This document shows positions 1-43,511 of a stretch of DNA of 43,511 bases, piece after piece. The position numbers were made by a program, and so were the translations under genes. Location of the stretch: assembly GCA_043819135.1 (NCBI GenBank), contig JBDRFG010000146.1, forward strand, positions 1 to 43,511, read 5' to 3'. A model generated the notes under the pieces. It was not told the origin of the DNA and ran no database searches. It saw only the letters and a list, made by a program, of their open reading frames with translations. Source of the stretch: Candidatus Eiseniibacteriota bacterium (GTDB lineage: Bacteria > Joyebacterota > Joyebacteria > Joyebacterales > Joyebacteraceae). Position 1 is the first letter of the stretch. The number at the start of each line of letters is the position of its first letter.

Positions 1-156
1 CACGCGCGCGACACGGGGAAGCTCGTTGACGCGACGCAGGGCCGGAGAACCCGCGCCGTTATCGTCACTGACAGCGATCACGTCATTCTGTCCGCCGTCG
101 CGGCCGAGACCATCACTTCGAGGCTCGAGGGTCGCGACGACCGCTCGGAATCCTAG
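1..156 (+). CDS. remA: 3' end of DUF370 / RemA-family protein (partial, starts before window)
   Basis: Manual frame-1 translation [42 protein letters not shown]...* carries the DUF370 signature [23 protein letters not shown]. It lies directly upstream of gmk, the usual position. Not in the ORF track. Confidence 0.88.
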
Positions 157-190
157 CGACATCTACCAGCCACGGCTGCCGGAGGACGGA

Positions 191-796
191 ATGAACCGCA
201 CGGCCTTTCCCATCGTTGTGTCCGGTCCCTCGGGCGTCGGCAAATCGACGATCGCGAGAAGGGTGCTCGAGGAGGATGCGGGCACGGCGTATTCGGTGTC
301 CGTGACGACCCGGCCGCCGAGGTACAACGAGGAGCACTGCGCTCACTACGAGTTCGTACCGGACGAGCGCTTCGACGAACTCATCGAGTCGGGTGAGCTG
401 GCGGAGTGGGCGGTGGTGCACGGCTTCCGCTACGGCACGCGGCGGTGCGTGATCGATGAGATCGCAGCGTCCGGAAAGAACGTCGTGATGGACGTCGACA
501 TCCAGGGCGGGATGTCGATCAAGAAACTGTACCCCGAAAGCGTGCTCGTCTTCATCCTGCCGCCGTCGCGGGAGGTTCTGGAGGCCAGGCTGCGCGGCAG
601 GGCAACGGACGACGCGGACGTAATAGAGACGAGGCTCAGGAACGCGGTCAACGAGTTGGACTGGGCCGACAGATACGACCACAGAGTAGTGAACGACGAC
701 CTGGACGAGGCCGTCCGGGCGACGCTTGAAATAGTGAAGAAGGAACGACAGGCGAGGTCCGAGCGTGGGGAAGCACCGACGGCCCCGGCGGACTGA
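191..796 (+). CDS. gmk: Guanylate kinase
   Basis: P-loop SGPSGVGKST; SVSVTTRPPR, EWAVVHGFRYGT, VFILPPS and VVNDDL motifs. GGAGG at 181-185 before ATG 191. Confidence 0.97.
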   Translation: MNRTAFPIVVSGPSGVGKSTIARRVLEEDAGTAYSVSVTTRPPRYNEEHCAHYEFVPDERFDELIESGELAEWAVVHGFRYGTRRCVIDEIAASGKNVVMDVDIQGGMSIKKLYPESVLVFILPPSREVLEARLRGRATDDADVIETRLRNAVNELDWADRYDHRVVNDDLDEAVRATLEIVKKERQARSERGEAPTAPAD

Positions 797-812
797 CGGA
801 CGGAGGGTAGCG

Positions 813-1046
813 ATGGACCAGCTGAAGAAAGAGAATCTCCTCAAGTACGCGAAGAACGAGTACCTGGGCTCCGTGCTCGCGGCGAAGGTCGCGCGGCGTC
901 TTCACGCCATGCATCCTGACCAGAGGCCCGCCGGAGATGAAGAAAAGGTGACCTCGCTCGCGCTCAGGCTTATCACCGACGGGGTAGTGACGTACGAGAT
1001 AACCGAGCCTGTGGACGAGGCGACCGAAGACCTGGACGAGGACTAG
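813..1046 (+). CDS. rpoZ: RNA polymerase omega subunit
   Basis: 77 aa with NEY..SVLAAKVARRL and K.TSLAL..I..G pattern; gmk-rpoZ-coaBC synteny; GGAGG before ATG 813. Confidence 0.85.
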   Translation: MDQLKKENLLKYAKNEYLGSVLAAKVARRLHAMHPDQRPAGDEEKVTSLALRLITDGVVTYEITEPVDEATEDLDED

Positions 1047-1085
1047 GCCAGCCGACCATCACCGTCCCCGGAGACCATCAATAGA

Positions 1086-2342
1086 ATGGAAACCCTGCTG
1101 GCAGGTAAGACCGTCGTACTGGGTGTGACCGGCAGCATCGCCGCGTTCAAGGCCCCGCACATCGTTAGCAGGATGACCTCGCTCGGAGCGAACGTCATAG
1201 TCGTGATGACCGAGAACGCGACGCGATTCGTGACGCCCCTGACGTTCGAGACGCTCTCCGGTAACGAGGTCGTCGTCAGCATGTGGCCGGATCGTAAGGT
1301 CGGGGTCGCGGAACTCGAGGAGGCGGTGTCGAAGGCCGAGCGGCTGAAGCACATCAAGCTCGGCGAGGCCGCCGATCTCGTAATCGTCGCGCCGGCCTCC
1401 GCCAACATCATCGGCAAGATGGCCAATGGGATCGCCGACGACTTCCTGTCCACGGAACTCATGGCGATGACGTGCCCGGTGCTCGTCGCGCCCGCGATGA
1501 ACGTCACCATGATGGAGTCCGACGCGGTCACCGAGAACATCCACACTCTGAAAGAGCGCGGGGTCATGTTCGTCGAGCCCGATACGGGCAGACTGGCAAG
1601 CGGCGCCTTTGGGCGCGGGCGGTTGGCCGACCCCGACGTGATCGTCGACGCGGCCCTCGCCGTGCTCGTGCCCGGCGACCTCGCGGGCAAGAGGGTCGTT
1701 GTAACCGCGGGCCCGACGGAGGAGCCCATCGATCCGGTGCGGCACATAGGCAATCCCTCGACGGGCAAGATGGGGTTCGCGATCGCCGACCGGGCTCTCA
1801 AGCGCGGCGCCGAGGTCGTTCTCATCTCCGGGCGGACGGCTATCGAACCGCCTCCCGGCGTGAGGTTCGTATCTGTAGGCACCACCAGGGAGATGCTGGA
1901 CGCCGTGATGAGCGAGCTTCCGGAACTCGATCTGCTGGTCATGGCGGCGGCCCCGGCCGACTACCGGCCGGAGGAGGTCGCGGAACACAAGATCAAGAAG
2001 CGCGCGGACATACTGAGCATTCAGCTCGTTCGGACCGAGGACATCCTCGGCGAGGTGGCGAAGAAGAAGCAGGTGGGGCAGGGCGTGGTGGGCTTCGCCG
2101 TGGAGACCCGTGACGAGGTGCCCAACGCCAGGAAAAAGCTCGATGAGAAGAAGCTCGACCTCATCATCGTCAACAATCCGACGGTAGAGGGCGCGGGCTT
2201 CGGCTCGGACACGAACATCGCCACGGTCATCGGGTCTACCGGGCTCGAGGAGAGCGTGGGCAAGGTCTCGAAGACCGAACTTGCAGACATCATCCTGACG
2301 TTCGCCATTCGCGAACTGGGATGGGGGAAGATACATGGCTAG
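1086..2342 (+). CDS. coaBC: Bifunctional phosphopantothenoylcysteine decarboxylase/synthetase
   Basis: GVTGSIAAFK, APASANIIGK, APAMN, VTAGPTEEPIDPVRHIGNPSTGKMG, AAPADY and GFAVET motifs. Confidence 0.97.
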   Translation: METLLAGKTVVLGVTGSIAAFKAPHIVSRMTSLGANVIVVMTENATRFVTPLTFETLSGNEVVVSMWPDRKVGVAELEEAVSKAERLKHIKLGEAADLVIVAPASANIIGKMANGIADDFLSTELMAMTCPVLVAPAMNVTMMESDAVTENIHTLKERGVMFVEPDTGRLASGAFGRGRLADPDVIVDAALAVLVPGDLAGKRVVVTAGPTEEPIDPVRHIGNPSTGKMGFAIADRALKRGAEVVLISGRTAIEPPPGVRFVSVGTTREMLDAVMSELPELDLLVMAAAPADYRPEEVAEHKIKKRADILSIQLVRTEDILGEVAKKKQVGQGVVGFAVETRDEVPNARKKLDEKKLDLIIVNNPTVEGAGFGSDTNIATVIGSTGLEESVGKVSKTELADIILTFAIRELGWGKIHG

Positions 2343-3225
2343 CGGCCGCGACCGGGCCAGGAAGCTTGCGGCGGAGTACTTCCGACAGCTCGGCGAGTCC
2401 GGCGAGACCGAGATCTACCTGTCCCCGGGCTACGCCGGCGCACCCGTGGCGGCCTCGGCCGTGAAGGCGCCTGCGACAGCGGCACCGCGGACTCCTGAGG
2501 TAGCGGCGACACCGCGGACCTCTGATGCGGCGGCGACCTCACCGGCCCTTGATGCTCCATCGGCCGCGCAGTCCCCCGACGTCCCCGCACCCGTGATCAT
2601 CAGCGTCAAGTTCGCGTTCTCGACGGCCGCGACGACGGGCGACATGTTCTCCGGGTCTTCGGGGATCGAGAAGTGCGCGACGCTCGAGGAGGTCGCGGCC
2701 AGGTCGGTCGGCTGTCAGAACTGCGAGCTCGCGGGCGGCCGCACGAACGTGGTCTTCGGTGCCGGCAACCCGCACGCGCGCCTGATGTTCATCGGCGAGG
2801 CGCCCGGACGCGACGAGGACATTCAGGGCGTGCCGTTCGTCGGCAGGGCGGGACAGCTTCTCAACAAGATCCTCGAGGCCGCGGAGATCGAGCGCGACGA
2901 CGTCTACATCGCGAACATCATCAAGTGCAGGCCGCCGAACAACCGGACGCCACTGACGAACGAGATCGAGGCATGCATCCCGTATCTCGGCAGGCAGGTG
3001 GCGCTGATCGCCCCGAAGATCATCTGCACGCTGGGCCTTCCGGCGACGCAGACGCTTCTGGGCATTCGTGGCTCGATGGGAAGCCTGCGCGGCAAGATGT
3101 ACGTGGAAGGTGACGTCAAGGTCATACCGACGTACCACCCGGCGGCCGCTCTTCGGGACCCCAAGTACAAGCGGCCGATCTGGGACGACTTCCAGATGAT
3201 CAAGCGGGAATACACGAGGACGTAG
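2335..3225 (+). CDS. Family 4 (Fe-S) uracil-DNA glycosylase with low-complexity N-terminal linker
   Basis: [34 protein letters not shown] and TYHPAA motifs; overlaps the coaBC stop. Confidence 0.95.
2473..2580 (+). repeat. Four degenerate in-frame 27-bp (9-aa) tandem repeats in the UDG linker
   Basis: Units encode ATAAPRTPE / VAATPRTSD / AAATSPALD / APSAAQSPD; units 1 and 2 share CACCGCGGAC. Confidence 0.65.
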
Positions 3226-3254
3226 GACCGTCCTCCTTGAAGGGAGAAGACCGG

Positions 3255-3767
3255 ATGGCACAGAGACCTATCGGCTCGGCGGTCCTTCTGACGATCCTCT
3301 GCGTGGCGCTCGCTTCCGGCTGCTGTCCCAGCGGGCCGAAGGTGCTTGAGAGCCTCGCCCTGCCGGTCGAAGTGCAGGCCGGCTGCAGTCTGGTGCCTGC
3401 GAAGCAGGTGACCGATGGCCCGCTCGCACCCATGGCTTCCAACCCGCTGTCGACCTCGGACTCGAGAAAAGTGAGCGCGATCGTGCCTCTGGTTACGGGC
3501 GCAGGAACGGAGGACGCGGCGGTCGGCAGCGTTAAGAGCGCCTACGCCGCCGTCTACGAGTGCGAGCCCGGGGGACCTCTCGTGCGCGTCTACGCGGTCC
3601 TCTTCCGCGAGCCTACCGGCTCCGCAAGGGCCGCAATGCTGGAAGCGAATCCGGGCGGCGTGATGTTCAAGGGGCAGTTGGCCGGAGTCGTACTTGCGGA
3701 TGAAGACGCGTGCGAGTCGTGCTACGATGCCGTCATGACCCGCGCGGAGATGGTGTTGGGGAAGTGA
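3255..3767 (+). CDS. Hypothetical lipoprotein, Cys-rich
   Basis: Basic N-terminus, hydrophobic stretch and lipobox LASG-C; GGGAG upstream of ATG 3255; further Cys including CESC near the C-terminus. No family recognised. Confidence 0.7.
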   Translation: MAQRPIGSAVLLTILCVALASGCCPSGPKVLESLALPVEVQAGCSLVPAKQVTDGPLAPMASNPLSTSDSRKVSAIVPLVTGAGTEDAAVGSVKSAYAAVYECEPGGPLVRVYAVLFREPTGSARAAMLEANPGGVMFKGQLAGVVLADEDACESCYDAVMTRAEMVLGK

Positions 3768-3811
3768 CTCGCAGGCGGGTCCGGTGACTTGCATCAGAAC
3801 GGAAGGTGCGC

Positions 3812-4447
3812 ATGAAGAAGGCTGAACTTGTTTCCTTGGTGACCCTGCTGCCGGCTCTCCTGTGTGCCGCGCTCGCGGGCTGTCAGACTGCCAGCGACGA
3901 GGTCCGATTCGAACTCCGGGTCAGCGAGGCCGTCGTCGAGGGGAACGTGCCCGAGACTGGTCCCGGGACCCAGGAACTGGCCGTCAAGGTCAGTTGGTCG
4001 GCGACGACCGGCGGGCTGGACGCCTATGTGACGAACCCCGCGGACACGACCGCCTCCATCCTCTGGGAGGACGCCACGTTCTCATACGGCTCCGGGGACC
4101 CGGAGCCTCTGGTCGCCACAGCGCCGCACGCGGGTCCGGACCTGCCCCAGCCGCCGACGGTGATCCCCGGTCGTGGGCAGATGATCGTCGGGATGTTGCC
4201 GCGCTCTCACGCGGAGTGGGAGTGGTCCACGAACCGGGCGATGGGCGGATCGTGGCGCGCCTCTGCCGGACTCTTCGGCGTCGAGTTCACCACGGAACAG
4301 AGCGAGGCGGAGCGGCGGTCGCTTGCGGAGGCGACCGTAGGCAGGAAAGCGATGATCGAGATCCCCGTTCGGACAGGTAGTAGAGTGTTGACCTACATCT
4401 TCGACGTCCGCGTCGCGGGCGCAGAGGTGTACGCCTCGTACCATTAG
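3812..4447 (+). CDS. Hypothetical lipoprotein
   Basis: MKKAELVSLVTLLPALLCAALAG-C is a canonical lipobox; the mature part looks beta-rich. No family recognised. Confidence 0.72.
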   Translation: MKKAELVSLVTLLPALLCAALAGCQTASDEVRFELRVSEAVVEGNVPETGPGTQELAVKVSWSATTGGLDAYVTNPADTTASILWEDATFSYGSGDPEPLVATAPHAGPDLPQPPTVIPGRGQMIVGMLPRSHAEWEWSTNRAMGGSWRASAGLFGVEFTTEQSEAERRSLAEATVGRKAMIEIPVRTGSRVLTYIFDVRVAGAEVYASYH

Positions 4448-4467
4448 CCAGCGTGTCGGAGGCGGGT

Positions 4468-5859
4468 ATGGCAACCAAGGAAAGAACAGCACGAGAGACC
4501 GTTCGGCTGGCGGCTGCCGAACGGATCCCGCCCCAGGCCATCGACGCCGAGGTAGCCGTTATCGGCGCGATGCTCCTGGACACGGCGGCCGTCGGGGCGG
4601 TCAGCGAGATCCTCGACGACACCGCGTTCTACAAGGGCGCCCACAAGAAGATCTTCAGGGCCGTGATCGACCTCTTCTCCAAGGAAGAGGCCGTCGATCT
4701 CGTCACTGTGACCCAGGAACTCAAGCGGCAGAAGGTGCTGGACGATGTGGGAGGGGCCGCCTACCTGTCGCAGCTTCTGGGAAGCGTGGCGACGACCGCG
4801 AACGTGCGGCACCACGCGAAGATCGTGCTCGAGAAGGCGATCCTCCGCCGGCTGATAAGCGTCGCGACTGAAGTCGTGCAGGAAGCGTACGACGCGGGCA
4901 GCGAGGCGGCCGACATCCTCGACCGCGCCGAGCACGTCATCTTCGAGATCGCTCAGCAGCGCGTCCACCGCGATTTCGTGCCCATGCGGGAGATCCTCAA
5001 GCACAGTTTCGAGGTGATCCAGGAACTCTACGACAAGAAACAGCACGTCACGGGCATTCCGTCCGGATTCAACGACCTCGACGCGCTGACGTCAGGCTTC
5101 CAGAAGGCCGACCTGGTCGTCATCGCCGGACGGCCGTCGATGGGGAAGACGGCCTTCGCCCTCAACGTGGCGGCGCACGCCTCGATCGACGGCGGCACCC
5201 CGACGGCCATCTTCAGCCTGGAGATGGGGAAGGAGCAGCTGGTCCAGCGCATGCTGTGCTGCGAGGCTCACGTCGACGCGCACAAGCTGAGGACAGGCTA
5301 CCTCGCCGACAAGCACTGGTCGAGCCTGACGACGGCGGCCGGACTCCTGTCCGAGTCGGCTATCTTCATCGACGACACGCCCTCGATGAACGTGCTCGAA
5401 ATGCGCTCGAAGGCGAGACGTCTTAAGGCAGAGGCCGACATCGGACTCGTCATCGTCGACTACCTGCAGTTGATGCAAGGGCTGGGCAGGCCCGAGAACC
5501 GGCAGCAGGAGATATCCGAGATCTCTCGCTCGCTCAAGGCGCTCGCGAAGGAGCTCGAAGTTCCGGTGCTGGCGCTGTCGCAGCTGTCGCGTGCGGTCGA
5601 ATCGCGAGGCGGCGACCGCAGGCCGATCCTCTCGGACTTGAGGGAGTCTGGCGCCATCGAACAGGACGCGGACGTCGTGATGTTCATCTATCGGGCCGAG
5701 CAGTACGAGCGCACGCCCGAGAACATCGGCCGTGCCGAGGTCATCATCGGCAAGCAGAGAAACGGTCCTACGGGAACCGTGCACCTGTCATTTCAGTCCG
5801 AGTGCACGCGGTTCGACAACCTCAGCATGAGGGCCGAGGAGACCTTTGAGGAACTCTAG
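4468..5859 (+). CDS. dnaB: Replicative DNA helicase
   Basis: PPQAIDAE..VIG, GRPSMGKT (Walker A), FSLEM, VDYLQL, LSQLSR, SDLRESGAIEQDAD and KQRNGPTG. Normal length, no intein. Confidence 0.98.
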   Translation: MATKERTARETVRLAAAERIPPQAIDAEVAVIGAMLLDTAAVGAVSEILDDTAFYKGAHKKIFRAVIDLFSKEEAVDLVTVTQELKRQKVLDDVGGAAYLSQLLGSVATTANVRHHAKIVLEKAILRRLISVATEVVQEAYDAGSEAADILDRAEHVIFEIAQQRVHRDFVPMREILKHSFEVIQELYDKKQHVTGIPSGFNDLDALTSGFQKADLVVIAGRPSMGKTAFALNVAAHASIDGGTPTAIFSLEMGKEQLVQRMLCCEAHVDAHKLRTGYLADKHWSSLTTAAGLLSESAIFIDDTPSMNVLEMRSKARRLKAEADIGLVIVDYLQLMQGLGRPENRQQEISEISRSLKALAKELEVPVLALSQLSRAVESRGGDRRPILSDLRESGAIEQDADVVMFIYRAEQYERTPENIGRAEVIIGKQRNGPTGTVHLSFQSECTRFDNLSMRAEETFEEL

Positions 5860-6679
5860 TTCTATCCCTGAACCCGCGGTCGCTCACAGGGGGGCAGGCC
5901 CGTTCGGCAGCCTCGGACACGTCGCCATCGAGGTCGTAACCGAGGTGGGATTCGCGGGCATGCTGTTCTGGCGCTCCATGCTGTCGCTGCGGAAGCTCGG
6001 CCGCTCAATGCCGCTCGTCCTCGAGCAGGCCCGGCGCATCGGAATCGAGTCGTTGCCTCTCGTGATCATTACGTCGGTCTTCACGGGAGCCGTGACGGCG
6101 GTTCAGGCCGCCTACCAGCTCAAGGACTTCGTACCCAAGATCTACATGGGCACGGCCATCTACAAGTCGGTTGTCATCGAACTCGGTCCCGTGCTGACGG
6201 CGCTCGTCGTCGGCGGGCGCGTCAGCGCGTCGATCGCCGCCGAGCTTGGGAGCATGCGTGTCACCGAGCAGATCGATGCGATGGACGCCATGGCGATCGA
6301 TCCGGTCAGATACCTCACGATGCCCCGCATCGTGGCGGCGCTCGTGATGCTGCCCGTGCTGACGGTCTTCGCGGACATACTGGCCATCGGCGGCGGGTTC
6401 TTCGTCGCCAATGCGTCGCTCGGTCTCTCGCCGAAGATCTTCATCCAGGGAATGAAGTTGTTCTTTCTCCCTCAGGACGTGTTCGGCGGGCTCATCAAGG
6501 CTTTCGTGTTCGGCGGCATCATCTCGCTGATGGGCTGCTCTGCGGGCTTAAGGACCGTCGGCGGCGCCGTCGGTGTGGGCACCGCGGCGACGAGGGCCGT
6601 CGTCACGAGCTGCGTGCTCATACTTGTGAGCGACTACATCCTGGCAGTCCTTCTGTTCCAGATCATCTTCGGCGCGTAG
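5846..6679 (+). CDS. mlaE: MlaE-family ABC transporter permease
   Basis: ELGPVLTALVVGGRV, AAELGSMRVTEQIDAMDAMAIDPVRYL and GGAVGVGTAATRAVV motifs. Start codon uncertain (TTG). Confidence 0.93.
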   Translation: MRNSSSIPEPAVAHRGAGPFGSLGHVAIEVVTEVGFAGMLFWRSMLSLRKLGRSMPLVLEQARRIGIESLPLVIITSVFTGAVTAVQAAYQLKDFVPKIYMGTAIYKSVVIELGPVLTALVVGGRVSASIAAELGSMRVTEQIDAMDAMAIDPVRYLTMPRIVAALVMLPVLTVFADILAIGGGFFVANASLGLSPKIFIQGMKLFFLPQDVFGGLIKAFVFGGIISLMGCSAGLRTVGGAVGVGTAATRAVVTSCVLILVSDYILAVLLFQIIFGA

Positions 6680-6705
6680 CAGGCCGGCTGCCCGCGGAGT
6701 TGCGA

Positions 6706-7551
6706 ATGACGGATCGACCCGACAGAGGCATGACCGCAGGACCCGGCGGCGCTACGCCCGCGAGGCCCGTCATCGAAGTGCGCGACCTCTGGAAGTCGTT
6801 CGGGGATCTCGAGGTCCTGCGCGGCGTGGACCTGACCGTCCTCGAAGGCGAGACGATGGTGGTTCTTGGGGCTTCCGGATGCGGGAAGAGCGTGCTTCTC
6901 AAACACGTGATCGGCTTGATGAAGCCGGATCGAGGCTCGATAGTCATCGAGGGCCGCGAGATTACGAAGCTGGGATCGCGGGAACTCAAGGATCTCAGAA
7001 TGACCTTCGGCATGGTCTTCCAGGGCGCCGCGCTCTTCGATTCGATGACGGTCGGTGAGAACGTCGGCCTGCCGCTCAAGGAGCACAGGGGCATCAGGGG
7101 CGTCGAGCTTGCGGACATCGTGGAGACCAAGCTGCGAATGGTGGGTATGGCGGGGGTGTCGCACCAGCGGCCGTCCCAGATCTCCGGCGGCATGAAGAAG
7201 CGCGTGGCGCTCGCGCGTGCCATCGCTCTCGACCCGGACATCATCCTCTATGACGAGCCAACCACCGGACTCGACCCGATCATGGCCGAACAGATCAATC
7301 AGCTTATCAGGGCGCTGCAGCGCAAGGTCAACGCGACTTCGATCGTCGTCACGCACGACCTGCACAGCGCCAGATTCACTGGTGACAACATCGCCTTGAT
7401 GCACGAGGGACGCATCGAGTTCGTGGGCACTCTGGACGAGCTCAAGTGCAGCGACAACACTGCCGTGAGGACCTTCCTGGCGCGCGGGCGCGTCCCGGTG
7501 CCGGGATCGTCCGCGGACGACAGACCGGTCGACCCGGAAGTGTTCGCGTAG
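6706..7551 (+). CDS. mlaF: MlaF-family ABC transporter ATP-binding protein
   Basis: GASGCGKS, FQGAALFDS, ISGGMKKRVALARA, LYDEPTTGLDPI and VTHD motifs; between mlaE and mlaD. Confidence 0.93.
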   Translation: MTDRPDRGMTAGPGGATPARPVIEVRDLWKSFGDLEVLRGVDLTVLEGETMVVLGASGCGKSVLLKHVIGLMKPDRGSIVIEGREITKLGSRELKDLRMTFGMVFQGAALFDSMTVGENVGLPLKEHRGIRGVELADIVETKLRMVGMAGVSHQRPSQISGGMKKRVALARAIALDPDIILYDEPTTGLDPIMAEQINQLIRALQRKVNATSIVVTHDLHSARFTGDNIALMHEGRIEFVGTLDELKCSDNTAVRTFLARGRVPVPGSSADDRPVDPEVFA

Positions 7552-7634
7552 CAGGAGCGATCGACCACCGGGCGCCGCCGACCGCGCGCCGCCCCTCCAA
7601 AGCCAGGGCCACAACGGAATCCAGGGGGAAGGCA

Positions 7635-8501
7635 ATGACCGAACACGGTAACGAGGTGAGGGTGGGAGTCACCCTGACGATCGCGGGTGTGTTGCTCGTC
7701 GCCGGCATCCTGTGGCTGGGCGGCTTCAGTTTTGGTGAGAGCAGGTACACATTCAACATTGTGTTCGACGAGGTAGCCGGGCTTGTTGCGGGCGACAAGG
7801 TGACTGTCGCGGGTCTGAACGCAGGGGAGATCATCTCTTTGTCGCTCGCGCCTCTCGGCAAGGTCGTGGCCGAGGTCGAGGTGGACGATTACATCAAGAT
7901 CCCCGTTGATTCGCGCATCTCGATCGCCAGCTACGGCCTCATCGGGGCGAAGGTCATATCGATCCGACCCGGAGGAAGCGACGTCTTCATCACGCCCGGC
8001 TCCGTCAATCAGGGCCAGTACGAGAAGGGGCTGGGCGACGTCGTGCACGAGATGGGCGAGGCCCTGGCCGACATCCGGGTCGTCATGAAGTCGGCCGACG
8101 AGATCCTCACCGACGAGGAAGGCAAGGAGCTCGTCAAAGACGCACTCGTCAACGCGAACGCCGCCTCGTCCGACCTCAAGCACGCAACCGCCGACCTCCG
8201 CGTGATGGCCACCGAACTAAGGACCTTCGTGAGCGCGAAGAGAGATCCGGCGGGCGAGGCCATCGATGCGATGGAGGGCGCCATTCTCGGGTTCTCGGAG
8301 GTGACAGGCGAGCTCAAGATCATTTCGGCGTCGCTCGACTCGATCGTCCGTCGAGTCGAGGGTGGAGAGGGGACGCTGGGCAAGCTCATCAACGAGGACC
8401 AGGTCCACGACGAGTTCCTCGCCGCCATCAAGGAGGTCAGGGAACTCGTCGCGACGATACGCGACAATCCCAACAGCTTCGTCAAGTTCTCGCTGTTCTA
8501 G
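7635..8501 (+). CDS. mlaD: MCE-domain protein with helical C-terminus (MlaD family)
   Basis: N-terminal TM helix, F..VAGL..GDKVTVAG...G, GLIGAK.I.I.PG, coiled region, GEGTLGKLIN and C-terminal NP.SFVKFSLF. Confidence 0.9.
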   Translation: MTEHGNEVRVGVTLTIAGVLLVAGILWLGGFSFGESRYTFNIVFDEVAGLVAGDKVTVAGLNAGEIISLSLAPLGKVVAEVEVDDYIKIPVDSRISIASYGLIGAKVISIRPGGSDVFITPGSVNQGQYEKGLGDVVHEMGEALADIRVVMKSADEILTDEEGKELVKDALVNANAASSDLKHATADLRVMATELRTFVSAKRDPAGEAIDAMEGAILGFSEVTGELKIISASLDSIVRRVEGGEGTLGKLINEDQVHDEFLAAIKEVRELVATIRDNPNSFVKFSLF

Positions 8502-8595
8502 CGCGTGTCGCGGCGGGTTTGTGCCGCCTCGGTCCGGCGTGGTTCGAGATGGAGGGCGGGGACAAACGCACCGCCCGTCACAGGAGGAGGGGAGG

Positions 8596-10065
8596 ATGGG
8601 GGGAAAGAAGAAGAGCGTGTTCTTCTGCAGCGGCTGCGGCCACGAGTCGCCGAGGTGGCTGGGGAAGTGCCCCGGCTGCGGTGAGTGGAACACGTTCGTC
8701 GAGACTGAGGTGCAGAAGAACCGTCCCTTGGGCAGGTCGGCGACGGCGGCGCGTGAGGGTCCTGTTGCGCTGCCCGACATTACGGCGGACGCCTCGGAGC
8801 GGATGCCGACCGGGATATCCGAGTTCGACCGGACTCTGGGCGGAGGCATAGTGCCCGGCGCGGTCATGCTGGTCGGAGGTGATCCGGGCATAGGCAAGTC
8901 CACGCTGCTCCTCCAGGCCAGCGACGCCGTGGCGCGGAGCGGCGAGACGGTGCTCTACGTCACCGGCGAGGAGTCACGCTCGCAGATACGACTGCGGGCC
9001 TCACGGCTCGGAGTCGATTCCGGGCTCATCAGCGTCCTCACGGAGACGGACGTGTCGCGCGTCCTGGAAGTCGCGGCGTCCACGCAGCCGGGCATCCTCG
9101 TCCTCGATTCCATACAGACCATCTACCACGCGGAGGCCAACGGTTCGCCGGGGAGTGTGTCCCAGGTTCGTGAGTCGGCCGCCTCGCTCGTGCGGTTCGC
9201 GAAGGAGACGGGTGTCCCCGTCTTTCTCATCGGGCACGTGACCAAGCAGGGCGCGATAGCGGGTCCGAGGATCCTCGAGCACATGGTCGACACCGTGCTC
9301 TACTTCGAGGGCGACAAGCGTATGCCCTACCGCATCCTGCGCGCCGTGAAGAACCGCTACGGTTCGACGGATGAGATAGGCGTCTTCGAGATGACCGCGG
9401 GAGGCCTGGTCGAGGTCGCCGACCCATCGGGGCTCTTCGTGTCCAGGGACCTCCCCAACACCTCGGGCTCGGTCGTCATCGGTGTGGTCGAGGGCACGCG
9501 CGCTCTCATGGTGGAGATACAGGCGCTCACGGGTCTCACCAACTACGCGGTCCCGCAGCGCTCGAGCACGGGGGTGGACCGGAGAAGGCTGCCGCTCATC
9601 CTGGCGGTGCTCGAACGCAGGGGGGGCCTGAGCCTCGGCAACCGCGACATCTTCGTCAACGTCGCCGGTGGCGTCAGGGTAGAGGAGCCGGCCGCCGACC
9701 TCGGCGTGGCTCTGGCCGTTGCGTCGAGCTACTGGGACATTCCGGTGGACGAGCGAACGGCGGTCTTCGGCGAGATAGGGCTCGGCGGCGAGGTCAGGCG
9801 AGTGACGCAGGCAGGCAAGCGGGCCCAGGAGGCCTCGCGGTTGGGCTACTCGCGCATCGTCCTTCCGCGGAACGCTCTGCCGAAAGAGGAACGCCCGTAC
9901 GGCGTAGAGTTCGTCGAGGTGCGCACGCTCGGCGACGCCATGGACACACTCCTGGGGTCGCGGCGCAGCAGACGCGCGTGCGGAACCGAAGCGGCGCCGG
10001 ACGTCTCCGATAGACCGGAGGAGCCCGGGCGACGCGCGACTGCCGCGCGAACCAAGGAGGCGTGA
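8596..10065 (+). CDS. radA: DNA repair protein RadA/Sms
   Basis: C4 zinc finger CSGC..CPGC, GDPGIGKST, DSIQT, GHVTKQG.IAGP and KNRYG; strong RBS before ATG 8596. Confidence 0.97.
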   Translation: MGGKKKSVFFCSGCGHESPRWLGKCPGCGEWNTFVETEVQKNRPLGRSATAAREGPVALPDITADASERMPTGISEFDRTLGGGIVPGAVMLVGGDPGIGKSTLLLQASDAVARSGETVLYVTGEESRSQIRLRASRLGVDSGLISVLTETDVSRVLEVAASTQPGILVLDSIQTIYHAEANGSPGSVSQVRESAASLVRFAKETGVPVFLIGHVTKQGAIAGPRILEHMVDTVLYFEGDKRMPYRILRAVKNRYGSTDEIGVFEMTAGGLVEVADPSGLFVSRDLPNTSGSVVIGVVEGTRALMVEIQALTGLTNYAVPQRSSTGVDRRRLPLILAVLERRGGLSLGNRDIFVNVAGGVRVEEPAADLGVALAVASSYWDIPVDERTAVFGEIGLGGEVRRVTQAGKRAQEASRLGYSRIVLPRNALPKEERPYGVEFVEVRTLGDAMDTLLGSRRSRRACGTEAAPDVSDRPEEPGRRATAARTKEA

Positions 10066-11252
10066 CGGTGGCGAGGGTAGGCACGATCCTCGTGGCGGCG
10101 GGCTCGTCTGAGCGAATCAGCGCCATCTTCCCCAAGCAGTTCCTGCCTCTGGGACCGGATCCCATGTTCTTCCTGGCGCTCGAGAGCGTCCTTCCGCACT
10201 CCGACGAGGTGGCGATAGTCACGCTGCCCGATTTCGTCAGTACCGTGAGGGTCATACTCCGCGCCGCGGGCGCCACACAGGACCTGACCTTCAGGGGCAC
10301 GCGGATCGTCCCCGTCGTTGGGGGCGAGAGGCGGCAGGACTCCGTCGAGCGCGGCCTCGCGGTTCTCTCCCCGGACATCGACGTCGTTCTGATACACGAC
10401 GCGGCGCGGCCGTTCGCGTCGCCCGAACTGACGGAACTCGTCATCGCGGCGGCCCTGGAACACGGAGCCGCGGTGCCGGTCATCGCCGTGCCCGACACGG
10501 TGAAGCGCGTGGACGGCGACACCGTGGTGGAGACGATGGACCGCCGCACGCTGGGCCTGGCTCAGACCCCTCAGGGATTCAGGCGGGAACTCATCGAGCG
10601 GGCCTACCGCGCCCTGGAGGGCGCGGACATCACCGACGACGCCCGGGCGGTCGAGCTTCTCGGCGAGACCGTGACCATCGTGCCGGGCGAGTCCGGCAAC
10701 TTCAAGGTGACGACGCCGGTCGACCTTCAGCTCGCGTCGGTGGTCGCCAACTGCAGGCGCGGCCTGGGACCCGGCTACCGCGCGGGAACGGGAAGCGACA
10801 CGCACCGGCTGGTTGAGGGAAGAGACCTCGTCCTCTGCGGCGTGACCGTTCCGTTCGGAAAGGGACTCGCCGGCCACTCCGACGCCGACGTCGCGACGCA
10901 CGCCGTCTGTGACGCGCTTCTTGGCGCCGTCGCGGAGGCGGACATAGGTGTCCATTTCCCGCCGGGCGATCCCGACTACAAGGACATCTCGAGCCTGATT
11001 CTACTGGAGAGGGTAGCGGAGATCGTGCGCGAGAAGCGATGCAGGGTCGTCAACGTCGACGTGACCATCGTGGCAGAGGCGCCGAAGCTCGCACCGCACG
11101 TGCCGGCGATGAGGCGCACGCTCGCGGATGTTCTCGGCCTGGAGGTCGAGGCCGTCTCGGTCAAGGCCACCACCACGGAGGGCATGGGTCCTGAGGGCGA
11201 GGGCCTGGCGATATCCAGCAATGCGGTGGCCGTGGTGACCGAGCGGCCATGA
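10062..11252 (+). CDS. ispDF: Bifunctional IspD/IspF (MEP pathway)
   Basis: IspD half: VAAG..ER, GGERRQDSV, IHDAARPF, QTPQGF, TDDA. IspF half: GSDTHRL, GHSDADV..HA..DA.LGA, DIG.HFP, KATTTE. Confidence 0.96.
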   Translation: MTVARVGTILVAAGSSERISAIFPKQFLPLGPDPMFFLALESVLPHSDEVAIVTLPDFVSTVRVILRAAGATQDLTFRGTRIVPVVGGERRQDSVERGLAVLSPDIDVVLIHDAARPFASPELTELVIAAALEHGAAVPVIAVPDTVKRVDGDTVVETMDRRTLGLAQTPQGFRRELIERAYRALEGADITDDARAVELLGETVTIVPGESGNFKVTTPVDLQLASVVANCRRGLGPGYRAGTGSDTHRLVEGRDLVLCGVTVPFGKGLAGHSDADVATHAVCDALLGAVAEADIGVHFPPGDPDYKDISSLILLERVAEIVREKRCRVVNVDVTIVAEAPKLAPHVPAMRRTLADVLGLEVEAVSVKATTTEGMGPEGEGLAISSNAVAVVTERP

Positions 11253-11265
11253 CGGAGCCGATGCG

Positions 11266-12333
11266 ATGAGCGACTGCCGCTGCGCACCGAGAGACGAACA
11301 GAGCCCGCGTTCGTGCGCCACGTGCGGAGAGGGCGCCGGCGATGCGAGCGCTGGCATCCTCCACACGACATCGTCGATCACCGCGTCCGACCACCTCGAT
11401 CACCTGCTGGCCCGCTGGGCCGTCAACAGGGGCGGGCACCGCGTCGAGCCCGGCCTCCACTTACTGGGCGTGCCGGGAAAGAACTCTCCCGTCTTCGTGA
11501 CCGCGAACTACACTCTGAGTTTCGATGCTCTGAGATCGGCTCTCGACGGCGCCGATGCGTACATCCTCGTGCTGGATACGGGTGGGATCAACGTGTGGTG
11601 CGCGGCGGGCAAGGGCACATTCGGGACCGACGAACTCGTCAACAGACTCGAGTCGACCGGGCTTGGCGAGATCGTCTCGCACCGGGAACTGGTGCTTCCG
11701 CAACTGGGCGCCACTGGAGTGTCGGCGCACGAGGTGAAGAGGCGCTCGGGGTTCTCCGTCACGTACGGACCCGTACGCTCAGCGGACCTCGCCGAGTTCA
11801 TGAGGACGGGCGCCGCAACGGAAGACATGCGGAGAGTTCGCTTCGGTCTCCGGGACCGGTTCGTGCTCGTCCCCGTCGAACTCGCGCACGTGCTCCTGCC
11901 GTGCGCGTTGGCCGCCGTCGCACTGTACTTCGCCGTCGGGCCGCTGGCGGCGTGGTCCGCCATCGTCTCGCTGCTGGCGGGGGCGGTGCTCTTCCCCGTG
12001 CTGCTGCCCTGGCTCCCGACCCCCAACCTAAGCACCAAGGGGCTTGTCCTGGGAGTGGTCACGGCGCTGCCTTTCGCCGCGGCCGCGTTCTCGGGCCACG
12101 TCGCGGATCCGCTCTGGGCGCGTGTCGGGTGGCCGCTCGTGTATCTTCTGGGAATGCCACAGGTCGTGTCGTTCCTCGCGCTCAACTTCACCGGCTCGAC
12201 GACCTTCACGTCGAGGACCGGCGTCAAGCGCGAGATCATGACCTACTTCCCGTTCATGGTGTGGATGTTCGGGGCCAGTCTCGCACTCCTGATCGTGCTG
12301 TCCGTGACCCGCTTCGTGGGAGGCTCCGGATGA
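11266..12333 (+). CDS. hgcA: Mercury methylation corrinoid protein HgcA
   Basis: Diagnostic cap-helix motif GINVWCAAGKGTF (NVWCAAGK at 11590-11613), VTANY.LSFD, LPQLGATGV, GPV...D, a multi-TM C-terminus with NFTGSTTFTS..GV..E, and a following ferredoxin. Confidence 0.97.
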   Translation: MSDCRCAPRDEQSPRSCATCGEGAGDASAGILHTTSSITASDHLDHLLARWAVNRGGHRVEPGLHLLGVPGKNSPVFVTANYTLSFDALRSALDGADAYILVLDTGGINVWCAAGKGTFGTDELVNRLESTGLGEIVSHRELVLPQLGATGVSAHEVKRRSGFSVTYGPVRSADLAEFMRTGAATEDMRRVRFGLRDRFVLVPVELAHVLLPCALAAVALYFAVGPLAAWSAIVSLLAGAVLFPVLLPWLPTPNLSTKGLVLGVVTALPFAAAAFSGHVADPLWARVGWPLVYLLGMPQVVSFLALNFTGSTTFTSRTGVKREIMTYFPFMVWMFGASLALLIVLSVTRFVGGSG

Positions 12334-12632
12334 GCGACGCGTACGCGACCAACACTCTGGAGTACGACGCCACGAAGTGCTCGGGCTGCGGCATGTGCAG
12401 CACGGTCTGTCCGCACGGAGTGTTCGCTCAGACAGGCAACGTCGCCGAACTCACTCACTACGAGCGGTGCATGGAATGCGGCGCTTGCAGCCTGAATTGC
12501 CCGACGGGCGCCATCGTGGTGGAGAGCGGCGTCGGCTGCGCGTCGGCGCTCATGCTCGCGGCCCTGCAAGGCAAGAGCGACGACGAGGCGTGCTGCGGTC
12601 CCAATGACGGCGGCGGCTCCTGCTGCGGCTGA
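12330..12632 (+). CDS. hgcB: Mercury methylation 2[4Fe-4S] ferredoxin HgcB
   Basis: 100 aa, ATGA overlap with the hgcA stop; CSGCGMCSTVCPH and CMECGACSLNCP cluster motifs, GVGCA, and C-terminal CC pairs (ACCG...SCCG). Confidence 0.96.
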   Translation: MSDAYATNTLEYDATKCSGCGMCSTVCPHGVFAQTGNVAELTHYERCMECGACSLNCPTGAIVVESGVGCASALMLAALQGKSDDEACCGPNDGGGSCCG

Positions 12633-12636
12633 GGCG

Positions 12637-12669
12637 GGCCGCGTCTGCGAGCGAGTTTGTGGCGCGGCC
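12637..12669 (+). other. GC-rich stem-loop directly after the hgcB UGA
   Basis: GGCCGCGTC (12637-45) pairs with GGCGCGGCC (12661-69) with one G-U; G-U-rich inner extension; no U-tract. Confidence 0.6.
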
Positions 12670-12771
12670 GATAGTCGAGGATATTCTTCGTCAGACCAGG
12701 GCTCGTGCAGCGGCCTTTCGCCGTCTCGGACAACCGATTCATGCGGGAAATCCCTCAGATAAGGAGTCCAC

Positions 12772-14592
12772 GTGGACGACAGGCGGGACAGAACACTGGT
12801 GCTCACATCGGCTCTTGTCGGGCTGGTCGTCTCGGTCGGACTCCTGCTTGCGGTACTGGACGTAAACGACCTTCCGCTCCTCTGTCGTGACTCGGCGGTC
12901 ATGTTCGCGGGTGCGCTTGTCGTGGTCGGGCTTCCGGCCGCGATCCTGTTCGCGACAGCGGGCGGCTGTCTGGGGCTGCTGCTGCGCCGCCGCGAGGCGT
13001 CCGCGGCCCTCGTCTCACTGGCGGTTCTTGCGCTGATGGTAGCGCTTGTCATAGCGCTCGCGATGAGAAGCGGAGCCGCTCTCTTCCTGAAGAGACACAT
13101 GCCCGTCGCGGTCCTTCTCATGGGGGCTGCGCTTTCCGCGCTTGGCGCCGCGCGCATCCGCCGGTCGCGAGTTCTGCTCTCGGGAGGGGCGGCGCTCGTT
13201 CTGGCCCTTGTCATCGCTTTCGGCGGAGGTGTTGCGCTCTCGAATCCCGAGTTGGCGGCGGATGAGGTTCCCCGCGCGGCCCCCGCACACGGAGGGAAGA
13301 TCCTGCTTCTCGGGGTCGACGGGATGTGCTGGGAGACCCTGAACAGGTGGGAGCCGCACGCGACGGCCGACTACGAATGGTTCCGGCAGCGCGGCTACAT
13401 CGGCCCGCTCGAGACCGTCTTTCCGCCGAAGTCGCCGAGGATCTGGTCCTCGATGGCGACCGGTGTGACGCCCGAGGACCACGGCGTGATCTCGTACACC
13501 TCCACGGTCATCACAGGCGTCAGGCGTCCGCTTCCTCAGGTGCCCCGCCTGGAGGGAGCGTTCCTGTGGTTGAGGGCTCTCGAGCGCTTCGGGCTCCTGC
13601 ACCGGCGTCCGGTCTCGAGCGCGGACCTCAGGCGCCCCGCGTTCTGGGAGATAATGACCGATCCCGCGCTGTCGTCCGACGTCATTGGCTGGTGGGCGAC
13701 GTGGCCGGCGACCCACCCGAACGGTCGCCTCGTCAGTGACAAGTTCTACTTCTGGCGAGACCAGAGGATGACGGGGGGCACGGCCGCACCGCCGTCCTCT
13801 CTCGTCTATCCGCCGGGGCTCGAGGCGCAGCTGTCGGAGCTACGCGTCTCACCGAACGACATGTCCGCCGACGAGGTGCTGGATCTGATCGACATCCCGC
13901 GCGAGGAGGCGGAGACGCTCTCCGGGCTGCCTTATCAGCATCACGAAGTGTTGAGCGAACTCCCGCTCGCGTTCACAATGGACGAGACGTACGCGGCCGT
14001 GACCGAGAGGTTCTTGACGGACCGGACCGGTTCGCGCATCACGGTGACCTACCTGAGAGGGGTGGACCTCTTGAGCCACGCCTCGATGCACTTCTCGAAT
14101 CTCTATCCCGAGTCCGGCGCCACCGACGGTGAGAGGGCCAGGTACGGCGAACTCATCACCAGGTACTACGGGCGTGTGTTCGCGCAGCTGCGGAAGTTCG
14201 TGGAGGCCGCCGGTGACGACGTTCTCGTGCTCGTGGTCTCGGACCACGGGTTCGAGCGGCTCAACGACAGGCTGTACGGCCATGAAGATACGCCTCCCGG
14301 CGTGATCATGGCGATCGGCGGAGGGGCGGGGGAGCTTACGGAGAGGCTCGACGCCACCGTCTACGACGTGGCGCCGACAATGCTGTGGCTCGCGGGGATG
14401 CCCGCCGCGGAGGACATGCCCGGGCGGCCGCTCGCGGAGCTCTTCCCGGAGATCGCCCGAACCGCGCCTCCATCGCCGCGCATCCGGACGTACGGTCCCA
14501 GGTCGATGGACGCATACGTCAGCTCCGGCGGGGGCGATGTCGCGGACGAGCGCATGCTGGAGCTCATGCGCAGCCTGGGGTACATTGACTGA
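12772..14592 (+). CDS. Membrane-anchored alkaline phosphatase superfamily (NPP/phosphodiesterase-like) protein
   Basis: About 5 N-terminal TM helices, then LLGVDG, PPKSPRIWSSMATG (Ser at nucleophile position), GVDLLSH, VSDHG, YDVAPTML and C-terminal MRSLGYID. Confidence 0.85.
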   Translation: MDDRRDRTLVLTSALVGLVVSVGLLLAVLDVNDLPLLCRDSAVMFAGALVVVGLPAAILFATAGGCLGLLLRRREASAALVSLAVLALMVALVIALAMRSGAALFLKRHMPVAVLLMGAALSALGAARIRRSRVLLSGGAALVLALVIAFGGGVALSNPELAADEVPRAAPAHGGKILLLGVDGMCWETLNRWEPHATADYEWFRQRGYIGPLETVFPPKSPRIWSSMATGVTPEDHGVISYTSTVITGVRRPLPQVPRLEGAFLWLRALERFGLLHRRPVSSADLRRPAFWEIMTDPALSSDVIGWWATWPATHPNGRLVSDKFYFWRDQRMTGGTAAPPSSLVYPPGLEAQLSELRVSPNDMSADEVLDLIDIPREEAETLSGLPYQHHEVLSELPLAFTMDETYAAVTERFLTDRTGSRITVTYLRGVDLLSHASMHFSNLYPESGATDGERARYGELITRYYGRVFAQLRKFVEAAGDDVLVLVVSDHGFERLNDRLYGHEDTPPGVIMAIGGGAGELTERLDATVYDVAPTMLWLAGMPAAEDMPGRPLAELFPEIARTAPPSPRIRTYGPRSMDAYVSSGGGDVADERMLELMRSLGYID

Positions 14593-14642
14593 CGCGGCGG
14601 ACCGGTTCGCCGCGTGATGAAACGACCACCGAGGAGTCGAAG

Positions 14643-16082
14643 ATGCCAAGTGGTGTCAGGGTGAGATTCGCGCCCAGCCCGACGGGCCACCTTCACGTCG
14701 GCGGCGCCAGGACCGCGCTCTTCAACTGGCTCTTCGCCAGGGGGGCGGGCGGGGAGTTCGTGCTGAGGGTCGAGGACACCGACCGCGCGCGTTCCACGGA
14801 TGAGTCCGAGCGCGCCGTGCTTGAGGATCTCAAGTGGCTCGGCCTGACGTGGGACGAGGGGCCCGGCGCCGACGGCGACCACGGGCCGTACCGTCAATCG
14901 GAGCGTCTCGAGATCTACCAGGCGCACGCGGAGCGGCTTCTCTCGCAGGGCAGGGCATTTCGGTGCTACTGCTCGGATGACGAACTAGAGGCCAGGCGGA
15001 AGGACGCGCTCGCCGCGGGCGGTGTCCCGCAGTACGACGGAACGTGTCGAGACCTGAACGACGAGCAGCGCGCGGCGCACGAGCGGGCCGGTCGAGAGCC
15101 CGTCGTCCGGATGCGCGGGCCCGTAAGTGACATCACGGTCTCCGATCTGGTGCGGGGCGACATCGAGTTCAAGAAGGAAATGCTGGGTGACTTCATCATC
15201 CTGAGAAGCGACGAGCGGCCCACCTACAACTTTGCTGTCGTGGTCGACGACGCACTCATGGCGATCACCCACGTCATACGCGCGGAGGAGCATCTTCCCA
15301 ACACCATGCGTCAGGTGTTGCTCTACGAGGCGCTCGGCTACCAGCTTCCCGTTTTCGCACACGTGTCGCTCATCGTGGACAAGGACCGCAGTAAGCTCTC
15401 AAAGCGACGGGGCGCGACCTCGATTGCCGAGTTCAGAGAGCAGGGGTACCTTCCAGGCGGGCTCATAAACTACCTGGCGCTCCTGGGCTGGTCTCCGCCC
15501 GACGGCGAGGAAGTGATGTCCCTCGCTGAGCTTACCGAGAAATTCGACCTGAGCCGCGTATCTACGAGCCCTGCTGCCTTCGATGAAGACAAGCTGGACT
15601 GGGTCAACGCCCACCACCTGAGAGAAGAACCGCTGGCGGACGTGGCCGTGCTCGCGATGCGCTTCGCCGAAACGCACGGGCTCTTCGAGCCGGACTTCGA
15701 GCGCTTCGAGGCGATGGTCGACCTGGCGCGCGAGGGGTTGTCGCGTCTGTGCGACCTTCCGGACGCGATATCGTTCTTCTTCGACGACCACCTCGAGACG
15801 GAGGATGACGCGCGGGAGTGGCTGTCCCGGGCCGACGCGAAGCAGCTGATGGCGTCGCTCGTCAAGCGGTTCGAGGAGAGCGACGACGAGATGGACGCGA
15901 GCCTGTTCAAGGCGGCGCTCAAGAGCGCCGGGAACGACGCGGGCGTGAAGGGGAAGGAGCTCTTCATGCCTGTGAGGTCCGCTCTGACGGGGCGCACCCA
16001 CGGTCCCGCGCTGGGAGAGGTGGCGGCCGTTCTCGGGCGGGAGCGCGTGATCGAGAGGTTGAAGCGAGCAGCGGGGGAATAG
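14643..16082 (+). CDS. gltX: Glutamate--tRNA ligase
   Basis: RFAPSPTGHLHVGG (HIGH), LRVEDTD, YRQSER, CYC, ITHVIRAEEH and KLSKR (KMSKS); anticodon-binding domain present. Confidence 0.97.
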   Translation: MPSGVRVRFAPSPTGHLHVGGARTALFNWLFARGAGGEFVLRVEDTDRARSTDESERAVLEDLKWLGLTWDEGPGADGDHGPYRQSERLEIYQAHAERLLSQGRAFRCYCSDDELEARRKDALAAGGVPQYDGTCRDLNDEQRAAHERAGREPVVRMRGPVSDITVSDLVRGDIEFKKEMLGDFIILRSDERPTYNFAVVVDDALMAITHVIRAEEHLPNTMRQVLLYEALGYQLPVFAHVSLIVDKDRSKLSKRRGATSIAEFREQGYLPGGLINYLALLGWSPPDGEEVMSLAELTEKFDLSRVSTSPAAFDEDKLDWVNAHHLREEPLADVAVLAMRFAETHGLFEPDFERFEAMVDLAREGLSRLCDLPDAISFFFDDHLETEDDAREWLSRADAKQLMASLVKRFEESDDEMDASLFKAALKSAGNDAGVKGKELFMPVRSALTGRTHGPALGEVAAVLGRERVIERLKRAAGE

Positions 16083-16150
16083 GGTCGAGCGGCCGGCGGG
16101 CCGGCAGGAGGCTCGACGGAGCGGCAGGCCGATCTTGAGGAGGAGCTGAC

Positions 16151-17203
16151 GTGCGGATAGCGGTTCTCTACGGCGGGACGTCCGCCGAACGCGATGTCTC
16201 GCTGGTGTCCGGGCGATCCGTGGGGTTCGCCCTGGCCGAGCGTGGTCACAACGTGCTCCTGGTCGACCCGGCGGAAGGGGATTCGCCGATCGGCGCGTGG
16301 GAGGCCGCCGCCGCGGCGGTCATCAACGCAGACCCGCCGGCCATCCGGCACGAGACGGGCAGCGCCATCGCCGCCGTTCAGGGTGAGGCCGTTCAGTCAG
16401 CGGACGTCGTGTTCATAATGCTCCACGGGGGGACCGGTGAGGACGGGACCGTGCAGGGGCTGCTCGAATTGGCGGGCAAGAAATACACGGGTTCGGGTGT
16501 GCTCGCGTCCGCGCTGGCGATGGACAAGCGCGCCTCCAAGGTGGTTCTGGAGGAAGTCTACGTCCCGACGCCCCAGTGGCGCGTGGTGACGTTCGAGAGG
16601 AAACTCCCGCCGGACGCCCGCGGAGGTTCACCGATGTTCCCGGCCGATGTTGAAATCGAGGAGGCCGCCGGAGCCGTGAACGAACTCGGGGGCTACCCCG
16701 TGGTCGTGAAACCGAATGACCAGGGGTCGACGGTCGGGCTGACGGTCGTGAAGGAGGAGCGGCAGCTGGTCCCCGCGATCAAACTGGCAGGCGAGTACTC
16801 GCCCCACGTGCTTCTCGAAACCTACATCCCCGGTCGGGAACTCACCGTGGCCGTGCTGGGAGGTGAAGCGCTTCCCGTCGTGGAGATAGCTCCGAAGAGC
16901 GGGCTCTACGACTACGAGAGCAAGTACGGCAAGAACATGAGCGTCTACACCTGCCCGGCGGAGATCCCCGCGCTCCTGACTGACCAGCTGAAGGCGAGCG
17001 CCCTCACAGCGTTCGCGGCGCTCGGCTGCCGCGGCTACGCGCGCATCGACTACCGGCTCTCGCCTGCCGGAAAGCCGTTCTGCCTCGAGGCCAACACGGT
17101 CCCCGGCATGACAGAGTTAAGCCTGGTGCCGATGGCGGCAGCAGCCGTCGGGATAACGTTCGGCGAACTGGTCGAGCGAATAGCGGAAAACGCCTTGAGA
17201 TAG
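16151..17203 (+). CDS. ddl: D-alanine--D-alanine ligase
   Basis: YGGTSAERDVSLVSG, LHGGTGEDGTVQG, SALAMDK, KP...GST.G, YDYESKY omega loop and EANTVPG. Confidence 0.96.
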   Translation: MRIAVLYGGTSAERDVSLVSGRSVGFALAERGHNVLLVDPAEGDSPIGAWEAAAAAVINADPPAIRHETGSAIAAVQGEAVQSADVVFIMLHGGTGEDGTVQGLLELAGKKYTGSGVLASALAMDKRASKVVLEEVYVPTPQWRVVTFERKLPPDARGGSPMFPADVEIEEAAGAVNELGGYPVVVKPNDQGSTVGLTVVKEERQLVPAIKLAGEYSPHVLLETYIPGRELTVAVLGGEALPVVEIAPKSGLYDYESKYGKNMSVYTCPAEIPALLTDQLKASALTAFAALGCRGYARIDYRLSPAGKPFCLEANTVPGMTELSLVPMAAAAVGITFGELVERIAENALR

Positions 17204-17212
17204 GAGATTCTC

Positions 17213-17228
17213 TGGCACAACTGATGCA
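17213..17228 (+). promoter_or_regulatory. Putative sigma54 (RpoN) -24/-12 promoter of the EPS/exosortase operon
   Basis: TGGCACAACTGATGCA has GG and GC exactly 10 nt apart and differs from TGGCAC-N5-TTGCW at one position. It faces the EPS operon. Confidence 0.65.
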
Positions 17229-17319
17229 CTCCTGCCCATCTCAGAAGCTGTAAAATGCGAGACTTGGGCAGGGCTTGTCTGGTGATCCGACGCGTGGATC
17301 ACCGCCCCACCAGTCTTGC

Positions 17320-17332
17320 TAATTCGTTGACA
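17320..17332 (-). promoter_or_regulatory. IHF-like binding site
   Basis: Reverse complement TGTCAACGAATTA matches WATCAANNNNTTR with one mismatch, within an AT-rich patch. Confidence 0.45.
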
Positions 17333-17374
17333 TAAAACATGTTAGGCCAAGGCCGTGCCTCGGACGCCCCGGGC

Positions 17375-17399
17375 AGGCTGTCGGGAATGGCAACAGTCT
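17375..17399. promoter_or_regulatory. Imperfect palindrome AGGCTGT-N11-ACAGTCT (enhancer/UAS-like)
   Basis: TGT at 17379-81 and ACA at 17393-95 with an 11-nt spacer; arms match 6/7. Resembles sites bound by Fis-type HTH enhancer-binding proteins. Confidence 0.4.
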
Positions 17400-17411
17400 C
17401 GACAAACCCTG

Positions 17412-17450
17412 TTGACCACGTTCCGGCCAGCTAGTAGCTTCTTGCTGGCC
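17412..17450 (+). promoter_or_regulatory. Sigma70-like promoter overlapped by an inverted repeat
   Basis: TTGACC (17412-17), 17-nt spacer, TAGCTT (17435-40). The GGCCAGC/GCTGGCC inverted repeat (17425-31 / 17444-50) brackets the -10 element. Confidence 0.4.
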
Positions 17451-17592
17451 TATCTTCCTCAGAATGTCGTCTGAGGGGGGTGAGAGCCGCAATATGCACA
17501 TTGGAAGGGGCGTGTTTGAGAGCCGGAGTGCCGTCGCGCGAGCGGTGTCCGCCGCGGCGGGGTGTGTACGCCGGATTCGGGGAGGTCGGCCC

Positions 17593-18594
17593 ATGAGAAA
17601 CGGACGAGCGATGCGAACGAGCCTTGTCGTGTTTGCGGCCCTGGCGCTGCTGTCGGCAGCTGCCGTCGCCCAGACTGTAGCCGAGTACAAGATAGGTCAG
17701 GGTGATGCCCTGAGCATCTCCGTGTGGAGGCACCCGGAGCTTGAGCGGACCGTCGTCGTGAGGTCCAACGGCCGCGTGACCTTCCCGCCCATCGGGGACG
17801 TCACCGCGGAGGGGCTCATGCCTTCGGACCTGTCGAGGGAGATCATGCAGCGTCTCAGGGACTACACGCGTGAGACTACTCAGGTCACCGTGACGGTCGC
17901 CCAGTTCAACAGCAGGGCCGTCTTCCTGACGGGGCAGGTCGTCGGCCCCGGCAGGTACAGTTTCGAAGCGATACCGGATCTTCTGCAGTTGTTGAGTTCT
18001 GCCGGCGGACCGCTTCCCAGCGCGGACCTTTCGCAGGTTTCGATCATTCGCGCGACGCCGACCGGACCGTCTGTCATCACGATAGATGTGGGTTCGTACA
18101 TGCGTGGGCAAGCCACCCAGCCGCTGCCGACGCTTGAGCCCGGTGACACGATCGAGATCCCGTCGATCCTGGGGACGTCCGCCGCGGGCGCACAGGGGAT
18201 GGTCTTCATCTTCGGAGAGGTAGGATCGCCGGGCGCGTATCCGGCCGGGAGCGGCACCGACCTGCTCCAGCTTATCGCCGTGGCCGGGGGCACGACGCCC
18301 GGCGCGAATCTCAACGAGGTTTCGGTGGTCATGGACGGGGGGAACGGCCAGGTTGTGGCCAGGGTCGACCTCAAGGACGTCATTGAGAACGGAACGGCGA
18401 CTCCGTTCATGCTCGCTGCCGGCGACCGCGTGATCGTTCCGGCGACCGACGCGACTCTGGCCGGCCAGATACTGGGCGGGATAGGATCGGTGTTCGGATA
18501 CACGAGCGATCTGATGTCTTCGTACCTTCTGTATCTCACGCTGGACCGTGAGGTGGATGCGAAGAGCACGAGGGATGTGGCAGCGACTCAGTAG
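17593..18594 (+). CDS. Polysaccharide export protein (OPX/Wza family, Poly_export + SLBB domains)
   Basis: Signal peptide; YKIGQGD.L.I.VW..PEL...V.VR.NG..TFP.IG; two V..GxV..PG.Y SLBB repeats; GGAGG before ATG 17593. Confidence 0.92.
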   Translation: MRNGRAMRTSLVVFAALALLSAAAVAQTVAEYKIGQGDALSISVWRHPELERTVVVRSNGRVTFPPIGDVTAEGLMPSDLSREIMQRLRDYTRETTQVTVTVAQFNSRAVFLTGQVVGPGRYSFEAIPDLLQLLSSAGGPLPSADLSQVSIIRATPTGPSVITIDVGSYMRGQATQPLPTLEPGDTIEIPSILGTSAAGAQGMVFIFGEVGSPGAYPAGSGTDLLQLIAVAGGTTPGANLNEVSVVMDGGNGQVVARVDLKDVIENGTATPFMLAAGDRVIVPATDATLAGQILGGIGSVFGYTSDLMSSYLLYLTLDREVDAKSTRDVAATQ

Positions 18595-18660
18595 GCGCCA
18601 TCAGCATCGCTGCCGCAGGAGACGTCGAACCAGGGAACGGCTGGTGTACTCGGGGGTGAA

Positions 18661-20910
18661 ATGACTGAGCAGGCGACGAAGCAAGTGGACATCAGGAGCT
18701 ATCTGAAGGCGGTGTGGAGGAGGAAGTGGCTGCTTCTCATTCCCGTCGTCGTTGCCGGCGTGGCCGGCGGCATCACGGCGCAGATGCTGCCGCCGATCTA
18801 CGAGGCCAAGAGCACGGTCGTCGTGAGGATGTCCGACAGGCTGTCGGAGCCGCTGGCCAGGCTGGTGGGCAGATCCCCGATGGAGGAGCAGCTGTCTCGA
18901 CTGCAGCAGAAAGCCAAGAGCACCTCCTTCCTCGTCGAGCTCGTCAGGACGCTCGGTATGGCGAACGACGAGGATATCCAGCAGTGGGCGCGGAGCCAGA
19001 ATCGCAAGGACCCGTCCGTCCCCGTTGCCGAACTGGCCGAGTCCCGGGCCGTCTCGTACCTCCAGCCGAGGATCGCCGTCGTCAGAACGTCCTCGACCGG
19101 CTTTCAGGTCGTCGCGCGCGACTTCGAACCCGAGCGAGCGACGCTTCTGGCTCAGCACATCACCAATGCGTTCGTCAGCGCGTCGAACCGCGAGCAGTTG
19201 GAGGAGATAAGGTCCATACACGACTTCAGCGTCGAGCAGCTCGTCATATACAAGCAGAAGCTCGACGATGCCGAGAGGCAGCTGCGGGAGTTCCAGGAGG
19301 GCAGGATCACCAGCGGCCCGATCGCCAATCCGGTCACGGCGCAGAACGTCAACCGCGCCGACGTGCTGATGAGCCAGGCGCAGGTGGAGGGGAGCGACGC
19401 CGCGGCTGCTCTCGCGAACAGGCGGGGCACGCTACGCTCCCTTGCGTCGGCCGAGTACGACGCCCTCGCGGGCCTGACGTCCGCGGCGTTGGATTACGAC
19501 TCTGACCAGCTGGTCTCGCTCGAGCGTGAGGTGGCGTCCGTGCTCGTCAGGTCTTCCGCAGACGGACCGGAGATAAGCTCCCTCTACGTGAGCATCGCCG
19601 AGAAGAAGACCCAGCTTCGTGACGACGCGAGGAGACTCGCGCGCGACAGCTTCGGAGGGCTCTCGATCGGTGTTGTCAACGCCTACGCGGAGCTCAAGAT
19701 CGCGCAGGTCGAGGATGCGATGATCTCCGAGAGGCTGCGCATTCTCAGGCGCTTCATGTGGGACTACACGCAGGGCAGGGTGAGCGTTCCCGAAGAGGAG
19801 ATGGAGCTCACGCGGCTCAGGCAAGAGGTAGAGAACAACAGGGCGCTCTACGAGGCGTTCCTCGAGCAGTCGGCGGCGGGACAGATCACCGAGGCCCTCG
19901 AGGCCGCGCGCGCCGGCGGGCGCTTTGAGATCATCGAACCCCCCGTGCGTCCCACGGGGCCGGTCGCGCCGGACAAGCCGATGATCATCCTTCTGTCACT
20001 CTTCGGCGGTCTGGTCATCGGTCTGGGCATCGTGCTCGCGACCGAACAGGGCGACACGTCGTTCAAGGACATCGCGGATATCGAGGCCACGCTGGGCGTT
20101 CCCGTGCTGGCGACCGTTCCCGAGGCGGACGTGTTCCACTCGATCGGATCGAGGGAGAAGCAGCTGCGCCGCGGCGGGAGAAAGGCCACCGGTGGCGACT
20201 CGATGCTGCTCCGCTACATGGTCCGTGAGACGCCCATCTCGTTCGAGTTCCGACGACTGACCAGGAAGCTCTCGAAGATGAACGGCGGTGACATCCCGAA
20301 ATCGATACTCGTCACCAGCTCCAACAGGGGAGAGGGCAAGACCACCGTCGCGGCCTGTCTGGCCATCACGCTCGCCAAGCACTACGGTCGCCGCGTAGCA
20401 CTGGTCGACTGTGACCTCCGGAAGCCGCGAGCGCACATGCTGATGGAGGTCGCGCAGCGTCCGGGCCTCGCCGATGCACTTCAGCGCGGTAACCTGCTGG
20501 GCAGCGACATCCGCGCCACGTCGCTGGACACCCTCTTCGTCGTGCCGAGTGGAACGAGACGGGACGAGCCGACGTGGGTTCTCGAATCACTCCCCAACTC
20601 CCGTGTGATGGCCGAGCTGATGGGTAGTTTCGATCACGTGATCTTCGATACCGCACCCAACGTCGCGGTGCCGGACGCTCTGCTTCTTTCGAGCGAGGTC
20701 GACGGGGTCATCATGGTTCTGAGAGCTGGTGCGACGCCTCGCGAGGTCATCCTGCGCGGGGTCCAGCTGCAGCTCGACGAGAAGGACAACATGCTGGGTC
20801 TTGTCGTCAACAATCTGCAGCGCGTGCTGCCCTACTACTACGACTACAGGTACTACGGCTACGGAGCGTCCGAGTCTGAGCATGAATCGAAAGACGAATC
20901 GGAAGAGTGA
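18661..20910 (+). CDS. wzc: Polysaccharide co-polymerase / BY-kinase (Wzc family)
   Basis: Two TM helices flanking a coiled periplasmic region; IIEPP..P..P..P; SSNRGEGKTT, VDCDLRKP, IFDTAP; Tyr cluster YYYDYRYYGYG. Confidence 0.93.
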   Translation: MTEQATKQVDIRSYLKAVWRRKWLLLIPVVVAGVAGGITAQMLPPIYEAKSTVVVRMSDRLSEPLARLVGRSPMEEQLSRLQQKAKSTSFLVELVRTLGMANDEDIQQWARSQNRKDPSVPVAELAESRAVSYLQPRIAVVRTSSTGFQVVARDFEPERATLLAQHITNAFVSASNREQLEEIRSIHDFSVEQLVIYKQKLDDAERQLREFQEGRITSGPIANPVTAQNVNRADVLMSQAQVEGSDAAAALANRRGTLRSLASAEYDALAGLTSAALDYDSDQLVSLEREVASVLVRSSADGPEISSLYVSIAEKKTQLRDDARRLARDSFGGLSIGVVNAYAELKIAQVEDAMISERLRILRRFMWDYTQGRVSVPEEEMELTRLRQEVENNRALYEAFLEQSAAGQITEALEAARAGGRFEIIEPPVRPTGPVAPDKPMIILLSLFGGLVIGLGIVLATEQGDTSFKDIADIEATLGVPVLATVPEADVFHSIGSREKQLRRGGRKATGGDSMLLRYMVRETPISFEFRRLTRKLSKMNGGDIPKSILVTSSNRGEGKTTVAACLAITLAKHYGRRVALVDCDLRKPRAHMLMEVAQRPGLADALQRGNLLGSDIRATSLDTLFVVPSGTRRDEPTWVLESLPNSRVMAELMGSFDHVIFDTAPNVAVPDALLLSSEVDGVIMVLRAGATPREVILRGVQLQLDEKDNMLGLVVNNLQRVLPYYYDYRYYGYGASESEHESKDESEE

Positions 20911-20917
20911 TAAGAGC

Positions 20918-22102
20918 ATGATCGAAATTCTCTCGGTGTTCGGGACTCGTCCCGAGGCGATCAAGATGGCGCCGCTCCTGGCCGAACTGGGCCGGCGCAG
21001 CGACGTCATGTCGTCGCGCGTGTGCGTGACCGCGCAGCACCGGGAAATGCTGGACCAGGTGCTCGAGGTGTTCGGCATCGTGCCGGACATCGACCTGGAC
21101 ATCATGACGGACAACCAGTCGCCAGGTCGCGTGACCGGCGCGGTCCTCGAGAGCCTCGACGGCGTTCTGACGGAGCGCCCTCCGGATCTCGTGCTTGTCC
21201 ACGGCGATACCACCACCACGATGGCCGCCTCACTGGCGGCCTTCTATCACAAGATACCGGTGGGACACGTCGAGGCGGGTCTGCGAACCGGTTGTCGCTA
21301 CTACCCTTTCCCGGAAGAGATGAACCGGGTGGTGACCGACGCGGTGGCGACGCTTCACTTCGCGCCGACCGCCAGAGCCGCCGAGAACCTGCTTGCATCG
21401 GGAGTGTCGAAGAAGTCCATCACGGTAACCGGCAACACCGTGATCGACGCGCTCCTGGACGTGGCGGGACGCTCATACGACGACGAATCAGGGGCGCCGA
21501 CCGGCGGCCGCGTTGTTCTGGTGACGGCGCATCGCCGCGAGAACCACGGCGCACCGTTGGAGAACATATGCCACGCGCTCAGAGACATCGCTGACGCGTT
21601 CCCCGACGTGCACATAGTCTACCCCGTGCACCTGAACCCGAACGTGCAGCGAGTCGCGCGCCACGTCCTCGGGGACCACGAGCGTGTTCTTCTGCTGGAG
21701 CCAATGTCCTATGTGTCCATCGTCAGAGTCATGAAGGAGTCGTTCCTGGTGGTCACAGACTCGGGAGGGTTGCAGGAGGAGGCGCCATCGCTGGGGAAGC
21801 CGGTGCTCGTGCTTCGCAACGAGACGGAGCGTCCGGAGGCGGTCGAGGCCGGCACCGTGCGACTGGTCGGGACCGACAGAGACAGAATAGTCGAACACAT
21901 GACGGAGCTTCTCACCGACGATGCGGCCTACGCCGCGATGGCCGGGGCGGTCAACCCTTACGGTGATGGCGAGGCGAGCTCGAGGATCGCCGATGCGATC
22001 GCCTGCGAGTTCGAGCTACCGGGCGCGCGCCGCCCCATCGAATTCCACCCTGAGGCGTTCGTGCGCCCCGACGGGCTCACGCGGCAGAAGGCCGGAGGGT
22101 AA
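20918..22102 (+). CDS. wecB: Non-hydrolysing UDP-GlcNAc 2-epimerase
   Basis: FGTRPEAIKMAP, TAQHREML, VHGDTTT, HVEAGLRT, PFPEE.NR, TAHRREN, TDSGGLQEEAPS and NPYGDG. Confidence 0.96.
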   Translation: MIEILSVFGTRPEAIKMAPLLAELGRRSDVMSSRVCVTAQHREMLDQVLEVFGIVPDIDLDIMTDNQSPGRVTGAVLESLDGVLTERPPDLVLVHGDTTTTMAASLAAFYHKIPVGHVEAGLRTGCRYYPFPEEMNRVVTDAVATLHFAPTARAAENLLASGVSKKSITVTGNTVIDALLDVAGRSYDDESGAPTGGRVVLVTAHRRENHGAPLENICHALRDIADAFPDVHIVYPVHLNPNVQRVARHVLGDHERVLLLEPMSYVSIVRVMKESFLVVTDSGGLQEEAPSLGKPVLVLRNETERPEAVEAGTVRLVGTDRDRIVEHMTELLTDDAAYAAMAGAVNPYGDGEASSRIADAIACEFELPGARRPIEFHPEAFVRPDGLTRQKAGG

Positions 22103-22105
22103 CCG

Positions 22106-22873
22106 ATGCTGGTTGTGATGCTGCCCGCGTACAACGAGGTGGACGCGATCGCGCCGCTGCTGACGAAGATCGCGCGAACGTTCGAGGGTATCGACGGGGA
22201 TTCGAGTGTCCTTCTCGTCGACGACGGTAGCACGGACGGCACGATAGAGCGCGCCGAGGAGACCGCCAGGTCGCTCGGGCTGCTGCTGATCGTCGCCGCA
22301 CACGAGGCCAATAAGGGTCTGGGCGCCGCGCTCAAGACCGGGTTCAGGCGCGGCAGCGAGCTGGTCGGGCGGGACGGCGTCCTCGTAGGAATGGACGCGG
22401 ACAACACGCACGACCCGGCGGTCATCCCCTCGATGCTCGAGAAGCTCAACGAGGGCTACGACGTGGTCATCGCGTCACGATACGCGCCCGGCGGTGAGGA
22501 AGTGGGGCTGTCGTTGTTTCGCAGCATTCTGAGCCGGGGGGCGAGCATGACGCTCAGGCTCTTCCTGCCCGTCGAGGGAGCGCGAGACTACTCGTGCGGG
22601 TTCAGGGCCTACAGAGGGACCGCGCTCGCCCGGGCGTTCGAGGCCCACGGAGATAGCCTCATCACCGAGACCGGATTCGTTGCCTCGGCCGAGGTTCTCC
22701 TCAGACTTGCCTACCTGCCGTCGCGCGTGGCCGAGGTGCCTCTCGTGCTCAGGTACGATCTCAAGGGCGGGGCGAGCAAGATGAACATAACGGACACCAT
22801 CAAGCGCTACCTGCGGATGATAACGGCGGGCCGCAAGGCCATCAAGAACCGGGGCGACGCGACGTCCCACTGA
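22106..22873 (+). CDS. GT2 polyprenyl-phosphate glycosyltransferase (DPM1/ArnC/GtrB-like)
   Basis: LPAYNE, VDDGSTDGT, N.GLGAAL..G, MDADNTH.P, DVVIASRY..GG and RDYSCGFRAY. Confidence 0.9.
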   Translation: MLVVMLPAYNEVDAIAPLLTKIARTFEGIDGDSSVLLVDDGSTDGTIERAEETARSLGLLLIVAAHEANKGLGAALKTGFRRGSELVGRDGVLVGMDADNTHDPAVIPSMLEKLNEGYDVVIASRYAPGGEEVGLSLFRSILSRGASMTLRLFLPVEGARDYSCGFRAYRGTALARAFEAHGDSLITETGFVASAEVLLRLAYLPSRVAEVPLVLRYDLKGGASKMNITDTIKRYLRMITAGRKAIKNRGDATSH

Positions 22874-22906
22874 CCGGCTCGGCAACAGTAGCGGAAGGGG
22901 TCCCAC

Positions 22907-23266
22907 ATGAAGGGAATTCCTCTGATCATCCTGGCGGTCATGCTCGGCGCGACGGGGCAGATCGTCATGAAGAAGGGGATGCAGATCTACGGGAAGGTGG
23001 ACGCCGTGAGCGTGTGGGCGCAGCTGATCCCGATCCTCAAGACGCCACAGGTGGCGATCGGTTTCATCTGCTACGGGCTGAGCTCCGTCCTATGGATAGC
23101 GGTCGTGTCCAACTTCGACCTCAGTATGGCGTACCCGATGGTCAGCCTCGCGTACGTCATCGTGTTCGTGGCCTCGTGGCTGCTGCTCGGAGAGCAGATT
23201 CCCGCGCTGAGGCTGGTAGGACTTCTCATCATCGTGGCGGGCGTGGTCGTGATCTCGAGGAGCTGA
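22907..23266 (+). CDS. SMR/EamA-type small membrane protein (ArnE/ArnF-like lipid-sugar flippase)
   Basis: 119 aa, four hydrophobic helices; GQIVMKKG, DLSMAYPMVSLAYV and LLGEQI...R.VG patterns. Confidence 0.85.
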   Translation: MKGIPLIILAVMLGATGQIVMKKGMQIYGKVDAVSVWAQLIPILKTPQVAIGFICYGLSSVLWIAVVSNFDLSMAYPMVSLAYVIVFVASWLLLGEQIPALRLVGLLIIVAGVVVISRS

Positions 23267-23284
23267 TGTCCTGGGTTCCGTGGA

Positions 23285-23372
23285 GGGGGACGCACCCGTC
23301 CCCCGACTCGTGAAGAGTGGTGTCGTTTCGGTCCCGGTGACCCGGAGAGGAGACATCGCTTCGGTCCCGGTG
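23285..23372. repeat. Intergenic hairpin plus 17-bp direct repeat
   Basis: GGGGGACG-CACC-CGTCCCCC (23285-23304); TCGTTTCGGTCCCGGTG (23323-39) and TCGCTTCGGTCCCGGTG (23356-72) are 16/17 identical with a 33-bp period. Confidence 0.7.
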
Positions 23373-23382
23373 GAGGAACTCG

Positions 23383-25221
23383 ATGAGTCGGCGTGCGGAG
23401 ACACTGGTCCTCCTGGCGATCCTTGCGGCGGCGACCTGCGTCCGCCTCTGGGGGATCGACTGGGGACTCCCATACCCGTACCACCCCGACGAGGGTTCGG
23501 TTCTCTTCCACGCGCTCGGGTTCGGAACCGGCGACCTCAACCCACACTGGTTCCGCTGGCCGTCGCTCTCGATGTACGAGATGTTCGGGGTTTACGGCGT
23601 CTACTTCGTCATAGGAAAGCTCTCCGGCATCTTCGCTGCTCCCGCGGACCTGGTCCGGCAGTACCTGACCGACCTGACACCGTTCTGGCTGCTCGGCAGG
23701 CTGGCGTCCGCCGTGGCCGGCGTGGCAACCGTCTGTGTGTCGTTCCTCATCGGACGACGCGCATACGGTCGCTTCGCCGGGCTCGTGTCCGCGGCCATCA
23801 TGGCGGTCGTGTATCTGCACGTGAGAGACTCCCACTACGCGACGCCGGATGTCCTCACGACCTTCCTCGCGTCGGTGTCGCTCCTTCTGGCTGTCTCGGC
23901 CTGTCGCTCCGGTCGCGCGCGAACGCTCATCCTCTCGGGGCTCTTCGCAGGTCTCGCGGCCTCCGCGAAGTATCCCGGCGTCCTTGCGGGCGCGGGGACT
24001 GCAGCGGCGTTCTTCTTCCTCCTGTCGAGGCGAAGAGTCGCCCCGGCCGCCGTGGTAGGCGTGCTGCTTGCGGCGGTCGCCGGCTTCGTAGCCGGCACGC
24101 CGTTCAGCGTTCTCAGCTTCCACGAGTTCACACGTGACATCCTGATGCAGTTCACGATGATATCGACCTCGGGCGCGCCCGTGTTCGCGCAGTCGTTCGG
24201 GCAGGGCGTCGCCGAGATGTTCTCGGGGACGCTTCTTAGGGGCGTGGGCCTGCCGGTGCTGGCGCTCGCGCTGGTCGGCTGCCTCGCGCCCTCACGGCTG
24301 TGGGAAGGTCTCGGGAGCGGAGAACGGCAGCCCGTGGGTCCCACGGCCGCCGGTGGGAGACTGGTCCTCGTAAGTTACGTGGTCACTGTTCTGGTAGTGA
24401 TGAGCCTCCTCACCGTCAAGCGCTCTACCTACCTGACGCCGGCCCTTCCCGCGATCGCCGTGCTGGCCGCGGCCGGACTGGAGACGCTCTTCGTCTCATG
24501 GAAGGGGCGCGGAAGGCTCGTAGCGGCGTCGCTCGCGGCGCTCATCGTCGTCATCCTGACGGCCATGCCGACGCTGGAATTCGACCGCGCCATCGGCGTG
24601 CGCGACACGCGCGACAGGGCGAAGCTCTGGGTCGAGGACAACGTCCCTCCGGGAACGAAGATCGCCCTCGAGACCTACGGTCCCGTGCTCAATCCGACGG
24701 CCGAGCAGCTCGGCGCGACGGTGGCGGGAAGCACCACGGCCGTCGAGTCGTGGGAGGGTCCGAAGCGACAGCTCGCGGAGATGAAGCTCGACGTCGGCCG
24801 GGAGAGAGTCCCGCAGTTCGAGCTCTACGGGATCAACTGGGGCGACGACGCCTTCGGGCTGCCCGACCCCTGGGAGCAGCCGGACGCGCTGGCATCCGCC
24901 ATCGACACTCTGGGAATACGGTACGTCATCCTCAGCAGCAAGGCGCAGCAGTACAGGCCGATGGACGGCGCGGCCCCGCCGGCCTTCGAGGCCGAGTGGG
25001 CATTCTCCGACTGGCTGGCCGCGAACGCCACGCTGGTCGAGAAGTTCACGGCGGAGAGGGACGTTCCCGTCATCGACAGGGGCGCCGGGCGTTCGTTCCA
25101 TAACCCGGTCATAGAGGTCTACTCGGTGCGTCGTTCGGTGACCGTGCGTCTACCGGATGGTCCCGGAGGGCACGGGGTGACTCGCGTCGCGACCGAGCCC
25201 GCGGGGGAGGCGGAGCGATGA
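23383..25221 (+). CDS. GT-C fold integral membrane glycosyltransferase (ArnT/PMT-like)
   Basis: RLWGIDWGLPYPYHPDE acidic first-loop motif, NPHWF.WP.L, GRL.SA..G, SHYATPD, GLAASAKY, about 11 TM helices and a soluble C-terminal domain. Confidence 0.85.
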   Translation: MSRRAETLVLLAILAAATCVRLWGIDWGLPYPYHPDEGSVLFHALGFGTGDLNPHWFRWPSLSMYEMFGVYGVYFVIGKLSGIFAAPADLVRQYLTDLTPFWLLGRLASAVAGVATVCVSFLIGRRAYGRFAGLVSAAIMAVVYLHVRDSHYATPDVLTTFLASVSLLLAVSACRSGRARTLILSGLFAGLAASAKYPGVLAGAGTAAAFFFLLSRRRVAPAAVVGVLLAAVAGFVAGTPFSVLSFHEFTRDILMQFTMISTSGAPVFAQSFGQGVAEMFSGTLLRGVGLPVLALALVGCLAPSRLWEGLGSGERQPVGPTAAGGRLVLVSYVVTVLVVMSLLTVKRSTYLTPALPAIAVLAAAGLETLFVSWKGRGRLVAASLAALIVVILTAMPTLEFDRAIGVRDTRDRAKLWVEDNVPPGTKIALETYGPVLNPTAEQLGATVAGSTTAVESWEGPKRQLAEMKLDVGRERVPQFELYGINWGDDAFGLPDPWEQPDALASAIDTLGIRYVILSSKAQQYRPMDGAAPPAFEAEWAFSDWLAANATLVEKFTAERDVPVIDRGAGRSFHNPVIEVYSVRRSVTVRLPDGPGGHGVTRVATEPAGEAER

Positions 25222-26702
25222 GCCAGACCCGCCCAGCAGGCATCACGGGACGACGTCTGCCCCCGGTCCCGGGGCCGAGTGAGGTGCCGCAGTACAGCTA
25301 CGGCTGGGCCGTGTACGTGCTCGGCGTGCTGCTCGCTCTCGGTATCGCCTATGTGATATTCCAACTCCACTACATCTACGGGCAGGCGCCGCACCGCATC
25401 ATCAAGATACTGGTCGGCGTCATCGTGCTCCTGCTGGTGGCGTTCAAACCAAAGCTTGCGCTGCACGTCTGGCTGCTGGCGATCCCCATAGGGGAGTGGC
25501 TGCCTGCGTCCGGCATACCCGGCGTCAACGGACCGAACCTCCTCATTCTGATCATGCTTACGAGCTGGATCGTGCCGAGGATCATGAGCGGCGAGCGCAT
25601 TCTGAGCAGAACCCGGCTCTCCGCTCCTGTCGCCGCCTACATTCTGCTTCTCTTCTTCTCGCTCGGGCGCGCCTGGCTGTTCCCGCCCGGTGCCGGATAC
25701 GACGGGTTCCAGATGCTCAAGTCGGTGTGGCAGACCTTCCTCGGTTTCGTCGTCTACTACGCGGCCGCGAACATGGTCGTCGACGGCCGACAGGTCCGTG
25801 GGCTGCTCGTGACGTTCGCGATCGGGTCCAGTCTTGGCGCGCTGATCGCGGTGCGGCAGTTTCTCGGTGCCGGATTCGATTCGCGCATCGGGGGCGCCAT
25901 CGGCGACATCAACGACCTGGGTGCCTACTTCGCGGTAACCGCGTCCGCCCTGTTCGGGCTCTTCCTGACGTCGAGGGCGTTCACCGGTTTCAGGCGGCTG
26001 GTCATGGGCGCGTCGGTCGCTCTTGCCTCGTTCGGGGTCTTCGTACCGAAGTCAAGGGGCGGCTACCTGGGCGTGGTCGCCGGGGTCGGAGTGCTGACCT
26101 ATCTGTTGAACAAGCGGGCCGTCATCATCTTTGCGGTCGTGCTCGCGCTGTCACCCGTCTGGGCTCCGACGTTCGTCAAGGATCGTATCGCGGAGACCAG
26201 GGTCGACTCGATCGAGGCGGAGCTTGTGGGTGATGCCACCGACCGGCTCGACCCGTCGGCCGGCGTCAGGCTGATGGTCTGGGGGATCGTGGCCAAGGAG
26301 TCCCTCAGGAGCCCGCTGGTCGGGTTCGGGTACGGGTCCGTGCCCTATCTGACTGCCGGCAAGCTGAGCAGACCTTTCTCCGCTCACAGTCTCTACTTCG
26401 CTACCCTCGGAGAGACGGGGCTGATCGGATTGGCAGTGCTCGCCTGGCTTATATTCGCATGTTTCGCCAGCGGGAAGGAACTCCTGCGGGTCGCGACGAC
26501 CCCGGGGAAAAGAGGGCTGGCCATCGCGTTTCTGGGCGCGACGGTCGCGCTCCTCGTGGCAAACGCATTCGGACAGAGATTCACTCACATTTCTATCGCG
26601 GGAACCTACTTCTTCCTTGCCGGTCTCGTCGACCGGAGCATCGCGATTGAGCGCGAAACCCACCGGTCCAACGAAGTGGGAGCAAAGGAGCTGACGTCAT
26701 GA
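25218..26702 (+). CDS. O-antigen ligase / Wzy polymerase family protein
   Basis: About 12 TM helices; R..G.IGDINDLG, SRGG.LG, R...W......R.P..G.G.G and AHSLY...LGETG.IG (Wzy_C pattern). Confidence 0.88.
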   Translation: MSQTRPAGITGRRLPPVPGPSEVPQYSYGWAVYVLGVLLALGIAYVIFQLHYIYGQAPHRIIKILVGVIVLLLVAFKPKLALHVWLLAIPIGEWLPASGIPGVNGPNLLILIMLTSWIVPRIMSGERILSRTRLSAPVAAYILLLFFSLGRAWLFPPGAGYDGFQMLKSVWQTFLGFVVYYAAANMVVDGRQVRGLLVTFAIGSSLGALIAVRQFLGAGFDSRIGGAIGDINDLGAYFAVTASALFGLFLTSRAFTGFRRLVMGASVALASFGVFVPKSRGGYLGVVAGVGVLTYLLNKRAVIIFAVVLALSPVWAPTFVKDRIAETRVDSIEAELVGDATDRLDPSAGVRLMVWGIVAKESLRSPLVGFGYGSVPYLTAGKLSRPFSAHSLYFATLGETGLIGLAVLAWLIFACFASGKELLRVATTPGKRGLAIAFLGATVALLVANAFGQRFTHISIAGTYFFLAGLVDRSIAIERETHRSNEVGAKELTS

Positions 26703-28714
26703 GAACGATGACCGCGCTCGTGCTGATTGCCGTTGTGACACTGGGAACCGCCATACCCTCGTCAGGATACGAGGTCGTGTCGGGGCACCCGAGACTCTTC
26801 GTGACGTCGGCCGACGTCGCCGCCCTGAGGGCCAAGTGCCAGGGGCCGATGGCGTTCGACTACTCGATATCGAAGAACTGGGCGGACGACCACATGAGCG
26901 ACCCTCTTCCGCTCGGCAGCATCGACGCCTACCAGCACTATCTGGCGACCTACAGCTTCAACTACCTCATCACGGGAAACGTCGCGTACGCCGCCAGGGC
27001 CAAGGTCATCGCGCAGAGCGCCATGGGCCAGGGGCTGCAAGGCCAGGGCATGTACAACACCGGTCTCTCCCTGTTCTTCGACTGGTGCTACGACTATCTC
27101 ACCTCCGCCGAGCGGCAGACGTTCGGTTGGGAGCTGGGGGAGAGCGGCCTGGCCGCCGCCGCCGGAGTCAACTGGGTGGAAACGAACAACTACCACTCGA
27201 AAGTCTCAAGACTCATAGGCCTCATATACCCCGGCCTTCCGCTCTACGGCGAGGGTATCCACGACACGGCCGCGACCACTCTCTGCGACCTGTATCAGGA
27301 ACACACGTTCGGCCCCGACTACGTCATCGCCTGCCTCGATGAGATAGCGGGGGACGGGTCGTACTACGAGGGCGGCTACACGCTTTCCGTGGTCGGGGAG
27401 TCGTTTGTTCAGGGCTGCCTGCTGTGGAAGGTGGCCACAGGAGAGAACGCGTTCGCGCAATCGGGCAACCTCCAGAACATGGCCGATTACCTCATCTACG
27501 AAGTATTCGCAAAGAACGGGCTGGGCGGCGGAGCACTCATGAGCGGGTCGAAGCAGGGCGACACGGGGAGCCACACGTGGGGAGCGGCCTCGCTCAGGCG
27601 GGTTCTTCACTCGCTCGCCGCCGTGTACGACGACCCCGTCGCCGAGTGGCTGGGGCTCGAGATAGACAGGCTGGGGCTCGGGTACATCAACAGGAACGAG
27701 CGTTGGAAGCTGCTGGTCCTGCGCGACCCGTCGGTCGGCGAGCAGCCGCCCACCGGGATGCCGGACACGCGGTTCTTCCACGATATGGGCACCGTCTACA
27801 TGCGTTCCGGGTGGGACTACTCGGAGAACAGCAACGACGTCTACGCCGTGTTCCGATGCGAGGCCATGAACGCCGGGCACACGAACGCGCACCAGAATCA
27901 TATCCTCATCGCCCGGGGCTACGACCTCCTGGCCCTGGATTCCGGCATCTACGACGGAGGGACGTCATCGCATCACGTCAACTACTTCAGCCGCACGGTG
28001 GCCCACAACACCATCACGGTCCACGACCCGTCCGAGACGACGTTCGGCTCGTACGCCAATGACGGCGGACAGATAATGCCCAAGGAGCTCCCGACGCGCT
28101 TCGGGGACGCATCCACGCCTGAGTACTACCGCGGCGAGGTCGAGTCGTTCAAGGACACGGACGCCTTCACCTATATGAAGGGCGACGCCACCGCGGCCTA
28201 CTCCGCGGCGAAGGTCGATCTCTTCACCCGCGAGATCGTCTACCTCAAGCCCGACGTGTTCGTGGTCCTGGACCGGGTCGAGGCGACGTCATCCTCGTTC
28301 ACGAAGCGCTGGCTGCTTCATTCCGTGAACCAGCCGACAATCAGCGGGAACACCGCCACGATAACGCGCGGCGTCTCGAAGCTTGTCGTCACCTCGGTTC
28401 TTCCTGCCAACGCCGGCATTACCCGGGTCGGAGGGGTCGGACATGAGTTCGACGTCAACGGGACGAACTACCCGCCGGCCGCGGGCTGGACGGAAGACAT
28501 GGGCGGGTGGCGGCTCGAGATCACGCCGGGAACCGGCGCCGCCGACCACGTTTTCCTGACTGTTCTCTGCGTCGCGGGTGCCAGTGAGGCCACGCCGGAC
28601 GTCAGTCTGGTCGAGGGCGACGAGATGGTTGGAGTCCAGGTGGGCGGGCAGGTCGTTCTGTTCAGCGCGACCGGGGCCGCGGTAGAGGAGGCCTCGTACG
28701 AGTACGGCGAGTAG
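26699..28714 (+). CDS. Secreted heparinase II/III-like polysaccharide lyase
   Basis: Signal peptide, HPRLF start, helical N-domain with FFDWCYD and DGSYYEG..Y; beta C-domain with G.VYMRSGW, GH...QNH, LA.DSG.Y, RTVAHNTITV, MKGDATAAY and VVLDRV. Confidence 0.82.
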   Translation: MRTMTALVLIAVVTLGTAIPSSGYEVVSGHPRLFVTSADVAALRAKCQGPMAFDYSISKNWADDHMSDPLPLGSIDAYQHYLATYSFNYLITGNVAYAARAKVIAQSAMGQGLQGQGMYNTGLSLFFDWCYDYLTSAERQTFGWELGESGLAAAAGVNWVETNNYHSKVSRLIGLIYPGLPLYGEGIHDTAATTLCDLYQEHTFGPDYVIACLDEIAGDGSYYEGGYTLSVVGESFVQGCLLWKVATGENAFAQSGNLQNMADYLIYEVFAKNGLGGGALMSGSKQGDTGSHTWGAASLRRVLHSLAAVYDDPVAEWLGLEIDRLGLGYINRNERWKLLVLRDPSVGEQPPTGMPDTRFFHDMGTVYMRSGWDYSENSNDVYAVFRCEAMNAGHTNAHQNHILIARGYDLLALDSGIYDGGTSSHHVNYFSRTVAHNTITVHDPSETTFGSYANDGGQIMPKELPTRFGDASTPEYYRGEVESFKDTDAFTYMKGDATAAYSAAKVDLFTREIVYLKPDVFVVLDRVEATSSSFTKRWLLHSVNQPTISGNTATITRGVSKLVVTSVLPANAGITRVGGVGHEFDVNGTNYPPAAGWTEDMGGWRLEITPGTGAADHVFLTVLCVAGASEATPDVSLVEGDEMVGVQVGGQVVLFSATGAAVEEASYEYGE

Positions 28715-28733
28715 CCGTGTAGGAGCTGGCGCC

Positions 28734-29828
28734 ATGCGGATCTGCTTTCTCGCAGACGCAGGATCGGTGAACACGAGAAGCTGGGTCAACGCCTTCGCCG
28801 AGGACCTCGGTCACGACGTACACGTTGTGTCCGTGAATCGGGTGGGTGAGATGGCGCCTTCGGTCACGCTTCATCACCTGGGAACGGACTCGGGCACGCA
28901 GGATACTCTGGGAAAGCTCGCGTATCTCAGGAGCGTCAGGCGCATACGCCGGATCGTCACCGAGATATCGCCGGACATTCTCGTGGGCTATCGCGTCGCG
29001 AGCTACGGCTACGTGGGGGCCAGGACAGGCTTCCGCCCGCTGGTGGTCGTGGCGCAGGGCGAGCACATCATCACGCCCAGGCGCTCACTTCCCAAGCGGA
29101 TATTCGCGATGACGGCCATACGGGAGGCAAGCCTCCTTCACTCGTGGGCGCCACACGTGACGGACAGGCTCGTCGAGCTGGGCGCGGACCCGGACCGGAT
29201 CCTGACCTGTCACCGCGGTATCGACATCGCCCGCTTCTCACCGGCGGACGAGCACGAGAGGGTCCCGGCCTCGGTGATCGTTACCAGGAATCTGTGCCGG
29301 TGGTACAAGATCGACGTCATCGTCAGAGCGCTGGCCCTGGCCAGGCAAGAGGTCGGTGGGATCACCGGGACGCTGGCGGGCGACGGGGAAGGGGAGCAGG
29401 AACTCCGGGAGCTGACCGGCGAGCTGGGGCTGTCCGACGTCGTCAGGTTCATTGGGCGAGTGCCGCACGACGAACTGCCCGGGCTGCTTCGCCGAAGTTC
29501 CATCTACGCGTCCGCCGTCCGAACCGACGGCGTCTCGGCGTCGCTCCTCGAGGCGATGGCGACCGGGTGTTTCCCCGTGGTCCGCGACAACGCGGCCAAC
29601 CGCTACTGGGTCGAGAATGGACGGAACGGGTTCCTTGTGAAGGGCGAGGACCCCGCCGCGTATGCGGAGGCCATCGTCGCGGCCAGCAGGGGCGACGGAC
29701 TCAGGTCGGAGGCGGCGCGCCTCAATCGGGACATCGTTGCCGAGCGTGCGGACTCTGCCAGGAACATGCGAACGATAGAGCGGGCGTACCTGGCCCTGAT
29801 CAGCGGGGAGCGAGAGTGGGAACCTTAG
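28734..29828 (+). CDS. GT4-family glycosyltransferase
   Basis: MRICFLAD, GIDIARF and DGVSASLLEAMATG.FPVV (D in place of the first E of EX7E). Confidence 0.9.
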   Translation: MRICFLADAGSVNTRSWVNAFAEDLGHDVHVVSVNRVGEMAPSVTLHHLGTDSGTQDTLGKLAYLRSVRRIRRIVTEISPDILVGYRVASYGYVGARTGFRPLVVVAQGEHIITPRRSLPKRIFAMTAIREASLLHSWAPHVTDRLVELGADPDRILTCHRGIDIARFSPADEHERVPASVIVTRNLCRWYKIDVIVRALALARQEVGGITGTLAGDGEGEQELRELTGELGLSDVVRFIGRVPHDELPGLLRRSSIYASAVRTDGVSASLLEAMATGCFPVVRDNAANRYWVENGRNGFLVKGEDPAAYAEAIVAASRGDGLRSEAARLNRDIVAERADSARNMRTIERAYLALISGEREWEP

Positions 29829-29831
29829 AAG

Positions 29832-31388
29832 ATGAGAGATAGGACGTACCTTCGCTGGGGCGGAGGGGGCACCAACGCGACCGGGGTGGCAAGCGTGTAT
29901 ACCCTAGAAGAGAGGCTCTATCTGCAGAGCCCGACGTTCGTCCAGAATGCTCTGGTCTCCCACCGAGGCCGGAGGCTTCTGCGTGAGCGCTTCGGGCCCG
30001 AATACGACCGGTGGGACCGATTCTTCCGTGAGTCCGAGCGGCTCGATGCCGCGGGGCTCAGGCGGTATCAGGAAGAGCGCCTTCGTGCGGTCGTCGCGCA
30101 CGCGTATGAGACCGTTCCGTACTACCGCAAGCTGATGGACGGGCTCAAGCTCAGGCCCTCCGACCTGACGCGCGTCGAGGATCTCCCCAAGCTGCCCGTC
30201 CTGACGAAGGACGTCATACGAGCGAATCTGGAAGACATGGTCTCGAGCACCGTCGACCGCCGGCACGTCAGGAAGGTCTTCACGTCCGGGACGACCGGAG
30301 ACGCGGTCGATTTCTATTGGGACCAAGTTGTCGACGTCGTCAACAACGCGTGTCTGTGGCGCGGCAGACGCTGGGCCGGGTTCGAGTTCGGCCAGCCCTA
30401 CGCGACGCTTCTCGGCAAGCTGATCATGGCGCCGGAGCGGAAGCGCCCGCCGTTCTGGCGATTCAATCGCAGCTGGAACCAGATGCTGATGTCGTCGCAT
30501 CACCTGGCCCCCGAGAACCTCCCGAGCTACATCGGAGCACTCAGGGACGCGGGAGTGGTGGCGCTCGACGCCTACCCCTCGATGGCCGTTGTGCTCGCGC
30601 GGTACCTCGAGAGCGTCGGGGAGCACCTTCCGCTCAAATGCGTCTTCACGACCGCCGAGCCTCTCCACGAGCCCGACAGGGAGGTGCTCGCCGAGCGGTT
30701 CCAGTGCGGTGTCTTCGACGGTTACAGCCAGGCCGAGCGCGTCGTCTACTCCGCCGAGTGCGACCATCACCGGGGTCACCACCTCTTCGAGGAATACGGC
30801 ATCTGCGAGATAGTCGACGGAGAAGGGACCCCCGTTGAGCCCGGCACCCCGGGGCGGCTGGTGGGCACCGGTCTGCACAACATGGCCATGCCTCTCCTGC
30901 GGTACGACGTGGGCGACGTCGCCTCGCTTTCCACGGATGTCTGCACGTGCGGCCGCGGTCTTCCCCTGATGGGACTGATCGCAACGAGGCAGGGCGACAT
31001 CATCAGCACGCCGGACGGACGCCTGCTTCCACCTCTGATGATCCTGCGACCGTTCATGTATGTCGAGGGCATCAAGGCGTCTCAGTTCGTTCAGCACACG
31101 CTCACCGACTACACGGCGAGGATAGAGACCGACCGGGCGCTGTCGAACGAAGAGGTCGACGAACTGGTCCGCAACCTGTGTGTCAGGCTTGGGCGGACCG
31201 TGAACATCAAGGTCGAACGCGTGGACGACATCCCGCGCTCGGCGAATCAGAAATTCAGAAGAGTGGTCTCGGAGGTTCCGCTGAGCTGGGCGGAACCCGC
31301 CTCCGCCGACTCGCTGCGCCGCAGTGGGGCCGCCGGCCGAGCTGAAGATGGGGAAGACGCGGGCCGCACCGACGGGGAGGGCGCCTGA
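29832..31388 (+). CDS. Phenylacetate-CoA ligase-like adenylate-forming protein (CapK-like)
   Basis: HAYETVPYYR, LP.LTK, TSGTTG, YPS, DGYSQAE, AMPLLRYDVGD and CTCGRGLP. Start may lie slightly downstream. Confidence 0.88.
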   Translation: MRDRTYLRWGGGGTNATGVASVYTLEERLYLQSPTFVQNALVSHRGRRLLRERFGPEYDRWDRFFRESERLDAAGLRRYQEERLRAVVAHAYETVPYYRKLMDGLKLRPSDLTRVEDLPKLPVLTKDVIRANLEDMVSSTVDRRHVRKVFTSGTTGDAVDFYWDQVVDVVNNACLWRGRRWAGFEFGQPYATLLGKLIMAPERKRPPFWRFNRSWNQMLMSSHHLAPENLPSYIGALRDAGVVALDAYPSMAVVLARYLESVGEHLPLKCVFTTAEPLHEPDREVLAERFQCGVFDGYSQAERVVYSAECDHHRGHHLFEEYGICEIVDGEGTPVEPGTPGRLVGTGLHNMAMPLLRYDVGDVASLSTDVCTCGRGLPLMGLIATRQGDIISTPDGRLLPPLMILRPFMYVEGIKASQFVQHTLTDYTARIETDRALSNEEVDELVRNLCVRLGRTVNIKVERVDDIPRSANQKFRRVVSEVPLSWAEPASADSLRRSGAAGRAEDGEDAGRTDGEGA

Positions 31389-33775
31389 TGGCGAAGGTCC
31401 TGCACGTCGTCGAGTCGATGAAGGCCGGAGGCGCTGAGCGCGTCGTGGTCGAGTACGCGAAGTGGCACGACCGCTCTCGCTACGAGCCCGAGGTCTGCTG
31501 CGTGCTTTCGTCCGGCCCCTTCGCCGACTCGGTCGCCTCCTCGGGCGTTCCCGTTCACGTGCTCGGCCGCAAGAGCAGATTCGACCTCGGCGCCATCTTC
31601 AGACTGGCCCGGATCGTTCGGCGCGGTCGCTTCGACGTCGTCCATAACCACAACTTCGCCGCGCTGGCGGCGGGGTTGCCGGCGTCGGTTCTCGGCAGGG
31701 CGAGAGCGGTGATCCGCACCGAACACAACGTCCTGCGCACGCGGGGACCGGCCAGGCACTACGTGAGCCGCGCGGCCGCTCTCAGGGAGGATGCGCAGAT
31801 AGCGGTGTCTGACGCCGTCAGGCGCGCGCACACTGACTGCGGACGGATCAGACCGGGGAGATTCGTCACCGTGCTGAACGGAGTCGACGAGGAGCGTCTT
31901 GCCCCGAGCGCCGACCGAGCGTCGGTGCGGCGGCAACTCGGGCTGCCGGACGACGCGGTCGTCTGCCTGAACGTCGGGAGTCTCACGGAACAGAAGAACC
32001 GGCGCACTCTCCTGGACGCGGCGGCGCGGCTGACCGACATCGACGAACTGAGGTTGCTGGTGGTCGGTTCGGGTCCGGAGGAAGAGGAACTCAGGGGGCG
32101 CGTGAATGAGCTCGGGCTGTCAGGACGGGTCCTGCTCCTCGGGCAGCGCCTGGACGTTCCCGATCTGCTGGCCGCATCGGACATCTTCGTGCTCTCCTCC
32201 GACTGGGAGGGGCTGCCGATCACGATCCTCGAGGCGATGGCAGCGGGAGTGCCCTGTGTGGCGACGGCCGTCGGCGGAGTCCCCGAGGCGCTTACCGACG
32301 GCGTGAACGGTCTGACCGTCGAGCCCGGCGATCCCGAGGCGCTGGCATATGGGCTGCGCCGCCTCGCGGGGGACGCGGATCTGCGCGCTCGCCTGGCGGG
32401 CGCTGCCCGCGACGAGTTCGAGCGCAGGTTCAGGGCGAGCCAGATGGTCCGACAGACCGAGGCCCTGTACGACATGGCGCTTTCCGGCCGAGCGGCCCTC
32501 GCGTCTGCGGGGAGGATCAAGATCCTCTACGTCATCGGCCAGCTGGGCCGCGGAGGCGCGGAGCGGCAGACGTCCGAACTCGTCAGGCGTCTTCCCCGCG
32601 ACGTGTTCGAGCCGGTCGTGTGCTGCCTGCACGGATCGGACGTGCTCGGCGACGAGATGGAGGACGCCGGCGTGCGGGTGATCTACCTGGGGAAGAAGGG
32701 AGGGATTTTCTCCGGCACCACGCTCAGGCTCGCCGACATCATCAGGCGCGAGCGGCCCGCGGTGCTGCACTCGTATCTCTTCTCCGCGAACTGGAGGAGT
32801 CTTCTCGCCGGCAGGCTGGCGCGCGTCCCGTTCATCATCTCGTCGGTGCGAAACGTGGACATCCACTCACAGTCTGCGACCGTCGCTATCGAATGGCTGC
32901 TTGCCGGCCTGACCGACCGTGTGATAGCGAACGCGGAGGCCGTGAAGGACCACGTGTCGAGACGTCATCTGATACCCGCCGAGAAGATACACGTCGTCTA
33001 CAACGGCGTTGCGCTCGAGCGGGCGGAAGGACGCACGAGAGGCGGAGCCTCCTCCGAGACCGGGGGAGCCAACGCCGGCGACGGGGTCTCGGACCGGGGG
33101 GGTCGCGTCGCGATGATCGCGAGCCTGACCCCCAAGAAGGACCACGGCACGTTCCTCGAAGCAGTGCGCTTGATCACGCGGGACGCGCCGGACGCCCGGT
33201 TTCTGATCGTGGGAGACGGCGCTCTGCGCGACGAGCTGACCGACCGCGTGACATCCATGGGGCTTTCTGACGTGGTCGAGCTGACCGGCGCCCGGGACGA
33301 CATCGGCGTCATCCTCTCCGAGATCGATGTTTCCGTGCTGACGTCGCTCAAGGAAGGGTGCTCGAACGTGGTGCTGGAATCGATGGCGGCCGCCCGTCCG
33401 GTCGTCGTCACCGACGTCGGCGGCAACAGAGAACTCATCGAGAACGGGGTGACCGGATACATCGTCCCCGCCGGCGACGCGGCGGGAATCGCTCGCCACG
33501 TGTTGGAGCTTCTGGGAGACCCGGATCTCAGACAGAGAATGGGCGCGGCGGGCCGGACCCGTGTGCGGTCGAGGTTCACGGCCGACAGAATGGTGGACGA
33601 CACAGTCGCGTTCTATCTGTCCGTTCTCGGGAAGAGGGCGGCGGGCCTTGAGGCGTGGGTGCGCGTCACCTCGGAGCGGGAGCAGCACAGCTCGGGCAAG
33701 GCCGCAGGAACACGCCGTGCGGACGACCCGACGCGACCGCAAGCAACCGAAGGAGAGGTACCGACTACACCATGA
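31388..33775 (+). CDS. Tandem double GT4 glycosyltransferase
   Basis: Two complete GT-B units, each with GGAER, NGV and an EX7E motif (EGLPITILEAMA; EGCSNVVLESMA), in one 795-aa ORF. Confidence 0.92.
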   Translation: MAKVLHVVESMKAGGAERVVVEYAKWHDRSRYEPEVCCVLSSGPFADSVASSGVPVHVLGRKSRFDLGAIFRLARIVRRGRFDVVHNHNFAALAAGLPASVLGRARAVIRTEHNVLRTRGPARHYVSRAAALREDAQIAVSDAVRRAHTDCGRIRPGRFVTVLNGVDEERLAPSADRASVRRQLGLPDDAVVCLNVGSLTEQKNRRTLLDAAARLTDIDELRLLVVGSGPEEEELRGRVNELGLSGRVLLLGQRLDVPDLLAASDIFVLSSDWEGLPITILEAMAAGVPCVATAVGGVPEALTDGVNGLTVEPGDPEALAYGLRRLAGDADLRARLAGAARDEFERRFRASQMVRQTEALYDMALSGRAALASAGRIKILYVIGQLGRGGAERQTSELVRRLPRDVFEPVVCCLHGSDVLGDEMEDAGVRVIYLGKKGGIFSGTTLRLADIIRRERPAVLHSYLFSANWRSLLAGRLARVPFIISSVRNVDIHSQSATVAIEWLLAGLTDRVIANAEAVKDHVSRRHLIPAEKIHVVYNGVALERAEGRTRGGASSETGGANAGDGVSDRGGRVAMIASLTPKKDHGTFLEAVRLITRDAPDARFLIVGDGALRDELTDRVTSMGLSDVVELTGARDDIGVILSEIDVSVLTSLKEGCSNVVLESMAAARPVVVTDVGGNRELIENGVTGYIVPAGDAAGIARHVLELLGDPDLRQRMGAAGRTRVRSRFTADRMVDDTVAFYLSVLGKRAAGLEAWVRVTSEREQHSSGKAAGTRRADDPTRPQATEGEVPTTP

Positions 33776-34917
33776 GTGGGAAGAGCAACAGAGGCAACGG
33801 ATTCGACGGCCTGGCGAGGCGCATGGGACTGGGCATCAGGAACTCCGGACTGGTCGTTCGGGGAGTGGCCGGTGTCCACCGCGTCGGCGGGACCGTTCTG
33901 CGGTACCACTCCATCAGCGACGACCATGCGTGGGCCTTGGACTATGTGCAGAAGAGCCTCGTGGTCACGCCGGAGCTTTTCGAGCGACAGGTGGCCTTCC
34001 TGACGAAGAGATACAGGGTCGTGAACATAGGGGAGATGGCTGGGCAGATGCGTTCCCGCGGCGGCGTGGACCCCGGAAGTGTGGCGATCACGTTCGACGA
34101 CGGGTACGAGGACAACTACAGGTGCGCGTTCCCGATTCTCAGGAAGCACGGCGCGACGGCCACCTTCTACATTACGACAGGCACGGTGGCCGATGCCCGG
34201 ATTCTGTGGACGGTGGGCCTGAGGCGGGCGATCAGATCGTGCGACAGACCGACCGTATCGCTGTCGTTCCTGGGGGAGCGGAGCGTCGATCTTTCCACCG
34301 ACGCGCGGAGGGAAGCCACGATCAAGATGATCACCAGCATCGGGAAGCGCTGCAAGGTCGAAGAGCTGGAGGACATCCTCGCGGAGGTTCACGAGGAGAC
34401 CGGTCACGGCCCGCAAGCGGCGCCGCTGCCCAGACGGGTCATGATGAACTGGGACGAGATCAGAGAGATGCACGGCGCCGGCATGACGATAGGCGCGCAC
34501 ACGCACTCCCACTACAACCTGCCCAGCCTTGACACCAGTGACGTCGCGCACGAGGTCGTCGCCTCGCGCAGAGCCGTCGAGGAGGAGCTGCAGGCGCCGG
34601 TCGAGCACTTCGCCTATCCGAACGGCAGGACGGACCGCCATTGCGATGCCCGGGTCGCGAAGGTAGTCGCGGTGGCCGGGTTCGGGTCTGCGGTCACTTC
34701 TCTGGCCGGGCCGGTGTCCGGCAGGTTCTCGCCATACTGCATCCCGCGAATGGGTGTGGCACCCAGGCACGGGGACCTCGCGAGGCTTGCGGCGGACATG
34801 CAGTACTCGAAATTCAGACATCAGGACCGGCACGTCGTGGATGAGATAACAAGGGTCCTTCCCGCGCGAGTACGCGGCTTCGGGGCGAATAGCTCGTTCC
34901 ACGCTAACTCGGTTTGA
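33772..34917 (+). CDS. Polysaccharide deacetylase (CE4/NodB family)
   Basis: LRYHSI, ITFDDGY.DN, MNWDEIREM, IGAHTHSH..L and FAYPNG; ATGA overlap with the upstream gene. Confidence 0.92.
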   Translation: MSGKSNRGNGFDGLARRMGLGIRNSGLVVRGVAGVHRVGGTVLRYHSISDDHAWALDYVQKSLVVTPELFERQVAFLTKRYRVVNIGEMAGQMRSRGGVDPGSVAITFDDGYEDNYRCAFPILRKHGATATFYITTGTVADARILWTVGLRRAIRSCDRPTVSLSFLGERSVDLSTDARREATIKMITSIGKRCKVEELEDILAEVHEETGHGPQAAPLPRRVMMNWDEIREMHGAGMTIGAHTHSHYNLPSLDTSDVAHEVVASRRAVEEELQAPVEHFAYPNGRTDRHCDARVAKVVAVAGFGSAVTSLAGPVSGRFSPYCIPRMGVAPRHGDLARLAADMQYSKFRHQDRHVVDEITRVLPARVRGFGANSSFHANSV

Positions 34918-34941
34918 GGGTCGACGGAGCCCGGAGGTCGG

Positions 34942-36147
34942 TTGGGTCGTGTCAACGCACATAGAGACGGGACTCCCGCGAAGCTCGTGCTGTGGGCCGG
35001 TTCGTTCGAACCCGCCGGGACCCAGCGATTCCTGGTCGAGCTTCTGAGAAGAATGGACCGGAGCAAGTTCGCGCCCATCGTGTTCTCGACGCTGGCCGAG
35101 GGCGAGCTTCTGCCGGAGGTGGAGGCCATGGGCGTTCCCGTACACGAATTCGGGACGGATCGACGCGCGCTGTCTCCGCAGACCTTCAGAGACCTGTCGG
35201 GGGCCGCCGCGTTCCTGCGTCGCGAGAAGGTCGACATCCTGAGTTGCATGCTGGGCCTGACGACGCTCGTGGGTCCGTTCGTGGGACGGGCCGCCGGTGT
35301 TCCCGTGGTCGTGAACAACCAGCGGAACATGAGCTACTGGCTCAGAGGCGGCATCAGGGAGTCGGTCTACGGTTTCGTGAGCAGGCGTGTGGTCGACGCC
35401 ATCGTCGTCAACAGCGCAGCCGCCGCGAAGGAGCTGACGGGGCGGTTCCGGGTGCCGGAATCGAAGATAGAAAATGTCGGCGTGGGGACGGACCTCGAGA
35501 AGATCGCCCGGGCCGAGCCGAACGAGGCGCTCAGACGGGAGCTGGGCCTCGGTGGTGGCAAGGTGGTCGGTGTTGTGGCGAAGCTCTCGCCGGTGAAGGG
35601 CCACGACCACTTCCTGGAGGCGGCCGCGTTCGTCTCCAGGGCCTACGGGAACGTGCGCTTCCTGATCGTCGGCGACGGGCCCGAGCGGACGCGCCTTGAG
35701 CGGACGGCCGGCGAACTCGGGATCTCGGACAGGGTCCACTTCCTCGGCGTGCGGGACGACGTGCCCGCGGTGCTCAAGCTGATGGACGTGCTCGTGCTCT
35801 CGTCGCTGTCCGAGGGTTCTCCGAACGTTGTGCTGGAAGGCATGGCGTCCGGCGTTCCGATTGTCGGGACGGCCGTGGGCGGGGTTCCTGAGCTCGTCGA
35901 GGACGGGGTGTCGGGCCTGCTAGTCGACCCCGGAGACGCTCCCGCGATGTCGAACGCCGTGCTTGCGCTGCTTACGGACCCGGACCGCGCGCGGGCGATG
36001 GGTGAGAAGGGTCGAACGACGGCCGCCGAGAACTACGACATCAACCGGGTGGTCGCGCGCACCGAGGACGTGTTCTCGAGTCTCCTGGAGTGTGCCCGCG
36101 GACGGCGCGGGGACGGGTCGGGAGAGCGAATTGGAGGAGGGGCATGA
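34942..36147 (+). CDS. GT4-family glycosyltransferase
   Basis: AGTQR, VKGH..FL.AA, SEGSPNVVLEGMA.G.P.VGTAVGG. Start (TTG) uncertain. Confidence 0.9.
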   Translation: MGRVNAHRDGTPAKLVLWAGSFEPAGTQRFLVELLRRMDRSKFAPIVFSTLAEGELLPEVEAMGVPVHEFGTDRRALSPQTFRDLSGAAAFLRREKVDILSCMLGLTTLVGPFVGRAAGVPVVVNNQRNMSYWLRGGIRESVYGFVSRRVVDAIVVNSAAAAKELTGRFRVPESKIENVGVGTDLEKIARAEPNEALRRELGLGGGKVVGVVAKLSPVKGHDHFLEAAAFVSRAYGNVRFLIVGDGPERTRLERTAGELGISDRVHFLGVRDDVPAVLKLMDVLVLSSLSEGSPNVVLEGMASGVPIVGTAVGGVPELVEDGVSGLLVDPGDAPAMSNAVLALLTDPDRARAMGEKGRTTAAENYDINRVVARTEDVFSSLLECARGRRGDGSGERIGGGA

Positions 36148-38057
36148 GGATCCTGTTCCTCACACAGTACTACCCTCCCGAGACGGGCGCCGCTCCTCTC
36201 AGGGCCTATCACTTCGCGGCCAAGCTTGCCAAGCAGGGCCACGAGGTGACGGTCCTGACCGGCATGCCGAACCACCCCGGCGGCAGGAAGCACCAGGCGT
36301 TCCGGTGGAAGCTGGGCACGTCGTCAACGCAGGACGGTGTCCGTGTCGTAAGAAGCTACCTCTACGCGACGCCGCGAAAGACGTTCGCGACCCGCATGCT
36401 CAATCAGCTTTCGTTCGCCGTGACCGCACTCGTGCGTGGGTGCTGCGTGCCGGCGTGCGACGTCATCCTCATCACCTCGCCGCCACTCTTCCTCGGGATC
36501 TCCGGCTGGCTCCTGGGCCACCTCAAGGGCGCTCCCTACGTGCTCGACGTCCGGGATTACTGGCCGCACGCCGCGGTCGCGCTCGGGCAGCTGAGATCGA
36601 AGCGCGTCATACGGCTCGCGGAGCGAATGGAGCTCTTCCTCTACGCGCATGCCGCCTGGATCGTCGCGGTAACGCCGGGAATGCGCCGCCTGATGGTCAA
36701 GCGGGGTATCCCCGGACATCGCATCGTGCTGATCCCTAACGGCGCCGACACCGATTGCTTCACGCCGGCGGAGAACGGCGATGCCCACGGCGACGGCAAC
36801 GGGGGATGGACCGTTCTCTACAGCGGCACTCACGGCCTGGTGCATGGCATGGGAATGATCCTTGACGCGGCGGAGAGGCTGCTCGATGACGAGAGGATCC
36901 ACTTCGTCATGGTTGGCGACGGCGTCGCCAAGGATGCGCTCGTTGCCGACGCCAAGCGCCGCGAGCTGCACAACATCGAGTTCCTGCCCAGCCAGCAGCC
37001 CGAGCGCCTGGCCGAGAGAATACGGACTTCGGACGTCTGCCTGGCGACCACGACAGGGGGCACCTTCAGCGAGGGGACCGTGCCGGTCAAGATGTTCGAC
37101 TATATGGCCTGCGGGAAGCCCGTGGTGGCCGCCGTGGCCGGGGACGCGCGGACGATACTGGCGGAAGCCGACTGTGGCGTCGTCGTGGCCCCGGGGGACT
37201 CCGCCGCACTGGCCTCGGCGCTGATCAGACTCCTGGAGGACAAGGCGGAGCAGGAGCGCCTCGGGAAGAACGGGTACGAGTTTGTCAGGTGGAGCTACTC
37301 GCGCCAGCATCTTGCCGGCAGAATGAACGACCTCCTGGAGCGAGTGGTCGGCCGCGAGCGCAGTCTCGGAGGAGGACGCCTGGGGTTCAGGCGCTACCTG
37401 ACGGTCAAGTACCTCATCGACGCGCTCGTCGCCTCGCTCTCGCTCATAGTGATGTCTCCCGTCCTCGCGCTGACCGCGATCCTGGTGAGACTGGACTCGC
37501 CGGGTCCGATCATCTACCGGCAGCGGCGCACAGGGATCTACTCACAGGAGTTCACCATCTACAAGTTCCGGACGATGCACGTGCACACGCCGGAGCTTGC
37601 GACCGATCTCATGGAGCCTACCATCCACGACTACACGACCAGGATCGGGCGCCTGCTCCGAAGACTCAGTATCGACGAACTGCCCAACCTGTGGAACATA
37701 CTCGTGGGAGACATGAGCATCGTCGGGCCGAGGCCCGCGCTGTACAACCAGTACGGGCTCATCGATGAACGCCGCAAGGTCGGAGGCGACGTCATGCGGC
37801 CCGGACTGACGGGGTGGGCGCAGATCAACGGACGTGACAGTATCACTCAGGCCGAGAAAGTGCGGCTGGACGAGTTCTACTCGCGCAACTGCTCGCTCGC
37901 GCTCGACCTGGGGATCGTGCTCGGCACGCTCAAGACCGTGTCCCGCACGGAGGACGTGAGCGACGGACAGCCGGCGGACTCGAAGCACGCACGGGCGGCA
38001 GCGGATTCACCGGACGAACGCCCGGCGACGGACCTGGAACAAGGAGGGGAGGAGTGA
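36144..38057 (+). CDS. Fusion: WbuB-like GT4 + monotopic phosphoglycosyl transferase (PglC/WcaJ-type sugar transferase domain)
   Basis: N-part LTQYYPPE.GA, DVRDYWP, YSGTHG..HG, P.KMFDYMACGKP; C-part KYLID, LDSPGP..YRQ.R.G, YKFRTM, SIDELPNLWN...GDMS.VGPRP, PGLTGWAQINGR. Confidence 0.92.
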   Translation: MRILFLTQYYPPETGAAPLRAYHFAAKLAKQGHEVTVLTGMPNHPGGRKHQAFRWKLGTSSTQDGVRVVRSYLYATPRKTFATRMLNQLSFAVTALVRGCCVPACDVILITSPPLFLGISGWLLGHLKGAPYVLDVRDYWPHAAVALGQLRSKRVIRLAERMELFLYAHAAWIVAVTPGMRRLMVKRGIPGHRIVLIPNGADTDCFTPAENGDAHGDGNGGWTVLYSGTHGLVHGMGMILDAAERLLDDERIHFVMVGDGVAKDALVADAKRRELHNIEFLPSQQPERLAERIRTSDVCLATTTGGTFSEGTVPVKMFDYMACGKPVVAAVAGDARTILAEADCGVVVAPGDSAALASALIRLLEDKAEQERLGKNGYEFVRWSYSRQHLAGRMNDLLERVVGRERSLGGGRLGFRRYLTVKYLIDALVASLSLIVMSPVLALTAILVRLDSPGPIIYRQRRTGIYSQEFTIYKFRTMHVHTPELATDLMEPTIHDYTTRIGRLLRRLSIDELPNLWNILVGDMSIVGPRPALYNQYGLIDERRKVGGDVMRPGLTGWAQINGRDSITQAEKVRLDEFYSRNCSLALDLGIVLGTLKTVSRTEDVSDGQPADSKHARAAADSPDERPATDLEQGGEE

Positions 38058-38941
38058 CGACGAATCTCCCTGTGAAAGCCAACGGTCCCGGGGACGACGG
38101 AGGGCGTTATCCGGGGGGCATCGTGGGCGTCGTTGCGGTCGCCGCGCTCGTCGTTCTGGTCTATCACCAGACGTTCTCGATCCTGTGGCGAACCTGGAAC
38201 ACGAATCCGAACTACTCCCACGGATTCCTCATTCCTCCGGTGGTTGCCTTCCTGCTCTGGCGCGAGAGACGCCGGTACCTTACGGCCCGGGGGCGCGGGA
38301 GCATGTTCGGCCTCGTGCTGGTCGGACTGGCCCTCCTGGGTCACGTCGTATCGATCCGTGCGGGCGTCTTCATGACGCAGGGTTACTCGCTTGTCCTGAT
38401 GCTCTTCGGGCTTTCGCTCTTCCTTTGCGGCGGCAGGGCGACGCGGACCGTGTGGTTCCCGCTCGGCTACCTCGTCTTCATGCTTCCGATGCCGCCCTAT
38501 CTGATGAACGTCATCGCGTTCAGGCTCAAGATCTTCGCCGCCCGGGCCGGCAGTGGCGTTGCCATCCACCTGGGGATCCCGCTCGCCCGTTCCGGGATGA
38601 CCATACACATCCCGGCCGGGTCGCTCAGGATAGCCGACCCTTGCAGCGGGCTCCGCTCTCTCATCGCGCTCGTCGCGCTTGGGGCGCTCTTCGCGTTCCT
38701 CACCAAGGGGAAGACCTGGAAGCGTCTCGTGCTCTTCGCGTCGGCGGTGCCTCTGGCGGTTCTCGCGAACGTCGTCCGCATCTCGGTGCTGTGCGTGGTG
38801 GCCAACATCTGGGGAATCGACGCCGCGTTGGGGTTCTTTCACGACTTCTCGGGACTTCTGCTCTTCATGATCGCGTTCCTCGGTCTGGTCGTGGTCAGGA
38901 AGCTCCTGAGGTGTGAGACCGAGACAGAGGAGGCCGCATGA
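38054..38941 (+). CDS. Exosortase (EpsH/Xrt family)
   Basis: YSHGFLIP, F..PMP and the Cys-Arg-His triad in IADPCSGLRSL, ANVVRI and FFHDFSG; about 8 TM helices. Confidence 0.95.
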   Translation: MTTNLPVKANGPGDDGGRYPGGIVGVVAVAALVVLVYHQTFSILWRTWNTNPNYSHGFLIPPVVAFLLWRERRRYLTARGRGSMFGLVLVGLALLGHVVSIRAGVFMTQGYSLVLMLFGLSLFLCGGRATRTVWFPLGYLVFMLPMPPYLMNVIAFRLKIFAARAGSGVAIHLGIPLARSGMTIHIPAGSLRIADPCSGLRSLIALVALGALFAFLTKGKTWKRLVLFASAVPLAVLANVVRISVLCVVANIWGIDAALGFFHDFSGLLLFMIAFLGLVVVRKLLRCETETEEAA

Positions 38942-39576
38942 AGACACCCCTTCGCGTAGCGACAGTGCTGGTTCTCCTGGCCGCGACCGCGCTGTACGTG
39001 CGGCTCAACCCTCCTCGTCGTCTGGCGCTCAGCTCCGAGGCTCTCACGGCGTTCCCTACGGAGCTCAACTCGTGGCGCGGCGTCGACCTCGAATTCTCGG
39101 AGGTGGTTGCCGAGGAACTGGCCGCCGACGACACGCTTGCGCGGCGCTACATCGACGAGCATGGGAACTCGGTGTGGTTCGTCATCATATTCCATCAGAA
39201 CGAGCGCTACGGTGCACACGAGCCCGTCGTCTGCTACACGGCGCAGGGATGGAGCGTAGTGGACCGGGGTCTGACGCCGCTCTCCCGCCAGGGTGGGGGA
39301 TTCGATGCCAACTGGCTGCTCATAGAGGCGCGAGGTCAGAAGCGCGTGGCCGTCTACTGGTGGTACACGGCAGGAGATCTGGCGACGGGCGACAGAGACA
39401 CGTTCATGGCACGCATGGCGACGGCGGGCGTCAGGTCCAACGTGACGTTCGGAGCGTTCGTCCGCGTGTCCGTGGCGGTGGGAGACGGGGGCTTCGACGA
39501 GGCCCTGTCCGCCGCGCGTGGGTTCGCGGAAGAGGCGCTTCCGCACATACCCGAGCTGTTCTCAGAAGACGAGTAG
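38938..39576 (+). CDS. epsI: Exosortase-associated EpsI-family protein
   Basis: FP.....WRG.D, L.ADD.L.R.Y, HEPVVCYTAQGW, VYWWY and GAFVRVS; overlaps the exosortase stop. Confidence 0.9.
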   Translation: MKTPLRVATVLVLLAATALYVRLNPPRRLALSSEALTAFPTELNSWRGVDLEFSEVVAEELAADDTLARRYIDEHGNSVWFVIIFHQNERYGAHEPVVCYTAQGWSVVDRGLTPLSRQGGGFDANWLLIEARGQKRVAVYWWYTAGDLATGDRDTFMARMATAGVRSNVTFGAFVRVSVAVGDGGFDEALSAARGFAEEALPHIPELFSEDE

Positions 39577-39595
39577 CCTGGACGGAGGGATCGTA

Positions 39596-39637
39596 TTGCT
39601 GCCGCGCGTGCGACCTTACTGCCGCCGCGTGCGAACT
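39596..39637. repeat. Imperfect ~21-bp intergenic direct repeat
   Basis: TTGCTGCCGC-GCGTGCGACCT (39596-616) and TTACTGCCGCCGCGTGCGAACT (39616-637). Confidence 0.55.
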
Positions 39638-39666
39638 GGAATCGGAGGCTTTTCCGGGAGGGCTAG

Positions 39667-40539
39667 ATGGGCGTGGTCCAGCAGTTCAATGCACTTATCT
39701 GGAGCTGGGCGGAGATGTTTCGTGCGCTCCGCAGAAGAACGGCTCTGGCGCCTTTTCTCATCTACGCGGGCGTTCAGACCGTCGTTCTGCTGATGCTGCT
39801 CGGCTTCACCATCCCCCCGCTCAGGCTCTTCGTACCGGCTCTTCTGCGCTGGAGATTCGGAGAGCAGGCGCTTCACTATCCCAACAACCTGTTGGCCCTG
39901 AGGGGCGCTCTCGGGCAGGCGGACCTTGTGTTGTCCGTGTTCCTCGGCGCGCTGGTGACAGCGGCGGCGGTGCACCTGTTCGCGTCCTTCTACATCAAGC
40001 AGAGGGCGCGCCTTTCGGCCGGACTTGCCGTCGGCAGGTCGAATTACGTGCCCGCCCTCGCGGTGGCGCTCATCGTCGCGGTGCTCTCACAGGTGGTTGT
40101 CCGCGTGCCGATGTCGATCTGGGGGGGACTTGCGGACTCAAGCCCCATGCGATTCAGACTGCTCCGCCTCCTGCTCATCGGTGTGGTCCTCGCCGTGCAG
40201 GCCATCTTCCTCTACGGCATCGTGGCCGTGGTCGTTGACGGCAAGCGGCTCGGGGCCGCTCTGGGGAGCACGGTAGCGATCGCCTCCCGCAACCCCGTGA
40301 CGACACTGCTCTTGGTCGCGGTTCCGGCGGCGCTCGAGTTGCTACCCGCCTGGCTCATGAGGAACAGCTCGGTGATCATCTACAGGTTCTCTCCCGAGTT
40401 TCTGGTGGTGGGCATGTTCCTCTGGATAGTCGTCATTCTGTTCATCAATTACGCGACGGTCGGAGCCGCTACCAGGTTCTACCTGCATGCCACGGCCAAC
40501 GAAGGGCCTTCCCCCGAGCCCGTGGAGGGACAACGATGA
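39667..40539 (+). CDS. Hypothetical integral membrane protein (about 6 TM)
   Basis: GGAGG RBS, 290 aa with multiple hydrophobic helices, stop overlaps the next start. No family recognised. Confidence 0.8.
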   Translation: MGVVQQFNALIWSWAEMFRALRRRTALAPFLIYAGVQTVVLLMLLGFTIPPLRLFVPALLRWRFGEQALHYPNNLLALRGALGQADLVLSVFLGALVTAAAVHLFASFYIKQRARLSAGLAVGRSNYVPALAVALIVAVLSQVVVRVPMSIWGGLADSSPMRFRLLRLLLIGVVLAVQAIFLYGIVAVVVDGKRLGAALGSTVAIASRNPVTTLLLVAVPAALELLPAWLMRNSSVIIYRFSPEFLVVGMFLWIVVILFINYATVGAATRFYLHATANEGPSPEPVEGQR

Positions 40540-42056
40540 ACGCTACCAGGACGCTGAAGAGGTGTCTGGTCTGCGCCCCGGTGCTCGCCGTCCTCGCGGG
40601 TTCTCTCGGATGCGGTGCTGAGCCGGGGCTTAGCGACAGATACGTGGCGGAGAAGCTGGCGTGGAAGGCGGCGAAGACCATCCACGCGATGCGGCTGAAT
40701 CCCGAGCTGGCGACCGATGAGATGAAGGCGCGCGTCGCCGACATCTACGGAGAGATAGTCGACAGGTTCCCGCCCCCGGATGACGCGTCGGTGCTGTCTC
40801 CGGCCGAGATGGATGTCGCGGCCATAGCGGCTCGAAGCGGAATGGCGCTCGCGCAGATCGCCGCGCAGGCCGGGGACACGGACGAGGCCATCCGTCTCTA
40901 CGCGTCGGTAAGTGACGGGTACTCCTACGACCGGGATCTCGTGGTCGAGTCGACCATTTCCATCGCAGAGATCAGAGAGCTGAGGGGTGAATGGGAGGAC
41001 GCAGCAGAGGCCTACGAGGCTCTCATGTCCGACTGGCCACCCGCCGGGCCCGAGACATCGATCCCCGACGTCCGGATCCTGCGCGCGCCGGTTAGAGTCG
41101 CCTCCGGTTACATCTCGCGCGGAGAAGAGAGCAACGGTCGCGAGTGGTTCGGGCGGGCAAGGGACTACTACGAGAGTTGTGTCGCGAAGTGGCCGGGCAG
41201 CCGGACGGCCGAGCTGGCGATGAGCTTCCGGGCCGAGACGTTCCTCATGGAGGAGCGCTGGGTCGACGCCGTGGCTGCCTACGAGGAGCTGGACCGCGAC
41301 TACGGCCGCGACGCGAATCGCCCGGGCATATGGCTGGTGCTCGCGGACACGTACGCCAACAAGCTGAATCGGAAGGCGGCCGCTCGGGGCTACTACCTGA
41401 GAGTCCTCGAGGGATACCCCGACGACATTGGCTCGGCAACCGCCGCGCTCGCGCTGGCGGAGACGGAGATCGAGAACGGCGAGCACGAGATCGCGAGGAC
41501 TCGCCTCGAGGACGTGGCCAAGAGGTTCCCCAGAGAAGAGGCCATCAGGGCCACGGCGATCCAGTATCTGGCAGTCAGCTACGAGAGCGAGGGACTCTGG
41601 GACAGTGCCGTGGCGCAGCTCAACGCCCTCGCGCGCGAGCACCCGACGACTCTCTACGGGTTCACCGCGCTTCAGCACATCGCGGAGCACTACGAGCAGG
41701 CGGGCGAGACGGGCGCCGCGGACGCTGCGCTCGAGAGGGCGGCCGATCACTACGAGCGAGTGGTCCGGGACTTCTCATCGACGCCCGCCGAGCTGGCGGC
41801 CCGGGGCTATCTCATAGACACGAGGCTCAGACAGGAGAGATGGGAGGACGCGGCCCGGACTCTGTTTGAGACGGGCGAGCGCTTCCCGAGGTCCGGATCT
41901 TCACCGGACATGATGATGCAGGCGGCCGATATCTACGAGAACAGGCTTTCGGACCGTGATGCGGCGACAGAAGTTCTCAGGTCCCTGATTGGCCTCTTCC
42001 CGGGTACGCGCGCCGCAACCGCTGCAGCGCGGCGTCTCGAGGAACTGGCGGAGTAG
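40536..42056 (+). CDS. TPR-repeat protein, probable lipoprotein
   Basis: Signal with LAGSLG-C; repeated A..Y..L...YP/WP/FP-type TPR units across the mature region. Confidence 0.85.
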   Translation: MNATRTLKRCLVCAPVLAVLAGSLGCGAEPGLSDRYVAEKLAWKAAKTIHAMRLNPELATDEMKARVADIYGEIVDRFPPPDDASVLSPAEMDVAAIAARSGMALAQIAAQAGDTDEAIRLYASVSDGYSYDRDLVVESTISIAEIRELRGEWEDAAEAYEALMSDWPPAGPETSIPDVRILRAPVRVASGYISRGEESNGREWFGRARDYYESCVAKWPGSRTAELAMSFRAETFLMEERWVDAVAAYEELDRDYGRDANRPGIWLVLADTYANKLNRKAAARGYYLRVLEGYPDDIGSATAALALAETEIENGEHEIARTRLEDVAKRFPREEAIRATAIQYLAVSYESEGLWDSAVAQLNALAREHPTTLYGFTALQHIAEHYEQAGETGAADAALERAADHYERVVRDFSSTPAELAARGYLIDTRLRQERWEDAARTLFETGERFPRSGSSPDMMMQAADIYENRLSDRDAATEVLRSLIGLFPGTRAATAAARRLEELAE

Positions 42057-42083
42057 GCCGATCGACCCCGAGGAGGGGAGAGC

Positions 42084-43511
42084 ATGACCGTGCCCGAACA
42101 CACGACGATCCTGGCAGTCGAACGCGACCGCGCGATCAGCGCGCTCGTGTCGGATGCCCTCGTCGCCTGGCGTGGCGACCGCGGCGCTGGGGCGGGCACG
42201 GACGGAGCCGGAGTCCGCGACGGCGAGGCGGGCGCGTCCTGGTACGACGTTCACCGCGCCGACACGTCCGCGAGCGCCGTCGCCGCCATCGGGACCGTCC
42301 GTCCGGACGTCGTGGTGGTGGCCGCGGAGCTGGTTTTCGACGGGGGTGTGGGGGGCTGGCGGTCCATGCTCTTCGACGTCATTCGTGAGAGCGCAAAGCC
42401 AGCGAAGATAATAGTCATCGCAGACGGGGAGGACCGCGCGCTGGCGGCAGAGGCCATAGACCTCGGAGCGTTCGACTACTGTGTCGGTCCCGTCCGTGCA
42501 GGCGAGTTCTCGGTGCTTCTGCAAAGGGCGCTCCACATCAGGGAACTCGAGGCCGGTATGGAGGACCTGCCCGGCAGACTCTCCGGCGTCGAGCGCTTCG
42601 AAAATCTCGTGGGGAGCTGTGACGCCATGCGCTCGGTGTTCTCCGCGGTCCAGAAGGTCGCGGTGGCCGACGCCGGCGTTCTGCTCGTCGGCGAGTCCGG
42701 AACCGGCAGACAACTCATTGCTCGTGCCATCCACCATCTGAGCGCGCGACGCGATGGCCCGTTCGTCGTTGCGAATTCGGCGGGCGCGGCGCCTGAGCTC
42801 ATGGAACAGGTGGTCTTCGGCTGGAGGTCGGCGAGCGGGGGTGATACCTCAGGGCGCGTTGCGGGTCTGTTGGAGCAGGCCGACGGTGGCACGCTTCTTC
42901 TGGAGGGCGTGTGCAGTCTGCCCCAGTCGCTGCAGACGAGGCTGTCCGCTTTCCTCCGGGAGCGCGCCTCTCATCCCGATGTCCGAATAGTCGCAACCAC
43001 CGATCACCTGCCACGGTGCGGCCTGCCGGTGCCCGCCGGAGAGGGTTCTCCGGTGCTTCGGGAGGATCTGTACTACCGGCTTGGCGTGGTGACGATCGAA
43101 CTCCCGCCTCTCAGAGAGAGGGGAGAGGACATCGCGATCATGGCCCGCGCCTTTCTCGCGAAGTACTCCGCCGAGCACGGCCGGACGGTGTCGGGGTTCA
43201 GCCGGTCGGCGACGGGGTCCATGATGAGCCACGCGTGGCCGGGCAACATCGCGGAACTCGAGGCCCGCGTCCGGCGTGCCGTCATATTGTCGCGAGGCAG
43301 GCTTGTGAGTGCTGCCGACCTTGGGCTCAACGGGAACGGCCGGTCCGGTGAACGATCGCTCGCTGAAGCGAGGAGCAGACTGGAGCGCAGCATGGTGACC
43401 GACGCGCTGCTTCAGGCGGCCGGCAACGTCTCGATGGCCGCTCGCGCGATCGGTGTGAGCAGGCCCACGATGTACGACCTCATAAGGAAGCACGAACTGG
43501 ATCTTTCCGAG
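42084..43511 (+). CDS. PrsR/NtrC-like regulator (receiver-AAA+-Fis HTH) with degenerate catalytic motifs; 3' end beyond window
   Basis: Manual translation from ATG 42084 (GAGGAGG upstream) is open for 476 codons: GAFDY, LVGSCDAMR.VF, GESGTGR, IARAIH.LS.R..GPFV, ADGGTL, REDLYYRL.V..I.LPPLRER.EDI, WPGN..EL, GNVSMAARAIGVSRPTMYDLIRKH. Confidence 0.92.
   Translation, partial: MTVPEHTTILAVERDRAISALVSDALVAWRGDRGAGAGTDGAGVRDGEAGASWYDVHRADTSASAVAAIGTVRPDVVVVAAELVFDGGVGGWRSMLFDVIRESAKPAKIIVIADGEDRALAAEAIDLGAFDYCVGPVRAGEFSVLLQRALHIRELEAGMEDLPGRLSGVERFENLVGSCDAMRSVFSAVQKVAVADAGVLLVGESGTGRQLIARAIHHLSARRDGPFVVANSAGAAPELMEQVVFGWRSASGGDTSGRVAGLLEQADGGTLLLEGVCSLPQSLQTRLSAFLRERASHPDVRIVATTDHLPRCGLPVPAGEGSPVLREDLYYRLGVVTIELPPLRERGEDIAIMARAFLAKYSAEHGRTVSGFSRSATGSMMSHAWPGNIAELEARVRRAVILSRGRLVSAADLGLNGNGRSGERSLAEARSRLERSMVTDALLQAAGNVSMAARAIGVSRPTMYDLIRKHELDLSE

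Follow-up and report, generated by a model that had tools for sequence, protein, structure and literature searches.

The gene order radA-ispD-ispF-gltX is known from Bacillus and others. In the window analysed here, a stretch of 43,511 nucleotides, this order is interrupted by hgcAB, and the question is how a gene pair predicted to methylate mercury came to stand among core genes, how it is expressed and whether it is held there. The answer proposed, with reasonable confidence, is that hgcAB, 13 nt behind ispDF, is likely transcribed with radA-ispDF and lacks its own regulator; the genus ancestor likely had the pair already, and up to four sister lineages likely lost it in separate deletions. 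On the best reading, the pair is a vertically inherited, dispensable passenger of a core operon, which deletions between short homologies have cut out more than once while leaving the flanking genes untouched.

Table 1. Features of the hgcAB locus (positions in the window).
Feature	Position	Strand	Evidence
radA (sms)	8596..10065	+	TIGR00416, 561 bits
ispDF fusion	10062..11252	+	TIGR00453 and TIGR00151, both above cut-off
ispDF-hgcA spacer, 13 nt, ribosome-binding-like GGAG	11253..11265	+	
hgcA 5′ end (left half of the G005/G006 deletion scar)	11255..11296	+	blastn E 9e-10 and 1e-8
hgcA, 355 aa	11266..12333	+	NF040863, 410.7 bits (cut-off 275)
hgcB, 100 aa	12330..12632	+	NF040864, 106.9 bits (cut-off 99)
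hgcB 3′ end (right half of the G005 scar)	12544..12634	+	blastn E 2e-19
Intergenic stretch after hgcB, 139 nt, promoter or terminator would fit	12633..12771	+	
Membrane-anchored phosphodiesterase-family gene (PF01663)	12772..14592	+	
GC-rich hairpin, 10 bp, without U tract, 5′ of gltX	14592..14615	+	z −2.2, 4/200 shuffles
gltX	14643..16082	+	TIGR00464, 542 bits
D-Ala-D-Ala ligase (ddl), conserved downstream neighbour	16151..17203	+	

The layout of the locus is real. From gmk to ddl, all genes lie on one strand with short gaps. The overlaps of radA with ispDF (GTGA, −4 nt) and of hgcA with hgcB (ATGA, −4 nt) are as originally noted, as is the short distance from the ispDF stop (11252) to the hgcA ATG (11266), which contains the GGAG. 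The accompanying claim that there is no intergenic room stands 5′ of hgcA and hgcB only; it fails for the 139 nt past hgcB and for the 50-nt gap with its hairpin before gltX. The 139-nt stretch folds no better than its shuffles (z −0.36). The nearest room for a promoter of the run is the 94-nt gap 5′ of radA, the start of which is preceded by GGAGG and kept in four sister genomes. None of the 37 ORFs covered by the scans matched a regulator, arsenic or mobile-element family, in line with what had been stated from the sequence; each library left 5 to 7 ORFs without a match. An Rfam scan of the window gave no match. The seven ArsR-family matches and the acr3 gene of this genome are all on other contigs, and the position directly upstream, taken by an arsR-like gene in an ArsR-controlled locus, is occupied by ispDF. 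A second GltX-like gene, 45% identical, is present on a different contig of the genome.

The identification of HgcA as genuine and unfused was borne out. Its NF040863 match spans model positions 2–324 of 325; fused and CdhE-type identities are ruled out, as the fused HgcAB-like model scores 200 against a cut-off of 285 and the CdhE model 74 against 306. In a tree without CdhD/E rows, the protein is nested among HgcA of Chloroflexota, Methanomicrobia and Desulfitobacteriaceae; the careful version of the protein tree resolves neither the order inside the genus nor a single clade for the whole family. About 18 close HgcA proteins are known. The cap-helix motif of HgcA, N(V/I)WCA(A/G)GK, which contains the cobalt-binding Cys, is found as NVWCAAGK at residue 109. 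The role of this residue as Cys93 is treated in the available part of PMC11588087. HgcA has an N-terminal extension rich in Cys and a hydrophobic C-terminal half, in which a crude hydropathy scan found four hydrophobic segments versus five helices expected. HgcB, encoded by a separate gene directly 3′ of hgcA, contains CxxCxxCxxxCP motifs at 17 and 47, Cys70 and the terminus SCCG (C-terminal CC); judging from position, its cysteines would correspond to C73/C94/C95 of ND132. The pair is intact and predicted to methylate mercury. HgcA would bind a scavenged cobamide, accept a methyl group from SAM and hand it to Hg(II), while HgcB would carry electrons; this involvement of cobamide, SAM methyl, Hg(II) and HgcB electrons is known for HgcAB (PMC11588087, available part). 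MetK and five B12-binding proteins above cut-off are present in the genome; CobS was not found in any of the eight genus genomes, nor a PF01497 binding protein in this one. A search for MerB gave no match, and neither did its control.

The organism likely belongs to Ca. Joyebacterota (VGIX01, Ca. Effluviviacota). Its GltX matches labelled Ca. Eisenbacteria are at 62–82%, and the neighbour genes are 51–75% identical to two named Joyebacterota records, with the order partly conserved; the assembly contains no 16S. The lineage had been suspected to be little studied, and literature searches found no report of hgcAB for Ca. Joyebacterota.

Eight genomes of the genus were compared, this one (G000) and those of seven sister species (G001–G007). 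The pair is at the ispDF site in G000, G002, G003 and G007 and missing from it in G001, G004, G005 and G006, in the rest of which (genomes 90–98% complete) the HgcA model found no match. The ispDF-hgcA spacer is 14 nt in G002, G003 and G007. At the empty site of G005 and G006, the start of hgcA runs straight into the last part of hgcB. In G006, the right half of the scar is the last ~26 nt of hgcB (blastn E 2e-5 versus G007); the left break in hgcA is about that of G005, so the G006 scar could be an eroded older one. An equivalent of the spacer is kept in G004 and G006, and in G004 it is preserved exactly, with hgcA sequence absent. Both ends of the G005 and G006 junctions, and the left end of that in G004, had scar scores above all 2000 shuffles; one of 11 control junctions (G020, right end) likewise topped its 500 shuffles, narrowly. 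For the left end in G001 the count was 642 of 2000 shuffles, and this junction alone is indistinguishable from a never-filled site. Several separate deletions are likely, as four of the seven sisters are without the pair at this site and two of these carry fused end-fragments. The G005 remnant still shows coding selection; between its hgcB tail of 29 codons and that of G007, 10 codons differ silently and 2 by replacement (6.4–9.2 expected if neutral since the split, P 0.001–0.03).

In synonymous divergence (dS), hgcA keeps pace with its flanks: the value for hgcA versus the flanks is 0.34 versus 0.29–0.38 between G000 and G002, 0.35 versus 0.32–0.34 between G003 and G007, and 0.48 versus 0.55–0.97 between G000 and G007. 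The GC3 of hgcAB (0.85–0.86) is similar to that of the neighbour genes, and a recent horizontal arrival is ruled out by GC3 and dS. The dN/dS of hgcA is ~0.2–0.3; the dS of hgcB is ~1.8 times the genome value, over only 100 codons. Where it is retained, hgcAB is under purifying selection, yet it is dispensable.

Of 21 genomes from other genera that could be scored, 11 have ispDF directly next to gltX, as do G001 and G004, and the other 10 carry other inserts; within the family, insertions have a hot spot at this junction. The proposal that hgcAB plus one more gene interrupt the core order thus holds for the interruption, but the PF01663 gene is a separate passenger, with an orthologue only in G005 among 41 genomes. 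Absence of a regulator proved to be no rarity, since 35 of 71 other hgcA loci also have none directly upstream; ispDF is directly upstream of hgcA in none of the 71. Within the family, hgcA was seen at three sites (after ispDF, after a glyoxalase-family gene and after corA), with no adjacent regulator at any. Searches for hgcAB remnants in G000 at the second of the family's sites, and behind the glyoxalase-family gene at seven loci that are hgc-less or of another arrangement (one of the seven queries in the wrong frame), gave nothing convincing, with low-complexity matches only. A Cys-rich IspDF tail of three genus-g5 genomes resembles an HgcB end, but neither of the two tails tested exceeded its shuffles.

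Given its position, hgcAB is likely co-transcribed with radA-ispDF, transcription and translation presumably continuing from ispDF into hgcA. A promoter scan found no site in all of 1–18700 and is uninformative for the locus for that reason; a terminator scan found 7 sites versus 7.0 expected by chance. It is doubtful that the pair is locked into one constitutive transcript shared with essential genes as far as gltX; such an arrangement would bind it to the cell and make a steady methylator. The single strand and short gaps from gmk to ddl agree with such a transcript, as do the distances of 14, −4 and 8 nt between ispDF, hgcA, hgcB and gltX in G007; from the end of ispDF to gltX, the sole U-tract terminator-like site is inside hgcA, at chance level. 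However, the pair was lost from the site in half of the genus and is therefore not locked in, and in this genome the 139-nt gap and the hairpin lie ahead of gltX. Moreover, core operons may be under regulation, and radA operons can be stress-regulated, as is the Bacillus clpC operon. The transcript level of hgcA in ND132, from what is available of that work, predicts the methylation rate poorly, which counts against a steady methylator. Constitutive hgcA expression was inferred earlier in other organisms (PMC7438021, available part).

An unlikely alternative is that hgcAB is driven by its own promoter in the 3′ part of ispDF, or remotely by an ArsR-family protein, in which case its position would say little on expression. 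Internal promoters are common, and the ArsR-family genes and acr3 encoded elsewhere could fit this alternative, but four-fold sites of the ispDF 3′ part in hgcAB-carrying genomes (10 of 18 variable; in other parts, between 6 of 13 and 12 of 18) display no extra conservation, at low power, and the 13–14 nt spacer is conserved across four genomes. ArsR control was shown for ND132 hgcAB (bioRxiv 2022.10.17.512643, available part), where the arsR gene is directly upstream, unlike here.

Co-transcription with radA-ispDF being the preferred reading, the history of the pair remains to be described. It is presumed that hgcAB was already at the ispDF site in the genus ancestor. The deletions may have paired short matches at the two ends of the cassette, either the TGAC repeat of the spacer or the Asp-Gly/Ser-Ser-Cys codons that resemble each other where hgcA begins and hgcB ends. 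The deletions would survive because the ispDF stop and the ribosome-binding site of the next gene stay whole. A bolder reading, put forward tentatively, has hgcAB switching between presence and absence at this one site in a housekeeping operon: the eight species would show four deletions, each independent and with resolved breakpoints, while the retained copies would be kept under purifying selection and expressed with core genes without a metal sensor, in a phylum not yet reported as methylators. The rpoB tree, starred on all genus branches, is ((G000,G002),(G006,(G005,(G004,(G001,G007))))), and forcing the four hgc-less genomes into one clade is rejected (AU p 4e-6). It is rather unlikely that one or two old deletions have since eroded and that G007 regained hgcAB by homologous recombination via the conserved flanks, as a gain-and-loss polymorphism. 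The tree needs a minimum of 3 label changes rather than 5, and one loss plus a G007 regain is shorter if the scars are ignored; the nearly equal hgcA breakpoint in G005 and G006 and the uneven dS between G006 and G007 (0.29 in ispDF, 0.79 in ddl) also favour this alternative. Against this, the G005 tail was under coding selection after the split from G007, dS between G001 and G007 is flat (0.12–0.14 over rpoB, radA, ispDF and gltX), the G007-G003 distance in hgcA equals that in ispDF, and G004 keeps the exact spacer without any hgcA sequence.

Although every genome here is a binned assembly and the hgc-less joint is absent from the listed contigs of independent runs, it is highly improbable that the junction or the scars are assembly artefacts, given a filled junction common to four genomes and bridged by an independent run, four different empty junctions in four assemblies, end matches of a mere handful of bases at the deletion junctions, and a G006 remnant with an acquired stop codon and replacements, as real decay predicts. 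The ispDF-hgcA junction, for which assembly continuity had been questioned, is identical in type in G002, G003 and G007 and not chimeric. Run X1 covers 9283–11982 in one contig and 12316–16936 in another, the whole never being in a single piece. Joints skipping hgcAB were absent among those listed for four runs versus the G007 locus, the runs having been selected for the sequence of the window, and of two metagenome pattern scans for further junctions, one found 0 matches and the other 2, both unrelated to ispDF.

The patchiness and purpose of hgcAB are standing questions. Sisters with and without hgcAB at a single site, otherwise collinear, are a natural comparison for what selects the pair; if the proposed history is true, habitat and co-lost genes of sisters with and without it would indicate a native, non-mercury role. 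As half of the genus lost hgcAB, methylation is not predictable from genus-level taxonomy. To the candidate methylators is added a group of anaerobes from marine sediment that is likely unreported and in which 9 of 31 species carry hgcA.

The pair resembles that of Pseudodesulfovibrio mercurii ND132, as far as the available parts of bioRxiv 10.1101/2022.10.17.512643 and PMC11588087 describe it, in its tandem separate genes, cap-helix Cys motif, two ferredoxin motifs and terminal Cys pair, and differs in having ispDF instead of ArsR upstream and a Cys-rich N-terminal extension of HgcA. A conserved regulator precedes hgcAB in 112 genomes (PMC7438021, available part), and among 31 cultured methylators arsR was found in 14 and a prlF/mazE-like gene in 8 (PMC10349881). 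Unlike those loci, none of the three family sites has an adjacent regulator; many genomes with the same pair in the available parts of these studies are likewise without one. The core order is as in Bacillus, with ispDF fused here and the junction an insertion hot spot. Vertical inheritance of hgc with extensive parallel loss was proposed in PMC10083202, in its available part, and the present patchiness through loss agrees with it. Loss was argued there from deep trees, the word 'pseudogene' being absent from that part, whereas here breakpoints and remnants are found within one genus, and the scars are direct sequence evidence for the parallel-loss account of patchy hgcAB.

Matches to the HgcA model occur in 9 of 31 genomes of the family; 7 exceed the cut-off, the other 2 being truncated where their contigs stop. 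Within the genus of the home genome (G000), hgcA lies directly after ispDF in G000, G002, G003 and G007. The order in G007 is ispDF-hgcA-hgcB-gltX, 8 nt ahead of gltX; the connection of G002 to gltX depends on a 14-nt contig overlap, and the G003 contig ends within hgcA. No HgcA match, and no HgcB match over the cut-off, was found in the other genus members (G001, G004, G005 and G006; 90-98% complete), in all of which the ispDF-gltX junction is assembled. The G005 junction contains 12 hgcA codons fused to the last 29 hgcB codons, then a gene for a PF01663 protein. G006 has an in-frame fusion of about 14 hgcA codons with the final codons of hgcB, a fusion that has acquired a new stop codon. The ispDF-hgcA spacer of G004 (12/12 bases as in G007) runs into the gltX start, and G001 has the hgcB-gltX spacer only.

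These scars were scored against the ends of the G007 cassette with 2000 shuffles. Left and right scores were 52 and 129 in G005 (best shuffles 32 and 38), and 54 and 37 in G006 (28 and 29). The left end of G004 scored 24, versus 20 for the best shuffle, and its right end was reached by 119/2000 shuffles; for G001 the counts were 642/2000 (left) and 4/2000 (right). Among controls, 11 junctions of other genera, 1 of 22 tests was above all 500 shuffles, by a margin of one point. The peptide opened in the G005 scar (see table) might still be translated.

The rpoB tree is ((G000,G002),(G006,(G005,(G004,(G001,G007))))), all genus branches being starred; G003, without rpoB, stands beside G006 on flanking genes, a position that is not resolved. 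One clade for the four hgc-less genomes, a group named from gene content, is rejected (AU p 4e-6). Divergence of hgcA keeps pace with that of its neighbours: its dS is 0.34 for G000-G002 (neighbours 0.29-0.38), 0.35 for G003-G007 (0.32-0.34) and 0.48 for G000-G007 (0.55-0.97), with dN/dS of about 0.2-0.3 and GC3 in line with the neighbours. The hgcB tails of G005 and G007 differ at 13 bases, 10 at third positions, with 2 replacements. As neutral decay on the G005 branch alone would give 6.4-9.2 (P 0.03 to 0.001), the G005 deletion appears recent and separate from that of G006. At least two separate deletions in the genus are highly probable; three are likely, and four somewhat favoured. The minimum number of changes on the tree is 3, which one loss and a regain could reach; the left break common to G005 and G006 agrees with that course, but the scarcity of replacements in the G005 tail does not. 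Repeated deletion is the preferred reading. In a quick HgcA tree (118 rows, 3 near-duplicates dropped) the whole family forms one clade (SH 94); in a careful tree (34 rows) the starred clade is genus-type only, and one clade for the whole family is not resolved.

Elsewhere in the family, hgcAB occupies a second site after a glyoxalase-family gene (G010, G016, G021, G013) and a third after corA (G046); profile scans of these loci revealed no adjoining regulator. The ispDF end was inspected in 22 of 23 genomes of other genera (not G045), 21 being scorable as the G008 contig ends there. In these, gltX adjoins ispDF directly in 11/21, and other genes intervene in 10/21 (rhomboid, flavodoxin-like, GDSL-like, aldo-keto reductase and more). 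The junction is a landing site across the whole family, and the embedding of hgcAB itself is therefore ordinary here. In three genomes of one other genus, genus-g5, IspDF has a tail that looks like the end of HgcB; it may be the scar of an older deletion, or it may bind metal. Two of the three were tested, neither being significant against shuffles.

Features and their coordinates (window positions unless a locus is named)
Feature	Position	Observation
Small ORF, gmk to coaBC	813-1046	Weak RNA polymerase omega-like match, E 0.003, under cut-off
Two ORFs, udg to dnaB	3237-4447	No family match; kept in G005, G006 (64-71%), no match in loci of other genera
HgcA N-terminal extension	11266-11355	Cys-rich
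PF01663 gene	12772-14592	Directly after hgcB; four N-terminal hydrophobic segments
Exopolysaccharide cluster	17464-42056	Large; PEP-CTERM exosortase, heparinase-like gene, many glycosyltransferases
Glyoxalase-family match (L204)	G000:C34:52755-52880	Only to last third of the gene preceding hgcA in other genera
G005 scar	L129:6636-6733	Stop of hgcA remnant overlaps ATG (ATGA) of 27-residue Cys-rich hgcB-tail peptide
ispDF end, G023	L153:3760-3890	Last codons in about three tandem repeats, then inserted flavodoxin-like gene
IspDF tail, G017 (genus-g5)	L148:6262-6322	In-frame, Cys/Gly-rich, end like GGSCG; stop overlaps gltX start
IspDF tail, G011 (genus-g5)	L144:5620-5731	As G017
IspDF tail, G042 (genus-g5)	L235:2677-2737	As G017

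Within the window, each gene from gmk through the polysaccharide cluster is on the + strand. The predicted layout proved right, with gaps of -4 nt for radA-ispDF, 13 nt for ispDF-hgcA and -4 nt for hgcA-hgcB; the others are 94 nt (mlaD-radA), 139 nt (hgcB to the PF01663 gene), 50 nt (PF01663 gene to gltX) and 68 nt (gltX-ddl). The ispDF-hgcA junction is not chimeric: it is common to three other genomes, and contigs of an independent sequencing run, X1, cover 9283-11982 (about 89% alike) and 12316-16936 (96%). HgcA scored 410.7 bits (cut-off 275), far above its scores as a fused HgcAB-like protein (200, cut-off 285) or CdhE (74, cut-off 306), and contains NVWCAAGK. HgcB scored 106.9 (cut-off 99); CxxCxxCxxxCP occurs twice in it, and Cys70 is present together with a Cys pair at its end. 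HgcAB is read from these features as a canonical pair. The database start of hgcA, 30 codons further on, is rejected since the MSDxC-type start and 13-14 nt spacer are conserved in G002, G003 and G007. At least two Cys occur in the first 35 residues of 17/18 of the closest HgcA proteins versus 18/97 more distant ones; in the HgcA variants P0006 and P0022 the cap-helix motif reads NVWCAAGE and NVWCAAGR, without its usual Lys at the end.

The PF01663 gene is independent of hgcAB, as G005 has it without hgcAB, and G002 and G007 the reverse. Its family is strongly expanded (10-25 matches per genome in 25/25 family genomes, often tandem; 0-2 in 16 genomes outside the family).

Because the gaps are so short, radA-ispDF-hgcAB would likely form one message. 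Read-through into gltX in G000 has about even chances, as a gap of 139 nt follows hgcB and a hairpin, though one that lacks a U tract, precedes gltX. The constitutive expression originally predicted is possible, falling slightly short of even, because radA operons may be under stress control, 7 ArsR-family genes lie elsewhere in the G000 genome, and an internal promoter is conceivable. Such a promoter may lie at the ispDF end, but the four-fold sites there have no extra constraint. The closest upstream same-strand ORF was identified at 71 of 80 hgcA loci (7 were short of DNA; L051 and L064, family-type loci, were excluded). It encodes ArsR (16), MazE/AbrB-like (18), MarR (1) or ECF sigma (1) proteins, these 36 regulators being a lower bound as the choice is crude and ignores divergent genes; 8 are arsenic-type genes, including 3 methyltransferases read as ArsM-like, and 27 are other or without match. 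From this baseline, hgcA without a regulator is common. IspD or IspF was upstream at 0/71, and ispDF-coupled hgcA was not seen outside the genus, at these loci or the other family sites.

Following the biochemistry in PMC11588087, HgcA, as a cobamide carrier, would receive a methyl group from SAM and transfer it to Hg(II), with electrons supplied by HgcB. G000 has MetK and five B12-binding proteins. Since searches found CobS in none of the 8 genomes of the genus, and G000 yielded no protein of family PF01497, the cobamide is likely scavenged, by a route not found.

The organism likely belongs to Joyebacterota (VGIX01, Ca. Effluviviacota), judging from GltX relatives labelled 'Candidatus Eisenbacteria' at NCBI (62-82% identity; 4 of 120 matches listed) and from several neighbour genes of L051 and L064 that match G000 at 51-75%, in partly the same order. 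The G000 assembly lacks 16S. Supplement rows of PMC9727166 give L051 and L064, named records with hgcA, as Ca. Joyebacterota, and that paper has Joyebacterota genomes earlier classed as Eisenbacteriota or unclassified. The term 'hgc' is absent from the main texts of PMC9727166, PMC11323493 and PMC13271369, and 'hgcA' from the supplements of PMC9727166 and PMC13271369; no paper was found that ties hgcA to this group under the names Eisenbacteria, VGIX01, Joyebacter(ota) or Effluviviac(ota). The phylum is likely unreported as a carrier of hgcAB, here a canonical pair.

The hgcAB losses resolved to breakpoints among sister species are a more valuable result than the layout. In the open-access literature, no paper was found on hgcAB adjoining ispD or gltX, or on hgcAB deletion remnants; a cited Desulfovibrio synteny study may describe losses. 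Vertical descent of hgc with parallel loss is argued in PMC10083202. Regulators upstream of hgcAB are frequent, not universal, in PMC7438021 and PMC10349881, and earlier work cited in the former had already inferred constitutive hgcA. In ND132, ArsR control of hgcAB has been shown (bioRxiv 10.1101/2022.10.17.512643).

Follow-up and report, generated by a model that had tools for sequence, protein, structure and literature searches.

Organization of the locus and motif state of the protein

The window, by which we mean the whole 43,511-nucleotide contig analyzed here (C146 of the source genome, G000), ends in a gene for a degenerate member of the PrsR family, named prsR* in what follows (Table 1). 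Its open reading frame is unterminated at the window end, where a 114-nucleotide overlap with contig C36 supplies seven further residues and the stop codon, giving a protein of 483 amino acids; contig C90 overlaps the start of the window, so that the contigs join. prsR* is the last of 19 co-oriented open reading frames that extend from 17464 to the contig end with gaps of no more than 116 nucleotides, constituting a 26-kb exopolysaccharide operon. Terminator scans returned four plus-strand candidates and eight in total, no more than in shuffled sequences, and no tRNA was found in the window. From C36 onward (L001) three surface-type proteins are encoded, the first with its own sigma70-like promoter, followed by a PEP-CTERM gene. 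Throughout the phylum, and also in distant relatives that have an intact PrsR, the 290-residue protein of the operon is kept. Elsewhere in the window, hgcA and hgcB of mercury methylation were recognized at 11266-12632; hgcA scored 410.7 (NCBIfam cut-off 275) and hgcB 102.4 (cut-off 99), and the cap-helix motif was seen.

Table 1. Coordinates of the prsR* operon, its promoter region and the domains of prsR* in the window
Feature	Position	Strand	Remarks
sigma54 -24/-12 motif, upstream of boxes	17213..17228	+	also retained in genomes without prsR*
weak distal inverted PrsR box	17276..17292	-	strong in g3 and g5; borderline in g1; low in g2; absent in g4, g6 and g8
IHF-like site	17320..17332	-	one mismatch here; exact in 5 of 6 g1 genomes; other genera not above chance
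proximal predicted PrsR box, 17 bp, TGTCGGGAATGGCAACA	17379..17395	+	centre about -60 to -62 from predicted sigma70 start
predicted sigma70-type promoter TTGACC-N17-TAGCTT	17412..17440	+	conserved in 28 of 28 promoters; under generic scanner threshold
wza-like export gene (RBS puts its start at 17593); wzc-like chain-length/kinase gene	17593..20910	+	first operon genes
exopolysaccharide genes: epimerase, glycosyltransferases, ligase, deacetylase, priming transferase	20729..38057	+	
exosortase and EpsI	38054..39576	+	
conserved 290-aa protein, no Pfam/NCBIfam match	39667..40539	+	between epsI and TPR gene
506-aa TPR protein in PrsT position	40536..42056	+	41 bits against PrsT cut-off of 312
prsR*: degenerate PrsR (receiver, AAA+, Fis-type HTH), 483 aa	42084..43511	+	last 7 codons on contig C36
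pseudo-receiver, aa 1-150	42084..42533	+	phosphorylation residues gone; dN/dS 0.38 in g1
AAA+ core	42606..43100	+	P-loop glycines retained; GAFTGA, Walker B pair, L2, sensor I gone; dN/dS 0.24
AAA+ lid	43104..43328	+	sensor II Arg gone; dN/dS 0.10
Fis-type HTH	43353..43499	+	recognition helix almost identical to D. vulgaris PrsR; dN/dS 0.04-0.12, five genera

In the receiver of prsR*, the acidic pocket reads VERD, alanine occupies the phospho-Asp column, and the Thr and Lys are gone. Walker A is GESGTGR (from 42690) and Walker B is LLLEGV (from 42894); the L1 loop has no GAFTGA (from 42816), the L2 segment is deleted, the sensor I Asn has become Asp and the sensor II Arg has become Ala, and the HTH carries IGVSRPTMYDL. 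The motifs that are missing are those described in the accessible part of PMC7175178 as required for sigma54 activation. Pfam recognized the sigma54-activator domain, the lid and the Fis HTH, with no receiver among the five of six families listed; the AlphaFold2 model (pLDDT 76.9) retained all three folds, with NtrX as the best structural match. A protein cluster atlas placed prsR* in generic NtrC-type clusters only, and a relative at 89% identity is labeled Candidatus Eisenbacteria. It is to be noted that an initial annotation, made from the letters of the window, had reported changes in the receiver, Walker A and B, GAFTGA, L2 and both sensors, along with an intact HTH and an unbroken frame behind a ribosome-binding site; all were found where it had placed them, the site being GAGGAGG at 42070-42076 and the frame continuing to the stop in C36.

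Conservation, selection and descent

The phylum was represented in the genome set by 31 genomes of one family, divided into eight genera (g1-g8); it may correspond to the lineage VGIX01 (Ca. Effluviviacota; PMC11323493). Orthologues of prsR* were present in seven of the eight genera, amounting to 26 copies with that of the source genome, one of them truncated by a contig end, and the gene order was the same as far as the contigs reached. When the motifs were compared against an intact PrsR, the GAFTGA-like loop, the Walker B DE pair and the sensor I Asn were each found in none of the 26 copies, and the sensor II Arg in none of 25, the truncated copy being excluded. The P-loop glycines were retained, the Walker A residue being Lys in 7 copies and Arg in 19. 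The damage varied by genus, with the arginine-finger helix gone in g3 and the entire L1 region deleted in g5; the arginines of REDLYYRL, which had been listed as kept, are indeed retained in the source genome but gone in g3 and g5. No stop or frameshift was detected in the 26 orthologues. By sequence, then, the loss of the sigma54-activation motifs is real, and because the same degenerate state is common to 26 orthologues in seven of eight genera, both an assembly artefact and a private pseudogene were ruled out. With these motifs gone in all copies, the initial annotation was also right that prsR* should be unable to fire the sigma54 motif at 17213.

The receiver followed a pattern of its own. 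The acid-acid-Asp-Thr-Lys set was complete in every copy of g2, g3 and g5 (12 of 12) and in no other copy (0 of 14), and PrsK was encoded in exactly those 12 genomes (0 of the other 19), its gene lying directly upstream of prsR* and directly after the TPR gene, with the H, N and G boxes intact in all 12. The source genome has no prsK in that position and, at 92% completeness, gave no PrsK match near the family cut-off. In g1 the Thr and Lys are gone in all seven genomes; since four of the seven still have the phospho-Asp, its loss is recent. Intermediate states were also observed: the receiver of G013 (L172) is almost intact with PrsK absent, and protein P0005 retains both Walker motifs with GAFTGA and sensor II missing.

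Selection was estimated for each domain as dN/dS by the Nei-Gojobori method, taking the mean of pairs; the pairs are non-independent and the values carry no significance test. In g1 (21 pairs), the values for receiver, AAA+ core, lid and HTH were 0.38, 0.24, 0.10 and 0.10. Comparison with an intact paralogue in the same four genomes gave 0.241 versus 0.041 for the core, 0.108 versus 0.087 for the lid and 0.075 versus 0.094 for the HTH; thus, the HTH and lid are constrained as in the intact paralogue, whereas the AAA+ core is relaxed. The HTH ranged from 0.04 to 0.12 in five genera and was invariant between G000 and G002. For the receiver, dN/dS was 0.16-0.17 where PrsK was present and 0.24-0.50 where it was not, reaching 0.38-0.50 in g1 and g8. 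Recent decay, which would leave orthologues with intact motifs and ratios near 1, is not what was seen, as none of the 26 orthologues is intact and the whole-gene ratio was 0.18-0.31, like that of the adjoining genes. The description of prsR* as a maintained pseudo-enzyme therefore stands, with the motifs absent in 26 of 26 orthologues and the HTH and lid under constraint.

The best NCBIfam match of prsR* was PrsR (TIGR02915) at 317 bits, below the family cut-off of 502.6, and no intact PrsR above that cut-off was found in the 31 genomes. The best 150 matches were then taken from a profile search against 1.84 billion representatives; PrsR was the top NCBIfam family in all 41 of these that were scanned. 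A quick tree of 76 rows was built from 13 of the 26 orthologues, 56 of the 150 matches (a choice biased to degenerate proteins) and seven outgroups, in which the degenerate proteins of the phylum formed one clade among the PrsRs (SH-aLRT 100); the group with the outgroups excluded this clade, and its exact sister was weakly supported. The loci of the nearest intact PrsRs (L265 and L267; relatives of P0010) have the same order of sugar transferase-xrt-epsI-orf290-TPR-prsK-prsR, and the catalytic motifs were intact in all 11 loci checked around the nearest intact PrsRs; in L279 the downstream gene is present too, with no exosortase match. By tree and gene order prsR* is a PrsR orthologue, while its motifs place it outside PrsR as well as sigma54 activators, as these are defined by function. 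As a separate observation, 16 of the 56 selected matches (P0023, P0025, P0031, P0032, P0036, P0050, P0056, P0065 and others) have neither GAFTGA nor the Walker B pair yet lie outside the clade, most of them placed among intact PrsRs, and P0056 scored even above the PrsR cut-off. These 16 motor-less matches, drawn from a biased selection, indicate that PrsR degeneration may be recurrent; because of that bias no frequency can be given.

The predicted PrsR box and its promoter

The promoter of the export gene was readable in 28 cases, namely 27 plus G023, in which promoter and export gene lie on separate contigs. Each of the 28 has a sigma54 motif and, about 200 nucleotides downstream, TTGAC with a TA-initial hexamer 17-18 nucleotides later, the distance from the sigma54 motif to the -35 being 195-202 nucleotides in 26. 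The 17-nucleotide box ends 16-18 nucleotides before the -35 in 25 of the 28 promoters, a spacing held in six genera, and never overlaps the -35, the -10 or the start. With a matrix trained by leaving one genus out, 25 of 28 promoters had their best forward match 33-35 nucleotides ahead of the -35, and 24 of these matches exceeded the shuffled 95th percentile. The stretch 17375-17399, which had been singled out in the initial annotation, contains this conserved box. Both boxes, proximal and distal, lie downstream of the sigma54 motif, and a sigma54 motif downstream of the box was found in none of the 28 promoters. The -10 of the predicted sigma70 promoter matches at only three of six positions, and the promoter went unrecognized in a generic scan.

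The three other promoters (G012, G018, G023) had no box match above the shuffled 95th percentile, and in these same genomes the TPR gene directly adjoins the next gene, prsR* having been cleanly deleted; their -35 and -10 are the same, with no strengthening visible. On an RpoB tree of 29 of the 31 genomes, the deletions represent two separate loss events, and the probability of losing box and gene together by coincidence was about 0.005 by a rough branch-length estimate that rests on those two events. The best HTH match in G023 belonged to an unrelated intact activator. Over the 31 genomes, gene and box occur together in 24 and neither occurs in three; in one (G045) the box is present and the prsR* locus is missing from the assembly, two have the gene with the promoter unrecovered (G003 and G013), and one has lost the cluster. 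The sigma54 motif (17213-17320 region) was retained in every genome read, including G006 (98% complete), where a search for the cluster gave none; downstream of the motif lies a hairpin (z -2.6). Since the motif is kept in four genomes that lack prsR*, another factor must serve it.

Two further elements lie between the sigma54 motif and the proximal box. The site at 17320..17332 was recognized by the IHF consensus; a phylum-wide IHF site was rejected, support being confined to g1. Restriction of the distal box to the genera with PrsK was likewise ruled out, as a weak copy occurs in g1 and a low score was obtained in g2.

The matrix trained on this phylum was also applied to distant replicons. 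In 50 kb of D. vulgaris plasmid it found eight sites of at least 13 bits, where shuffled sequences gave 0.4 on average and at most 3, and six of the eight were among the site rows listed for DVUA0057 (PrsR) in the PMC4641369 supplement, of which 30 of 39 places were covered; one published site was identical to the g4 box. It is to be noted that the published sites are themselves predictions on DAP-chip targets. DVUA0057 is PrsR in the table of Haft et al. (PMC1569441), and its recognition helix differs from that of prsR* at few positions, although another sheet of the PMC4641369 supplement gives a different HTH under the same name. The PEP-CTERM targets of DVUA0057 were enriched by DAP-chip, and the 2011 paper states that no motif was validated (PMC3333781, accessible part). 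In g3 the boxes that the matrix describes often end in TTTACA, as does motif 1 (17 nucleotides) in Haft et al. (PMC1569441). Applied to a Vibrio plasmid, it picked a box 72 nucleotides before a sigma54 motif at a PEP-CTERM gene, which is the canonical layout; four of the other five matches of at least 13 bits were intragenic.

Within the source genome, the matrix scan revealed one outstanding site, the proximal box, which is itself in the training set; the next match (C11:9099) scored 20.3 bits. A genome-wide pattern search found no second site with a box-like core common to several genera. Among 54 regions lying upstream of PEP-CTERM genes (of about 100 such genes), a sigma70-like promoter was read in 33, a sigma54 motif in one and the box in one. 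On the reading of these 54 regions the PEP-CTERM genes have left the predicted regulon of prsR*, which appears to be reduced to one promoter, and the operon of that single promoter probably includes prsR* itself. The source genome encodes RpoN and, besides prsR*, 11 enhancer-binding proteins, of which 10 carry a GAFTGA-like loop; it also has three PEP-CTERM genes and six GGDEF matches. The HTHs of eight aligned enhancer-binding paralogues are 16-31% identical. A second enhancer-binding protein without a GAFTGA-like loop, L011 (G000:C170), retains Walker A, Walker B and sensor II.

Proposed role and relation to known regulators

We consider it about an even call that prsR* is an ATPase-dead PrsR turned sigma70 regulator that activates from a class I position, and we are rather confident that it acts through the predicted box at 17379-17395 of the exopolysaccharide promoter. 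ATP hydrolysis and sigma54 contact would have been lost before the genera diverged, as the state of all 26 copies suggests, while the HTH would still bind the PrsR box, at one promoter, which is predicted to be of sigma70 type and serves the exopolysaccharide/exosortase operon. From this box, 60-62 nucleotides upstream of a predicted transcription start near 17447, prsR* would act as a class I activator that recruits the housekeeping RNA polymerase. The binding position of such activators is -61.5 (PMC10853779), and the sign of the ancestral PrsR is positive (PMC9012009), as far as the accessible parts of these papers go; class I activation is therefore proposed since the box centre at -60 to -62 fits, the -10 is weak and activation would preserve the ancestral sign. 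In g2, g3 and g5, prsR* would be controlled through phosphorylation by PrsK; in the source genome, because kinase and phospho-site are gone, it might be always on or, more speculatively, gated by a nucleotide at the retained P-loop. Counting against activation, the promoter escaped the generic scan, and a -35 and -10 unchanged without prsR* would also fit a repressor or weak modulator. Furthermore, the conserved upstream sigma54 site is not accounted for by this reading.

The same box could instead serve repression, either by blocking the contact region of the alpha subunit or by setting a roadblock or loop, made up of the distal box, the IHF-like site and the proximal box, in the way of sigma54 transcripts, and with prsR* last in its operon this would amount to negative feedback. 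Such a role, which we regard as possible though rather unlikely, draws on the placement of both boxes downstream of the sigma54 motif, the nearly fixed distance of that motif to the -35, and the unchanged promoter where gene and box are lost; there are precedents in NtrX, which represses (PMC6158489), and in Caulobacter NtrC (bioRxiv 10.1101/2023.06.06.543975) and FleQ (PMC3424551), which each repress and activate. Against it, the box is never on the -35, -10 or start and its 16-18 nucleotide spacing is held in six genera, the sign of the PrsK signal would need inversion, and no distal box exists in g4 and g8. That prsR* joins an intact enhancer-binding protein in a mixed ring at the sigma54 promoter, either targeting it to DNA or acting as a dominant negative, is very improbable: the source genome has RpoN and 10 enhancer-binding proteins with a GAFTGA-like loop, and the boxes and IHF-like site resemble a downstream enhancer, but intact PrsR was found in none of the 31 genomes, the ring-forming elements were destroyed differently (arginine-finger helix in g3, L1 region in g5), and the sigma54 site persists in four genomes without prsR*. 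Also very improbable is a slowly decaying, functionless relic whose box is inherited or bound by another factor, as might be read from the stepwise loss of kinase, receiver and finally gene and from the high receiver ratios in g1 and g8; it is opposed by 26 orthologues free of stops and frameshifts, by whole-gene ratios like those of the neighbors, by an HTH invariant between G000 and G002 and by a box that vanishes where the gene does. Regarding the three roles offered in the initial annotation, the sigma70 regulator is thus the best supported and the repressor keeps its lesser probability, whereas the dominant-negative partner is unsupported because no PrsR above the family cut-off was found in the 31 genomes and the HTHs of the eight aligned paralogues are 16-31% identical; an intact PrsR paralogue, of the kind that it had proposed to look for, was found in none of the 31.

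Taking the sigma70 activator as the preferred reading, we tentatively suggest, at somewhat less than even confidence, that the phylum preserves stages of a sigma54-to-sigma70 handover: loss of the motor would have left a PrsK-controlled class I activator at the old enhancer box, several genera would then have lost kinase and phospho-site, making it a signal-blind or nucleotide-gated, self-amplifying activator, and it would twice have been deleted with its box. Other branches of the tree also carry PrsR-like proteins with no motor, which suggests that the handover recurs. The few sigma70-type enhancer-binding proteins have been termed a possible evolutionary link between the sigma classes (PMC6158489, accessible text), and prsR* adds to such a case its closest relatives with intact motifs, states in between, a DNA site that can be named and genomes that are natural knockouts. 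How such an activator changes its sigma factor could be tested in E. coli with a single protein and a promoter of 200 bp. The results also suggest that annotation as PrsR is no guarantee of sigma54 control of exopolysaccharide or PEP-CTERM genes.

Among known systems, prsR* resembles PrsR itself (TIGR02915; Haft et al. 2006, PMC1569441; DVUA0057) in the HTH recognition helix, the 17-nucleotide box, the linkage to exosortase, EpsI and a TPR gene, and the PrsK of 12 relatives; D. vulgaris PrsR also has an exopolysaccharide export operon among its targets. It differs from PrsR in having no GAFTGA, Walker B pair or sensors I and II, and in that the canonical box lies about 63 nucleotides upstream of a sigma54 promoter at PEP-CTERM genes, whereas that of prsR* precedes a predicted sigma70-type promoter. 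As described in the accessible text of PMC9012009 and PMC9850573, canonical PrsK-PrsR controls PEP-CTERM genes and not polysaccharide synthesis. Our search, which excluded most subscription journals, found no paper with both 'PrsR' and 'GAFTGA' or on a degenerate PrsR. Nevertheless, the 'undescribed regulatory system' of the initial annotation was overstated, because prsR* is a PrsR orthologue and sigma70 regulators with no GAFTGA and a defective Walker B are a described class (PMC6158489, accessible text).

By its three retained folds, lost GAFTGA and non-consensus Walker motifs, prsR* belongs by sequence to this atypical sigma70-type class, and by analogy it would work like its activators, above all VpsR of Vibrio cholerae. 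The two share the receiver-AAA+-HTH architecture, the missing GAFTGA and Walker B consensus and, as predicted for prsR*, a sigma70 exopolysaccharide promoter with a proximal and a distal site (PMC6158489), at 22% identity by structural alignment; VpsR, however, occupies the class II position from -31 to -53 and depends on c-di-GMP (PMC6158489), in contrast to the predicted box of prsR* at about -61. NtrX, Caulobacter and Rhodobacter NtrC, TyrR, PhhR and HupR have likewise lost the sigma54 loop and kept DNA binding, as prsR* probably has. Caulobacter NtrC needs its Walker motifs and phospho-site (bioRxiv 10.1101/2023.06.06.543975), whereas all prsR* copies have lost Walker B and both sensors, and 14 of the 26 have neither an intact receiver nor a kinase. 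FleQ at the pel promoter (PMC3424551) is similar, as far as predicted for prsR*, in its two boxes, sigma70 exopolysaccharide promoter and sigma54-free action, but its ATPase works, its GAFTGA is kept, and the box through which it represses overlaps the start site. Overall, prsR* would be a variant of the known route by which sigma54 activators are rewired to sigma70 promoters.
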